Origin: Pocillopora damicornis
Lineage: Eukaryota
DNA length: 64,000 nt
Assembly: GCF_003704095.1 (NCBI RefSeq)
Contig: NW_020843402.1
Span: 1,116,001 to 1,180,000 of the forward strand
Direction of reading: 5' to 3'
In this document: positions 1 through 64,000 of the stretch, in pieces
Position numbering within the stretch: the first letter of the stretch is position 1
Layout: the number at the start of each line of letters is the position of its first letter
Position numbers and translations under genes: made by a program
The notes under the pieces: model-generated
The model's database searches: none
What the model saw: only the letters and a program-made list of their open reading frames with translations
What the model was told of the DNA's origin: nothing

Positions 1-3000
1 TTAGAGGCTGTTGACTGTGTCAGTTTGAAGAGCATAAGGAAATTCCACGCTAAAAATATTTTCGGAGAAGTCAGGACCAACGGATGCGGATCTTAGGAAA
101 GTACCGCCCCCTTTCCAATTCCTTTTTTTTTTCCTTTTTTTTTCTTTCCTTGTTTGATCAAGTATTGTTTGGTTTTTAAAAAGGCGCCTTAAAATCGACG
201 AAAACCTCAAAATCTGTTACAGCGATCAGAATATGAATGTTGACCCCCATGGCGTTCACTGAGTTTTCTCAACTGACTTCTTTTTTCGTTCGTGTTCCTC
301 TCAAAAAAATATATAAATAATATATTCATATGATGACTCAACAAATAGTTGATGGGAAGAGGGTGGTATTCGCTATGATTTCATTCATAAACTTACTCCG
401 TCAGGACCAGGTAGTCCACGCAAACACTTGTATATTATCCCACAATTTTTCAAAAAAAAACAAAACAAAACAAACAAACAAATAACTTTACCCAATGAAA
501 TGAGAATAAAAACGGAACATATAAGTTAGGCAATGCTTTGATAACTTCGGTTGTTTCAAGATTTTACACTGCGTTAAATCCACGGTTTTAAATTAACAAG
601 TACGGGAATATATAAACATTTGTGAGAATGTTATTAAAATATAGGAGGCATTCCGTGCTCGGTATTTTTATATTTGTTCATTTTATACAGGATGTTTACC
701 CAAGACATAATGTTCTGTTGGCGGCAACTGTTAGCCGCAAACAACTTGTCACATCCGGAAAATACAAGTTATGGCTCGCTTGCGGCGCGAATCCTGGAGA
801 GCTTTTTTAATTTTATATTAACATGTTTTATTGGTTCCGGAAATGAAGTTTCAACTACTGACGATCTTTTCACGATAAAGAAGGAACCCTCAACGCGTTT
901 TTTTTATTTGCGAGGCAAGCATTATCTGAATTCATAGCTTGGAAATATTTCATCACGCAGAGCAGGTTAGTATTTGATTATCAGTGGAGTTGTCGCTTCA
1001 CCAAAGGCAAGCGGCGTGTGTATTTACACCTCCTCACGACAGATTGAATTTGAAATTTTGTGACACGTTTTGAATCTTAAAAGATTTCAGCTAAACATCT
1101 TGGGTCTGTTTTATAACAATCCGTGTTTGTCGTCTGTATCCTTATTCACCTTAGGTTGGTTAGTGCCACTCTTAACTGTTTTTCTATTCTGCCTAACTGA
1201 TCATGATTTTGTTTTTCTTGTTTACTTAAACTTCCTATAAGTTGAGAGCAGTACTATAAATCGCTCAACTCTGTAAATCGTAATTTAGAAGCTCAGGTAT
1301 TTGGGTAATTTGCCAACCAAGAGTCTGACCCAATGACTCATTTTTTTTATTATCATTATTTTTTTCCGTGTCGTTGTTAGGTTTAAGAGATCCACTTACA
1401 GAGACTGCAATATTCAAGACGTTTTGTCTTTTGCACTGCTCAGTTAGAAAACAGTTGCTTAGTTTCGGTATGAGCTATGTAGAGACGTAGAAGCCCGAAT
1501 TTCTTGCCGAATCTCTTTGTGAACTACTGAGTGAGGAGCAGGAGGATTTATTTTAGACTTTACGACATAACATGATACGAACGATTTTGAAATACTAAGG
1601 AAGGAAGGACGCCCTCGATCCTGCTTGAAAGATTGAAATAACTGACCTTTTCTCAAAGTTATTATTTTTTTATCAAAACAAATCAAATTTAGTGACTAAT
1701 ATTGAAAGCTCACAGTCACTGAGGTTTTTGAAAACTTTTAATTTTTTATCGCAACAAACTCAGCAAGGATTTTCCTAACTGACCTAGCTTTCTAAATAAA
1801 GCGTATGATAGCAGTCTAATAAGCTACTTGAATTGATTACGAAGGATTCAGAAAACATGTAAAACAATCTATAGTTATCGTTAATTGATTTTTTACCTGT
1901 ATCAAAACAATTTAATTCAAATCGAGCCATTTCAGTTCATCTTACCGCCAGATTCCTTCAATAACGAGGCTATGATCTAAATCTTAATAGACAATTTCCA
2001 TTTTGCTCTAAATGTGCGTTCATCAATCATGTCAAATTTAGGTATTAAGAGATTAAAAATTCGTTTTTTAAGCGCAACCCCGCAAAGCTAATCCCAAAAG
2101 TAAGCAACAATTACTGCTCACAACCTCAATTGGAATGACATCCTTTTGTCAAATTTGATTTTAAAATGTGGTACTTGCACTTAAACAAAGCATCGCCATT
2201 AAAAACTCATAAAAAAAAATCTGTACGCGGCGCCAAACTTCCTAACAACTTGATGTCGTTTTGAACGCCTTCACTCGTGTACCCTTTATTCACTTTGAAT
2301 TTGTAAAACAATAGCTAATGAGCTCTCTAACCCGCTACTAATAAAGTGATGAAAAGCATAGAGGCTTTGATAAGCTTTCGTTCGTTCAAACCGCGGTTGT
2401 CAGATCCTTTGGAATGTGCGCTTGATAGCGACAAGAGCCAACCGACTGGCTTCAACTTATCACATTCGTATCGCTACCAGATTGATGACTATCTCAACCT
2501 TGTAAGTTTTTACCGCTGTATTTTTAAGCTTAAACCTTAACTCGATATCTATGTTCTCTGAGGTCTGGTTTGGATTATTTGCTCGTTTCTAGAGCGTACG
2601 ACCCCAAACAGTCCTTCTCAAAGACAAACATGTGGAGAACACATTTGTCTTACTGGCTTCACATATCAACCGACTCGAATGCTATTTTAATCTCAATAGC
2701 GAGTTAAACTTCGATCTATTTGTCATTATCTCGCAAGTTTCGATCGTTTCCAAACCCATAGGAGATGTTATTTTAATTGTTTTTATTTCTGAAGATTATT
2801 TAGTAATCACTTCCTCTACAAATAAACACAAAACATTCCAGTGCAATTTTCACAGTTTCCATTTCCACAGTACCTCGACGTTTGTCATTCAAAAATATTA
2901 CTTATAAATTTGCGCTTGTTCCTCACGTAAAGACTTCAGGGAACATCGTTTAGCTTACCTCTACAAGCACAAAACACTTTCCAGTTTTATTACTCGATTC

Positions 3001-6000
3001 ATTTGTCAAGATAACTCATAGAAACAGCGTGAGGTGTATCAAAAAACAAAAATCAGCGAAATAATTCTTTCTCTCCATCAGGTGGTGTTTCGCAACTTGT
3101 GACATCATTGCATCTTCGCGCTGTCTTCGTCCCAATTGAGTATCGTGTGTCTATATACGATACCGATATTTTTGACGTTATCAGTAGAGTTCGGAGCCTG
3201 TATCAGCCATCAGAGGTGAAACAGTCGCAATTTCATTTGACATCGAAACAAAGCTGTTTATTCACTGATACTTCGAAGTTGCATGGAGAGGAGGAATGTA
3301 GTATGTCCGTGTGACCGCGAGGTAAGTTCTTTGACAATTCTCGATAAATTCGCGGGAATTAGAACCAGCTACCTAGGTTCAGCCGACGACATGATATCGC
3401 ATGTTAAAAGGAAAGTAACGGGGAGAAATTTCTCAAAATGACAGATTGGAGACGGTTCTTCTCTAATTCATTATTGGATATTTTGCCCAAGTCAAGTTGC
3501 TCACCGCGATGTAGGCCTTCATCCGTTTTTCTTTAGTGCGGATTTACTGTGATTAATGAATTTTTCGAACCATGTTCCTAACTCAGACAAACAAAGAACC
3601 TCAGGACATTCTATTGACTTCCGAGTTCCGGCCTAAGGCTTATTTTTATAATACAGACAACAGCACAGCACGTCAAGAATTTCTCAGAAGAGCACAATCA
3701 AAGTTTAATAAACTGAGCAATACAAAGAAACACGGGTCTAACTTAGCTTATGTAAAGCAGGTTCATGATTTGAACCGATTCAGATTGTGGAAAAAAGCCG
3801 CTTAAAAATCCATCTGTTTAAGTATGGCGTGAACAAGATTATCGGTACATGCGCCATTTTGCTTATTCTTGAAGGAGCATACCGACCGCCTTGGTGCTGC
3901 CGGAAGCGGCTCGTTTCTAGAGATGTTTCTTCAAATTTGTAAGAAAGAGCAAAATTCGATTTCATTAATCTTTTGCTTGAACGATTTTCTTTAGTGTTCA
4001 TTCAGTCTAGTATGTACAATGATGTGAAACTCGAAAAAGCTCAAAATGGAAAAATTTAAAAATGCAGGATATATACTTTTTTCGGACGCATTCTATCTGC
4101 TCTCTCGGCTCGCCGTTGTTGATGCAAATTCGCGTGAGTTCTTGATTTGTCAACACTCTCATTCAAACTGTTGTCAACTGGAATTCTGCGGGATGTTTAA
4201 AACAATACGCAAAGTACATTCACGGTGAGATCTCTAGAAGTAATCTCTGTTTTTGCAATTATGGTTCAAACACTTTTACACAAATATGAACTTGTATAAC
4301 ATTACGCCCCAAATTGGAATTCCTTGTGTGCTATTTTCACCACTAAACCCGTGTGACTTTCAGCTTAAAGATCTATTCCCAGCAGAATAAAACGTTGAAT
4401 GTTTTCATTTTTTAGTAAAGCGGCTATTCTAGTTTTAAAAATAGCTTAGTTTTGCCTTCTGATCTGATTGTGGCTGTGATGAAATTCAAACAACACACGG
4501 AGTGCCGGAAACAGTAAAGTACTGAACTTTAGCCTTGCTAAATCAAACCAAATGATTACTGTGGACGAAAATAAATATTTTCAATCCTTTGCCATCAATT
4601 ATTTTTCCATCATGTCAGTTTCATACTGTTTCAGTTACGAAGACCTCACGGAAAGCCACTTTGACTTAAGAGATTGAAAGAGGAATTTGGAATTGTTTGA
4701 CCTTCCTTTGCAGCGAGCGTGGTTTGAGCGAAGTGATTTTGCAAGAAGAATGCAATAAAATACCGGTAACTTCAGTTCAACTGATTGACAAACTTTTGTT
4801 TTTTCTATACACAATTTTTTTAATTGAGAGTAATCTACAGTTAAGAACGTTTGCTTTACTACTCATTATCAAAACAAGGCTTTAGATTCTTACGAATGTG
4901 TTGTTAAATAAAAAAGGCGTAGGCATTGCATTTACTACTATTGAGAAAGTCTTGATACAAGGTTTCTATTCTAAATTACCCAGTTCAGAAATTACAATTG
5001 TAGTAGTCAACCCGTTTCGGGAATATCAAACTTTGCGACTGGACTCAAGTAATTTCCTGTCTAGGCAGCCCAAATTCAAAATTCTGCTATGCACTTGTGA
5101 TTCATCACAATAGTGAACTGAAAGCTTAGAAAACATAGTAATATCGAAGCAAGGTTGGCCTGCTTGTTGGTTGTTTTTCATGTGGCTCCCATTGCCGTGC
5201 AGATATTTTTCCCCATTATGACCGGTCCCCCTCCCCCGCACTCAAAGCCATGATAGTCTGAAAGTGAACTCACTTCCTATTGGACTTTGTTATCAAAGTG
5301 CGCACGTCTGGAAAGAAGCATGAAGAAACGACTGAAGAGGCGAGTTGTTCGCTCGCTTCCTTGTACAAACATCCGGTGCAGCTCAGTCTACTTTTCAGAA
5401 AAGCCTCATCCCTTGAGCTGCAGATGAATCAATGTTTTCGAAAACCTCACAAATAATGAGTAATGTTGACGTGCAATGTATATATTGTATCAATTTTGGA
5501 AATGAAAAAATGATAACCAATATTTACAGATTCCGTAGAGGAATGTTGATAGACTTATCATTTTTTATCTTTCCGTGTTTTAACATCAAAATGGATTGAA
5601 TAAAAATTGATCAAGTACACGTGATGGAACCCTGTAGACTAGCAAACCATTGATGTAAAATATGTGGAAGTGTTCTTTATCTTTCCTGATAAGCTTTGGT
5701 TAAAAAAAAAGAAAGAAAAGAAAAGTCTAAGTGCCCGAATCATACGCTCGCACGTTTTATTTGTGGGCCCACAAATAGTTTGATATTTGGCCCGTTGGAT
5801 AAAAATAAAATCACTTCACAAGCACAAATTTTTGTAGCAAAAATTTTGAGAAGTTTACCATTCCTTGAATATGCGATATGTTGGGTTTTGAATTGTTCCA
5901 AAACGATTAATGTCCATAGTTGCGTAACAGAGGGAATGTATTAGCGAGAAGCTAGATTTTACATCATTTTCTAACTGATTAACGAACTCCTTGACATTAG

Positions 6001-7324
6001 TAAATCCGTTTGCAGTTTGTTTATGATAAAGAGAGGAATGCGTGTTGAAAAGAAACTTCGCCAGGATATGCAACATAGTGTAAAGGTCACTTCCAAGAGT
6101 CTCTTCAAACTTACTGATACAGAATTTTTCGTTGGCATCAGTCATAACAGTAAAATATCATTTGAATTCTTATACATGCCCAAGTGTGAAACATTGTTTA
6201 AATAACAAAAGTGTATTTAGTTTGAAAGCTGAAGAGTCACTTCACAGCACGCGGTGCTGAATCAAAAATTTCCGTCTCCTTTTGAACAATAAAGTATTGC
6301 AGTTAGTTCAGACATTTTAAAGAATAACTTATTTTTATTTTAAAGAAATATGTGACAAGGTTGCAATATCATGGTCTAATTGGCTCCGGGATATTTAATT
6401 ATTTTTGCGTGTTTAAATGTACTAAAATAGTAGCGCTTTTTCATCTACGAGATATCATGATATTCTTACAAACGTCCAATTTGAACGTTTTAAAAGTCGA
6501 ATATTAAAAATCTAATCTTGGAACTTTTTTTTTAAACGAGTACTAGTCTCAACCGTCACGCCATACCCTTTCCAAACATACTTGTTATTAGTAACACAAT
6601 GCCAGCAAGGATTAGTAAATTTCCTTAGATAGAGATTTAAATATCACCACGATTTCAACTGTTTCGTAATTTTCCCGCCTCGGGCTTAAGGAATAGTTGC
6701 GACGTGTCAGTAATCACGACCACGACGAAGACAAATTACGAAACCAAATTTGTTCAGTGTACCTGGCTACTTCGACCTATTTTTTTTTAAATTCAAGCTT
6801 GGAAGAAAGTCGAAGATGTTAGAACTTTTTAAGGTAAGAATTTGAAACCTAATCGAAGTTATTATCCACAAGACATGTTTGGACAATTTGTCATATCTTC
6901 AGTAGAAAATTTTCATTACGGTAGTATTTGAGTTATCAAGAACGGTGCGATTATGTTGTAAACTGTCCTTAAATGGTAACAAGCAACCAGTTTTAATGAG
7001 GGAACTCTATAACATCATTTTACAGAAGGTCAGAATTTAAGTATAGTTCAATGCTCCCAGCTGCTACCCTTTTGGTCGTCATGGCGAGTAAGAAACATCG
7101 GATGACTAAATTTGCAGCGGAAGTCCTGTAGTCGGCGGACGTAAAGGATGCTGTGGCGCTTTCATTATTCTTGTGTTATGTCCAAAGTTAACATGAGATA
7201 AATATTGTCATTAACCAAGATTAAGGTTCCGTCGTTGTCTCACACAATTTTTTTCCTCCTTCGATTCCCCTGCGAGATCTCCTTCAACCTCGTGAACAAA
7301 ACCTGGCTTTAAGCAGTATGATAC

Positions 7325-7553
7325 CAAGGCCGTAGCCAGACTACAGAGCAAGACGAGGCAAGTTTCGAGCGCCGAAGGCGCGAGCCGCTAAGGGAGTATG
7401 GGGGCATGCCCCCCCAGAATATTTTGAAATCTAGAGGCTCAGAAATACTCTTTTAAGCATTTTCCGTGGCATTTTTTCTTCAGAAGGTCAATCTTGGGCC
7501 AAAATCAAGACGAGGCAATTGCCTCGTCTTGCCTCTTGCCAGCTACGGCCCTG
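7325..7553. mobile_element. Non-autonomous DNA transposon (MITE) with 12-bp TIRs and 5-bp TSD
   Basis: CAAGGCCGTAGC...GCTACGGCCCTG (1 mismatch), flanked by GATAC at 7320-7324 and 7554-7558. Internal palindromes. Confidence 0.75.
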
Positions 7554-10500
7554 GATACGTCATGTAATACGCGCTATTGCCCAGTTCTTTCTTTTTCTTG
7601 GCCTTAGCAGTTATTCGTCTTGCGACAATCTCATAGTTTTTCGTCGTCTAATGGGCACTCAGTGTCAAAACGGTTGAACCTACAGCCTTGTACGAACAAG
7701 AAAATTCGTAGAACTGAAGATTACAATGGAAAGACCAAACATGATCTTTTCCTGAACCGAATGTTTTCTCTTCTTTTCTTTGGCTCGCATGTCGGTTGAG
7801 TCTGCTACGGTTGCTGTTTTTAATTGTTATTATTATTATTAACAAAAAGTTCGGTTGAGCGGTAAAGCGGGGTTAGTTAGTGGCCATCTTGAAATACGAG
7901 CTGAAAGACTACGGAAACGAGGCTGTCGAGGAGTAAGCCGATTTAGGTAAACCCTGGGAACGAGAGGGAAAAAAAGACCTTGAAGTACATTGTCTAAGTA
8001 AGTTTGCCGGTCGGCGATTTCTACGAAGCGTAGCTGTCTTCTTTTACAAGGTATTTTACTATTTTCACTTATCATTTCACAAAAACGCTGTACCACTGAG
8101 GTTTGGAAATTCTAGTCCACCCTGTTTTAGAATTTGACTTTTAAAGCTTCTAATTTCCGGTAGCTTCTTCGTCTCCGTTCGGTGTGCATCTCTTAACAGT
8201 AACCCTCTATTCAGTGGAATCTTCTACCTCGGGTTTTTTTGGACAGAAGTTGATTTTCAAGGATCTCGTTAATCAAGGTTAACCGCAAAAACCTTGCAAA
8301 CAGATGATTAGGAAACTAAAATAGATACATCACAGTCATTACATGTCCGATCAGCAACTAACCACGATAAATTGAAACGAGACCGTGTTCTTTCTTTTTT
8401 CCTGAAAGACTGTAACTGAAGCAAGAGCTTGCGGATCTCATTCCGAGGGCATTTCCCATTGAAATGTATGCGAGATAAGAAGAAAATCTTTTCTATGCCT
8501 CTATTTTTACGTTGCTAAGAAGCGTGCTGGGATATTGTATTCAACAACCATATACAGACAAAGATTTCGGCGCAAAAAATTTATCGTGGATTCCAAATGT
8601 GACCTTTGTTTGTCTTCTGGAAGACGAATTGTTCACATACCTCTTGCTGAGGTCTCCCGATGACAGGACAAACGAGAGTGAAAAGTGGTGCCTTGAAAGA
8701 TCCACATCCTATGCAGCAAACTGTTAGTTGTTCTGACTTATCATTGAGATACTAACAGATTTCGGAAATGAACGAGAAGCAGTGAAGTATCTCAAGGCAA
8801 ATATACTGGCGACAGACCGTTAATATTACATAACAGCTTACTATATTGGATGTATACAACTGTCTATCTTATTTAAACTGTAGACACCATGATTACTTTA
8901 TAAATAAATAGTCAAGAGGATTCGTTTCCGTAAACTTCTTTGTGACAATAAATCCTCGACGCCTCAAACTCGGTCGATGTATGATTTTCGTATGAACAAC
9001 TTTAACCTCAAAAAAAAATAATTTTGACAAAGAAAAGAAAAACCTCTGAACTAAATATCCTGTCTTCCCAGTTATAGCCTCCTGGCTATAATCAATATAC
9101 AAGTATTACATAAAAAAATAAAAAAATAACATTGTTATTGACAATCCTAACCGCCAAAAAAAAAAGATCTGTCCGGTGAAACGGAATATTCGAGCTTCTA
9201 TCAGAATGTCTCCGTGATTAAATTTTCAGGTTAATTTTGCTTATTATCAATAGCTGTTCAGATTACAGAAGTACATATTTTTAATTGTCAGTAAGATTGA
9301 TCAGTTTTGTAATTATGTCCAATCGCGTGGTCGAACTCCGATCTGTAACCAAATTGTCTGAGAATTCGAGGCATGTTATCATGAGCGAAAGCGGCATTCG
9401 CCCAACCGTCGTGAACTCATTCACCGCAGAACCAACATGAAGCAACTGATTAACGAAGCAATATGTCCTCATGTCATGCAAGCTTACTCAGTCGACATTC
9501 TCTGTTACAAGATCTAGGCTACCTTCACATGGCAAACGCGACAGCCGTGTAAACTCCCGGACACCGTTTTATTCGTGAGAATTCACAACTGCGTGATTAC
9601 ATATTCGTTCTATGTGAATCACAGAGAGTTTACTAGACGACTTGTTGATGTATTTTGCGTCATTTTCGGTTTTTTTCGCTATAAATCAGGTTTTGGGACA
9701 TTTTAAGGAAAATACAAGGTCACTGCAGCTTGTTTGTGCTCAACTCAGGTATGTTTAAGTGTTTGACATCAATTTTGCCGCTGACTCTACAGTAAAATCA
9801 TCATCGATCCAGTTTTGTTTTCGTGAACTTTCAAAACCAAAAACTTCCTCAGGCACTCAGCTCACGTGATAAAAAAAGGTATCGTAATATTATATTACAT
9901 GTTACTGGATAATAATCACGCATTATTAAGAAATAATCTGTCTCTTGAAGGTAAGCAAAAAATTTCCTCAGTTTTGTTAGTTATGGTCGTCGAAAGTTTT
10001 CAGTTTCTCACAGAGAAATCTGTCGTTCATTTAGTTTGAAATATTTCAGCTGACTTCGCGGTACTTAGCTTTAAATAACTCTCGAAGTGGGAAAAATAAC
10101 GACGAAGGAAAGTCTTTCTTAGCGCATTCCGAGATCTTTCGCCGCCCATTACGCGTGCGCAGCCAAACTTTTCAAATTTTCACTGAGAGAAGTATGATTT
10201 ACGACGGAAATCTCAACCAAAGTGGGATCGAAGCTAGTGAATTTTTTCTTTAAAAAAAGTATTTAATAACTCATGCGTGTCCCTTGTTGATGCTTTTTTA
10301 AAATATCTTGACACATAGTTGAGGAGGTCACGTTTATTTTGTAGTAATCTGGGATTGCTTCTTAAAGGTATCGTCTTACGATAAAAAGATGGGATTTGGA
10401 CAAAATGCATTTGGTTCTCACGTGGACAGCACGTGGCTCCAATGCGAACGCTTCAATAGTTTAACATCGACTTTGGAGAGGAGGAGGATTTTTACAGTAT

Positions 10501-10815
10501 TCTTCTCCCCTCTGGCTTTCAGACCATTTAAGATGCGGGCTTTAGGATCGGAAATCCAAGGAAACAAAGTAATTCTCAGTTTGCAACGTTTTTCTCTTTC
10601 GTTTTATCGTTCCTAAAAGTAAGCAGAATAGACGCATACATACTTGATAGTTTTAACCATCAACGTTTAAGAGTCGATGTAAGCCGTCAATACAAGCAAA
10701 CACTGTCATTGAACAATCAAAGCTCTTGAGCAAACAAAATAACTGAATTACTGTAACGTGAACGAAACCATCTATATTCGTTCACAGTTTATGTTTGAAC
10801 AGCAATTATTAAGCT

Positions 10816-11108
10816 AGAAATAGACGCTTTGCTTATTTCTATTGCATGGTCAAATCTGTCTTAAAGCCGATGATAAAATTTGGAATTCACAGGTAAACAT
10901 TTGACGCCAATAAGAAATAGACGTTTTATGATTTCTATCTCATACCTAAATCTGCCTTAAAGCCAGTGATCAAATTTGAAATTCACAAGTAAACATTTGA
11001 CGCCAACAAGAAATAGACGTTTTACTAATTTCTATCACATATTCAAAACTGCCTCAAAGCCAGTGATAAAATTTGGAATTCACAATTAAAAAAATTTGAT
11101 GCTAACAG
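10816..11108. repeat. Tandem repeat, about 97-bp unit x3
   Basis: Unit AGAAATAGACG...TTAAAGCC...GATAAAATTTGGAATTCACA...ATTTGACGCCAA starts at 10816, 10913 and 11009. Confidence 0.85.
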
Positions 11109-12499
11109 GAAAGAATTTTCAATCTCTCAACATTCCTTTTAAATGGCAATTGTCCCGCTTATTTTCCAGCCTAAAAAGGGCAACTCCAAAGTCCAACTGT
11201 AGAAAACAGTATTTAACTGATTGCGCAAGGTATCTTTCAAACAACCACTAATACGATTTGTATCTTAATTTTGACGTCAGGTGAACTCTTGCCACTCAAA
11301 CATGATTCGTATAGCAATATAACAATACATAAAGTTATATAGTTACTTGTGGTATGCGCGTATTACCTTTAGTGTTGAATAAAAATGTCCAAGGACTCAT
11401 TCAGCAGAGTTTTTCGAAAAAATCCCCTCGTTGTGGGTCAATTGTTTAAAAGGTATAGGTCGAGCGTAACTTGAGTATGTCAGTTTTGTCTCAAGTTGAA
11501 GAAAAAACAAGATTATGCCGATAATGTGAGCGAAAGTTTCGCATTTATCAAATTTCCAAGTTTATTCTAACTAGATTAGTTTTCGAGACGAGCCTTTAAG
11601 ATGGCCACGGAGATTGAACAGTAGTTTTCCAGGCTCTGATCACGCTAACGTGTGATATTTTATCAAGAATCATTTAATTTCTATTCGTGACTTTCGTGAG
11701 CAGTCCTTCAGTAAAGCAGTTTCCGTCAGTTAATTGGCCCTAAGCGAGCAGATTGATTGAGCATTTTCATGAGTACACGGCACATTATCCGCTGCGAGGT
11801 TAAAACCACTGGAAGGAAGAAAATCAGTAATTAATCTGATTTACCAGCCAGACGTGTATTTCTAGCCAATTAGATTGCTTGTTTTTCCTTCTTTGAAAAT
11901 AATTGTTTTTGTTAACAGTGATAAGTTCTAAACCCTCCGAATACTCGCTTCAGAGCTCGATTTATTAAGTGCTTTAGAACAGAAATATTTGCCTGTCCGC
12001 AGAGCTGGCGCATGCAGAGCACAGATCGCCTCGAGGTCACTGGTAATATCTACTACATGGTCGGTGGTCCGTGTAGACCTAAACATCGTGCGTTGAATAT
12101 CTCGTTCGAAGTAAATGTTTTTATTTCTTCGCTGGCCTCAAGAGGGTAGAGGTCATGGCGCACAATACGTCTTACATTACGCCGGGAATCCAATCTTTCA
12201 ATTTTTGTGACAATAGAGTTGTTTGCGCCTACTGTTTTTCATTCGTGAGACATAAATTGATAGGCACTCAGGTTCTCACCCGCCCCCTGGGACAAAACAC
12301 AACCGATTTATGCACAGATTATGCCTACTATTTAGTTCCGGAAAAGCGCGCTCACGAGCAATTACGTGCAGGGAAATTCGCTGACAAGCAAATTTATTTG
12401 TTGAAGCTCAATAAAAATGTTAACAAGGCTTGAATTCCACATTTTCCTCCTTAGAAATAAGTTTATTTACTTGTGACAAGTAAGGAATTTAGATAATTT

Positions 12500-12620
12500 A
12501 TCTATTGGTCACGTGACTTAGCATGCGCCCTCCCACTTGTGTTGTTCGGTTGTTACGCGTCAGTAATGATTGACAGCTTCTTACTCGTCGCTGACTTTGC
12601 TTACTCTCATAAATTTTGTC
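12500..12620 (+). promoter_or_regulatory. Candidate Fat4-like proximal promoter
   Basis: ATTGG (reverse CCAAT) at 12504 abuts palindromic E-box GTCACGTGAC (12508-12517). PBX/MEIS-PREP decamer TGATTGACAG at 12567-12576. About 400 bp upstream of the ATG. Confidence 0.4.
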
Positions 12621-12981
12621 TAATGTTGAAGTGGAAATAAGTCGTGCCACTAATATATTTGGTTAAATCGCAAGTTTTATCATTCTTTGAGTCGGAAGGA
12701 AGTGCCAAAGATATCGTTGTTTGAATCTATGCCGTGAAATCGCTGGAAATAGCCGATACTTTGTTAAAGCGTTCAGACTAGAATGCCGAACAACTGTGGC
12801 AAAGCTTTTGTATTTCGTGAAATGTAACGCAGTGCAAGTCCGCTAACGGTTTCTGTATAATCATTCTACTGTAGTGACTCCAGACTTTGAGGCGATGGGA
12901 GCTCTCACCTTTGGCTCTCTTCTTCGAGTTTCATTATCATGACAAGTAAAAGGCTCACGGAATTGTCTTATACAGCAAATT

Positions 12982-15900
12982 ATGGTTAAAGGAACCGTCG
13001 GGAAACCGAAAGTCAGAATTCGAACGCTACTATGGACGTTTGTGTGTTGTTGTCTGGTAATCAACTCTGCTTCAGCTCAACAATACGTATTTCAAGTTCA
13101 AGAAGAATTAGCACCTGGAGCTCCTGTTGGGACCATTAATACTTCACAAGGAGTAACATATTCATTTGAAGGAAATCCATCGCGGTTTACGCTTAATTCT
13201 CAAACCGGTGCCATAAGTACAACATCTCGGATCGATCGAGAGACATTGAGCAAAAATCCGATTACTTTGCAAGTTCGTTCGTCGTCCTCGGCAACACTTA
13301 TCAACGTGCTTGTACATGTTGGCGATATCAATGACAATTCGCCAGAGTTTTCTGCTTCAGTTTATCCAGTTAATTTTTGGGAAAATGTTGTGGTTGGAAC
13401 CAAGTCTTCGTTAGTATCAGCGACTGACAAGGACGCTGGACAAAATGCCAACATAGACTATGCCATTGTGTCCGGCAACGAAGCTGGGAAATTCAAACTC
13501 GGTAGGAATTATACCGAATGCAATGACTCCCTGTTGTGTATAATCACACAAGGAAAACTTGATCGTGAGGATGTAGCTTTTTACGAGTTGAACATCTCTG
13601 CCAGCGATCGAGGAAGACCTTCGCTGCATGCTTATTGTTTGTTGAATATTACAATTTTGGATTTAAATGACAACAAACCTGTGTTTACAAGTAACTTGTA
13701 CAATGCTACCTTGGATGAAAACACTCCAGCTGGCGTAGAGATTTTATCTGTGACTGCAACAGACTTGGATCAGGGCTTAAATGGTGAAATAATGTATTAT
13801 TTCGTGAACGATGTAGACAATCTGAACAATGATGCAAGCATGTTTAAATTAAACGCCACCTCTGGAGTCATTAGGACACTCCACCATCTCGACTACGAAC
13901 TTAAAAAGTCATATATCTTCGAAGTTTTCGCCAGAGACAAACCTGAAGAAGGACAGGCGAATGTAAACAAGACAACAGTACATATCTTTATACAGGATGT
14001 CAACGAAAACAAACCAACAATACAAATATATTATGTGAATGCTCAAGTTTCTGAGGCGTCTGAAAACGGCACAGAAATTGCAACTGTCGTTGTGCGAGAT
14101 CTTGATAATCCTTACCCTTCAAATGACCAATTTGAGATGTCTCTTTCAAACACAAATGGTAGTTTTGCTTTGAGCTTTGTCTTTTCTGCAAACCGCATAG
14201 GCTCCATGTACAAACTACAGACCAAGGGTTCTTTAGATCGTGAAATGTTTGCAACTTACAATATCACAGTGACTGCGAAAGACAAAGGAAAACCTGTTCT
14301 TTCTGCATCTGCTCATGTGCTGGTGTCTGTTGTTGATGTGAATGATGGAGTACCAACATTTCCCAAGTTGAATTACCAAGCATCAATTAGTGAAATTGCA
14401 CAGAATGGAAGTACAGTTTACTCTGTTCAAGCCTCAGATTCTGATGGAGGCTCTAATGGTCAGATTTCTTACTCGATTCTAAGCGGTAATTCTTTGAATT
14501 GGTTTCAAATTGACTCACTCTCAGGTCTTATCAGCACTGCTGCGCCTCTGGATAGAGAAGTTTCCAAGCAGATTTCCCTGACTGTGCTCGCCAAGGACAG
14601 TGGATCACCACCTCTTAATAGCAGCACAGTGGTAACTGTAACAATTAAGGATGTGAATGATAACAAGCCAACTTTTTCTAGGAGTGCTTACTTTGAAAAA
14701 CTAGCCGAGAATTTAAGGCCAGGAACTGTTATTATGACATTGAATGCAACAGATGATGACAGTGGTGATAATGGGAATGTGACATACAAAATTGATTCTG
14801 CTTCTCAACAAGTACTGAATACCTTCAGCCTTAATCCTCTCACTGGTGTTCTTACTACCAAAGTTAGACTTGATCGGGAGATGAAAAGCTCCTATACTAT
14901 TCCGGTGAAGGCTTCTGATCATGGAAATCCTCCACTGTCATCATCAACTTTAATACATTTGAATGTTGATGATGATAATGATAATCATCCAGTATTTTAT
15001 CCTGTTACTTATGTGGAAACTGTGTTGTCTAATGCACAGTCCACAGTTATCACTCAGGTGATGGCAACAGATGCTGATGATGGAACAAATGCACAGATTA
15101 TCTATGCCATTGCAGCTGGGGATAATGGTAATTTCTCCATAAATAGCTCCACAGGGGAGATTATATCATCACCACCTCTCACCAAAGGTTTTTACAAGCT
15201 GAACATCACTGCTCAAGACTTGGGCGGTCTTTATGCAAAAACTTCAGCCACTGTTGAGATCACTGTGCAGGTACAATCTGATGACCCTCTTAAATTTGAG
15301 CACAGCATCTACAATTTTTCAGTACATGAGAATGTCCCTTCTGGGACGTATGTTGGAAAAGTTATTGCTACGACAAAAAACAACAACAACAGCAGCATTC
15401 AGTACGAAATCATTTCTGGTGATCCACAACACCATTTCACTGTGGATGGTTCTGGTGGAGTTATTATGGTCAATGGACTTTTGGACAGAGAAAAGAAAGC
15501 AAACTATGTCTTAAGTGTGATTGCAAAAGCCTATCTCTTGTCAGCAACCACATCTGTGGAGATAGACATTCTGGACAGAAACGACAACCAGCCAGTATTC
15601 AAATCTCCTAGTGCTCAAGTGACCATTGATGCTAACTGGTCAGTGAACAAACAAATTTATGTGGCATCTGCTACTGATGAAGATGCTGGTCTGAATGGAT
15701 TGGTTCGTTATCAGTTGACTGCTGATGGTAATGGACTCTTCAAGGTTAATGCAACATCAGGGGTGATCTCCCTGTCTAAGAAGATAACCAACATTGATGA
15801 TTCTGATTATGTTGTGCAAGGGTTTGCATCTGATGCAGGAGCTCCTCCACTTCGCTCTCCTTTCATGTTAACTGTGAAGATTATCACTTATCATCCCCCA

Positions 15901-18900
15901 CAATTTTTGTTGTCATCCCTTGTGGCAGATATTCCCAGGGATTTGCCTGTGGGAAAACATTTTCTTCCTGTTATTGCGGTTGATCCAGATCCTGGTGTCA
16001 ATGGAGTGTTAACTTATGCAATTGATTCAACAGGCAATGAAGAAAAACTGTTCGGAATTTCTTCTCATGGTGCACTCTTCGTAAATAAGGAGCTCAGCAG
16101 AGCAAATGGCACATCTACCATCTCTGTTTCTGCAACTGACATGGGAACTCCACCTCTCAAAGCTTCCATTACAGTGACTATCAATGTGAAGAGCTCAATA
16201 CAGTATCAAGCCATATTTGCTAATAACACTTTTGAATTTTTTATTCTTGAAAACAAACTTCCTGGAACTACTGTTGGCCACCTACTTCTTCACGAAGATG
16301 GTTCTTTGAAAACCAAGAAAATAACTTTTTCTCTTGTTGAGGCTCATGATGATTTTGTGGTGGACTCCGATACAGGACGAATCTTCACAAGAGGAATGTT
16401 TGATCGTGAAGAACTAGTTGCTCAAAGTGGAAAGAATGTGTTGACTTTCCTGGTAAAGGCAGAATACAGTGACACATCACTCAAGCAAGATTCTGCAGTA
16501 GTGGTTGTGACTGTTAAGGACCAGAATGACAGTCCTCCAGAGTTTCGCCGTTCAGTGGCTTATATCACAGTCCAAGAGTTTTCTGGATTAGGAGTTGTTT
16601 ACAGAGTGATAGCTTCTGACCCTGACGAAGGAGATAATGCTAAGTTTAATTTCTCTATTGTGGATGAACCCAAATCCGAAGTGTTTTGGATCGACCCACT
16701 TAGTGGGAATCTATTCCTTAACAGCTCACTTGACAGAGAAAACATAGATCATTACAGTCTAACTGTGCAGGCCACAGATATTGCAGATGCCTCCTTGTTC
16801 TCTCAAAAGCATCTTGAAGTTATTGTTGGTGATGCTAATGACAACAAGCCCAACTTCACGAAGGAGTTTGTCACAGTGAATGTTTCTGAGAGTTTGCCCG
16901 TATCTTCTCAAATAGCCGTTGTTCAGGCAACAGATAGAGATATAGGGGTCAACTCTGAGATTGCCTACGCCATTGCTTCTGGCAATTTAGAGGCTGTCTT
17001 TGATATCAACCACTTGACAGGGGAGGTGTTTCTTACTAAGTCTCTGAACTTTGAAAGAACCAGGAGTTACACCCTGAACATTACGGCAGTTGATCGTGGG
17101 AATCCACCCCAGTCTGCAATGTCAAAAATTTCAGTGAATGTCCTTGATGACAATGAAGCTCCTGTGTTTGTTGATAAACTAAATACTATCAGAGTTCAAG
17201 AAAATGTCAATGCTGGGGAGCAGATTGGACAATGCTTAGCAACTGATGAGGACAGTGGGGAACGTGACCGCATAACATTCAGCATTGATAGCCAAACACC
17301 TACGGAAGAAATGGCATTTGAGATAGACCCGTACACCTGTGTGATTACCACAAAACGAGAACTTGACCGTGAACACACCAGCCTCTACAAACTTGTAATC
17401 AGGGCAATAGATAATGCAAATGCTCCGATGCAGCTTTCTGCAACGAAAGAGATCACTGTTGTTGTAGAGGATGTGAATGACAATAATCCCAGGTTTGTGA
17501 CTGCACCAGCTGTTGTAGTGAAGGGTGATGAAGCTCCCAATGATGTGATAGCAACTCTGTCAGCCTATGATAAGGATGCTGGAACAAATGGTTTGGTGAC
17601 CTACAAAATCACGCAAGATGTCGACAATATTTTCCAAGTGAATGTCACCACAGGAAAGTTATCCATGAGATCTAGGTTACCTTCAAAGAATGTGTTCCAC
17701 CTTACAGTATCAGCAACAGATGGTGGATCACCATCTCGTAGCACAGATGCTGTAGTAACAGTGTTCAAGGAAGGAGGACCAAACAGTAACCTTGCCTTCA
17801 GCCAGGCAGTCTATAGCACCTCTGTGTTAGAAAATGCCAGCAATGGGACATCTGTGACTAAAGTCAAAGCAGTTGCCCCTGGATCACAGATCAAGTACTA
17901 CATCGCCTCTGACTCCAGCAATGGTTCATTTCTCTTAAATCCTGACAATGGCGAAATCACAACTGCCTTCGAGCTTGATCGTGAGAGTTTTTCTACCTCG
18001 CTTTTTTCGCTGACTGTATTTGCAGTTGATTTGACGGGACAAAACCCTAAGACTGGAAATGTCACAGTTGACATTTATCTGAATGATACTAATGACAACA
18101 GCCCCGTATTTGTGTCAAATGTTTACAGATCAAGTGTAAAGGCATACACATCACCGGGTGTCAGTGTTACTACTGTTTTTGCGCTCGACGAAGATGTTGG
18201 CTCAAATGCGAAGGTTACGTATTCCATCGTTAGTGGTAATGATGGTAATGTATTTCAGATAAATGGCTTAACTGGTGTTCTAACCGCCGTCAGACTACTT
18301 AACCAGAGTTCCAAAGCTGTGTACAGGTTAACTGTGAATGCAACAGATGGTGGATCACCTAAACGGTTCTCAAGCTGCAGTGTTGTAGTGACGGTGCTTC
18401 CTGCTAACAACTATACGCCACAATTTTCCCGTCATTTCTATTCATTTAATGTTCAGGAGGAGACAGCGGTCGGCATAATCTTTGGGACAGTCAGCGCCTC
18501 AGACCGTGACAGTGGATCAAATGGGAGAATCAGATACAGCTTAACAGGTAACCACAAGGATGTGTTTTCAGTGGAGCCAATCAGTGGCAATTTAAAGGTT
18601 GCAAAATGGCTTGACAGAGAGGAAGTTGAAATCTATATCCTGAATATTTCAGCCAGTGATCAAGGTGACCCATCTTTGTTTGCTTACACTGAAGTTTATG
18701 TGAATATCCTGGACAAAAATGACAATGCTCCACAATTTAATCCAAGTTCATATTCTGTGAGTGTCTCAGAAGCTACTGGAATCCACTGCAATATTTTGAC
18801 TGTTACAGCTACTGATAAAGATTTTGGCTCCAATGCACTTCTTACATACACAATTCTGTCAGGAGATGATGACCGCACCTTTTCTATTCATCCCAATGGC

Positions 18901-21900
18901 ACTATCTACAACCTTAGAGAATTCGACCGTGAAAAGAAGAGCTCTTACTTTCTCACCATCCTGGCCAGAGACAAAGCAGTTCCAATTTCGGCACAACTTT
19001 CCAGCACAGCTACCGTGACGGTGGATATTGGTGATATCAACGACAACATCCCTGACTTTATATCCGGTAATATCAGTCATGTGTCTGAGCATGCTTCAAC
19101 GGGTGATGTTGTCACAACTGTTCTCGTAGTCGATCTGGACGCTGGAAGTAATAGCGAGGTTAGCTTCAGTCTCGCCAATATTGGTCTGGTTCCCTTTACT
19201 ATAGGTTCGAGTGATGGTGTGCTGCGAGTCGCTGGAATGTTGGATCGCGAAATTCAAGAGGAATACGTAATAAAATTGGTTGCAACTGACATGGGTGTTC
19301 CAGCAAAGCGCGCAGAATTTGAGATGACTGTGATAGTTGATGACTACAATGATCATGCACCGGTCTTTAAGCCTAGTCCACCTGAAGTGCAAGTTTATGA
19401 GAACATTTCAATAGGAAGTGAAGTTGCCCGCTTTTCAGCCACAGATGATGACGAAGGAAGCAATGCAGAAGTGACGTTCAGTGTCGTGGCAGGACGTGGA
19501 GATGGAAGCTTTGAGATAAATCCCAGAAATGGGATCCTCCGCACCATTCGGTCCCTGGACAGAGAGACCACACCCAATTACACAGTTGTTGTGCGAGCAT
19601 CTGATCGAGGAGTGCCGTCCATGTTTGCAGACCGAGATTTGGCGATCTTCTTGCGCGACGTCAATGACAACACGCCCACCTTCTCTGAACCTTCTTACAC
19701 GAAACATGTTACTGAAAACCAGCTACAAAGCAATATAATCATTTTAAGAGCAGTGGACGATGACGAAGGCAGAGACGGCAGTGTAACTTACAGTATCGTC
19801 CAAGGTAACGAACGTGGTGTCTTTACTGTCAACAGCAACACTGGCCAAATAGGACTCAGGGTCTCTTTGGATAGAGAGGAGCAGGAAGAGTATAAACTGA
19901 GAGTCCAGGCTAAAGATGGAGGGTCTCCTTCCCGGGTAGGAGAGACTGAACTCATCGTAAAAGTGGATGACGAAAATGACAATTCTCCCGTGTTTAGTCC
20001 CGACAAACTGAGAGCTTCAGTAAAAGAAAATGCTCCCGCAGGTACAAGTGTGTTCCAAGTGACTGCAACGGATGCTGATACGGGTATCAACGGAAAAATT
20101 ATGTACTCTCTGTCCAAGAGTTTTGAGTGGTTTGAGATTGACCGTGATACTGGGGAAATAACAACCAAACCCACCGCTCGCCTCAATCGTGAACTTAACC
20201 CAGAGTTTGAGCTCGAAGTGCTCGCCACTGATGGAGGGATCGCAAGTCGAGAAGGGAAAGCGTGGTTACATCTTACCGTTGAAGATGAGAACGACAATGA
20301 TCCAATATTTGATTCCAATCTGTACACAGCTACAGTAGCACCAGCAGCCCCTCCAGGTACTTTTATCATGATGGTGTCTGCTACGGATCAAGATATAGGC
20401 CCTAACGCGGAAACAGAGTACACGATAACGAGTGGTTTTTCTCAGGTCTTCAATCTCGCACCCAAGACAGGTATTGTATCAGTGGCTCAAAACGTTCCCC
20501 AAAGTCCTTCTTCATATACCTTTGGTATAAAAGCTACTAATGTCAACGCTCCCCAACGCTCTGCGTCTACTAAAGTCCAAATTGATGTGGCGACAGGAAC
20601 AATACCAGTATTTCAACACCTGGACCAGACGATAACAGTCTCTGAGCATGCACCAGTGGGCACTGAATTGGTAACTGTAAATGCCACCGGTCACATCATG
20701 TATTTTATCGCCGCAGGGAACATTGGAGATGCTTTTGAAGTTGGCAAACTTGGTGGAGACGTAACCATCAAGTCACCTTTGGATTACGAGGAACGGAAAA
20801 ACTACACTTTGATCGTCGGTGCAAAGGCATCTGGCAGCCAACCACTTTCAGGTTTTGTGAAAATTCACGTAAATGTCGCAGACGAAAATGACAACCTCCC
20901 AGTGTTCAGTAAGAACATTTATCGAGCGGACATTCGCGAGGAACTTCCAATAAATACAACAGTTCTGTGGGTATCGGCCTCTGATGCAGATTCCTTGGCT
21001 TTTGCCAAGGTGGAATATAAATTGGACCCGGGTAACATGCAGGCTAGTTCAGCTTTTAAAATTTCAGCCAAGAACGGGCGTGTCTCCACTAAAATCCAAC
21101 TCGATCGTGAAAATATCTCTTCATACACTTTTATGGTTCGCGCTGAAGACGTGGCAAACAAATCCTTGGCAAGCGAAGCCGCTGTGATAATTAACGTACA
21201 AGATATTAATGACAACATCCCTGTTTTTGAAGATCCTCTGACTGCATCTGTTTACGAGAATACCACTGTAGGAAGCTTAGTGGCATTGCTTAAGGCTCAC
21301 GATGCCGACACCACCCAGGTCAGCACTCGTTTGCAGTTTAGATTCGCTGCCGGTGGAAATCCAGGCAATACTTTTGGTCTTGATACATACAGCGGTAGAT
21401 TGACTCTGAGCAAGAATTTAGATCGGGAGAAACAATCCCACTACACTCTACAAGTTAGAGTGAGTGACTCACAACACATAACTATGTCCAACTTCACTGT
21501 GACTGTTTTAGATGTAAATGACAACCCTCCAAGATTCATCTCAGATCCTGTGACACACCAAATCCCCGAAAAGTTTGCAGTTGGAGCACCGGCTTTGAAC
21601 GTGAGTGCAACTGATGACGACTTAGGCACCAACGCTGAGATTTTGTACTCGATTCGTCCGTCACCTGCAAGCGATGCATTCACAATTGACCGCCAGACGG
21701 GTGTTCTTCGCCTTTACAGAGAACTAATATACCACAAGCCAAGTGCTCCTGGAAATAATAACTTCTATAATTTGACAGTGAAAGCATGGAATCCGTATGC
21801 GCCATTCCACGAGAAAACAGTTAATGTTGTGATCGAGGTGACCGATATCAATGACCATGCTCCGGTGTTCGAGTCTTCATCGTATGTGTTATTCGCCGTT

Positions 21901-24900
21901 GTTCGTTCAACGGCCGGCGAGACGGTTGGTCAGGTGCAAGCGGTCGATAATCGGGATGACGGTGCCAATGCGCGTGTACGTTACGAGGCAGTCAGTGGAA
22001 ACGGTACATCATTATTCAACATAGATGCAGATAGTGGGAATGTTACCGTGGGTGGAACGTTAAATGTCCTAGGTTTATACCACGTAAGGGTCAGAGCTCA
22101 AGACTTAGGAAAGCCAGTTCAGGAAAGTTTTACCAACGTCTACGTGGAAGTTGTCGAAGTCAATGCCTTCGCTCCAAAATTTTCACCTGGCCAGACTGTT
22201 CTTTCCATATCGGAAACAAAGGCTGTTGGGGATGAAGTTGTCAAAGTTGAAGCCAAAGACCAGGATACCGGAACGAATGGTCAAGTATCCTATCACATCG
22301 ACAGCAGTAATCCGCCGGGATTCTTTGGAATTGGTCGTAAGAACGGGTCAATCTATGTGATTAAGACGCTGGATTATGAAGTTCACAAAACATTTTTACT
22401 TTCGGTTGTGGCTTCTGACGGAGGGAAAATTGCCCGCACAGACAAGCACACTGTTCAAATAACAATCTTAGACGCAAATGATAACCGACCAGTCTTCACA
22501 CCTGAGGAATACCACGGATATATACCCGAGAATACAGCTCCTGGAAAGCTGATAATTACTGTTACGGCACGAGATCCTGACACTGGTGACAGCGGACAGG
22601 TTGAGTACAGCATCTCCAACACCGCATTACTGGGCTCGTTTGAAATAAATTCAGGAAGCGGGGAAATAAAGAGCAAGGTTATCTTCGACTATGAAGTGCA
22701 ACGGCTGTACGAGTTGACCATCATGGCCAAAGATCGGGGTACACCATCATTAATCTCACAACCAATGGCCAAAGTTTTCATTCACGTTACTAGTGTTAAT
22801 GAATTCACACCCAAGTTTAACAAGTCATTGTTTACGGCTTCTGTGGCCGAGAACGCACCGGTTGGGCAGTCTGTGAAACAGATATACGCCACTGACCTGG
22901 ACAAAGGACCCGATGGTAAAATTGTGTTTCTACTGGTCGGTGAAAGTAAAGACCAGGGATTCAAGCTCGACAGATCAACCGGGGTTTTAAGTGTCTCAGG
23001 AGGCTTGGACAATGAGAAAGCTGGTGTCGTCACCCTTCGTATTCTCGTCAAGAACGCGTTACAAACGAGTGTGACACCTAATACCAGCGATCTGTCAACT
23101 GTAATCGTAACTGTCACGGACGCTAATGATGCTCCCCGGTTTCTGCAAATTGTATATAACGCCCTAGTGAGGGAAGAACAAACTGCCGGTCAACTTGTTA
23201 CCAGTGTCACTGCTGTAGACGATGATATAACCAAGCAGCCGACAGGGATAACATATGGAATTGTGGCTGGTAATACTGGAAATGCTTTTGAAATCGATAA
23301 AACCACTGGTGCAATAACAACAGCAAGGAAGTTAGACAGAGAAACTATTGCTCACTACCGTTTGACTGTAAGTGCTACAGACCAAGGGCGGCCGCCCATG
23401 TCAGGCAACGCTACTGTCAATGTCAAGGTTGATGACATCAACGATAATGCGCCACGCTTATTTTCAAACTGCACGGGTATGATCAAGGAAAACCAACCCG
23501 CTGGTACCACAGTGGTGACATTGCAGGCTCACGATCGAGATATTGTTCCAAATCGAGGACCATACGCTTTTGCTATCAATGGTGCTGACTATGGAAAGTT
23601 CCAAGTGAGCAGTAGTAGTGGTGAGATCACAACCACAGCTGAGCTGGACCGCGAAAAGATTTCTTCCTACAATTTGTCGATCAGGATCACGGACAGTGGC
23701 TCTCCGAAGCTCCAGGCTGTGTCACACTGTCAGATGCTTGTCCAGGATGTGAATGACAATCCACCCCAAGCAACCTCACGTGTGGTGCATGTGAATAGCT
23801 TTAACAGCTTTGCATCGGGGCTAGTAGCTAACGTCCCACCTAATGACCCGGATGTTGACGACAAACTGACCTGCAAGATCATCCGGGATAGCGAAGGATT
23901 GTTTAGATTCACTCCGGGAAGCTGTATACTGAGTACAAACAAGAGATACGACGGAAGTGCTGAACTGGACATAATGGTGAACGGATCTGATGGAAGATCT
24001 GCTGTTGAATACAATGTTAAAGTGCGTTTTGTCGCCTACAACTCGTTAACCATCAACAACAGTGTAACGGTGCGAGTGATGAATTCATCTCCAGAAACTT
24101 TCCTTGCACAATCCTATCAGAAGTTCATAGATGCCATCAACCGCATTCTTCCAGCAGGCCATGTCTCTCAGCTATTCAGTGTGAAGTCAATTGCAGGCGA
24201 TTTTGTCGATTTGTCGATTGCTGTGAAAAAAGCACATGGCGGTCTGTACATGGTACGAGAGACTCTCTCTGACCTGCTAAGCCAAAACAAACCTGATATA
24301 GAGAGAAATGGTAAAGTACAAATCCAACAGGTCGACTACACTCCCTGCACTGCTCACAGCCCATGCCAAAATGGCGGCGAGTGTACAAGTTACATTCAAA
24401 CTCGAGGAACAACGAGCACATTGACCTCAGTGCCTGTGGTGTTCTTGTCTGTGGATTATGACTGGCGCTTTACCTGCGTGTGCAAACCGGGTTACAAAGG
24501 AGAGAGGTGTGAGATCAGCGTGAAAGGCTGCAGCTCCAAACCATGCAAGAATGGTGCTACCTGCTTGGATAGGGACCACTCGTTCGAATGTTTGTGTCCA
24601 GCTGGATTTAATGGACCCACTTGCGCCAGTGACATCAATGAGTGTGCCAATAAGCCGTGCAAGAACAACGGACACTGCGAAAATCTGGCTGGAAGTTACC
24701 AGTGCCATTGTAAGCCTGGTTACTTGGGAAAGAACTGTTCGTCTGGGTACGATTTCTGTCGAGTGTCCTCGCCTTCAAGTTGGTCCCCGCCTAAGTGCAC
24801 GTGCGCCTCTGGGAAGGCTTGTCGGTGCCCCTGTATTGGCTTTCAATCTGTGTCGTATTTAAAAATGCCAACCCTTAGCAGCCAACAGCAAGGAAAGTTT

Positions 24901-25128
24901 AATAACATCACTATTGAGTTTTCTACCTCCAAGAGCGAAGGGCTGTTACTCTACAACTCGGACGGAAAGTACAGCTTGGATTCCGATTTCATCGCCATAC
25001 AGATCCTCCGTGGTAAGATACAGATGTCGTTTAATCTCGGGTATTCCAGGAGCGCAGTTGTGGTGGAAGCTGGTCAGTCTGTGGACGACGGACAATGGCA
25101 CACAGTCACAATTATAAGAAACAGGAAG
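12982..25128 (+). CDS. FAT4: Fat4-like giant first coding exon (cadherin repeats, EGFs, start of LamG1)
   Basis: Part of the 4082-aa ORF. Donor AAG|GTATGT at 25128/25129, after which the ORF loses LamG similarity. Confidence 0.92.
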
Positions 25129-28100
25129 GTATGTGCCGGTTGCTTGAGTGCTCAAAATATACTTTCTCCTCACTATACCAGTACATTGAACCGAAGACAT
25201 GTGCTGAGAATAACCCAAATAATCAACTAAGACCCCAAGACGTATGGCTGATGAGATGACAAAGTCTCAGCACTAATTTATTGTCAATATGTGGCGATCA
25301 GTCAAGAGAAATTATGTTTTAGTGTTGGACCTGCGAACGACCACAGTTTGCCTTTTTCATTTCCAACATTGTGTGCGAAACAAATTTCACCATTCAGAGA
25401 AAAATCTATTCGCAGATCACCTGATGGTGTCAGTACGATAATTATAAAAGAACTCTTTTTAAGAAGCGCGAGAAATTCGTGATTCTACAGGAGACAAAGA
25501 AACACTCCTCGCGCGCTCATTCTTCTTGTGTGTTTGCGTTGTAGTTAACATGTTTAAACCGACATTTGTTTAAACCCATCTAGGAAGGTAAAGTCACTGT
25601 TGATTCGTCCCGCACAGTGTCCGTGGTTTCCGATGGACAACTAGAGTAAGTATTTCTAAAGGAAAAATTTCGTAGAAAGAGATTGTACGAGCATGCGGTG
25701 CTTATTGAAGATTTAAGTTAATCTCTGAGAATATATTTGGCCACAAGCTTAGCGAATGCTCGTCATAAACGCAATGGCCTGTCGGTCAGCGGTATGGACT
25801 CCGAGTCGAGAGTTCAAGGTTCGAGATCTGGCTCGGTCATGGTGTTTTGTTATTTGGGAAAACAGTTAACTATTACAGTGCCTCCCTCCGCGCAGGAGTG
25901 TAACTGGGTACCAGCAAAATGTTAGAGCAGCCTGACAAAATACAGGGGGAGGGGTGGGGGTAACCTGCGGTGGAGTGGCATCCAGGGGGGAGCATTAATA
26001 TTCTTAGTTGCTCCTTGTTACAGAAACCAGGATAAACTGCGGTTGGAAGGTCATTTGGCTTAATTGCAGACATTTTTATCGGATTTTAACTAGTGATCTT
26101 TTTGCCTCGAAGGAAACTAGACTTGAACAACTCGCCGTTGTTTCTTGGTGGTATAAAGGACTTCGATCAGTCCCTGGATCACCCGGGCAAACACATTCAG
26201 ACTGATGATTTTCTTGGCTGTATGCGGAATGTGTTCATCAACGGCAAGAAACTGGAGCCAAGTGCCGCCACGGAGTCCGGTGGCATCATTGACAGCTGTC
26301 CGCGGTTAGACCAGTGTGCTGCAAACCCATGCGAGAATGGGGGGACGTGTGTTGATTATTGGTTTGAGTACGTGTGTGAATGTCCGAAAGGATTTAGTGG
26401 AAGGAACTGCGAAAAAGGTTGGTGTGATTGTTCTGGAAAAGAATCTCTATTACGCAATTAACGAAAACACAAAAAAATGTGAATTTTCGAGTGGTTAGTA
26501 TTTTCTTAGTTTTTGTCTCCTACGCTACCATTTTCAGTGCCTCTCTAGGGCTAAGCCTCACTGTATGGTAGGGGCTTTCCTTACAGTTATTGGAAACCCA
26601 GTTCATCCTGGCGATTATTCGTGAAACTACAATCCGACACAATTGTGGAAATATTTTCGCAAGGCAGTGAGAGAAAGGAAAAGTTATTGTTAGTTCATTG
26701 TTTATCGATTTCAATCGTTCGTTTTTCTTCTTTATTACAGTGGTACAACCAGTGAAATTTAGCTCGGATAGCTTCCTAGTGCTGCAGTTTAAGGACAGCT
26801 ACCGTCGCGAGCAGCAGCGAAAAGAAAAAGAAGGAATCTCCTCTCGGAGAAGAAGAACAGTGTCCTCCAACCAGGAACAGTTTTCATTCAGATTCCGCAC
26901 TCGGAACATGAACAGCCTTCTCCTTCTCGCCAGTGATTCAACCACGATTGTGTCCTCTGGCTACACTGTGTTGGAGGTAAGCTAATTTTCTATCGGCAAT
27001 GACTTTGATTGAACATTTTTTTATTTTTCCCCATTGAATGAGAACTTTCTAACAAGGTACCTAACTCCAATTAGCATAAAAGCCGCCTACACCTATGTCA
27101 TACACTGTTATGCGCTTGTTGCCGTTTAAATTTCTTCGTCCGTAGTTCGCAATGAAGTTCTTTCGTACCTGTTTAGAGTTACTAATCATTTTTTTTAACT
27201 AATAATAAGTTTCCTTTTTAAAGAGCTCGTTTGAAATCACTTCTCCGGTATCCTCCCATGCTGGCAATTGACTGCGTCCCCACTGTTTCGCATAGCTTCT
27301 GGTCGTGTTTTTATATGAAAGGCAGCAGTTTGAAGATCGTGAGTTATAGGTTTGCGAGTTCTTCCACGGTACTACGTTTTTTTTATAAATGGCGGCGTCC
27401 CTGCAGTAATTTTTTTTTTAGCAAAGTACAGCATTGCTTTGTTTACTTCTTGCTTAAAAACACTCAGCCCTTATTTACGCCGATGTTTTTTGTTACTTTC
27501 TTGAAGATTAAATCTGGAAATCTCAAGTACAGCTTCGGAAATGGGGGTAACATCGCAAGCTTTGAAGTCAAATCTTCCACTGTTTCTGATGGCGAATGGC
27601 ATAATCTTACTGTCCTTCATGTTGATAAGAGCGTGACGGTCACGCTAGACGGTAATATTCATCCAAAGTCATTCGAAAGTTCAGCACACGATTTTCTTGG
27701 TAAGAACATAAGAATCTGGTTCCTTGGTGGTTACGATTCGTCTATGTCGGGCTTGAACTTGGCAAATTTCTCCGGTTGCATGGAAGATCTAAACATCGAC
27801 GGTTTACACGTGTCGTTCTCGGGACCCAACAAGTTCGCTGCAATTTCTTCCCAAGGCGGTTCAGTTGGCGAGGGGTGCGATGGCGGCGGTTTCTGCTCCT
27901 CTGTCATCTGCACAGACTCCAGTAAACCTTACTGCTTCGAAGAATGGGAACTAGCAACCTGTATCAGCGACGAGCAGTGTAAACCGAATCCGTGCGGGGG
28001 GAATGGGACCTGCCAGCCGCAGAAGGACGGTAACTACACTTGTATGTGCAACGGAGAGATCGGAGCTTGCACTGCAACCCCAGGTGAAAGAGGCAGAGAT

Positions 28101-29513
28101 GGTGATGACAAGTCGCTAAGCACTGGAGTTATCGCAGCTATAGCTTTTTTTGTAGTGTTGGTAATACTTATCATTGTAGCAGTGATTTTCGCTCGTCGGT
28201 ATCGACGGCGACAAAAGGCTAACGACAAGACGGTAGCAGAGGGTTTTGACGCGGCTGTCACCGGGGCTGAAGTGGCTGCAGATGTGCAGGATGCTTCCCA
28301 GAGAACATCTCCCTCGCACAGCAGCGATGACAGCGGTGTAGTCATTCGTAATCCGAGTCAGAAGTCGTTGACCGATTTGCGACCGGCTACCCTTCAGAAT
28401 GGCAAGGACATTGTGATACACAACGTCGGAGCCCCTGAGGATTATCAGATCAAACTTACGAGATCCCAGGAGAAAATCGACCCAGGATTTTCTGAATCCG
28501 ACGGGGAATTTATCATGCGCAATGACGTGGCCTTGAAGGAGGTGCCTGCTGATCTAGGAGATATCTCAAGGCTGTCACGAACCCCTAATCATCGAAGTAC
28601 GCCATTGGAAAAGGAGCACTTACGGTCGGCACCGACAAATATTCGATCAAGGAATCGCGAGCGGAAAATTCCGAACCCTCACTTTAGGCATGGCACGGAC
28701 AAGCGGCAACAGCTATCCAGAAGTATCCTGGATCCAAGATTGCGCGTGCCAACCACACAGCCAACGAAATCTTCGAGACGCTTTCGGAAAGGTTCGCTGG
28801 GTTCTTCGAGCAGCGACGAACCTGCGGACCTCTCCGATGCCGGTCACAGGTCGGACGATAACAACTCTGAAAGACTTGAACACTACGATATTGAAGTAGC
28901 GAGCCTCGGCTATAGTGAAGTGTCTTACCAATATGATCCTAGTACTTTCAAAGACCATTCGTTGAACCGCCAAGAGCCACGGGGATTATCAGCAGTAGAG
29001 ATCGAGAGACTTCGAAAGCAAGCACCATCGGGAAGCTTACTTGATGCAGTGTCCTCAGTTAGTGACGAAGACGCCCCGACAATCGATAAGTTGTCGAGCG
29101 TTCTCGAAGTTCCCGACACTTCAAGTGAGAGTTCCGATGATACTTTTACGTGTAGCGAGTTTGAATACGACAACGATGAACCTAGCCGAGATGAGAATGA
29201 ACGAGGTAGTATGATATTCTCTAAGCTGGTCAATGGAGATGCGAAGGAGAACGAGAGTACTCCAAGGAGAAAGCCGAACGAGGGACGAGCGTCAAACCGA
29301 GGATCGTTAAGTACTTTAAATCTGAGTGATGATGAAATTTTACCAAACGCTTTAAATAATAAACCAACGAATGGCAAGAAAGACTTATTCAACTGGGACG
29401 ATGTGTTGAACTGGGGATTGAGGTATCACAATCTTCGAGGAGTGTATAAAGACATTGCACAACTGAAAGATTCTACGAATGTTGCAAAGAACAAGGACGA
29501 AGAGTACGTTTGA
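12982..29513 (+). CDS. FAT4: Protocadherin Fat4-like (Drosophila Fat orthologue group), about 4,900 aa. Exons: 12982-25128, 25584-25645, 26113-26417, 26741-26976, 27507-29513
   Basis: Signal peptide ([17 protein letters not shown]), then roughly 34 cadherin repeats (estimated from length; LDRE, DxNDNxPxF, AxDxD motifs), EGF repeats, LamG, EGF, LamG, EGF and a TM helix ([22 protein letters not shown]). The cytoplasmic tail has Fat/Fat4 motifs [25 protein letters not shown] and terminal EEYV. GT-AG junctions join in frame (phases 0,2,1,0). Confidence 0.93.
25770..26045 (+). mobile_element. tRNA-derived SINE in Fat4 intron 2
   Basis: A-box-like TGGCCTGTCGG and B-box GGTTCGAGATC. Body ACAGTGCCTCCCTCC...GGGTACC...GGTAACCTGCG...GTTACAGAAACC is shared with 44080-44330 and 55230-55355. 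Confidence 0.65.
27507..29513 (+). CDS. FAT4: Fat4-like last coding exon (LamG2 C-half, EGF, TM, intracellular domain)
   Basis: Acceptor ttactttcttgaag|ATT at 27506/27507 inside the 760-aa ORF. Ends KDEEYV*. Confidence 0.9.
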   Translation: MKSGNLKYSFGNGGNIASFEVKSSTVSDGEWHNLTVLHVDKSVTVTLDGNIHPKSFESSAHDFLGKNIRIWFLGGYDSSMSGLNLANFSGCMEDLNIDGLHVSFSGPNKFAAISSQGGSVGEGCDGGGFCSSVICTDSSKPYCFEEWELATCISDEQCKPNPCGGNGTCQPQKDGNYTCMCNGEIGACTATPGERGRDGDDKSLSTGVIAAIAFFVVLVILIIVAVIFARRYRRRQKANDKTVAEGFDAAVTGAEVAADVQDASQRTSPSHSSDDSGVVIRNPSQKSLTDLRPATLQNGKDIVIHNVGAPEDYQIKLTRSQEKIDPGFSESDGEFIMRNDVALKEVPADLGDISRLSRTPNHRSTPLEKEHLRSAPTNIRSRNRERKIPNPHFRHGTDKRQQLSRSILDPRLRVPTTQPTKSSRRFRKGSLGSSSSDEPADLSDAGHRSDDNNSERLEHYDIEVASLGYSEVSYQYDPSTFKDHSLNRQEPRGLSAVEIERLRKQAPSGSLLDAVSSVSDEDAPTIDKLSSVLEVPDTSSESSDDTFTCSEFEYDNDEPSRDENERGSMIFSKLVNGDAKENESTPRRKPNEGRASNRGSLSTLNLSDDEILPNALNNKPTNGKKDLFNWDDVLNWGLRYHNLRGVYKDIAQLKDSTNVAKNKDEEYV

Positions 29514-30248
29514 TAGAGAGAGAGAGAAGACGTTATTTTTTAGGGAACATTTTATTTATTTATTGAAATAAGGCTTGAAATTATCAAGCCAAGTGTGAGT
29601 GGAAGGTGTATATAGCAGTAGCGTGTTTTTAGTTGATTGTTTGAGAGAAAGAGGTTTGACTCAGAAAGACATGTTACATGCAGAAGATGCTTTTAGACGA
29701 GTTTAGAGTTTTTTTTAATAACTTTATTGAGTTTTCTGTGAAGACGAAATAAGGACAGTATTTATCTATTGAAAACTTCAATAACGATTTTCAAGGGTTT
29801 TAAAGCTCTTTTCCCATACGTTTTCATTATTACGTTATATCTCTCTCGTGTTACTAATTCTCAACGTTTTCATTGGTAATAGTCCTTTAGTATCTGTAAT
29901 TGTTCTTTATTTTTGTTTTTTTTAATCGACGGAGGACATTAACCTGGGGACCAACCTGGGTTCGTTTTTATACGATCTTAATCTGGTATTATTAAAACGA
30001 CTTCCACTCGCAAAATACAACAACAAAGTTATATTAGTAGAAAATGAGCGCCATCGTTAACGAATGCTGATTAAAGTATGTTTTGTATGGAATGTGTTTA
30101 ACGAGCCTTGATTATTCTCATTGATATTATTTTCGAGGCTTTGACGAGAACTAGTCGCGTAGTGCTTTTCTTGTTTTTTTTTTATGATGAAATTATGAAC
30201 AAATTTTTGGTGCACAAAACCTTTGTCTTTTTGTAAACCCATTTCGGT

Positions 30249-30411
30249 TACCCTCCTGGACAGGGGCCGTGTTTTTGCGTTTTTCAGACGAGACAGGGCC
30301 AGTGAGAGGTGTGTGCGGGAAGCGAGACACCCGGCTCGCACTCGCTTCCACTTGCCTGGGAAAAAAAGAAAAAAAAAAAAACGCAAAAAAATGGCACATG
30401 TTCTGCAAGCT
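30249..30411. mobile_element. Short TIR element (degenerate MITE) between Fat4 and GTPBP8
   Basis: Left GGACAGG..GTGTTTTTGCGTTTT and right AAAACGCAAAAAAATGGCACATGTTCTG are imperfect inverted repeats. Confidence 0.45.
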
Positions 30412-30707
30412 ACACTCAACGGGATACCCCTTTTAAGATTATTACCCCTTTTAAGATTATTCCTTTTGTTCATCCCTAAATTATTCATCCACTGGCGTAC
30501 AAATATTTCAATGCGCTGCTTCCTTTTACTTTTCCTCATTGTAACCCAAGAGCATGTGGTGGCTCTGCTTTAATCCTCATTAATTTTTATCTATTTTATT
30601 ATGTCTTTATGGATGACGCATTTTTTCGATACAACAACTTCATGAATAGAAGATTGCTCCTCTGACAGGTACATCTGATAGTCCTCCATTCATTGGCTTG
30701 GTTTTGT

Positions 30708-33700
30708 TCACCAATTTTCGCTATTTTTTAAGCCCACATTTAGACTGATGAAATATCTCAATTCTGATAATCCTGTCTTTTCTGTAGAACTGAAAAATAA
30801 ATTGGAAGTTGTTAACCTTCTACACCTTAACTTCAGTATCTAAATTCCCCATACTCCTCTCTTAAATTTCCTTTAATTGCAAAGGATAATTCATGTCGCA
30901 ATCCAAGCTTCTTAGGTTGCAGATCATTTCCTTTATTCTCATGATCAAAATTAACATTTCAGCAGTGTCACTGTAAGGAGAAAGTAGATGCTGGTTATTC
31001 TTAGGATTTGAAGGGTTAATTCACTCCCCCGATCCATGGAGTTGTGTCTGCAAATGACTGGTTGCCTACTTGTAAAAATGAGCTCTCAAAAGAGGTGGTG
31101 GATGCTCGATGGCTCTGGTCTCAGAAATCTAGATTGTCTGCAAAAAGATTTCCATTCTATTAAAAAAAAAACTTTTATTCTGCAAAAATACTTTAATCCC
31201 ACAAACAGACTTTCATAAGAGAGTGGTAAACCAAGTCAACCTACTTGCCTATGAAATAATCATTTGTTTTCATTACTGTTCTGTTGCATGAGTTTCATGA
31301 AAATGAAGACAGCAGAACCAAAAAAATAAAAAGCAGATTTGCCTCTTGTAGCTCATCTACTGATGACTCCTACTTAAACTCTAAAGGCAACAGCACAACC
31401 TTCCAACATCTTACCACTGCAGTAATTGTATTTTTTCATATGTCATCTCACCTTACAGCAAATACATGGGGAAAGCAATTGTCTAGTGAAAACTTTTCTT
31501 TGATTTTGTAGATTTCTTCAATCACTGCCTGGTGTCTTGGCTTGGGAAGCTTGTCCATTTTTGTCAAAATCACCTAAACAACAATGTTACAAGAGCTATG
31601 AAAATTTAAAAATTAAAAATATGACACACTATATAAAACAAACTACCATTTCCCACAACTGTAAATATCATTGGCCATGCCCTTATTCTTTAAATGTTTG
31701 GCTGTCAATCAAAATAATCTTTGGTCCATTGTTGAATCTATTACATAAACAGCAGTGAGCTAACTTACTTGAAAAGGACCACCAAACTCTCCCATCATTT
31801 CAAATGCTATGAGATCACTTTTTTTCACCCCAACTTTCCCATCAATCAGAAGACAAACACTTCTTAACCTGAAAATAAAATTGCAAGTTACCAGAGGGCT
31901 GGATTTATTTCACCTATATCTTAAAGTTTAACCCTTTAACTCCCAAGATCTGATTGTTAATTCTCCCCTGTAGCTGCTACACATTTCCCAATAAATTAGT
32001 TTTTACAATATGGTGTTGGATCAACATAACTTTCATCTGATAAGTTTGAGTATTCTTATTACCTGTTTGCTTGATAATCTATGGATATTATAGGGAGAAG
32101 TAAAATGTCAATCACTTATGGGACTTGAAGGGGTAAGTTGTTCTGTGTATCTATGCATTGACTGCAAAATCATTCAGGAAGCCAGAAGATCAAATCCCTA
32201 CAAGAAAACCTGTTTTTCTTGTCAGTAACAGATGTTTAAAATCATTTGCTTTACTCAAAATTAAACTTTTCTCCTGTTCTATCTCTGCACAGGACAATTT
32301 TAACCTGGACATTTATACAATTAGAAAGCAATGACCAAGCCTAACAGAGATTCCCCCTTAGAAGATAGACTAATGTCTAGCTGTGCAGATAGACTAATAT
32401 CTATCTGCACAGGACAATTTTAACCTGGACATTTATACAATTAGAAAGCAATGACCAAGCTCAACAGAGAGTCCACCTTAGAAGATAGACTAATATCAAG
32501 CTTTGAAATTGGAAACAAATCATTGTTTGAATTATCTCAACCCTTTACACCCTAACATCAGTATGCATATTCTCCATACTGTTCTCTATACATTTCTTAA
32601 GGTGCTGACAAGGAGAATTTGTTTAACAATCAAGAGCTCCTATAGTTGGTGATCATTTTCTTTATTCTCATGATCTTAAATGAATGATTCAGTAGTATTA
32701 TTGTAGGGAGAAACTAGATGCTGGTCACTCTAAGGGTTTAAATGGTTAATAAAATCTGAATGTTCCTTTTTTCACCCGCTTGTGATGAGTTGTTAAGCAC
32801 ACATTGCTCTTACAAAGTTTACACAGGTCAAGAGAAGTAAACCCCAAGAACCATTGATTCCCAACAGTTGATATTACATGCCAATTATCTCATTTAACTT
32901 ACTCTTTTCCAGCTCGTTCTCTCAGGTAAGTCTCTGCAACTTTGACAAAGTGTTCAGTTCCTCGCTTGCTTCCAAGACCCTCCACATATCCATAGCCAGG
33001 AAGATCCACTAGGTACATTTTTGAATTGATGTTGAAAAAGTTAACAAGTCTTGTGTGTCCCTAGAGGGATTAGAGGGATTTAATGTTTAAAACAGAAGTA
33101 ATAGCACAAGAAGCCACCAAGGCCTACAGTATTTAGACCTCTTTAATTAGCAGCTAGCAATACCTACTAAAGGTAGGGTGTGGAATTGTTCCCTTACTTT
33201 TGTAGATGCTGAATCAATACTCATGCTAACACCCTCAGAAAACAGACAGTGAATATATAAGTAGGTTTAAAAAGACATACTGGCTTCTTTGATGTCTTCA
33301 CAAACTTTTTCCTGTTCAAGATTGCATTTATGAGAGATGATTTACCAACACTTGTTCTTCCAATAAAAGCAACCTGTTGGCACATGAAATAAAACAAGAG
33401 TTATTTATATACTAGTTGTAAAATAAGTTAGATTATTTAAATAAAATGGTTCAACTATTTCCTGCTAAGATTTGGAATGGACTGGCAATCATCAATTTCA
33501 TCTTCTTCCCCTGCCCCCCCCCCCCCCCCCCCCCCACCCTTCCAACCCTAGCCACAAAGAAAAGACTCAATTCCCCGCTTTCCAAGATTACAGACCAAGA
33601 TATTTACTTATAATTTGTTATTTAATGAACAGCTGTTGCAAGACGTTAGTTGCAATATGATTGATTTGTGGCCTAAATAAATAAGAAGATCTGATCGAGT

Positions 33701-33971
33701 GTACATGGAACGTTACGCGGGACATCACCTCAGGTAATTTAAGTTTTGGAGCATCTTCCAATTTGAGGGCCGACCCATGGAAAGAGGCTTTGGGTCCGAT
33801 CAGTTCAAATTCATTGTCTGCTCTATCTAAAGCTCTTCTGGTTGGATTAAAGCTCGTGTTGTATCCTTGAATACCAGATGCGACATGCTGGCAGTAAGAT
33901 CTCCATATTAAAAAACTAAAGAATTTCTTATGGCAAGTCGAGGACTGCATCAACTCTCTTGCTCCAGGCAT
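30708..33971 (-). CDS. GTPBP8: GTP-binding protein 8 (EngB/YihA-type GTPase, probably mitochondrial). Exons: 33971-33729, 33373-33281, 33060-32903, 31868-31769, 31573-31452, 30789-30708
   Basis: Spliced translation gives LPE|[19 protein letters not shown] (G1), KTSKKP|GHT (G2), [10 protein letters not shown] (G3), VILTKMDK (G4), FAVS|[11 protein letters not shown]. All introns are GT-AG and in frame. The start could be ATG 33971 or 33950. Confidence 0.88.
30812..31019. mobile_element. TTAA-flanked piggyBac-like MITE (about 210 bp), subfamily A
   Basis: TTAACCTTC...GAAGGGTTAA ends. Internal GATCATTTCCTTTATTCTCATGA and TAGATGCTGGT shared with 32537, 34761, 40568 (reverse) and 44337. Confidence 0.7.
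31928..32136. mobile_element. TTAA-flanked piggyBac-like MITE, subfamily B
   Basis: TTAACCCTTTAACTCCCAAG...TATGGGACTTGAAGGGGTAA inverted termini. Related copy at 35051-35252. Confidence 0.7.
32284..32500. repeat. 120-bp-period tandem duplication in GTPBP8 intron 3
   Basis: TCTGCACAGGACAATTTTAACCTGGACATTTATACAATTAGAAAGCAATGACCAAGC occurs at 32284 and 32404. Confidence 0.85.
32537..32749. mobile_element. TTAA-flanked piggyBac-like MITE, subfamily A
   Basis: AACCCTTTACACCCTAACATCAGTATGCATATTCTCCATAC...TAAGGGTTTAAATGGTTAA; closely similar to the 44337 copy. Confidence 0.75.
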
Positions 33972-34072
33972 ACATGTAGGAAGCAAGTAGTTGAAGTGTG
34001 CTGATTCATACTGAGCCGGCAATCATACTGCGGTTGTAAGCATCCGGGATACTTGCGCCATGTGGAGGAAAA
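33972..34072. promoter_or_regulatory. Compact bidirectional promoter between GTPBP8 and THOC2
   Basis: Divergent ATGs only about 100 bp apart. CpG-retaining island within CpG-poor gene bodies. YY1-type AAAATGGCGGC overlaps the THOC2 ATG. Confidence 0.7.
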
Positions 34073-37000
34073 ATGGCGGCTATCGTTGTCCCATCCAATT
34101 TAGTAAAGAATTGGGAAAAATCGGGGAAAGATGAAGTGTAAGTCTGTTCATTTCCTTTGAAATGCCATTTTATATTCAGTCTGTTTGAATCGTTAATATT
34201 TTTTTGCAGGTTTCGTTTGTGCAAGAACTGCGTGCGAGGCAAAGATGGAGAGCTTCTGGAACTAAACTTTCAATGCGGAGAGAATGGTACGTAGGTGAAC
34301 TTGTCAATTATATTTAAATTCTTGTGATGATTTCTAAATTGATTGTCATTTTTACTTTAGATCTTAAACGCGTGATCTATGAAGTATTTAACCATGTTAT
34401 TCAAGGGGATCTAAGACAGGAAGATGCTATACCGCTCCTGTCAGATGTCACGGTGAGGATCACATTTATTCTTTGATTATTCGTTCGATTTGTTACTTCC
34501 AATTCTGAGTTGAATTTATGCTCAAACGTATTTCGATTAAATGTCCAGCTTTGGTTCAGAAGACTTTTGGAGGTCCACAACTTGTGTTTTCATAATTTTC
34601 CGATCGCGCTTTTCTAATTAAATTCTGATTATGTTAGTTGCGTTCAAAACAAAATATCAGCGCATCTTTGTATCTCCTTAGATTGACTAGTTTCCCAGGA
34701 AACTATACTTTTTGGTTTTGTGTCAGGGGCAAGTGAAACGCTTTGTTTATGACAGATATATTTACCCTTTTCGCCTCAACTTCAGAGTGAATATTCTCCG
34801 TAAATTTCCTATGGCATCGACAGGGAGAATTTAGTTAAAAGCCAAGAGTTCCTTCAGTTGGCAATTGTTTCTTTCATTCTTGCGACCTTAATGTTTGATT
34901 AAGCAGTTAGTCCATTTGGACAGATTAGATGCTAGTCGCTCACAGGGGTTGATGGATTAAGTGGTGTCTGAGAATTTTGAAAGCAGACATTGTTCATGCA
35001 TTAGCCCTTCACCAGAGCACAAAGGAACCTGGTAATACTTTGATTTACGTTTAACTCTCTAACTCCAAGAACTGATTAACATGTAATTTCTCCCTATACT
35101 ATCAATACTTTATCCAGCAAACAGTTATTAAGAATACCCAACCTTATTAAATAGAAGTTGTTACTTGATCAAACATCAAATTCTCTGAACTAATCTACAA
35201 GGACATGCACAGCAGCAATAGGGGAGAATTAATGATCAGATCATGAGGTTAATGCTTTACATAACAGCTCTGGCATAATCAAGGTTTTGCCTTGGCTATT
35301 GTTTTTATTTATATTTTGTTTTTATTTTTCAGGAAGTCCATTCAGGATGTTCATCACTGCTAGCTGACCTGATATGTATCTTGGGTACTCAAGCTCTATC
35401 CAATTAATTGCTGTTGCTTTACGTTAAAATTTGTTTAATTATTCTGTCCAATGTCATGTGCTGACTGCAGTGTTGTCAGGAGCACAGGTTTTCATGATTG
35501 TATGTATCCTATGGTTCCTGGTGTATTCACAATCCTATAGATGTGGAGAGTCAGTGCACAGAGGACAAGCCCAGCAGGGAGAGGTTCTTGTCTCTGGTCG
35601 GAGCTTGCGTGGTATGTTAAGAAGCCAAAAGGCAGTGATGTTGCTCAAAGAAATTATTTTCGTTTTTCAAGAAATTCTTTGCTCTAGTAACAGGAGTGTC
35701 AGTTAGAGCCAGCAAGTAGAGAAATTCTTGGTCTATGTCCAGCAAAATTGCTGCTTATATATAAGGCCATCCAAGGGGAAAAATTTGGGGGCTTCCCTCA
35801 GTACATCAAGAAATTGAGATTGCTCTAGCACAGTGATTTCAAGTAAAGACTTAAATACAATTTAATTTTTTAAATAAAGGGGGTAAGGTTCTAAAGGAAC
35901 TGACAGTGGTGCATCATTGGTGGGGTAGTAGAACACAATTATTGATAATCATTATTGATAATGTAAATTAGCTATTTTAAAGAGTTTCAAAGCTGAAGCC
36001 TCGAGCATTAGCCTTTAGTCAGCTCTGATGAGGGCTAACACTTGAAACATAGGCTTTAGAAACTCTTTATGGTGGCTAATCTATATTGTCAACTCAGTTG
36101 ATAAAACCAAATCATCTGATTTTTTTGTTGTGATAAATTACTACATTGTACATTGTTACAAAGAAACCAAAAAAAACTCTGAAATAGTGGAAGACCTCTT
36201 TTTCCTTGGGAGAAATTCAAAATATTATTGATCATTCCAATGATACTGAAGAATTAAAAAATATATAGATACAGTAAATGTTATTTGAACACATCTAGAT
36301 GTTTTCTTTTTTTTATCTACATCACTGTCTGTAGGGATTGGTTCCAGAAGTTCTGCTCAAGGAGAGGCTTGAAGTGGAGACATTGGACTCACTAGGAATC
36401 ATACAGTCAACAAAGGCTTTTAATCAGAAATATGTCAGGACCAAGACTAAACTATTGTAAGTATATGCTGAAGGTCAACTTTTCAGTCTTATAAAATATT
36501 TGATTTTCATGGTTAAGCAGTTAAGATAACATACCAGTGGTTTTCAATTGAAAAGCATATTCCAATAAGCTTAAGTATCCATAAGCTTTACTTTTTATTT
36601 GTCTTAATGAATGGTATTTGAAACATGGCTGTGCTCTCCCTTTACTTGATTTATGTCTCAGCAATCACTCACTGTTTAGCAGCTTTCTAAACTTGCATCT
36701 GTCAGACAGGCTGATAAAAGCTGACACAGTAGTGTGAGTCATGTGGTGTGTGTGCATTACAGGTTTCACTGAGTAGCAAAATGTTATGTTTACTTTGTAA
36801 ATTGCCAATTGTTAGAGAACAACCCTGCTGAGTGTTTTCTAGTTGACCATTATTGGTTCTTTTTAAGTATATGTTGTATCTGAACTGAGGCTGGCAATTA
36901 AGTGGATATCTGGTAGAGGACCACTGATTCTTTTTAGGCCTCAAAGGTGTCAGTGTACTCTAGTGATTTGGTATTTTTCATGCAGATTTCTTTACTTCTG

Positions 37001-40000
37001 TTGTTGTTATTTTCGTTTCCTTAGCTATAAGCAGCAGAAATTTAATCTTGTGAGAGAGGAGAGTGAGGGCTATGCCAAACTGGTGACAGAACTGGGACAA
37101 GAAATCAGTGGACATGTCACCAGTGAGAGAGTTCTGGAGAACATCAAGTCTCTAATAGGTCAGGATAGCTGTTAGATATCAAACAAGTGCAGAACTGTCA
37201 TTGAGAGCTGGAAGATGTCTGAAATGGATGGCTAGTCTGCCATCTTTTGCTAGATACTCTCACCTAACTTTATCTTAATTGCTAATGAAAACTTGTGTAT
37301 TTCATGACGATGTTCATCATTGTTAACATATATTGTAGTCTTGTTTGTAAAATTTGAATTGAAACCATGACATCAATTAATATTATGATTTTTTTTTTTC
37401 AGGGCGGTTCAATCTTGATCCAAACAAAACTCTTGATGTGTTACTGGACTCGTTTGAATGCCGCATTGATGTAGAGGACTTCTTTCTTCCTCTTTTGAAA
37501 TCATACATGGAGAAATGTGAATTCACTGCCCTCTGTCACATCATAGGCTTTAAATTCCAGTTTTATAAGGTATGGATTTTTGAGAGAAAAGGAGTTTTAA
37601 GATTGACTCTTAGGATGAAATGGGAATTTTTCTCTAATATTGTTTTTGTGACTTTCTTTTGTTTTAGGAGCAGCCTGACTTGCCCACCCCTCCATCACTT
37701 TTCCATTTGACAGCTCTGCTTATAAAGCATGGTCTACTCAACTTGGATGACCTTTATCTTTATGTAAGTAAAAAAAAAACCCAACAGCATACAACAGAAA
37801 AGTATGACATAATTTAAAGTGTCTTTTTATGTTATTTTTTAAACACTTTTTCATTCATAAAAGGGAGAGTGAGGTGTGCTCACTTTTCCCAAATTGTGGC
37901 CAAATTTGACTGGCCTGTTAAATAGCTGCAAAGATGGTACTCATGTTAGTGTTTGCAAACTTAATGTGGTCAATCACTGAACCACGTATGGCACATGACT
38001 ACAGGTGCAAAGTTGGACAAAATAGATTAGACATGACCAATGCAATAATACTCTGGGAAGGAGGGAGGTGCCGGTTTAAGGAGGGGTGGGGGGAGCTCTT
38101 GTTTTAAAGTTTTGGCAGATATAAGATCTGCTTATTCAGTTAAAGTATTGAATGGGTGCTCATTGAAGGGTGTTGCTTATGGAAGTCAAGGGGCTAGCTC
38201 AAGGATGTCCCATGCTTTTTTTAATTTGACAGCTACCAGACATGGTTCATAGGGGATCACTTTAGCTTTACTTCACATTTCCAGGGAGTAGTTATGTAGA
38301 GCTCTTGCAAGTAAATAGATGTTAGAAGTTCATTTTTCTTTTTTCAGCTCAGTCCCTCAGATGCAGACATTGTCACCAGCAACACAACAAGAATGGATGA
38401 AGCCAAACAGGAAGCAAGGAAGATGAACATGGCTGTCTTAGCAGTAAGTCTTTCTCAATTTTGAATTTCCAGTGTGCCTGTGTATGGAATGCTGTACTAG
38501 ATGATAGATGGAGTACAATGGGTTGTTTGCATACAGGGGACCTGTTCTTATGTTGTACACTTAGAGCCTATATCCTTACATGTAAACTTCGAGAAGCTAT
38601 TGATATGTATTTTCTCCCCACAATTTCATAATAATATCCAGGAAGAAGGTAAAGAGAGAACAGAGATGTATCATGTGAATGATTTTGTCTGGTCAAAACA
38701 CCAAACTCTCATAACTACAGCTTTAGTTATGAAGGGAATTTATTGAAGCTTTATGGGAGAATTTATCTTTCATAGATGTGTCTTTCCAAATATGTTAATT
38801 AGGTTTTCTATCTGCAATACTCACATGTACATTTGATGCTATGTATTTTTTATTGCAGGAAATTGCTGCAGCAAATAATGAAGAAGGCAACAAGGAAAAT
38901 AAAGAAAATGATAAACCTACAATTGTATGTTTTTTTACTCTTGTTAAGGAAGATAAAATAATAATATTTTATATTGTATTGGGTTATTGTCATTTATCCA
39001 GATCTTTAAATTCACCAGGTTCCAGATAATCAGAAGTTTGGTTTGTGTGAAGCACTGTTGATGGTAGGTGCGTGGAATAATGCTTGTTCAATTCTGGACA
39101 GATTACCTCAGTTTGCTGCTGTGTCCCATCCCCCCATAGCCAAGGGATTATGCAAGCTTATTCATACAACCATTGAACCTCTGTATCGAAGGTGAGTTCA
39201 AAACTATTTAGGGTATGGTTCTTCTCTTGTGTGTTTGATTGTTTATCACATACAGGGTGAAGTTACTGAATGCCTATTAGCTGAGACAGAGGGCATTTTT
39301 TTCTTAATCATGAGAGCACTTTGTCTTCATCCCTTTGTGACTTAGGCATGTTTGGGAAAACTTTGAAAATATGCATGAAATTAATCCTTAATTGCCTGAG
39401 GGCCCATGTGATTATATATAAAAATCAAACAATCAAGTTTCCTTGCAACTTTTCTTAAGGATTTGAATCTTAAAATGCTTCTTAAGTTTGCTGGTTTTAA
39501 AGAGTTGTTGACAGAGACTTGATCTTTCTTCAGACATGCTTCCAAGGCAGCTAGAGGACGACCTTATGCGCCTGTTCCAGGGGGGCCTCCACAATGCAAA
39601 GTGTTCACTGATCTTCCAGACTATGTGTTTTCCATGTTGCTTCATCTGGGCCCTCATTTGTCCACTGATCCAATCCTAATGGCAAAAATCCTGAGGATCA
39701 GTAAAGGGTTCATGAAAGATGTAAGTAAAGGATTTTTAAATGTATTGACACTCAAGATCTTGAGTGATTCTTTTAGCTTCTATTCATTTCTTTTAAGTAA
39801 GTTGAAGCAGTATCTCAGATTGCAAGTTTGGGGTATCCAGGAAAAGTTAGTGCTACATGTATTAGGACACAGAGAACAGACACAGGTCTTCTATTAGAAA
39901 TTCTACCTTAAATTTGAGATAATGGAAAGGTTGAGGTACACACCAAATCTGATTTTCATTTCTACTATCTAGTCTCTATGAAATTTTTGCAGATCAATTT

Positions 40001-43000
40001 TAGGAATTTGGCATTATATCAGGAAAACACTTGAAAACTGTCAACTTTCTCTTCTCACCACCTGTTTACTTTTTGATTTATCTATATTGGTTATTGAAGT
40101 GATTATGCATTGTTTGTATTAGTCAGTTACTGTTGCTCTGTAAATTCCAAAGTATTTAAGACAAACGCTCAGGCTGATTTTATGGTTACTCTGACAAAAG
40201 TAATGAAAATCTAAGCCAATTTATGTTATGTTTCCTCAATGATGGTTAATCAAAATCATTGAGTGTAATCATGATAGCAAAACATGGCTGATGAGGAAAC
40301 AACAGAGATGATATTTCTGTTTGGGACACAGAATAAATATTTTAAATCAGAAAATTTGACTGGAAATGTTTCCTTTTGTGTTGAAAGCATCCAAATGTGT
40401 TTGAGGAAAAGGAGCAGAATTCAGCTCAGGTTTGTTTGTGTTTATTATTGGTAGTCTTAATAGTGATTAACTGTAGAGTTCTGAAAATTTCAATTATTAT
40501 TAGTTCTCACTATTCAATTGTGGTTGTGTTCATAGAATTAATTATTGGCAATAGTAGTTTCATTTCCATAGCCTTTTGCCCCTTGAGAGTGACTGGCATC
40601 TAATTTCTCCCTACAATGTAACCCCCAAAACACACATTAAAGTCATGAGATGAAAAAGGAAATTATCACCAACCAAAGAAGTTCTTGATTGTTAAACAAA
40701 TTCTCCTTGTCATCACCTTAAGAAATGTACAGAGAACAGTATGGAGAATATGCATGCTGATGTGAGGTTGTATTGGGTTAATCAAAGCTCTTCTCTTTTC
40801 TGTGTCAATTAATCCTTCCATCCCCTCTAGAAGTTGATTTCTAGTTTATGTAGTTTGTTGCTGTGCTTTCTTGCACTGATTCATGGCTTAAATTCCTTAG
40901 ATCTGTCACATACTGATCTTGTGAAGAATTTTCGTCATCTCCAGGAGTTAAATTGTTCAGATTGTGCTGATGTACTTACTTGACTTGATCTGTAGGTTGA
41001 GAAAGTCTGGTGTGGATTTTTGACCCTAATGGATGAAGTCCTGTTGCCATCAATTTCATTATTGGAATGTAACTCCAGTTTGGCTGAAGAACTTTGGGCC
41101 ATGTTGTGTCGTTTTCCGTATGAGCTCAGGTATATCATGTGTGTCTTACCCAGGATTTAGGACCCACAGATCTAATAGAGTGCAAAATTAAAGTCTAACC
41201 CTGCTGTTATTATCCTATAAAGATTGTCCCTGGTAATGTTAAGCATGATAGGTCACGGTTTTTCTTTAGCAGAATGCAGATAATACTGTCAGGAGACTAA
41301 CTTTGGTCTTTGAGTGACTTGTATCACTTCCCCATATGTGGAAGCTTATTAGCACTGGGTACTTCAAATTTCTGACACCCCAGCCTTCATAAACATTGTG
41401 GTTCTTGTGGTTGCACAGTTTTGTCTATGGATTCCACTCTAGAGAATTCTCAAGGTTATTTAATTCTATTAGGGAAGTGTAGCTCAATTACATGAGAGTT
41501 ATTGATGTCCTCTTCTCATAGAGGAACTCACATTAACTTTCAATGCTGCAAACTTCCAAGAGAAACTGTGGATTTTCTGATGCTGTGGCTGGAGAAATTG
41601 CCTCTTCATTCGTTCATCCACAAACAGTCATCTTATTAAAATGACTTGTAATTTAACATGTTGAAAATAAAATAGCTATTATTTCATGCTCGTTTTTTTC
41701 TAAACAAAATTCAATTATGTCTCTTGTGTCAGGTATCGCCTCTATGGCCAGTGGAAAAATGAATCTTACAGCAACCATCCTAAAATGGTTGTAGCAAAAG
41801 CAGCCACAATAAAGAGAGCAAAATACATCACTAAGTAAGTTACTGTCAGTGTAGTTTCTGAACTTGATGGAAGGAGTTGCCAGAGGCTAGACTTTTAAAT
41901 AATTTTTATGTTGTCATTGCTGTCCTCAGGAGGTTAACTAAAGAAAATGTCAAGCCCTCTGGAAGGCAGATTGGCAAATTGAGTCACAGCAATCCAGGCA
42001 TATTGTTTGAATATGTAAGTTTGCAGTAATTTAGATATAATGTGCTCTACAAGTATGCAGAAATGAAATTAAGATGTTTCTTCGCTTGTGTTTCATCATT
42101 GATGCAGTGTTTTCATTAGAGCTGCAAAATGTTTGTACAGTTGCAAATGAGTAAAGGGGGAAAGGTTCTTAAGAAACTGAGAAGCTGTGGTGCTGTGTCA
42201 GTGGGAGAGTATAACAGGGTAATTTAGTGTTGTCAGCCAAGTTATAACTTGGTATTCACTCTCATGAAGGGCTAATGCTCAAAATCTTAATGGTGGCCAA
42301 TTTATGTTATCAGCTCTGACTGCCATGCCTCCTACATTGGTGAGACTGGCAGAAACCTCACAACTAGACTGACTGAACACAAATGAGCAGCAAGGAAAGG
42401 CACTGTCAACAATCACATTACTGAACATCACCGACTTACAAACCACACTATTGACTGGGACTCTGCGCAATGCCAAACCTACAGCACCAACTACTTTCAA
42501 TGACTGACCCTGGAAAACTGGTTTACTAACTTGGAACAGACTCCCCTAAACAGGTGTCAACCATTACCGGCACCATACAAACGACTCATCCACGACATTA
42601 ACATTACAAACAAACCGAACAGAGCGATCTAACTTCACTAACGGATCCAAACCAACCAATCACGACTGACCTATGCCACTAGAGTCTTACAGCCAATAAC
42701 ATCATGGCAAAACTGACCAATCAGTGTACACAAACCGGACTAAGTACATTCGACTGACAGCAACCTTTCACTTGACTCTGATGATGACTTCCGCTCAGGT
42801 TGTCAAAATGTCAGTCACCACTACTGGCAACAGTCCTTCTCAGGACTTCACTCACCTGGACAATCAAACTACACTATTACATTATCAACTCAGTTGATAC
42901 ACTAAATTACTCAGCAAATGAGTAACCCTAGATGTGCCTGTCTTTTTTGTTTTGCTGTCAATTTTTAGTTCTGTTTACAGGTGTGAGGTTTGGTGACTGT

Positions 43001-46000
43001 GTGGCAAGCACCTTGCCCACTCTTTGCCTTCTTAGAACAATTGTTGTGATCTCATGACCCCATTATTCATCCACAGCTCTTGTCACAAATTCAGAAGTAT
43101 GATAACTTTATTGGGCCTGTGGTGGATTCACTGAAGTACCTCACTCCTTTGGCGTATGATGTTTTAGCTTGTATCCTAACCGAAAGAGGAATTTCATTGT
43201 CTTTATTCTCCCACTTTTTGCATAAGGTCATAAAGATTCTCTCACTTAAATGCCTTGTCAGGGCATAGCTGTACATGCTACGGAAACAACAGAATTTCTA
43301 CATGTATGTCATCTATATTGTAGTTAAAATGGCAGACCAGCATATATGGTAGCTTTAATGGAACAGTAGGTTAAATGTTGGCAAGTTTGCAGTTGCTATT
43401 GCTCTTTTCCTTAACAAGATGACAGATTGTATCATTGAGGCTTTGGCAAATCCTGAAAGAGAAAGGCTAAAACATGAAGACACTAACATCTCTGAGTGGC
43501 TCAAAAGTAAGGTCCATGTTATTGTAACTTTCAACACCGTTATTTTTCACATGGTTTGTGATATTTACAATGTTGAGTTCAGTGGCCTGAGGATCTAACT
43601 TCCCATATCGTAAGTGGAAAGGAAGAGGGAAGTGCAATTTGTAGTTTTGACAGACATTATGAAGGAAAATGCAAGCAGGTAGCTGAGTAGAAATCCTTAA
43701 TTAATCAGCTGGGAAATACTTTCTCGATGTTGGCCTGCGAATCAGCTTTCCTGGGGTAGGGGCAGCTGGGTTGGAGAGAGCTTCCACACAGGCTAAACTG
43801 GTGTACAACTGAATTCTTCATTGTTTTGTTTCAGGTCTAGCTGTATTTTGCGGTACTGTATTCCGCAAGTATTCCATCGAGCTTACTGGTCTTCTGCAGT
43901 ATGTGGCCAATCAGCTCAAAGCTGGAAAAAGTTTTGATTTGCTTGTGTTGAAGGAAGTTGTTCAGAAAATGTCTGGAATAGAAATATCAGAGGAGGTGAC
44001 AGCAGCGCAACTTGAAGCTTTGTCTGGTGGCGAACTTCTGAGGGCTGAGGTAAATATGTTTTTTATTGTCTGCTCTGTGAGGTAACATAAGCCAGTAGTT
44101 AGTGTATTGGACTCCAGATTGGAGATTGTGGCTCAAGTCCTGGTTGAGTCTTTGTGTTGTGCTCCAGAAGAAGACAGTTTTCTCTCACAGTGCCTCTTTC
44201 TAATTAGAAGTACAAATGACAACTAACAAACAATGTTGTGGTGAAGACTACATGTACATTTAGCAGGCCTTTCAGGGAGAGTGATAATACCCCTTGTTGC
44301 CACATGCCATGAAGACTAAGATAAGGGCAGTAACCAGTAACCCTTTACACCCTAGCATCAGTATGCATATTCTCCATACTGTTCTCAAAATATTTCCCAA
44401 GATGCTAATGAGGAGAATTTGTTTAAAAATTAAGAGCCTCTTTAGTTGGAGATCATTTCCTTTATTCTCATGACCTTAATGTTTGATTCAGAGCTGATAT
44501 TGTAGGGAGAAATAAGATGCTAATCACTCTTAGAGGTTTAAGGAATTAAGGATAATGATGCTTTTTAACATCAATTGTAGGCAAGTCTCTACTAACTTTT
44601 TCTTCACTTTATTCATGTATGTTGACAAGGTTTACGGTAACATAGCCAACAGTTTTGTCAATGTTTTTCTTCAGGGTGGATACTTTGGCCAGATTAGAAA
44701 CACCAAGAAATCTTCCCAGAGGTTGAGAGACACTCTCATCGAGGGAAAGTTAGATTTGCCGCTCTGCTTGCTCATGGCTCAACAGAGGAATGGCATTGTG
44801 TTTTTTGAAGATCCTGATAGACATCTGAAGCTTGTTGGAAAGCTCTATGACCAGGTATGATTGGAAGTTTCCATTGCACTGTGGGTTGCAAATCCAACAA
44901 ACATAAATTTCCGTGAATGTCTCTGCCTAGTGGAACTATTCAGTTTAAAACGGTGCAGGTGTTCTTTGTTGTTCTCGTGAACCTTCAAGCAAATTTTGAA
45001 CGTGGAATCTGCTCGCACCTCTAAACCTGGTACTGGTAAAATTTGCATTTAATTCCAGTCTTTATAGGAAACGAATACTGTACAAATATCTTCGGTGGTA
45101 ATTAAATAATCTTACGGTTTTTTTTGTCGGTACTTTTTTGCGTGAAATAAGCTGAAAGTAGCTAGCTAAAGATGACAGACCAACTAGAAGTTTTGGCCGC
45201 CTAACGACTCCTATGGACAACTCTGTACGAGTGCTGTGTTTTCAATATCTTTTACTTGAACTGTAGAAATTCTTTTGTTTTCTAGTGTCAAGACACCTTA
45301 GTACAGTTCGGTGGCTTTCTCGCCTCGCAGTTAACTGCTGAAGAGTACGAATCACATGTACCGTCCTTGGATGTTTTAGGCCAAAGTTATCATCTAACAC
45401 CTGACGTGGCATTCTTTCTGTCTAGACCTATGTTTGTCCATCAGATAGATGTGAGTATTGAAAAAAAAGATGTCTTTTTTTTTCTGAAAAATGATATTGA
45501 AGTTAAGATCTCAATTCTAAGATATTGAACAAAGGCACACTTTTTTATTGTTTTGTTCTGTACTCACCTCCTAGATTAAGTACGAGGAAGCAAAGAAAGC
45601 AATAGCTGCCAAAGGAAAACAGCTTCAACAAAAAGTGAGTGGGTAAACCAGAGCAAAGTAAAGCTTTGTTGAGATGTTATATGACTGACTCCGCGAGCTG
45701 ATAAGAAAGCGTTACTCCTGCGCAGCGATTGGCTATCCAATCCAACTGTGCTTATGCGGATATTGGTCAGTCTTTTCCAGAAAAAGCCGGATTTCAGTCA
45801 GGCGCGCAATAAACCCCTTAATGATCAGGTTTGTTGAACGTTGGCCTCGTTCTGCGTGCAGTTATGGACGGTAAAACCTTGGGCTCTGATGCACGTGCAT
45901 ATGACAGTGGAGATTTTTATCGCCATTATGGTAGTTAAGAGAAGTGACGGGGCAATCGAAATTGAAAGGAGCAGTGCTGCGGTTTATGTTGGCTGGGCGT

Positions 46001-49000
46001 GGTCAGGGTTTTTTGTTGTTGTTGTTGTTGTTCACACACCGACTGTAGAAGGCTTGTTTCGAGTAGTCAGTCAGTTCAACGTAACTGCAAGGATATTGAA
46101 CGTTTTGCACGCCAAACAAAGAAATCTGTCTGATTTTATAACAGCTGCACCTTATTTTAATGCTTAAAAGTATGCTTTTCACAGATATTTCAATGAATTC
46201 ACCTGACCTGCATTCCCACAACAGATAACATTTAATTTGTTTCTGTACAGCAAATTCTGCAGTGCTACATTGAAGCCGTGAATTCTGCGATGGAGCCTGT
46301 GTTCCAGAGTGCACGGCTCTTGCAGGCACCAAGAGTCTGGAATAGTATCAGGTGGGTTGATCAGTGTGTATCTTTTCCCTTTCATTCCAATACATTGTCA
46401 CGCAAACAGGTGGCGAGAATGACCAAACAATCAAGGAAGGAATAATGTCTTGGCAAAAGATTGATTCGAAATCTCTTTACGAAAGCATAATAGCATGTAT
46501 GGCAATCAGAGAAGAGAATTTATCGTTAATTTAGATCGAGAAAAGGTTGAATGTTGCCGTAAAAAGTTGCAACAAAGATTTACTGAAACTTTTGGGATAT
46601 CAGATTTTCAAGAAAAAGATTAAACTGAAAACAAACAAACAAACAAAGAAGAAGGACATAAAGTACATTCATCATCTGCTTTGGATGAAAAATAACAATT
46701 CTATGGTTGGTTCACATTTCAGTCCTCAATTGTATGTGACTTTCTGGGCGCTGTCCATGTTTGATCTGTATGTACCATCCGAGAGATACGAACAGGAACT
46801 GAATAAATTGAAACAACAACAAGCGCAGCTGGATGATAACAAGGATATGGTAAGTTTTATTATCAAACCGAAGGTCTTGAAAAGTTGAATCAAATTTTGA
46901 TTTTCTGTTCCAATCGCATCTGATAGATTTTGTGATGTCTTTTTGTCTCAATGGGCAACCCGTGCTCGGCAAAGATTGCAGCAGAAATGCTTCCCCTTTT
47001 GCTAGTTGAGAGCAATTTCTTGAATCAGTGTAGGCGTGAAATAAGGTTTTTTCTCCCGGGTCCCCCTACTGATACCGGCTTAGTGCTGAAAGGGCCACCC
47101 TGCCTAAATAAAGATGACTTGACTTGAGTGTTTTGTGAAGAGGTCCGTGATCGAGCAAGGACTAAGTTACGTGTTGTGTTCTGGGGTTAGAAACTTTGCC
47201 CTAACAGTGGTTACTCTCTAAATCAAAGAGATTGTGGGCCTGATTTATGTAATTCTGTGCCATTCTGTTATTGTTAGATCGCAAAGCTCCCAAAACTTGA
47301 CCGTTTGAGACTCCTTAATTAATGAGAATTGTTTGTGTTGAGCCTCAGTTGAGTGTATTTAGTTAAAGTATGTCATGCTTTTCACAGCCGGTCAGCAAAA
47401 AGAAGAAGGAAAAAGAGAGGTGTTCTCTTTTAGTGGAAAAATTGAAAGAAGAGTTTAAACAACAGGAAGAACATAACCAAAGAGTGATGGCATCGCTTAA
47501 ACACGAGAGAGACTCATGGCTGCCAGCTAGTAAGTTCAAAATTATCTTGAGGACGTCACGGTATATTCCTGTTGAAAACTGAAATTTATCCGGAATTTTT
47601 CAAGTTCGTTGTCTGTAATCCGTTTTTGTTGTTTTTATTCTTAGCTATCCTTCTTGTTTCTTGGTTTGTTACTTCTTGTGTTATGTTTCTGCATCTCTAG
47701 CTCATTATGTTGTGAGCTTTTTGTGGCGCTTTGTTCCGGAAACTCTTGTTACGCATCTGAGTTATAATTTCTCTCTTTTAGAAGCGACAAAGAGTGAGAC
47801 CATTACACAGTTTCTTCAGCTCTGTATGTTCCCGAGATGTGTGTTTACTGCGAGCGATGCTGTGTACTGCGCCAAGTTTGTCCACATGCTGCATAATCTC
47901 AAAACGCCAAACTTCTCAACACTGCTCTGCTTTGATAGAGTAAGTGGCATTTCAGCTCATTTATTAGATATGTATTCTTTTTAAAGGGAGAAACTTTACG
48001 TAACATTAATTTTTTTCATTTAAGGTATTTTCAGATATTTCCTACACAGTGGCCAGCTGTACAGAAAATGAAGCCAGTAGATATGGTAAGTTACATGAAC
48101 GAATATTATGAACCAGTATTACAAATGGAACAATTTTCCAATTGGAAGGCTAAAGTGTTTCGGGATTGCGTTGTTGTTACTTGTCCGCGATCTGTGATTG
48201 GTTTGAAAAAAAAAAAAACAGCGCCATTTTCTCAACCAATCAGATGAAAAGCTGAAACAAATCTCGACAGAGTCACCCGCGTTTTCCCGCGCTTCACGCT
48301 TATTTCATGTGTTTGCTTTGAGTTCTTGAATTATGTTTCGTAAAATATTTACATTTTTTTTTTCGTTTGGCCGATGACGTGGTTAAAAAAAATATATTAT
48401 CAGCTAGGAGGCATTGCCTTGATAAAATCAGAAGGAGAAGTAGGAGCGTGTCTCTGTGGAGAGTACCATATTTGAGTGCTAACCTTGGATTTTTTCCCGT
48501 GATAGGTCGGTTTTTATGTTCAATGCTTGAAATAGTTATGAGGTGGCACGGTGACAAGAAAACATACGATAAGGTATTCTTATTTTGTTGTTGTATCTGC
48601 TTATCTTGTCATGTGATACATTTAAACTTTAGTAATTTTTTATTTGGTATCATCTCTCCTTTCAAAGTCTTTTAGTTTCCCAGACATGGCCCTTTGTTTG
48701 TACTAGGTCACTGAAATACGTTCATAAACAAACCCTTATTGGAAAAACTTTTTCCCTTGAATGTGTAGTAATTCTACACATCGTTTAGCTATTTAGTGAA
48801 CGCTCAGGCTGTATAGTGGTCAGAATACAATTAAATACCAGATGGCTTTTGAACACGACCAAGAAAGACTAAAAGTTGGTTAACATGTTGTAAACGAGTG
48901 CTCTTTTCCGTCTTTCATTAGGAATGTGGAACTTATCCGGGATTTGTTACAGTTTTAAGAGCTACCAACAACGATAAAGCTGATCATTTGGACTACGAGA

Positions 49001-52000
49001 ATTACAGACACGTTTGCCACAAGTGGCAGTACAAACTCACAAAGGTACTTATAGTATATTTCCCAATTTACTGAAACAATGCCTACTGCAGGAATATTGT
49101 ATGGGTCAAAGCGCAGAAAATATAGTGCGAATCTCGAGCTTTGAAAGAAGTTGCTTAGAAAATGGCACATCCACGGGTCGAAATGCTTAACGTAACAGCT
49201 TCCATACGCGAGTAATTCCTAATACTAATTGTTATATTCGTTCATAAATGTTCTAAAACCACTTAAGTGCAGAATCGATACTTAAAGGTCAACTGGCCCG
49301 GCTTGCGTAATTTTTCCCGCGCTTGACGCAGGTTACGAGGATCACGTGCTCTGTTTCGATTGGTTGTGCGAAGTTTAACTTCTCGCAAGATTCTGCAGAA
49401 GAGCTGTTTTTTTAATTTATTTAATTTTTTTGTCGGTTTCAAGTAAGCTATAGTCGCCGAAAAACCCGATTGCCAAATTGTTAAGTCGTATCTCATTATC
49501 GTATTGTTTTTCTGTTCCTCAGGCTCTTGTGGTGTGCTTAGAATCTAAGGATTATACTCAAATAAGGAACACGATTATGGTGTTAACCAAGGTAGGTTCC
49601 TAGCCCTGTCAAATTCATCGGCCAGAATGCCTGTTATTCTCGCGACATTTACCTGCAGCAGCGGTCTTGAATATCAAAGGCTAAGCTTACACTGATTGGT
49701 TTTTATCGCACGAGATTTTGGGCCATTTCCTTCACAGGGAATATTTCCCTAACTCATTACCTTGATATCTTTGCAGAGATCATGGTAAGCGTTCGCCTTG
49801 TTTTTAATTTCACCCAATTCTTTTGACAGATTTTGCCCTATTACCCTAAAGTGTTAAATCTTGGTCAAGCGCTGGAAAGAAGAATTGATAAGATCTGTGA
49901 GGAGGAGAAGGAGAAACGACAGGATATTTACACGTTAGCTGTAGGGTACGAGAATTTGATTTCTTTGTTGTTGAATGTTTAGTGGCTTATGACGGCGATT
50001 TATGAAGTTTCTCTTCGTATTTCTTTTCCAAATTTAGCAGCGGTACTCCCATTATAATTATTATTTTAATGTTTGATTTCATCTCTTTTCAGGTATGCAG
50101 GTCGTTTGAAAGTTAAGAAAAGAGATATGGTGATAGAGAGCGAATTCCATCACAAGGAAAAGGTACATTTAACTGCAGAAATTTGTCAAACTTAATGTTT
50201 TGAAATCTATCTTTTCAGGTTGGCTGAACGCAGTTGCTTGTACAGTTTGTTAATTTGGTCCAAGAAGTAGTGGAACCTCTTTGCAATAAACTCCATTAAT
50301 GCTGTTAAAAATAAAAAATAAAAAAAAACATTTGTCGTTCTACCTTGTAATTTGCACCTTCATATGTGGAAGTTACGAGAGTAATGGAAAATCTCACGCT
50401 GGTTTCATTTTTCTATTTTTTGTCATCTTCTATACGCGGTCTATCTTTTTTCAGCCTCTTGCAACCACTGCTCCGTCGTCAACTCAGAGTGAACCTGTTG
50501 CTGTCAAACAGGAAAAAACCGTGAGTTGCAGTACAAGTGTTACATTTCTATCATAAAACAATAGCCAGCTTTAGGTATTGGGTTTCAAGAGGTAAACTCG
50601 AATGATTCAGCGTGCTTCAATCTTTCGTGCATTTTTGGTTGTCAGTTCACTCCACTGAGCGAGTAAAGTGAGATCTGTGGACGTTTTCTTGTGACCCTAA
50701 CACTCTGTTCATTTCTCTAGGAAGCTCAACCAACTTCCACGGCGACCTCGGACTCATCAAGTAAGTTTTCCCAGCACTGCAGCGGTTTAATTCAGTCGCA
50801 ATCATCATGTGATTTAAATTTTTGTTCTTTATCATAGAATCTGCAAAGAACGATACAGATGTGAAGCCGAAGCTCTCAGGTTAGAAGTTAACCATGTCCT
50901 AGATGTTATATAGGTTACACAGTGAAGAGAGAAAAACTACTGAAAGAAGTGTGGATAGTTAACGGAGGAAAAGATCTTGGAATACAAGATGAAGAAAGCA
51001 TTAAACATTTTACAACAAGCTTTATTCTTCTTTAGATTTGTTAACAGTTTGTTTCTTTGTGTTTTTTTTTCTTAGTGAACATCAAAAAAGAGCCGGAGAA
51101 CTCAAAATCGTCGAGGTTTGTCTCTTTTTCCTTTAAAGCTACCTATGTCGAAATTGAACAAACTCTCAACAGTGACAAATTGTGGAAGTTTTTCAATAAT
51201 GAACAGTGTACAATGCTTTGTGACTTTGCTTCAATCTAATGGGCTCTTTTTCTTACCCAGTCCCAACTCGACCAAAACCGACAACACGCCCACATCTCAA
51301 GAAAAATCAGCTGGCAAATCAAGTGCAGGCTCATCTAGTGCGAAATCATCTGGCACCAGTACCCCAAGTGGTCAAACTGACTCGCCTGGAAAAAATACGC
51401 CTAGTAACAAGTAAGATACTGAATTGAGTCGCTGTATAACTAAGTGTGTGCTTATAGCGTTATTTTCTCTTTAAGTTAAAAAAAATAGTCACGTGTTTCC
51501 GTCGCAAACTTTCTTGGAAGATGCCCTCTTTTGTTGCATTATTTATTCTGTCAATCAGAGAAGTGGCCCGGAAATTATCGGAGAAATAGTCCTTGAGGTT
51601 AAACGACAAACACTTTTCAGAATGTCACGAAACTCTCCCCTTTTTGGGTGAACGTGACTTGATATCTTAAAGAACGGCTGCGAAAAGGAAAGACCGGAAG
51701 CTTTGAATTCGGCGAAAATTTTTCAGTGTCTGAGCCGCGTTAGTCCAGTTCTGGTTTACCGCAGTTGACACGAGATTTAAATCTTTTTTGTTGATCTTAG
51801 ATCCAGCTCTACTAGTGGTAACTCAAATCAGCCAGGATCCAAAACTGTTGCGTCAAATTCAACCTCAAAAGGAACGAAAACACCCACCAGCGCTAAAAAC
51901 TCAGAAGGAAATACGAACGGAAGTGACGTGTCTACTGGCAAAAAGACCGAGTCCAGGTGAGTATCAAATGTAGCGAAAAGTTTTCTTTGGTTTTTTGTCT

Positions 52001-55000
52001 CTGGAATCATTTCCTATTGATCTTTTGGTTTCGTCAGCTAAGCTAAGAACTAGAAAATGCACTGGTTTTCACGAGGACGCAATTACAAACCAAAAGATAA
52101 CGATTTTTATATGTTATTTTCAGTAAACAAAAGCTCAAGGACAAAGAAAAAGAAAAAGCTACGGAAAAAGAACAAAATGACAAACCCAAAGAAAAGTTGA
52201 AAGGAGAAAAAGCAGAGAAGGCTAAGGAACAGAAAACGAAGGACAAAGAGAAAGAGCGAAGTAAGAGTCTTGAAAAGGAAGGAAAAGACAAAGTGAAAGA
52301 ACGACTGAAAGATAAGGAAAAAGAACGGTCGGGAAGTAAAAGTAAACATTCCTCCCCGGCTGTGCCTGAGTCGCCGCGTGATGGAGAGTACGAAAAAGGT
52401 ACAGTCAGTTACAGAACACATTTAGTTCGTATGGTATTACAATATGAGAAAGAGAGAGATACCGATACAGAACCAAGGTCGCCGGGCAAACTGTCAGAAG
52501 CGAACTTATGCTGTTTACCTTTCGGCTGATCTTATAGCGTCTGAAGTAATTGTCAATAGATAATATTCTCTGGTGGATTTAGAACTGGAAGAAAAGCAAG
52601 GGAAATGAGACGGCCTGTGTACTTTAACGTTCGAGCTAGCGGTAAACGTGGCTTAGAATGTAGTGCTCAGTACGCTTGACTCTTGAAACAAACCGAACGT
52701 GATTATACCTGGACAGCGGCCAAATTGTCTGGGAATCGTCGAAGGGTTTACCTACGTTGGCAAGTCTTCCTCTTTGAATGAAAAGAAATTTCATGGTCGC
52801 TTTGTGATAGCGATGTGTGCCTCAATCCTAAATTTTGAAACGATAACTGAAAGCAATCTTCTGATCAATGAAGTTTTTTGGGGTCACTTTCGTAGTTTCG
52901 CTGACAGATATATTTCTTTGTAATACCTACCCCGTAAGTTTCCATAAGTGGAATCAGAGCTCAGATAAAAATAACAAGCAACCCATTGCTGACCTAGTTA
53001 TTTACTTGTTTTCTTTCAGAAGCGAAGCGTCGCCGACTTGAAGGCATCTCTTCGCCATCTTCACAGGTTTGGGTTGTCAATTTTTCCTTTTTTCGTTTTT
53101 ACTGATCTGTTTGATTGTGTTGATAATTCTTAAAGTTTAATTCTGTTCCTGCTTTCCTTAAAATTAAAATGATTGCAGAGATATGTTGTGCGATATTTCA
53201 ATTTTGCTTTCCAGGAGAACTCTCCGTCGCAGGTTGCTGGTGATTCTGAGTCATTTAAGGTAAATTTTTTCCAATACTTCGTGGAAAAACCATGTAAATT
53301 GGTTACAGGGTAACTACATCAAGTGTGTACACAGAATACCCCCCCCCCCCCACTCATTCCAGTGCAGTGTTGACTTTTTGCCTCAAACCTTACGTTTAAT
53401 GAGAAAAAATGGTTTTTAGATGCATACAAAGTTGTTTTTAACTCTTTTTTTGCCTTTTCTCTTAAGAGTCCTGAAAATCAGGAACGGAAATCAAAACTGA
53501 TGGATCACGAAAAGGAAAAGACCTTAAAATCGGACAGGAAACGGGTGGGTTTTGTAGCTGTTTACCATGAAGTTGTTTAGTCGCCATGCCTTTGGGGAAC
53601 AGTTATTGAAAGAGCACAATCGTCTTCTGAAATGGAAGCAAAGTATCAGGAACTTCGCTTAGCAACCTTTCATCTTGACGTAAACCGCTGGCTCTATTAA
53701 AGTCAGCGTTATTTGCTATCAAATACAAAACTGTTTTATGTTAGAGATCATGTAAAGTCGCGGTCTTGGAAAGAGCTTTTGTGTTCATCCGAAGCAAGGG
53801 CCTAATTTGTATAATCCTTAATCGGCCCATGGTCATTACGGAAGCGTAATGCCCTGCTTTGATCTCGCTCTGAGCCAATTAGAGCGTGCGTTATATCGGC
53901 CACAAGCTTAAGCTATTTGATAAACAGAGCACGTATTACTGTTATCTTCTGCTTTTCTGACGATTTGTCTCTGATTAATTTCCATCGTTTCTTCCTTGAT
54001 ATAGACTTCGTTAGAACAAGGTGAAGGAAAAGAAGCCAAAAGGAGGAAAGAAGACGGAGAAAATACAGTTACTGTATCCAAGACATCCAATTCGCACGGA
54101 TCAGACGCAAAAGTCAAAGTGAAAGGCGAGGTAAGAAATGTTTTATCATCAGGCGCAACAGGCGCAACATTTAGGGTGAATATTGGTCACGCAATGTCGT
54201 GTGACAGTAATTAAACTGAATGAACAGCAAGAATTTTCATGAAGCTTTCCAACAGCTGTCACTTGTCCTGTTAACAAAGTTTCTATAGTTGAAAGATTTT
54301 CAATCCTTTCGCTCGGGATTTAGGAGAAATCAAAAATGGTGAAACTTGCTAGGAAACCACCAGCAGATGGTTCACCTCCTGGAAAAAAGGAGAAGGAAAA
54401 AGCCAAAGATAAAGAAAAAGATAAAGACCGGGAAAAGGAAAAGGAAGTTAAACCAACTGCGAGTAAAAAGGTATGGATATGGATATCGATTCTCTTTACG
54501 ATGGTGTACTTAACGAAAAATAGTTGTAAAGAAATTTTACGTGCGTCATTGCCTCTCACTCTTTTACAGATCACCTTCCTGGGGTGGGATGTTGGATCGA
54601 AATTGTGGTCAAACCATCCATTCCTTATATTGAACGTACATACAATTTACTATGGTGGTTTGTTTACTTTGCAGAAAGAGTCTCGTCACCTTGAAGTCAA
54701 AGACTCTGAACCCAAGGAAGAACAGGAACGGCCAAGGAAACAATATCCTTTGTTGACAGTGACTTTATAACAAAACAACTCATCTCTCCCGGGGGGGCTT
54801 TGTAGCGTCAAAAATACATAATTTATCTTTTAAATCCTCTTAGAATCTCCACTTTTTTCTCCCGAGTACCTCTCTCCACACGGGAGCATAGATGAAATCT
54901 GACAAGATGCATAGTATATGTGAGTTTCGTGCCCCGTGGAGGGAGGTACTTCCTGGTAATAGGTTGATGGGCATGTGCCGCTAGATGGGGTGGCATTTTC

Positions 55001-55523
55001 AATAGAGTTGTTTGAACGGGGTCGCACATTTTCCGGATTTTGGAAGTAAGGAAACTATGAGAAGTAGGGATTTAAAACTTGGTAGATTCGCGGTTAAAAA
55101 GTTGTTGCTGCGTTATCAAAAGTTACGAAGATGGCAGGGGACTATAATTCACCATAGAGTAGAGAATAATCAATAGGAGTTCTGAGAAGCAAACGGCACA
55201 TACCCAGCAAAATCTCAAGTACTCCCCCCTTCCCCATCCCAGAGGGGTTTCTGTAAGAAGCTAGCTCCTAATTCAGAGGGAATAACAATACTCCAATTCA
55301 CTGCATGTTACAGAAACCGGGGATTAGCACTGTCACTGAGTTAGGGCCACTAGGCCTTATGATTTGAAATCTAATCTAAATCAATTTCTGATTTAGGGAG
55401 GAAAGCCTCTTGCATTGAGCTTTATTCATGAACTGAATTTTTCTCTAAACACCCTCGTCAACTGTTTTTTCCTTGACTCCTTTTACTCATTCCAAGTCAG
55501 GATCGAGAAATCGCAGAACATGA
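34073..55523 (+). CDS. THOC2: THO complex subunit 2, about 47 exons. First exons 34073-34137, 34210-34286, 34361-34452, 35333-35384, 35541-35611, 36335-36456, 37025-37158; last exons 54324-54470, 54675-54742, 55487-55523
   Basis: [22 protein letters not shown]-terminus; [24 protein letters not shown]; [23 protein letters not shown]; [20 protein letters not shown]; [17 protein letters not shown]; [23 protein letters not shown]; [21 protein letters not shown]; K/E/S-rich C-terminal tail. These match what I recall of THOC2/Tho2, and the exon chain stays in frame. Confidence 0.95.
34761..34960. mobile_element. Degenerate TTAA MITE, subfamily A
   Basis: TTTACCCTTT...ATATTCTCC...GACCTTAATGTTTGATT...TTAGATGCTAGTC...GGGGTTGATGGATTAA. 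Confidence 0.55.
35870..36115. mobile_element. Short palindromic interspersed repeat with hammerhead-like core (family also at about 42149-42912 and 57750-57940)
   Basis: Shared blocks AAAGGGGG(T/A)AAGGTTCT, (A/G)GGGCTAAC(G/A)CT(C/T)GAAAC, GGTGGC(C/T)AAT and TCAACTCAGTTGATA. Internal inverted repeat around 35982-36066. Confidence 0.65.
40568..40781. mobile_element. TTAA MITE, subfamily A, reverse orientation
   Basis: GTATGGAGAATATGCATGCTGATG...GGGTTAA is the reverse complement of the 5' part of the 32537 and 44337 copies. Confidence 0.7.
42317..42876 (+). mobile_element. 5'-truncated Penelope-like retroelement remnant (GIY-YIG endonuclease C-terminus plus 3' region with decayed hammerhead ribozyme)
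   Basis: Frame reads [27 protein letters not shown]...[17 protein letters not shown]...[10 protein letters not shown]...LNR. Hammerhead-like fold at 42773-42817. Flanking direct repeats of about 15 bp at 42302-42316 and 42877-42891. Confidence 0.8.
43171..43425 (+). other. U12-type (minor spliceosome) GT-AG intron in THOC2
   Basis: 5' end GTATCCTAAC; branch site TTTTCCTTAAC 10 nt before the end of the intron, with no polypyrimidine tract. Splicing restores [16 protein letters not shown]. Confidence 0.85.
44080..44330 (+). mobile_element. Degenerate tRNA-derived SINE, same family as 25770
   Basis: TGGACTCCAGA...TCAAGTCCTGG...TGTGTTGTG...CTCTCACAGTGCCTCT...ATAATACCCCTTGTTGC aligns by eye with the 25770 copy. 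Confidence 0.55.
44337..44549. mobile_element. TTAA MITE, subfamily A
   Basis: TAACCCTTTACACCCTAGCATCAGTATGCATATTCTCCATAC...TTAGAGGTTTAAGGAATTAA. Confidence 0.75.
54743..55486 (+). other. U12-type AT-AC intron, last coding intron of THOC2
   Basis: 5' end ATATCCTTT; branch site TTTTCCTTGAC followed by TCCTTTTAC|. Splicing gives [16 protein letters not shown]. Confidence 0.88.
54935..55230. mobile_element. Probable non-autonomous TIR element inside the AT-AC intron
   Basis: GGGAGGTACTT...AAGTACTCCCC imperfect inverted termini bracketing about 290 bp. Confidence 0.4.
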
Positions 55524-57486
55524 GTATGGAAGATCTGTGAAGTGATTATTTCTCTTTCATGATTCCTTTCGCGGCACCCAGAAGTAAATTTTTTTACAGA
55601 AATAGTTTGAAAATGTACACGTCTCTTCAGAAAGCTGGGCGCTCCTACAGTGCAGATTTACACCAATTTTTTTTTAAGCGTTCAACATCTTGATGTTGTA
55701 GGGTTTTCCCAGATTTTCCCTCCGCTGTTTATTCACAGTCAGGGTAGCGGAAGTGACATTGTGTAGTTGTGATTACGTCAGTTTTCAAGTGTTTTAATTT
55801 TTGAAACGTTATGTTAGAAATTAGTGTGGAATAACCAGTTTGTCTGTGGGAGAGACTATTTTGAATCCAAGCAACAGAACTGAATAAAATTCATCTTTGT
55901 ACAGAACTGGAGGTTTCCTCTGTTGACTGTTGTAAAATATCGGCGGTTCTTTTGTATGTAATCACGTTCGTACCAATCAATGAATCAGCCATATTCTGAC
56001 ACTTTGACGTTTAGCGACCGACGTTCGGGTTCAATATCAGGTTAAATTTGAGCCAGGGGAAGGCGAACACAGTTCGAGACAACGGGGAGTTCGCGATAGC
56101 TGATAGTAAATGACTGAAAAGGGCACTTGCTTTGGCATAATAACAAATGTGATATCCATGCAAATTAAGGTTTTGAAATATTATGGCTGTTTATTCTGCT
56201 TCCGACTGCTACCATTTCTCACTGCTAACATCATGATCGAGAGCTTCATTACAAGGAACAGACCCGTGTTTGCTACCCATGAGCTATAGATGGAAGTCGC
56301 TCTAACACGGCCAATTTGGTTTCTGTATGATTAACTGAGAGACCTGCAAGTTTAACACTTCACTGATTTACTACCAATCAAAGCGGACAAATTGCTTGAC
56401 TACAACAGCGCAATGAGAGCTTCCGCCTAAAATTGCTGCCGTGGTGAAATCTCCGCACGACCTCAATTATCAATCTCGGTAGGGTAGCAATACTTTGAAA
56501 TTTTCTTTTATAGAGAAGAACGTTGGGAGGAATACATTACCCGGATTACTTCACGGGTGTCTTGTTATTTGTTTGAACTTGATGTAAGCGTAAATCTTAT
56601 GCAAACTTTCCAACCAGCTTGGTGAGCGAACAACATAGCGAAGAGAGATCAAGTTCCTGCTTCAGTTGCTACAATTCAAAGACTCGTTTTCTCTGAGTTT
56701 CGAAGGTAAGCATTTGGAGATCATTGGTGCTAAGAATAACCACAACTTGATTGTTTAAATGATGCCTTAGGTCGAAACAATCGTTTTATTGTTGAGGAAA
56801 CTTATGCTTCGTAGCTTCAGTAATCGGAGCTTAAAAACATTCATCGCATATTCAAGTTGCCTTCTACCAGTCCAAAACTTTCAAAACATTTTCGTGAGCT
56901 GATTTGGTTCGGCACGCGTGTGATCAGACACTCAAGCTACTGCAGTAACTCTTCGATACGAGCCAGAAATTACAGTAATAAAACGTGATTTTTAAGTCCT
57001 GCAGCGCTTGCTGTCTTTTCATGAAATGATTTTGCAGTCAACTTACTTTTAAAATTTGTTTACAGTACAAGAGACTGGAATTTCGCGACTGGTAAAGATT
57101 TTTTCTTCTTTTTTTATGTACGCAATCCGATCATCGGTTGAAAATGACCTTCGTTCACTGAGCAATATTACAAAACCATTTTGTTTTGAAACGATTGCTT
57201 TGCATTATCTTCATAAAACACTATTGACAAATGATCACGAATTGAAGTTTAGAGCTACAGAATAAACAGGTTAAACATTACCCTTAAAGGAAGGTATTTA
57301 CGGCTTTGCTTTCCTCTATTCTGTGAATCTTAAACGTTAATAATTCTTTAGCCGCCTAATTGATTACTCAAACGGTCAGCGAGCGTTGTATGACAAACAA
57401 AATTCAACTGGCTAATAAATAGTTGAAGCATCATCCATAAACTAGTTCTCTAACAAAGAAATTTTTGCTGCCTTTTCTAGTTGAAG

Positions 57487-57885
57487 ATGCTTATGCCCAA
57501 ATCGATCTTATCTCATCGAAAGCGTCGTAAAGAGTCAGAAGAAGATGGTAAGAGTAACATGGGAAGGTAAGAGATTGTCGGCATTACCTTAATGACCGAT
57601 GCAAAGATATACTAATATGAATTGTTCAATAAACATGCACAATATATACAAAACTGTTTTTTTAGGTATGACCTCCCTTCAAAATAAACAAAAACGTGTC
57701 TGCAACACAAAATTAGTATAACATCTTGATGATCGAACTACTTGAAGCTGTTAACAGGGTAATTTGGTATTATCAACTAAGAAGCTGACGTTTTGAACGT
57801 TAGCCCTTCGTCAGAGCTAACGCTCGAAACGTCAGCTTTCAAACTCTTGACGGTCGCCAATTTGTTATCAACTCAGTTGATTATA

Positions 57886-57929
<44 letters not shown>

Positions 57930-60041
57930 ACTCTACTCAGCTGTTAGTTTTGACAGTGAAAGCTTCATAAAATCAATATTGATAAAATTTAAAACTTACG
58001 CTTCCGTTATGCTTTTCCGCGGCCTCGCTGTCATACCTCCAGTACGAGAACACAAGATCATAATAAAGTATTGTCATTGAATGACCCTTGAGGGCCTCTT
58101 TACGCAATTTATCTTATCGTTAACCGTAAACGTTGACTGAGGTGAGTTGAATAACTACAACTCAGGGAAATTGCTCCTTTCATCTCTGTTCAGAAGGCGC
58201 AAACTTTACTGCATAAACGGACAATATTTGGAGATCACTGACGAAGGACGAGTGAAGGGAACGAGAAACTACCACAGTCCACATGGTAAGAGATTGCAGG
58301 CTCTCTTGTTCTCCTAGCTGCCCTCATTTGCACAACTCTGTTGCGAATTAAGTACTCGGGCCATGAATCCGAGCGGAAAAAATGAGGTTCCGTAACTTTC
58401 ACAACGAACCTATAAAACGTGTTCTGTTAGATATATATTATATCTGTGGGTTCAAATTTCGATTCAAAGAAACTTTTGAATTTAGCGGGCCGTACAATGA
58501 AATACGACGCGTTACATTGACCAATCACCGCCCGCGTACTAAAGGAGAGATCTGATAGTTCTGTTTCTTTCAATTAGTTGTACAAGCAGGTTTTATGATC
58601 GGAACAATATATGGTATTTCTTCTTTTTTTTAATTTTTCAGTCGTGCTAGAGCTAGTTCCAGTGGCAAGAGACCTTATACATATTAGAGGAGTCCATACG
58701 GGGTTTTATCTCGCAGTGAACAAATGCGGAGAGGTGTACACCACGGTAAGTCATGGCAGGTTCTCTGCTCTTGTCGTTACTTAGATTTTATTGCATCAGT
58801 ATTAATGAACAATCAGGCTGCGAAATATGCGAGGCGAAGATGAGCTTCATTTATTGATAATTGTGCGATTTTACACTTGCGGACGACGCGCTTTAAATCA
58901 TGCAGCCACTCAATTCTCGTATCCATGCTCACCCGTCCACCTGATATGCTTTCACTATTCTCACTCTCGGCGAAATAACCTTTCGAAAACTGTAAAATTT
59001 CCAAAAAAAGGATCGCTTTTATAACTTGTTAGTTAGACTCGTACATCTCATGCGCTTATTTGAATTATCAGGCCAAGAATTTTTAGGGAAAACTTGTCGA
59101 ACGCTTTCCAAAAGTATCAGTTTACATTTGTCCTCAGACTTAATCTATTCACCAAAGCTCATCGTTTTTCTCGAACTATGCTCTCGTAATAAACTCTCAT
59201 TTCTCCGAACTGGTAATATGTCCGTGGACAAACTTTGGAGCCTATTTTCCGCGGCAGCCCATCTAATACTAATTTTAACATCATAAGGATGAGGACAACG
59301 CGTTTTAATTCGTTGCAATTTTCCTCTGTTAGTTTCCAGCAATAGTTGTAGTTAACTGTGTGTACAGTTCCCTTTCATGTTCTCATTGTGAATTAAGTTA
59401 TTTAACAATTATTCGCGACAATTGTTTTTTAATACGATTGCTCATGTGCTGTCGAATTCTGTTGTAAACATCTGCGAGTAAAGGAAGCAGAGCGCATAGT
59501 TTGTTACAATTGTGTTGATTATTCGTATCAAGATTAGCAAGCAGTATAAACAGGTTCATTTCATTAAATCAGCAAAAGTTCACTATCTCTTTTTTTGAAA
59601 AGTTTTCCGCCAAACCCAGAAGCATCTTTTGTGCTCTTCGCAACTGAATTTTCTCCTGTCGCGTTTATCAATTCCTCAGAAACATTGACCAAACGCGAGG
59701 CACTCATTTGAAATTTAGTCCTCGACCAATCAGATCAGAGCGCGGGCATCTCTTAATTTTACTAAAAGCTGGATGCTATGACAATTAATGTCTCTTATCT
59801 GTGTTGTTCTTAAAAACGAATTACTTTCCCTTTTTCACTGACATAGATGATGAAAAACGAAGAGTGTATCTTCAGAGAAAAACTAACAAGAAACTTCTAC
59901 GACAGTTACTGTTCCCACAAATACAGCCGTGATAACTTAGTGCTGGGACTCATGAAAATTGGGGCATCAGTTACCACCACAAGAAGCGAGCGCTTTCGAA
60001 AAGAACATGAGGGACAATTCATAACAATGATTACTTTCTAA
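57487..60041 (+). CDS. Fibroblast growth factor, FGF1/2-like, no signal peptide. Exons: 57487-57547, 58166-58285, 58642-58745, 59847-60041
   Basis: RRRKLYCINGQYLEITDEGRVKGT; IHIRGVHTGFYLAVNKCGEVY; EECIFREKLTRNFYDSYCSHKY. The middle exon is 104 nt, the typical FGF core exon size. The first coding exon and the 58166 acceptor are less certain. A possible non-coding exon ends at 56705 (AAG|GTAAGC). Confidence 0.82.
57750..57940. mobile_element. Short palindromic interspersed repeat (same family), in FGF intron 1
   Basis: AAGCTGACGTTTTGAACGTTAGC-loop-GCTAACGCTCGAAACGTCAGCTT hairpin and TTATCAACTCAGTTGAT. ACTCTCCCACCGACGCAGCACCACAGTTTCTT is the reverse complement of the left arm of the 42170-42210 copy. 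Confidence 0.7.
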
Positions 60042-60432
60042 TGTGCATGATCCATGAATCAAACAGATATCAAAGATTGGAAAATAAACTCTGATTGTTT
60101 TGTTTTGGAAAAGTGAATCAAGTCAGCCGATGTGGTCGACGATCCGTGGTGACAAATCTAAGTACGGGAAGGAATAAGTGGTCGCTGCTGAAAACTTCAT
60201 AGTTATGCCGATAATTCCCAAACTCAAACGACTCTCGTTAAATTTCAGAATTAAATGATGTATATCTTTCTTAGACCGGTAGACTGTAGAGAAATGACGT
60301 AACAATCCCTAGATGTGAGCTGTGTAGCATAGCTGCCAAGGTGTGGCATACTTCTCCCCATGGACGCCTGACATTTTAAGTTCTGGCGGTATCGCTTGTC
60401 ACTTTGAGCCTAGTAATATATTACCTTGACAT

Positions 60433-60690
60433 TGAGTTCTCTGTTGCTCTGTGGTAGGGCAGTGGAGTGCGAAATCCGAAGGTCTGGGGTAATCTCGTAC
60501 TCAGATCCTACCTTTTTACTGTAAACGAAATGTACTTACAACCGCTCGACCCTGGAAGGTCTGGGTACGAGATTAGGTCTGGGGTTCAATTCCTTGAGGG
60601 CATTCAGATTTTTTCTTTGTCCCACAATTGTGATGAAACCGAGGAACCATTTCTTTTTCAACTACCGAGCCCAAACTTACCATTTTACTT
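60433..60690 (+). mobile_element. tRNA-derived SINE interrupted by an 86-bp MITE
   Basis: A-box-like TTGCTCTGTGG. Removing the insert and one TSD copy leaves tRNA-like AATCCGAAGGTCTGGGGTTCAATTCC, with the B-box GGTTCAATTCC at normal spacing. Confidence 0.55.
60490..60575. mobile_element. 86-bp MITE with 18-bp TIRs and 9-bp TSD (Mutator-like TSD length)
   Basis: TAATCTCGTACTCAGATC...GGTCTGGGTACGAGATTA, flanked by GGTCTGGGG at 60481-60489 and 60576-60584. Confidence 0.8.
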
Positions 60691-61267
60691 ATTTAAGCGG
60701 GAAGATTTATGACGTTATAACTGAACTGTGCGAAACTCTTTGAATCCTCATAACGTATAAAATCTGTTTTATTGCAGACATTCGGCTTCCTTTGAAACCA
60801 GTTGTTACAGGCTATACGATATCTCAATAAATTAAAGTATATTGAAGTAATGCGTAAATTCAAAGCGTACTTATGAAGGCTTGTTATTATATTACTACAA
60901 GACGGCTATGTTTTTTCTTTATACGATGAAATACAATCTCCTCAAGGAAAAAGAAGTCGCGTTGACCTCAAATGGTTCAATTAAATGATCATTTCTAATT
61001 TTCAATAGGCTCGAGCGTAACTAACCAATCCTACACGTTTCTTTACAAACTTACGAAAAAAAGGAATGAGGTAAATTCCATTTCCAATCACTTTGCTATG
61101 AATTTTTGTCTTTGGCCAAGAACTTTGTTGCTGATAATAATCTCTAGTTTTTTTTTTGGTTATTTTATTTTTGATTAAGTCTTAACATATCAATATATTC
61201 ATGAAGATCAGGCTTACTACATTTATCATGGACTTTTCAGGAAAAGGTCCCTTGGTCAAACGATGAC

Positions 61268-63755
61268 TTAACACCATTTGTCACAATGCATTTTCCCACC
61301 GAGGCATAAACAGAATTGGCAATCATCGGAATACTGCTCCAATGTCTGTTGGCAATAGATAAAAAAGAATGTTTTAGTAAAAAAAAAAGTAATAATACTA
61401 ATAATACTAATACCAATAATGACAAGAACAAGATGAAGAAGTTGTAATCATGCGATCTATGATGTGAAAAGACTCTTAGAAAAGCCAGCTAATAGTTTGC
61501 ATTTCCTCAGCTTAACTTTTTCTTCCTTGGAACAAAGTCACAGTGAGCAGTGATAGTTGACTCATGGAGCAATTTTCGGTAGGGTGTGAAATGCAATCAG
61601 AGAATAGGTTAGATTTGTTTAAGATGTTTTCCTATCCACTGATTGGCTACATACAGCGCACTCTAAAACCAACACTCTCCATTTGCAGTCGAATGATTCT
61701 CACACATGAGTGAACCAAAATATTAAAATAGGATGCTTAACATGTCAATTACCCTTGATGTCTTTATGTTATAGAAAACTCTCAAATGAAGAACTGTTGA
61801 GGTTCATTGATCGTCAAAATCACAGCCCAAATTGGATCTCTTTAATAGCCGACTCATGGAGTTTGAAATTTTTGGTGAGCACCGTGCGAGTTGTACATGC
61901 CAGGCTCTCGACAGGAGTGAACTCCTCTTATTTAACATAACCTCCCTACCTTGTATCTCTTTCCTTTGTGCAAACAACCACAGCGAGCAGTTGCCATACA
62001 TTTTCCCTGTCCATTCAGTACTCTCCCTTCAGGGCAGAAACAACCCTGAGTACATGATTGGCATTTGAGGCCATCATAATTTGAACAGGTGGCGTCACAG
62101 CCACACTTAAAAACTTTTCCAGTACCGCGACACTGATCCTCTGAGGAAATGAAAATGATAAGAAAAGTAGAACAAAGCGTTTATTATGGATTTAAGTTAA
62201 GGATCAGATTTCAACGAATTGAGCAAGCGGTTAGGTGAAGCCTATCTCTATTCTTGTCTTATTTAGATCAACTCCTCCAAGAAGGACCCGTTACACCATC
62301 TAATGTAAAGCTTGATCGACGATATTAATTTTGCCTTGAAATATGATATACGAGATGTTGTCTTCGGCTTCACAACTTTTGGGAAAGACGATAAGACGCA
62401 GATTGGCTCGATGAGTGCACTAAAGTTGAATTTTTGTGATGTGATACTTGAATCTTTAATGAAAACTCACCTTTACAAATTGGACAGCACTGTCCCTTGA
62501 GAGTCACAACGTCCCCTGACTTTCCACTACAGTCAGGCTTCGGGCAGACTGGCGGTGAACATGTGACCTTACCACCCTGTAGAAAGACCACATCATTAAG
62601 TAAATGATGCATTTTCCATTACACTAATGGCCTTTCTTTTCCCGTCCTTTCTCACAGAAGAGAAGTTCCGCTTACCTCACATTTGCAGGTCTGACAACTA
62701 TCGTTACTTGATTTCCATGTTTCGCCCTCCATATAAGTCTGATCGTTATCCTTGCAGACTTGGCATGTGTATGTGCAGATCACCTGGCCCCACTGGATAA
62801 AAGAGAGGTAAAAAATCAACGCAATGAATGATAAAACGACGGTTCAAGCAACTACGAACAGATTTGTAAGCATAATCGTGGTCGACGCGAGGAGAACGCA
62901 TAGTACTCGTGTCGCGTCTTTCTGGATGCTGTGCTATTTCAGGTTTGGGCGCCATCTTGGATTGTCTAACCACTCGCCTCAATTTCATGCGAGAGTTTTG
63001 AGTCCTGCTGGCTAAGTGAAGTCCCGCGGGTTGATTTGCTCATAGTGAAGTATTGTTGAACACAGAATAACTGTTGGCGCAATTTTGTCCTTCTACTCGT
63101 TTTGCCGATGCCATTTTACCAAGATTTTAAATTATTAAACCTTATCTTCTGCCTGCTGAAAAAGCATCTCGCAAGTCAACTTTCCCTAATATTTCTGGGA
63201 AGTCAGTACGATAAAAAAAAATATTATTTTACTCGAGATCGAAAGTAGTTTAGTAATCCATGATTATCACTAATTTCAGATTTTAATTGTTTTTAGTTAT
63301 TAATTTTTTTACGAGCTCATGGCAGATAAAACAATCAAGTCTCCCATGAGAATTCCAACTAACTAGGGACCATCAAATTTCGCGGTTGTATCAAAGACCT
63401 ACCGGATGAGCCACAAACAACTCTTTTGTGAGTTTTGCTCTATTCTGAATACCAACTTAAATATTCCTAAAATCAGTTCTTTTATTCGTGGGGACAAATT
63501 CAACATCCAAACCCTGGCTTAAGTCCAAAACGTCACTTTATCAAAAGTTGTAGCCACATTTTTTTCGTTACGTAGAATTTTAATTTGAAATACGAATTTC
63601 CTCATGTAATCTCTCGCGCTCCTACCGGTTTTAGGGCGCATGCTCACCTCGCAGTGACAAATGTTACACTTATCCCTTGTCCAGCGGTTTCCGTCCGCGT
63701 ATTTCAATCCATCAACTACACAGTCCTTTTTGCCAACGACATCAGTGCACTGACA
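61268..63755 (-). CDS. 3' part of a cysteine-rich VWC/TIL protein (kielin/chordin-, BMPER- or mucin/zonadhesin-like). Exons: about 63755-63648, 62792-62676, 62576-62471, 62140-61950, 61345-61268; the gene continues beyond the window
   Basis: CVVDGLKYADGNRWTRDKCNICHCE|WGQVIC; CKDNDQTYMEGETWKSSNDSCQTCKCE|GGKVTCSPPVCPKPDC...QCCPIC (VWC); CGCDATCSNYDGLKCQSCTQGCFCPEGRVLNGQGKC (TIL); final exon TLEQYSDDCQFCLCLGGKMHCDKWC*. AATAAA on the minus strand at about 61164-61169. Confidence 0.78.
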
Positions 63756-64000
63756 CTGAGAAGAAAAAATTAGAACAGTGTTTTTATTAATCAGAACGTT
63801 ATCATATGCAAGCCATGTTTCAAGAAACATTTCAAACTCTCTAGATTGGATGTTAGTCCATCGCAAACCAACATGACGTCTTTGGGACATTTCGCCTGCA
63901 TTTGCTAACAGAAAGTCAACAGCCTTAAGCTGTACCATGTACATATGACGACTGCTAAAATTAGAGTTCGCATCTGAGAGTTAAATTACATTTTAAATCA

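Follow-up and report, generated by a model that had tools for sequence, protein, structure and literature searches.

The foldback at positions 35872-36116 of the window (the whole 64,000-nucleotide stretch of Pocillopora damicornis DNA that was analysed) is probably what is left of two short 3'-end copies of a Neptune-type Penelope-like retrotransposon (PLE) that were inserted head to head and have since decayed; it likely arose in a single event at the insertion site rather than as a mobile unit in its own right. The object itself is ordinary, a dead piece of a known class of retrotransposon. What is new from the coral genome are the counts behind a rule by which two kinds of arm are paired, the spacing from a TATA box, and a small class of arms that begin at family position +28, the hammerhead cut site.

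The foldback is real: it spans 245 bases, belongs to an abundant repeat family, scores 54 when one arm is compared with the other (mean 18.1 and maximum 33 in 1000 shuffles), and matches itself at 71% over 140 nt (E 2e-16). The inverted arrangement proposed in the preliminary description was thus borne out, the letters quoted there for 36021-36055 are present as given, and the related copies placed at 42149-42912 and 57750-57940 are relatives of the family. Family positions below are counted from the hammerhead C3 in the natural copy L058.

35872..36022, minus strand: tail-bearing arm, the pLTR 3' unit between its tail end (family position +149) and the hammerhead C3 at 36022
36022..36116, plus strand: tail-less arm, covering the pLTR unit between stem I (-3) and about +92
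36025..36051, plus strand: decayed minimal type I hammerhead core with CUGAUGA, weak stem II, GAAA, and AUA replacing GUC
35863..35871, plus strand: possible left TSD, 9 nt with one mismatch, T-rich, partner 36117-36125
36117..36125, plus strand: possible right TSD, partner of 35863..35871
35613..36334, plus strand: likely host intron (GT..AG) of a THOC2-like gene, holding the element; splice dinucleotides, open frames on both sides, THOC2_N matches from 37020 on
57754..57938, tail-less arm on the minus strand (internal deletion) and tail arm on the plus strand: second head-to-head copy, 8-nt TSD 57746-57753 / 57939-57946
42155..42913, tail arm on the minus strand and tail-less arm on the plus strand: third copy, 12-nt TSD 42143-42154 / 42914-42925, interrupted by another PLE
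42317..42881, plus strand: nested 5'-truncated PLE of another family, with a broken GIY-YIG end, a hammerhead-like motif at 42778-42814 and a 10-nt TSD with one mismatch

When aligned with L058, 118 of 156 bases of the tail-bearing arm and 84 of 109 bases of the tail-less arm are identical, and the two arms overlap by one base (36022). The copy belongs to an older subfamily and is 28-36% diverged from the family; the TSD-like repeat around it scores 8, where the threshold used was 9, and no tandem array was found at it. The copy also occurs in a contig from another sample (X19 record 9). The 8-nt TSD of the second copy was read from the letters, having been missed by the TSD script, and the PLE at 42317-42881 sits inside the third copy.

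The copy likely lies in an intron of the THOC2-like gene, and the family copies at 35.9 and 42.2 kb are likely both intronic there. A Pfam scan of the three short candidate exons flanking 35613..36334 gave no match. RNA contigs overlie the element region, but they are mixed with repeats from elsewhere and are uninformative on this copy. From 37020 to 41139 and further on, the plus strand has THOC2_N matches in Pfam and spliced RNA contigs.

The parent of the arms was recognised in long copies. In L058, L122 and L124 the unit directly follows an open reading frame (ORF) with reverse transcriptase (RT) motifs, a CxxxxCxxC linker and GIY-YIG, and in L058, L122 and others it is placed after the stop codon; because it follows the stop codon of the RT/GIY-YIG ORF, the unit is the pLTR. 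A 432-aa frame in L124 matched RVT_1 (E 1.1e-6) and GIY-YIG (E 0.0026), both slightly under the Pfam cut-offs, and CxxxxCxxC and CxxC are present in the translations of long copies. From these motifs and a general likeness, the type is probably Neptune. In the available text of PMC8557442, CxxxxCxxC-type linker motifs define the Neptune/Nematis type of endonuclease-positive PLE. Each arm is the 3' end of a PLE whose RT and GIY-YIG copies occur in the same genome, and consists of pLTR sequence that includes a minimal type I hammerhead. A Penelope origin and production by Penelope RT, as had been suggested, agree with the unit adjoining the RT and GIY-YIG ORF in long copies. The same unit was found in 47 of 80 loci among relatives on metagenome contigs. 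In several long ORF-bearing copies (L123, L131, L137, L138, L285, L303 and L311) the 5' end carries a short arm in inverted orientation, which in most of them belongs to the other end class.

The family was surveyed in 234 Mb of genome, and 40 of 1456 first-look DNA-search candidates were scored. Exact searches found 436 copies of the 34-nt hammerhead core, together with 616 (younger subfamily) and 161 (older subfamily) copies of a downstream motif, against 0 for the reversed-pattern controls; these are numbers of arms rather than of insertions, and decayed copies, the one at 35872-36116 among them, escape such searches. Four samples (best BLAST hits, the hammerhead pattern and two downstream patterns) yielded 222 insertions after 8 duplicate rows were dropped, comprising 130 inverted insertions and 92 single arms. 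The inverted share was 62 of 114 in the two samples chosen without the hammerhead.

The 3' ends of the arms fall into two groups, at about +92 and +149 (63 of 192 at +90..99 and 101 of 192 at +140..149), and relatives on other contigs have the same two ends (27 of 76 at +80..99 and 24 of 76 at +140..149). A tail-bearing arm is paired with a tail-less arm in 97 of the 98 inverted insertions with both ends classed, while two tails occur in none and two tail-less arms in one; the other 32 of the 130 had one unclassable arm and so lie outside this count. If arms had been drawn at the ratio seen in solo arms (57:29), about 44 mixed pairs and about 43 two-tail pairs would be expected. L284 appears to be another pair of tail-less arms. 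Among young inverted copies, 36 of 39 reached a TSD score of at least 9, as did 7 of 400 mismatched flank pairs used as the control; for single arms the figures were 15 of 32, with two rows dropped, and 4 of 400. The TSDs of inverted insertions are mostly 9-17 nt long and free in sequence.

The abundance of these palindromes, their similar sizes and the occurrence of one junction 12 times would suit a mobile non-autonomous unit of SINE-, retrozyme- or MITE-like kind, copied whole from a few masters. We regard such whole-unit copying as quite improbable, since the 97 tail/tail-less pairs hold 78 different sets of junction coordinates. The self-standing non-autonomous element of the preliminary description accordingly gives way to arms that are 5'-truncated ends of an autonomous element. 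Even the commonest junction (12 of 97 copies, with a 5-bp stem and a 7-nt loop) has either arm as the longer one (9 and 3 copies), occurs in both polarities with different lineage variants, and is also found in contigs of another organism (L348, L349). Single arms make up 92 of the 222 insertions, the ends of the palindrome are unequal, and its TSDs are long and variable. In a MITE the two tips are matching terminal inverted repeats and the TSD is short and fixed, whereas one coral tip has about 55 extra nt, the TSDs are mostly 9-17 nt and the junction is variable, so that the MITE once named as the counter-explanation fails as well. Repeat-annotation pipelines could misfile such palindromes as MITEs. 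The non-LTR retrozymes, in the portions of PMC7229834 and bioRxiv 10.64898/2026.07.22.740005 considered here, resemble the coral element in being non-coding, hammerhead-bearing, PLE-related and present in corals. They form head-to-tail tandems with canonical efficient hammerheads and circular RNAs, whereas the coral element is an inverted pair with a minimal core. The suggestion of a retrozyme does not fit the family copies examined, which are single or inverted, with no tandem arrays and no head-to-tail tandem units.

The paired ends probably arose by two primings, a reading that draws on the near-strict pairing of tail and tail-less ends, the TSDs, the variable junctions, the variants shared by the arms and the stops behind a TATA box. 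The endonuclease would nick both target strands, and each 3' end would prime reverse transcription on uncleaved RNA of the element, the first from the tail site and the second from the tail-less site. Both cDNAs would run to the 5' end of the RNA, at the pLTR transcription start; one cDNA end would anneal or jump to the other via 0-7 nt of microhomology, and each cDNA would template the second strand of the other. In a bolder version, which we consider possible but less likely than not, the arms are double "strong-stop" products: the PLE RT-endonuclease would act as a dimer that uses each start site once on one TATA-begun RNA, and the +28 arms would be a genomic footprint of in vivo self-cleavage. 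If this were true, the start site, the cut site and both RT start sites would be mappable from DNA alone, and there would be in vivo self-cleavage by a minimal PLE hammerhead, which is unshown in the cited papers.

In LINE-1 twin priming, both target nicks prime on one RNA, which gives an inversion with microhomology at the joint. Twin priming joins adjacent parts of the RNA, whereas the coral arms both start near the same 3' point, and the sequence is therefore duplicated as a palindrome. In vitro work on Anolis Poseidon (PMC11167929, available in part) describes two internal RT start sites that bound the tail, cutting and extension of both strands, uncleaved RNA as the substrate, and a predicted dimer; hammerhead cleavage is not required. 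Poseidon belongs to another clade, and its start sites show no strand preference in that work, whereas one of each is used per insertion in the coral; the part consulted offers no explanation for inverted products.

Self-priming, or snap-back, in which one cDNA or antisense RNA would fold back and be copied into a palindrome, would explain the commonest junction with its short stem and loop (12 of 97) and the variants shared by the two arms. Such sharing was found for 30 of 61 variants in 33 young pairs (null mean 6.5) and for 48 of 168 in 23 older pairs (16.1), each with 5000 permutations; later gene conversion inside the hairpin could be an alternative source. On a sense template, self-priming requires the tail arm to reach further 5'. 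The tail arm does so in 42 of the 97 pairs, but the tail-less arm does so in 38 (the two are equal in 17), including 3 of the 12 at the commonest junction. Fold-back of a single cDNA cannot give a further-reaching tail-less arm beside a tail arm, because the tail is absent from that cDNA, and long ORF-bearing arms occur with either 3' end. Self-priming, which has been proposed on an antisense template for the palindromes of rotifer Penelope elements (PMC3846280, in the part available), is therefore held to be unlikely here.

Several results count against two primings as well. One junction recurs in 12 of 97 copies, and 48 of 56 other arms are a closer match than the partner arm in the copy at 35872-36116. 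A pLTR located 5' of a full ORF turned up in none of 35 ORF-bearing loci and behind none of 129 tail ends, and the RNA beginning at the pLTR is thus a predicted one. No cap-G signature was found: 5 of 47 truncated arms have a G before the start.

The places at which the arms stop were consistent with a promoter in the pLTR. Among the 62 inverted copies from the samples chosen without the hammerhead, the further arm ends at -10..-3 in 38, at -20..-11 in 3, beyond -20 in 0 and at +25..+31 in 5; the count covers partners up to 70 nt apart, and 4 of the 97 pairs do pass -20. Over the whole genome the match reaches -7 in 369 arms but extends 5 nt beyond it in only 106, a drop that is partly due to point changes. 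A CCAAT box and a TATAAA box are located upstream in long copies. The TATAAA begins 31 nt before -7, which is a pyrimidine-purine step, and the spacing of 38 nt between TATA and C3 is kept in 9 of the 11 metagenome relatives that matched the search. A TATA spacing of 31 nt suits a polymerase II start site. Because most arms end about 31 nt downstream of the TATA box, we infer that the main 5' stop is the pLTR transcription start. The pLTR of Drosophila holds a promoter, which is TATA-less there (PMC2377424), and rotifer pLTRs have TATA and initiator motifs (PMC3846280), according to the available sections of these papers. A splice acceptor at -7 was considered and rejected, as no AG precedes -7.

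It is conceivable that two primings did take place and that the 5' hot spot is an RT stop at an RNA structure, or a microhomology trap, beside the hammerhead: the unit folds into a stable hairpin over -3..+30, short palindromes there give microhomology, and there is no cap G. However, an RT moving 3' to 5' would halt near +30, where the hairpin has its 3' foot, and not at -7. The -7 stop is shared by single arms, and neither the TATA spacing, which suits a start site, nor the lack of an AG before -7 favours such a trap, to which we give a low probability.

The cleavage site was rejected as the main 5' end, with 3 of 406 young arms at +28 by a strict pattern and 0 at +29. Arms beginning exactly at the cut site +28 do occur (L176, L231, L259, L272, L356, L358 and L360), and this class includes one single arm and one pair with four bases in both arms. 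In an unbiased walk, +28 was the end of 1 of 45 arms, and +26, +30 and +31 had likewise 1 each. The +28 arms are a weak hint of hammerhead cleavage in vivo; an RT stop at the hairpin foot, or microhomology at the palindromic AGCU, would also explain them. Short head-to-tail repeats of a unit were observed at some junctions (L042:594-760, L065:485-590, L092, L104 and L360), and in L042 and L065 the unit comprises 19 nt from the start of the hammerhead, while in the other three it is shorter. These repeats look as if the RT had slipped back and recopied, which recalls telomerase repeat addition.

The hammerhead motifs of the copy at 35872-36116 are decayed on both strands. In comparison with the intact family core, the plus-strand arm no longer has the extra A before stem II and shows a C-A mismatch at one of its four stem II pairs, its cleavage triplet is AUA where the family has GUC, and the ACGU palindrome required for a dimer stem III is broken; the minus-strand hammerhead is dead, with G8 and the GAAA box gone. 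The earlier statement that both catalytic boxes are intact was thus not confirmed for a working core. Stem II is weak, and the fourth pair of the 4-bp stem I borrows a base of the opposite arm. A minimal-hammerhead descriptor found no match on either strand of the whole window; it matched the intact core, in identical form, 140 times in family loci and 0 times in 20 shuffled windows. An Rfam search gave no hammerhead among its 6 matches at E<=5. The conserved core, stem I, stem II, NUH and the palindromic stem III are all present in the family core, which is almost invariant and leaves little power for covariation; one copy has a double change in stem II.

In folding predictions, the stem II pairing probability is 0.92 in a single unit and 0 in the foldback RNA, for the plus strand of the copy at 35872-36116 and, in a young perfect copy, for either strand. 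Any transcript of the foldback contains a single sense core. Cleavage by minimal motifs depends on a second copy in the same RNA, and a lone motif did not cleave in vitro (PMC4209133, in the part available). With its core buried in the hairpin and without the same-strand partner that the minimal class requires, each ribozyme is predicted to be a silent by-product, and the idea of a working ribozyme on each strand was not supported. A functional bidirectional ribozyme cassette, retained for the host gene or the element, would account for a core-like motif on each strand and for the copy in the contig of another sample (X19 record 9). Yet both cores are mutated at catalytic positions, stem II has a probability of 0, the divergence is 28-36%, and single minimal hammerheads are uncleaved in vitro in the same partial source (PMC4209133); we consider retention of this kind extremely improbable. 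Minimal hammerheads of other families were seen in the flanks of some loci (L030:396, and L060 and L314 on the minus strand).

The metazoan PLE minimal type I hammerheads in the accessible text of PMC4209133 share with the coral motif CUGANGA, an extra base before stem II, G10.1-C11.1 and a palindromic, loop-less stem III. The coral motif differs from them in a stem II of 4 bp, a stem I of 3 bp and the abutting of the two motifs, and the copy at 35872-36116 is decayed. Pairs of minimal hammerheads on opposite strands, 100-700 bp apart, are described in Schistosoma in that text, and more than 4000 minimal motifs are implied for another coral in the available part of PMC7229834.

Head-to-head, inverted, 5'-truncated pLTRs with a one-sided tail and a TSD were published for endonuclease-positive PLEs, as seen in the parts at hand of PMC8557442 (Fig. 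2), PMC3846280 and PMC2377424. The phrase "poorly described" in the preliminary description was therefore an overstatement, the layout being available in PMC8557442, PMC3846280 and PMC4209133. The coral insertions resemble the published units, so far as these sources cover them, in the inverted pLTR, the one-sided tail, the TSD, the TATA-like box in the pLTR and the heavy 5' truncation. They differ in that the arms are usually only 100-155 nt long and without ORF, the tail is about 55 nt (published, 30-40), the pairing of ends is near-strict, and the 5' ends pile up at one place. In the literature covered, no account was found of strict tail/tail-less pairing, of two-sided priming to a start site, or of the coral family; the family may already be included in the cnidarian hammerhead alignments that supplement PMC4209133 and PMC7229834. 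The PLE cycle is called undefined in the consulted part of PMC8557442. The coral insertions bear on how the inverted ends and tails of PLEs are formed: hundreds of near-identical short insertions give sharp predictions on end pairing, start-site stops and a minor cut-site class.

Other features of the window were noted. A 4095-codon open frame at 12943-25230, which we take to be a Fat-type protocadherin, holds cadherin repeats followed by EGF- and laminin-G-like parts, and its later exons extend to 29513. A further repeat of very high abundance is represented by pieces at 31927-32679 and 44443-44519 (summed contig depth above 10,000 in four runs), and tandem arrays with periods of 96 and 120 nt were observed at 10816-11090 and 32284-32502, respectively.

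Follow-up and report, generated by a model that had tools for sequence, protein, structure and literature searches.

A minimal hammerhead of a Penelope-like fragment in a THOC2 intron of Pocillopora damicornis, predicted to be inactive and probably disarmed by neutral CpG decay

Overview

An intron of the THOC2 gene of the coral Pocillopora damicornis carries a truncated fragment of a Penelope-like element (PLE) whose minimal hammerhead ribozyme is predicted to be inactive through the change G12>A, and which very probably decayed neutrally through deamination of methylated CpG sites. The fragment lies in a stretch of 64,000 nucleotides (assembly GCF_003704095.1, contig NW_020843402.1, positions 1,116,001 to 1,180,000; the window hereafter). 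The hammerhead class is a described one and the setting ordinary; the copy is broken, and CpG decay explains its condition. As one dead copy among hundreds the locus by itself is of little weight; a by-product of its study is a first, small test of the harm done by intact minimal hammerheads in introns. The coordinates of the motif, the element and the surrounding repeat are collected in Table 1.

Table 1. Features of the THOC2 intron and of the repeats inserted in it (positions are those of the window)
Feature	Position	Strand	Basis
GT..AG intron of THOC2, 1,062 nt, holding both repeats	42015..43076	+	joint 42014>43077 in 3/4 RNA runs
Left part of older foldback repeat (family B), invaded by family A	42156..42312	.	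similarity; left edge approximate
Second hammerhead (family B), more broken: CUCAUGA in place of CUGAYGA, cleavage region deleted, G12>A at 42281	42258..42286	+	
Apparent 11-nt target-site duplication	42302-42312 (TTATGTTATCA) and 42877-42887 (TTACATTATCA)		inferred
5'-truncated 3' fragment of Penelope-like element (family A), 570 nt	42313..42882	+	alignment; common tail-less 3' end
Dead GIY-YIG endonuclease tail	42313..42632	+	86% identity over 109 aa to intact family frame
TAA stop of GIY-YIG frame	42630-42632	+	translation comparison
Minimal type I hammerhead of family A, broken	42773..42817	+	sequence, family alignment, descriptor, folding
Hammerhead stem I, TGACT/AGTCA	42773-42777/42813-42817	+	sequence
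CUGAUGA box (CTGATGA)	42778-42784	+	sequence
Extra U (T in DNA) between positions 9 and 10.1	42785	+	sequence
Stem II, GAC/GTC-closed	42786-42804	+	sequence
AAAA where GAAA expected	42805-42808	+	sequence; then TG, then TC of GUC triplet ending 42812
G12>A, CpG to CpA; general base lost, GAAA reads AAAA	42805	+	family alignment; G12 role from PMC2553840
C15.2>T, CpG to TpG; self-complementary ACGU of dimer helix III to AUGU	42809	+	family alignment, folding
Would-be cleavage site	after C42812	+	predicted from motif
Right part of family B repeat	42883..42910	+	similarity

Structure and ancestral state of the hammerhead

An original prediction, made from the letters of the DNA, had read this motif as a Penelope-type minimal type I hammerhead inactivated by CpG decay, and the letters agree with that reading throughout (stem I, CTGATGA, T, GAC/GTC, AAAA, TG and the GUC triplet), as do core, family consensus and stem covariation with the class assignment. 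The G10.1-C11.1 pair is also present (G42786-C42804). Stem II had been described as 3 bp closing a 13-nt loop; the GAC/GTC closure stands, but folding predicts more pairs, namely 3 bp, a UU/UU internal loop and 2 bp capped by a GCUCA loop. Likewise, two CpG transitions had been said to destroy GAAA together, and while both transitions are there, G12>A alone breaks the box. C15.2>T turns a C-G pair of helix III into a U-G wobble, which keeps the triplet and weakens the palindrome, the predicted dimer helix III duplex going from -1.7 to +2.6 kcal/mol. The window hammerhead is thus predicted to be inactive because its catalytic G12 is A.

A descriptor relaxed for G12>A found three matches in the window, while 40 first-order Markov resamples of the window averaged 0.0, and an Rfam scan up to E = 10 returned no hammerhead family, its nine matches being to unrelated families below threshold. 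The fold of 66 nt has a z-score of -1.25, and since 25 of 200 shuffles fold equally well, stability is not evidence for a hammerhead. When the surrounding 143 nt are folded, upstream pairing is predicted to outcompete stem I, which would form rarely (P about 0.07) even in an intact copy.

Ninety-six places in the genome match a pattern that frees only three CpGs. Up to 10 kb was fetched around pattern matches to give 91 regions and 119 aligned family A copies spanning the core; the pattern allowed CpG changes alone, so that copies killed by deletion are under-sampled. The family majority reads TGACT CTGATGA T GAC...GTC GAAA CG TC AGTCA, with GTCGAAACGTCAG as its core, and bears out the ancestral core proposed beforehand, GTCGAAACGTC; the G12 CpG is kept in 88/122 aligned pieces, and CG plus UC at positions 15.2-16.2 in 88/121. 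Absence of covariation in stems I and II had been named in advance as grounds for abandoning the hammerhead reading, and covariation is present across four families of the genome: in ten sequences, chosen by their core boxes with no requirement of pairing and representing few independent lineages (with little covariation inside family A), 92.9% of the cells of helices I and II are paired and 5/7 pairs have two-sided changes. None of 500 shuffles reaches this score, and slid controls are 17-46% paired.

The Penelope-like fragment and the repeat that it invaded

A search of the coral's own genome for the fragment gave 655 candidates, 40 of which were scored, and the window copy shows about 90-93% alignment identity to longer copies over its whole extent. 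In the longer copies an RT-like region precedes a GIY-YIG domain, with matches that lie under the Pfam cut-offs (RVT_1, E = 0.014; GIY-YIG, E = 5.7e-4 and 20.6 bits, for a cut-off of 22.6); all copies seen are broken, and one RT-side piece has no Pfam match. What the window retains is the last 109 codons of the GIY-YIG frame with two internal TGA stops, both at decayed CpGs, and the hammerhead follows the TAA by 141 nt, close to the 150 bp originally estimated. The 3' ends of family A fall into two clusters about 26 nt apart (60/119 and 36/119), of which the second coincides with the reference end, set where long copies cease to match each other; the window copy terminates at the tail-less end. 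No full-length element (pLTR-ORF-pLTR) was found in the genome search. One candidate pLTR pair 2.7 kb apart encloses no long frame, and most of the copies that turned up in an RT search were broken. Family A insertions are frequently found in pairs of opposite orientation, separated by a few bases (L067, L068, L069, L092, L109, L120, L134 and other loci), and an inverted arrangement of PLE hammerhead copies has been noted before (PMC4209133).

The fragment would have arisen when Penelope RNA was reverse-transcribed into an AT-rich site of the older family B repeat, leaving a 5'-truncated copy, and the 11-nt repeats at its borders may represent the target-site duplication, its CpG having decayed differently in each copy. 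DNA runs bridge the left junction in two of four cases under a 31-letter rule (X1 and X5; X10 has 30 letters), and all four have right-junction records, which reach 29-30 letters into the element among the records listed; joints that skip the element probably derive from other family B copies and so do not demonstrate an empty allele. A preference of family A for family B as a target was considered and rejected, family B standing at the 3' junction in 2/119 copies and on the 5' side in 2/119.

Family B has 1,111 exact pattern matches in the genome, and the intact form of its hammerhead is identical to the one listed for Acropora digitifera in supplement file 2 of PMC4209133. A further family B foldback occupies 35955-36118 and 34980-35019, by its apparent position in an early THOC2 intron; the plus arm (36020-36056) keeps CUGAUGA and GAAA, with the extra base and the cleavage site lost, and the minus arm and a third, minus-strand copy are both broken. 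Another foldback, at 57779-57927, has G12>A in its minus arm and no CUGA box in its plus arm, and adjoins predicted FGF-family exons on the plus strand (58195-58745, Pfam FGF).

The THOC2 intron and its methylation

The host gene is THOC2, on the plus strand (Pfam THOC2_N, Thoc2 and Tho2), and the intron is spliced in RNA, so the hammerhead does lie sense within the THOC2 pre-mRNA, as originally proposed. The RNA evidence consists of assembled contigs, which are blind to strand, level and RNA ends; these carry G at 42805 in most of their depth in 4/4 runs. Three sense hammerhead remnants were found in THOC2, all of them broken, and two antisense family B remnants are broken as well.

In 2-kb bins of the window, CpG o/e is 0.09-0.65 across 30001-48000, which covers the 5' half of THOC2, and mostly near 1 elsewhere. 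Such low values over the 5' half of the gene are the expected mark of gene-body methylation, methylation being read here from CpG loss, and cnidarian intronic transposons are preferentially methylated (PMC8857917). The intron was presumably methylated in the germ line, and deamination of methylated CpGs on both strands could then account for 19 changes of this kind, G12>A and C15.2>T included.

CpG decay in the window copy and in the families

Compared with family A loci other than the window itself and two that overlap it, the window copy has lost 19 of 31 CpGs (10 to TG, 9 to CA) and changed at 13 of 508 other sites, 61% vs 2.6%. At the 29 CpGs outside the core pair, 17 are lost, which implies a probability of 0.34 that both core sites are hit and of 0.28 for G12>A; with decay on this scale, both core changes are roughly a one-in-three chance without selection.

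The core CpGs of family A decay no faster than neighbouring CpGs. Among 112 copies with at least four background CpGs, 29 and 24 changes are observed at the core sites, for an expectation of 28.5 per site; per-site losses are 32/114 and 27/111 in the core, and 34/115, 29/100, 36/104 and 24/99 outside it, with similar decay of core and neighbouring sites in each o/e class. Loss at the G12 site follows the CpG o/e of the flanks (14/21 below 0.35 and 5/69 above 0.6, in bins that leave out three short contigs). In the class between 0.35 and 0.6 the G12 site is changed in 14/25 copies vs a pooled background of 25%; set against four neighbouring CpGs (39-48%) the figure is 13/24, a small gap.

The two outcomes of decay at this site differ in severity, and family A has 22 copies with G12>A to 10 with the milder C11.1>U (p = 0.05); a neutral CpG-A site 57 nt downstream of the G12 site is similarly skewed, 17:7. 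Across the 1,111 family B matches, CpG changes number 203 at a stem-II control, 186 at the helix III site and at least 182 at the G12 site, the last comprising 65 G12>A (CA) and 117 C11.1>U (TG), with TA excluded from the count. The excess of C11.1>U (p = 1.4e-4) runs opposite to family A, and could reflect sequence context or the spread of a subfamily with a G-U closing pair.

Selection against cleavage of the host transcript

An alternative account, offered in outline by the original prediction, is that an active sense ribozyme cut the THOC2 pre-mRNA, maybe by way of a Penelope protein or a pairing copy in trans, and that selection helped to fix G12>A; we consider this improbable. Its appeal lies in the sense orientation within a housekeeping gene, in the broken state of all three sense remnants there and in the severity of the change: with G12 serving as the general base, G12A reduces the cleavage rate more than 500-fold in minimal and about 10^6-fold in full-length hammerheads (PMC2553840). 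The 22:10 skew of family A has the direction that selection predicts, and the 14/25 loss in flanks of intermediate o/e points the same way; against them stand the reversed skew of family B and the like decay of core and non-core CpGs.

The premise that an intact motif would cut the pre-mRNA is itself doubtful, as single minimal hammerheads have shown no cleavage in vitro: a single Schistosoma copy showed no detectable cleavage, and dimers had low activity (PMC4209133). The Poseidon hammerhead of Anolis cleaved with protein only, which leaves room for protein-assisted cutting, and RNA-seq gave no read ending at its cleavage site (PMC11167929). Where a hammerhead had cut an intron, splicing still went ahead, but a fast HDV ribozyme prevented it; fast intronic ribozymes can abort splicing (as reported second-hand in PMC2995048). 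From these papers, a lone intact copy would seem to need a second copy or an element protein to cleave, and its cost to the host is accordingly likely to be small; the predicted rarity of stem I in its 143-nt context, intact or not, also counts against selection. Cleavage of THOC2 RNA by an intact motif would probably have been little. Depletion of tandem retrozymes from Xenopus introns has been reported (bioRxiv 10.64898/2026.07.22.740005), which counts against general intronic neutrality and indicates that dimer-competent arrays can meet selection when they insert.

A comparison of core integrity between sense and antisense copies, proposed at the outset, was made for family A. Host strands came from an exon predictor built for this analysis and were called for 66/118 family A copies, one copy with a deleted core being left out; 219 predicted exons of 45 loci with low o/e or a changed core were checked against Pfam, which backs the strand of 30 copies only. 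Automatic and Pfam calls agree in all 24 shared cases, though the two are non-independent, Pfam having been run on the predicted exons. G12>A occurs in 8/31 sense and 8/35 antisense genic copies, in 7/17 and 5/13 of those backed by Pfam, and in 7/17 and 7/16 of those in CpG-poor flanks (Fisher p = 1.0 in each case). The odds ratio is 1.17, with a 95% range of 0.38-3.62 in what is a weak test of 66/118 copies; a strong sense effect is therefore unlikely, and a moderate one compatible. No orientation bias was seen among genic copies (sense to antisense 31:35), and the core is intact in 15/31 sense genic copies, including some in CpG-poor genes such as L077 and L116. With core decay at the background rate, no sense excess of G12>A and intact sense copies persisting, the suggestion that selection favoured loss of the core finds no support here. 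Inverted pairs in CpG-poor loci, which often have G12>A on exactly one arm, were also tried as a signal of selection and rejected: L069 and L091 have the change on the sense arm, L092, L093, L097 and L109 on the antisense arm. No published sense/antisense or CpG-decay test of such intronic hammerheads was found in a search that reached few subscription papers.

The null result fits lone Penelope hammerheads not cleaving host transcripts, and so has a bearing on what these do in vivo; the genome, where one family exceeds 1,100 copies, is suited to a well-powered test once its genes are annotated. A broader conjecture, to which we would give only an outside chance, is that the general base and the dimer helix of coral Penelope hammerheads contain CpGs, so that gene-body methylation inactivates them soonest in housekeeping genes, the ones that cleavage would harm, and that selection adds a moderate push, up to about 3-fold, against sense intronic copies open to activation in trans by Penelope protein; the three dead sense hammerheads of THOC2 would then be an instance.

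Other explanations

That the copy keeps or has gained a host function, for example as a structural or splicing element, with the changes incidental to it, is very unlikely. The CUGAUGA box and both stems are intact, and the core letters recur in DNA run X2 (record 23, 42794-42878, 0 differences); however, presence in conspecific runs is expected of a fixed neutral insertion, and X2 is possibly non-independent of the assembly. Apart from 42792, no decayed CpG target falls within the intact parts, which at the 2.6% background rate of change would be expected to survive, and no alternative splice joint uses the hammerhead stretch among the RNA joints listed. Least credible of all is a source element already dead, with changes older than the insertion, since the seven other exact-pattern copies with the AAAATG core or close variants that might suggest it differ at the third CpG and sit in CpG-poor flanks, and the even strand split of the CpG changes in the window copy, with 13 mostly private non-CpG changes, is the expectation for decay in place.

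Other features of the window and the genome

Upstream of THOC2, 12952-25128 on the plus strand is a single open frame of 12.2 kb (4,059 aa) with 34 cadherin repeats, EGF and laminin G domains, a FAT/FAT4-like cadherin with a giant exon that continues at 26114-29507; CpG o/e falls to about 0.3 at 14001-18000, inside this frame. A GTPase gene (32905-33836, minus strand; Pfam MMR_HSR1) is arranged head to head with THOC2; the nearest predicted exons of the two are about 500 nt apart, and they possibly share a promoter. THOC2 introns also hold a 195-nt repeat, with 2,685 genome candidates, in two copies of opposite orientation (40586-40780 and 44338-44530) that are about 80% similar. Exons with von Willebrand C repeats lie at 60425-63755 on the minus strand, in a gene that is perhaps kielin/chordin-like. 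Elsewhere in the genome, two more minimal-hammerhead families (stem I ACCC/GGGT and CGC/GCA) were seen at L090:630-676, L090:3933-3979, L099:8867-8913 and L079:866-911; the two L090 hammerheads share one direction, lie 3.3 kb from each other and may have a full element between them. Long Mab-21/cGAS-like exons occur among the predicted exons of other genes (L079:3178-4020 and L092:2732-4691).

Comparison with known systems

The window motif most resembles the minimal hammerheads of metazoan PLE terminal repeats (Cervera and De la Pena 2014, PMC4209133), whose consensus NNN CUGANGAH G...C GAAAN-palindrome-NUH its family majority fits, and with which it shares the extra base after A9, the G10.1-C11.1 pair, CG at 15.2-16.2 in its family, a short helix I, a place 3' of a putative RT/GIY-YIG frame and many solo and inverted copies. 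It differs in G12>A and C15.2>U, and family A in the UU/UU internal loop of stem II; the family A letters (GCUCA, CUGAUGAU and AGUC) were not found in supplement file 2 of that paper. Poseidon PAc of Anolis (Frangieh et al. 2024, PMC11167929) has an optional tail of 30-40 bp, to which the 3'-end clusters of family A are similar, and an AT-rich insertion site, a resemblance drawn from that paper and from motifs; unlike the dead window fragment, PAc is active, and its ribozyme cleaves with protein. Non-LTR retrozymes, for which intron depletion has been studied, carry type I hammerheads from Penelope terminal repeats in head-to-tail tandem arrays (bioRxiv 10.64898/2026.07.22.740005), whereas the window element stands alone and retains part of an endonuclease. 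It has no direct repeat in 38000-48000, and tandem retrozyme units are absent there, so the hammerhead lacks a tandem partner for a dimer. The CPEB3 ribozyme is active and has a different fold. Like the functional intronic ribozymes of the CPEB3 type (PMC10919898), the window copy is a motif of a self-cleaving class in sense orientation within an intron; unlike them, it is without its general base and belongs to a high-copy repeat.
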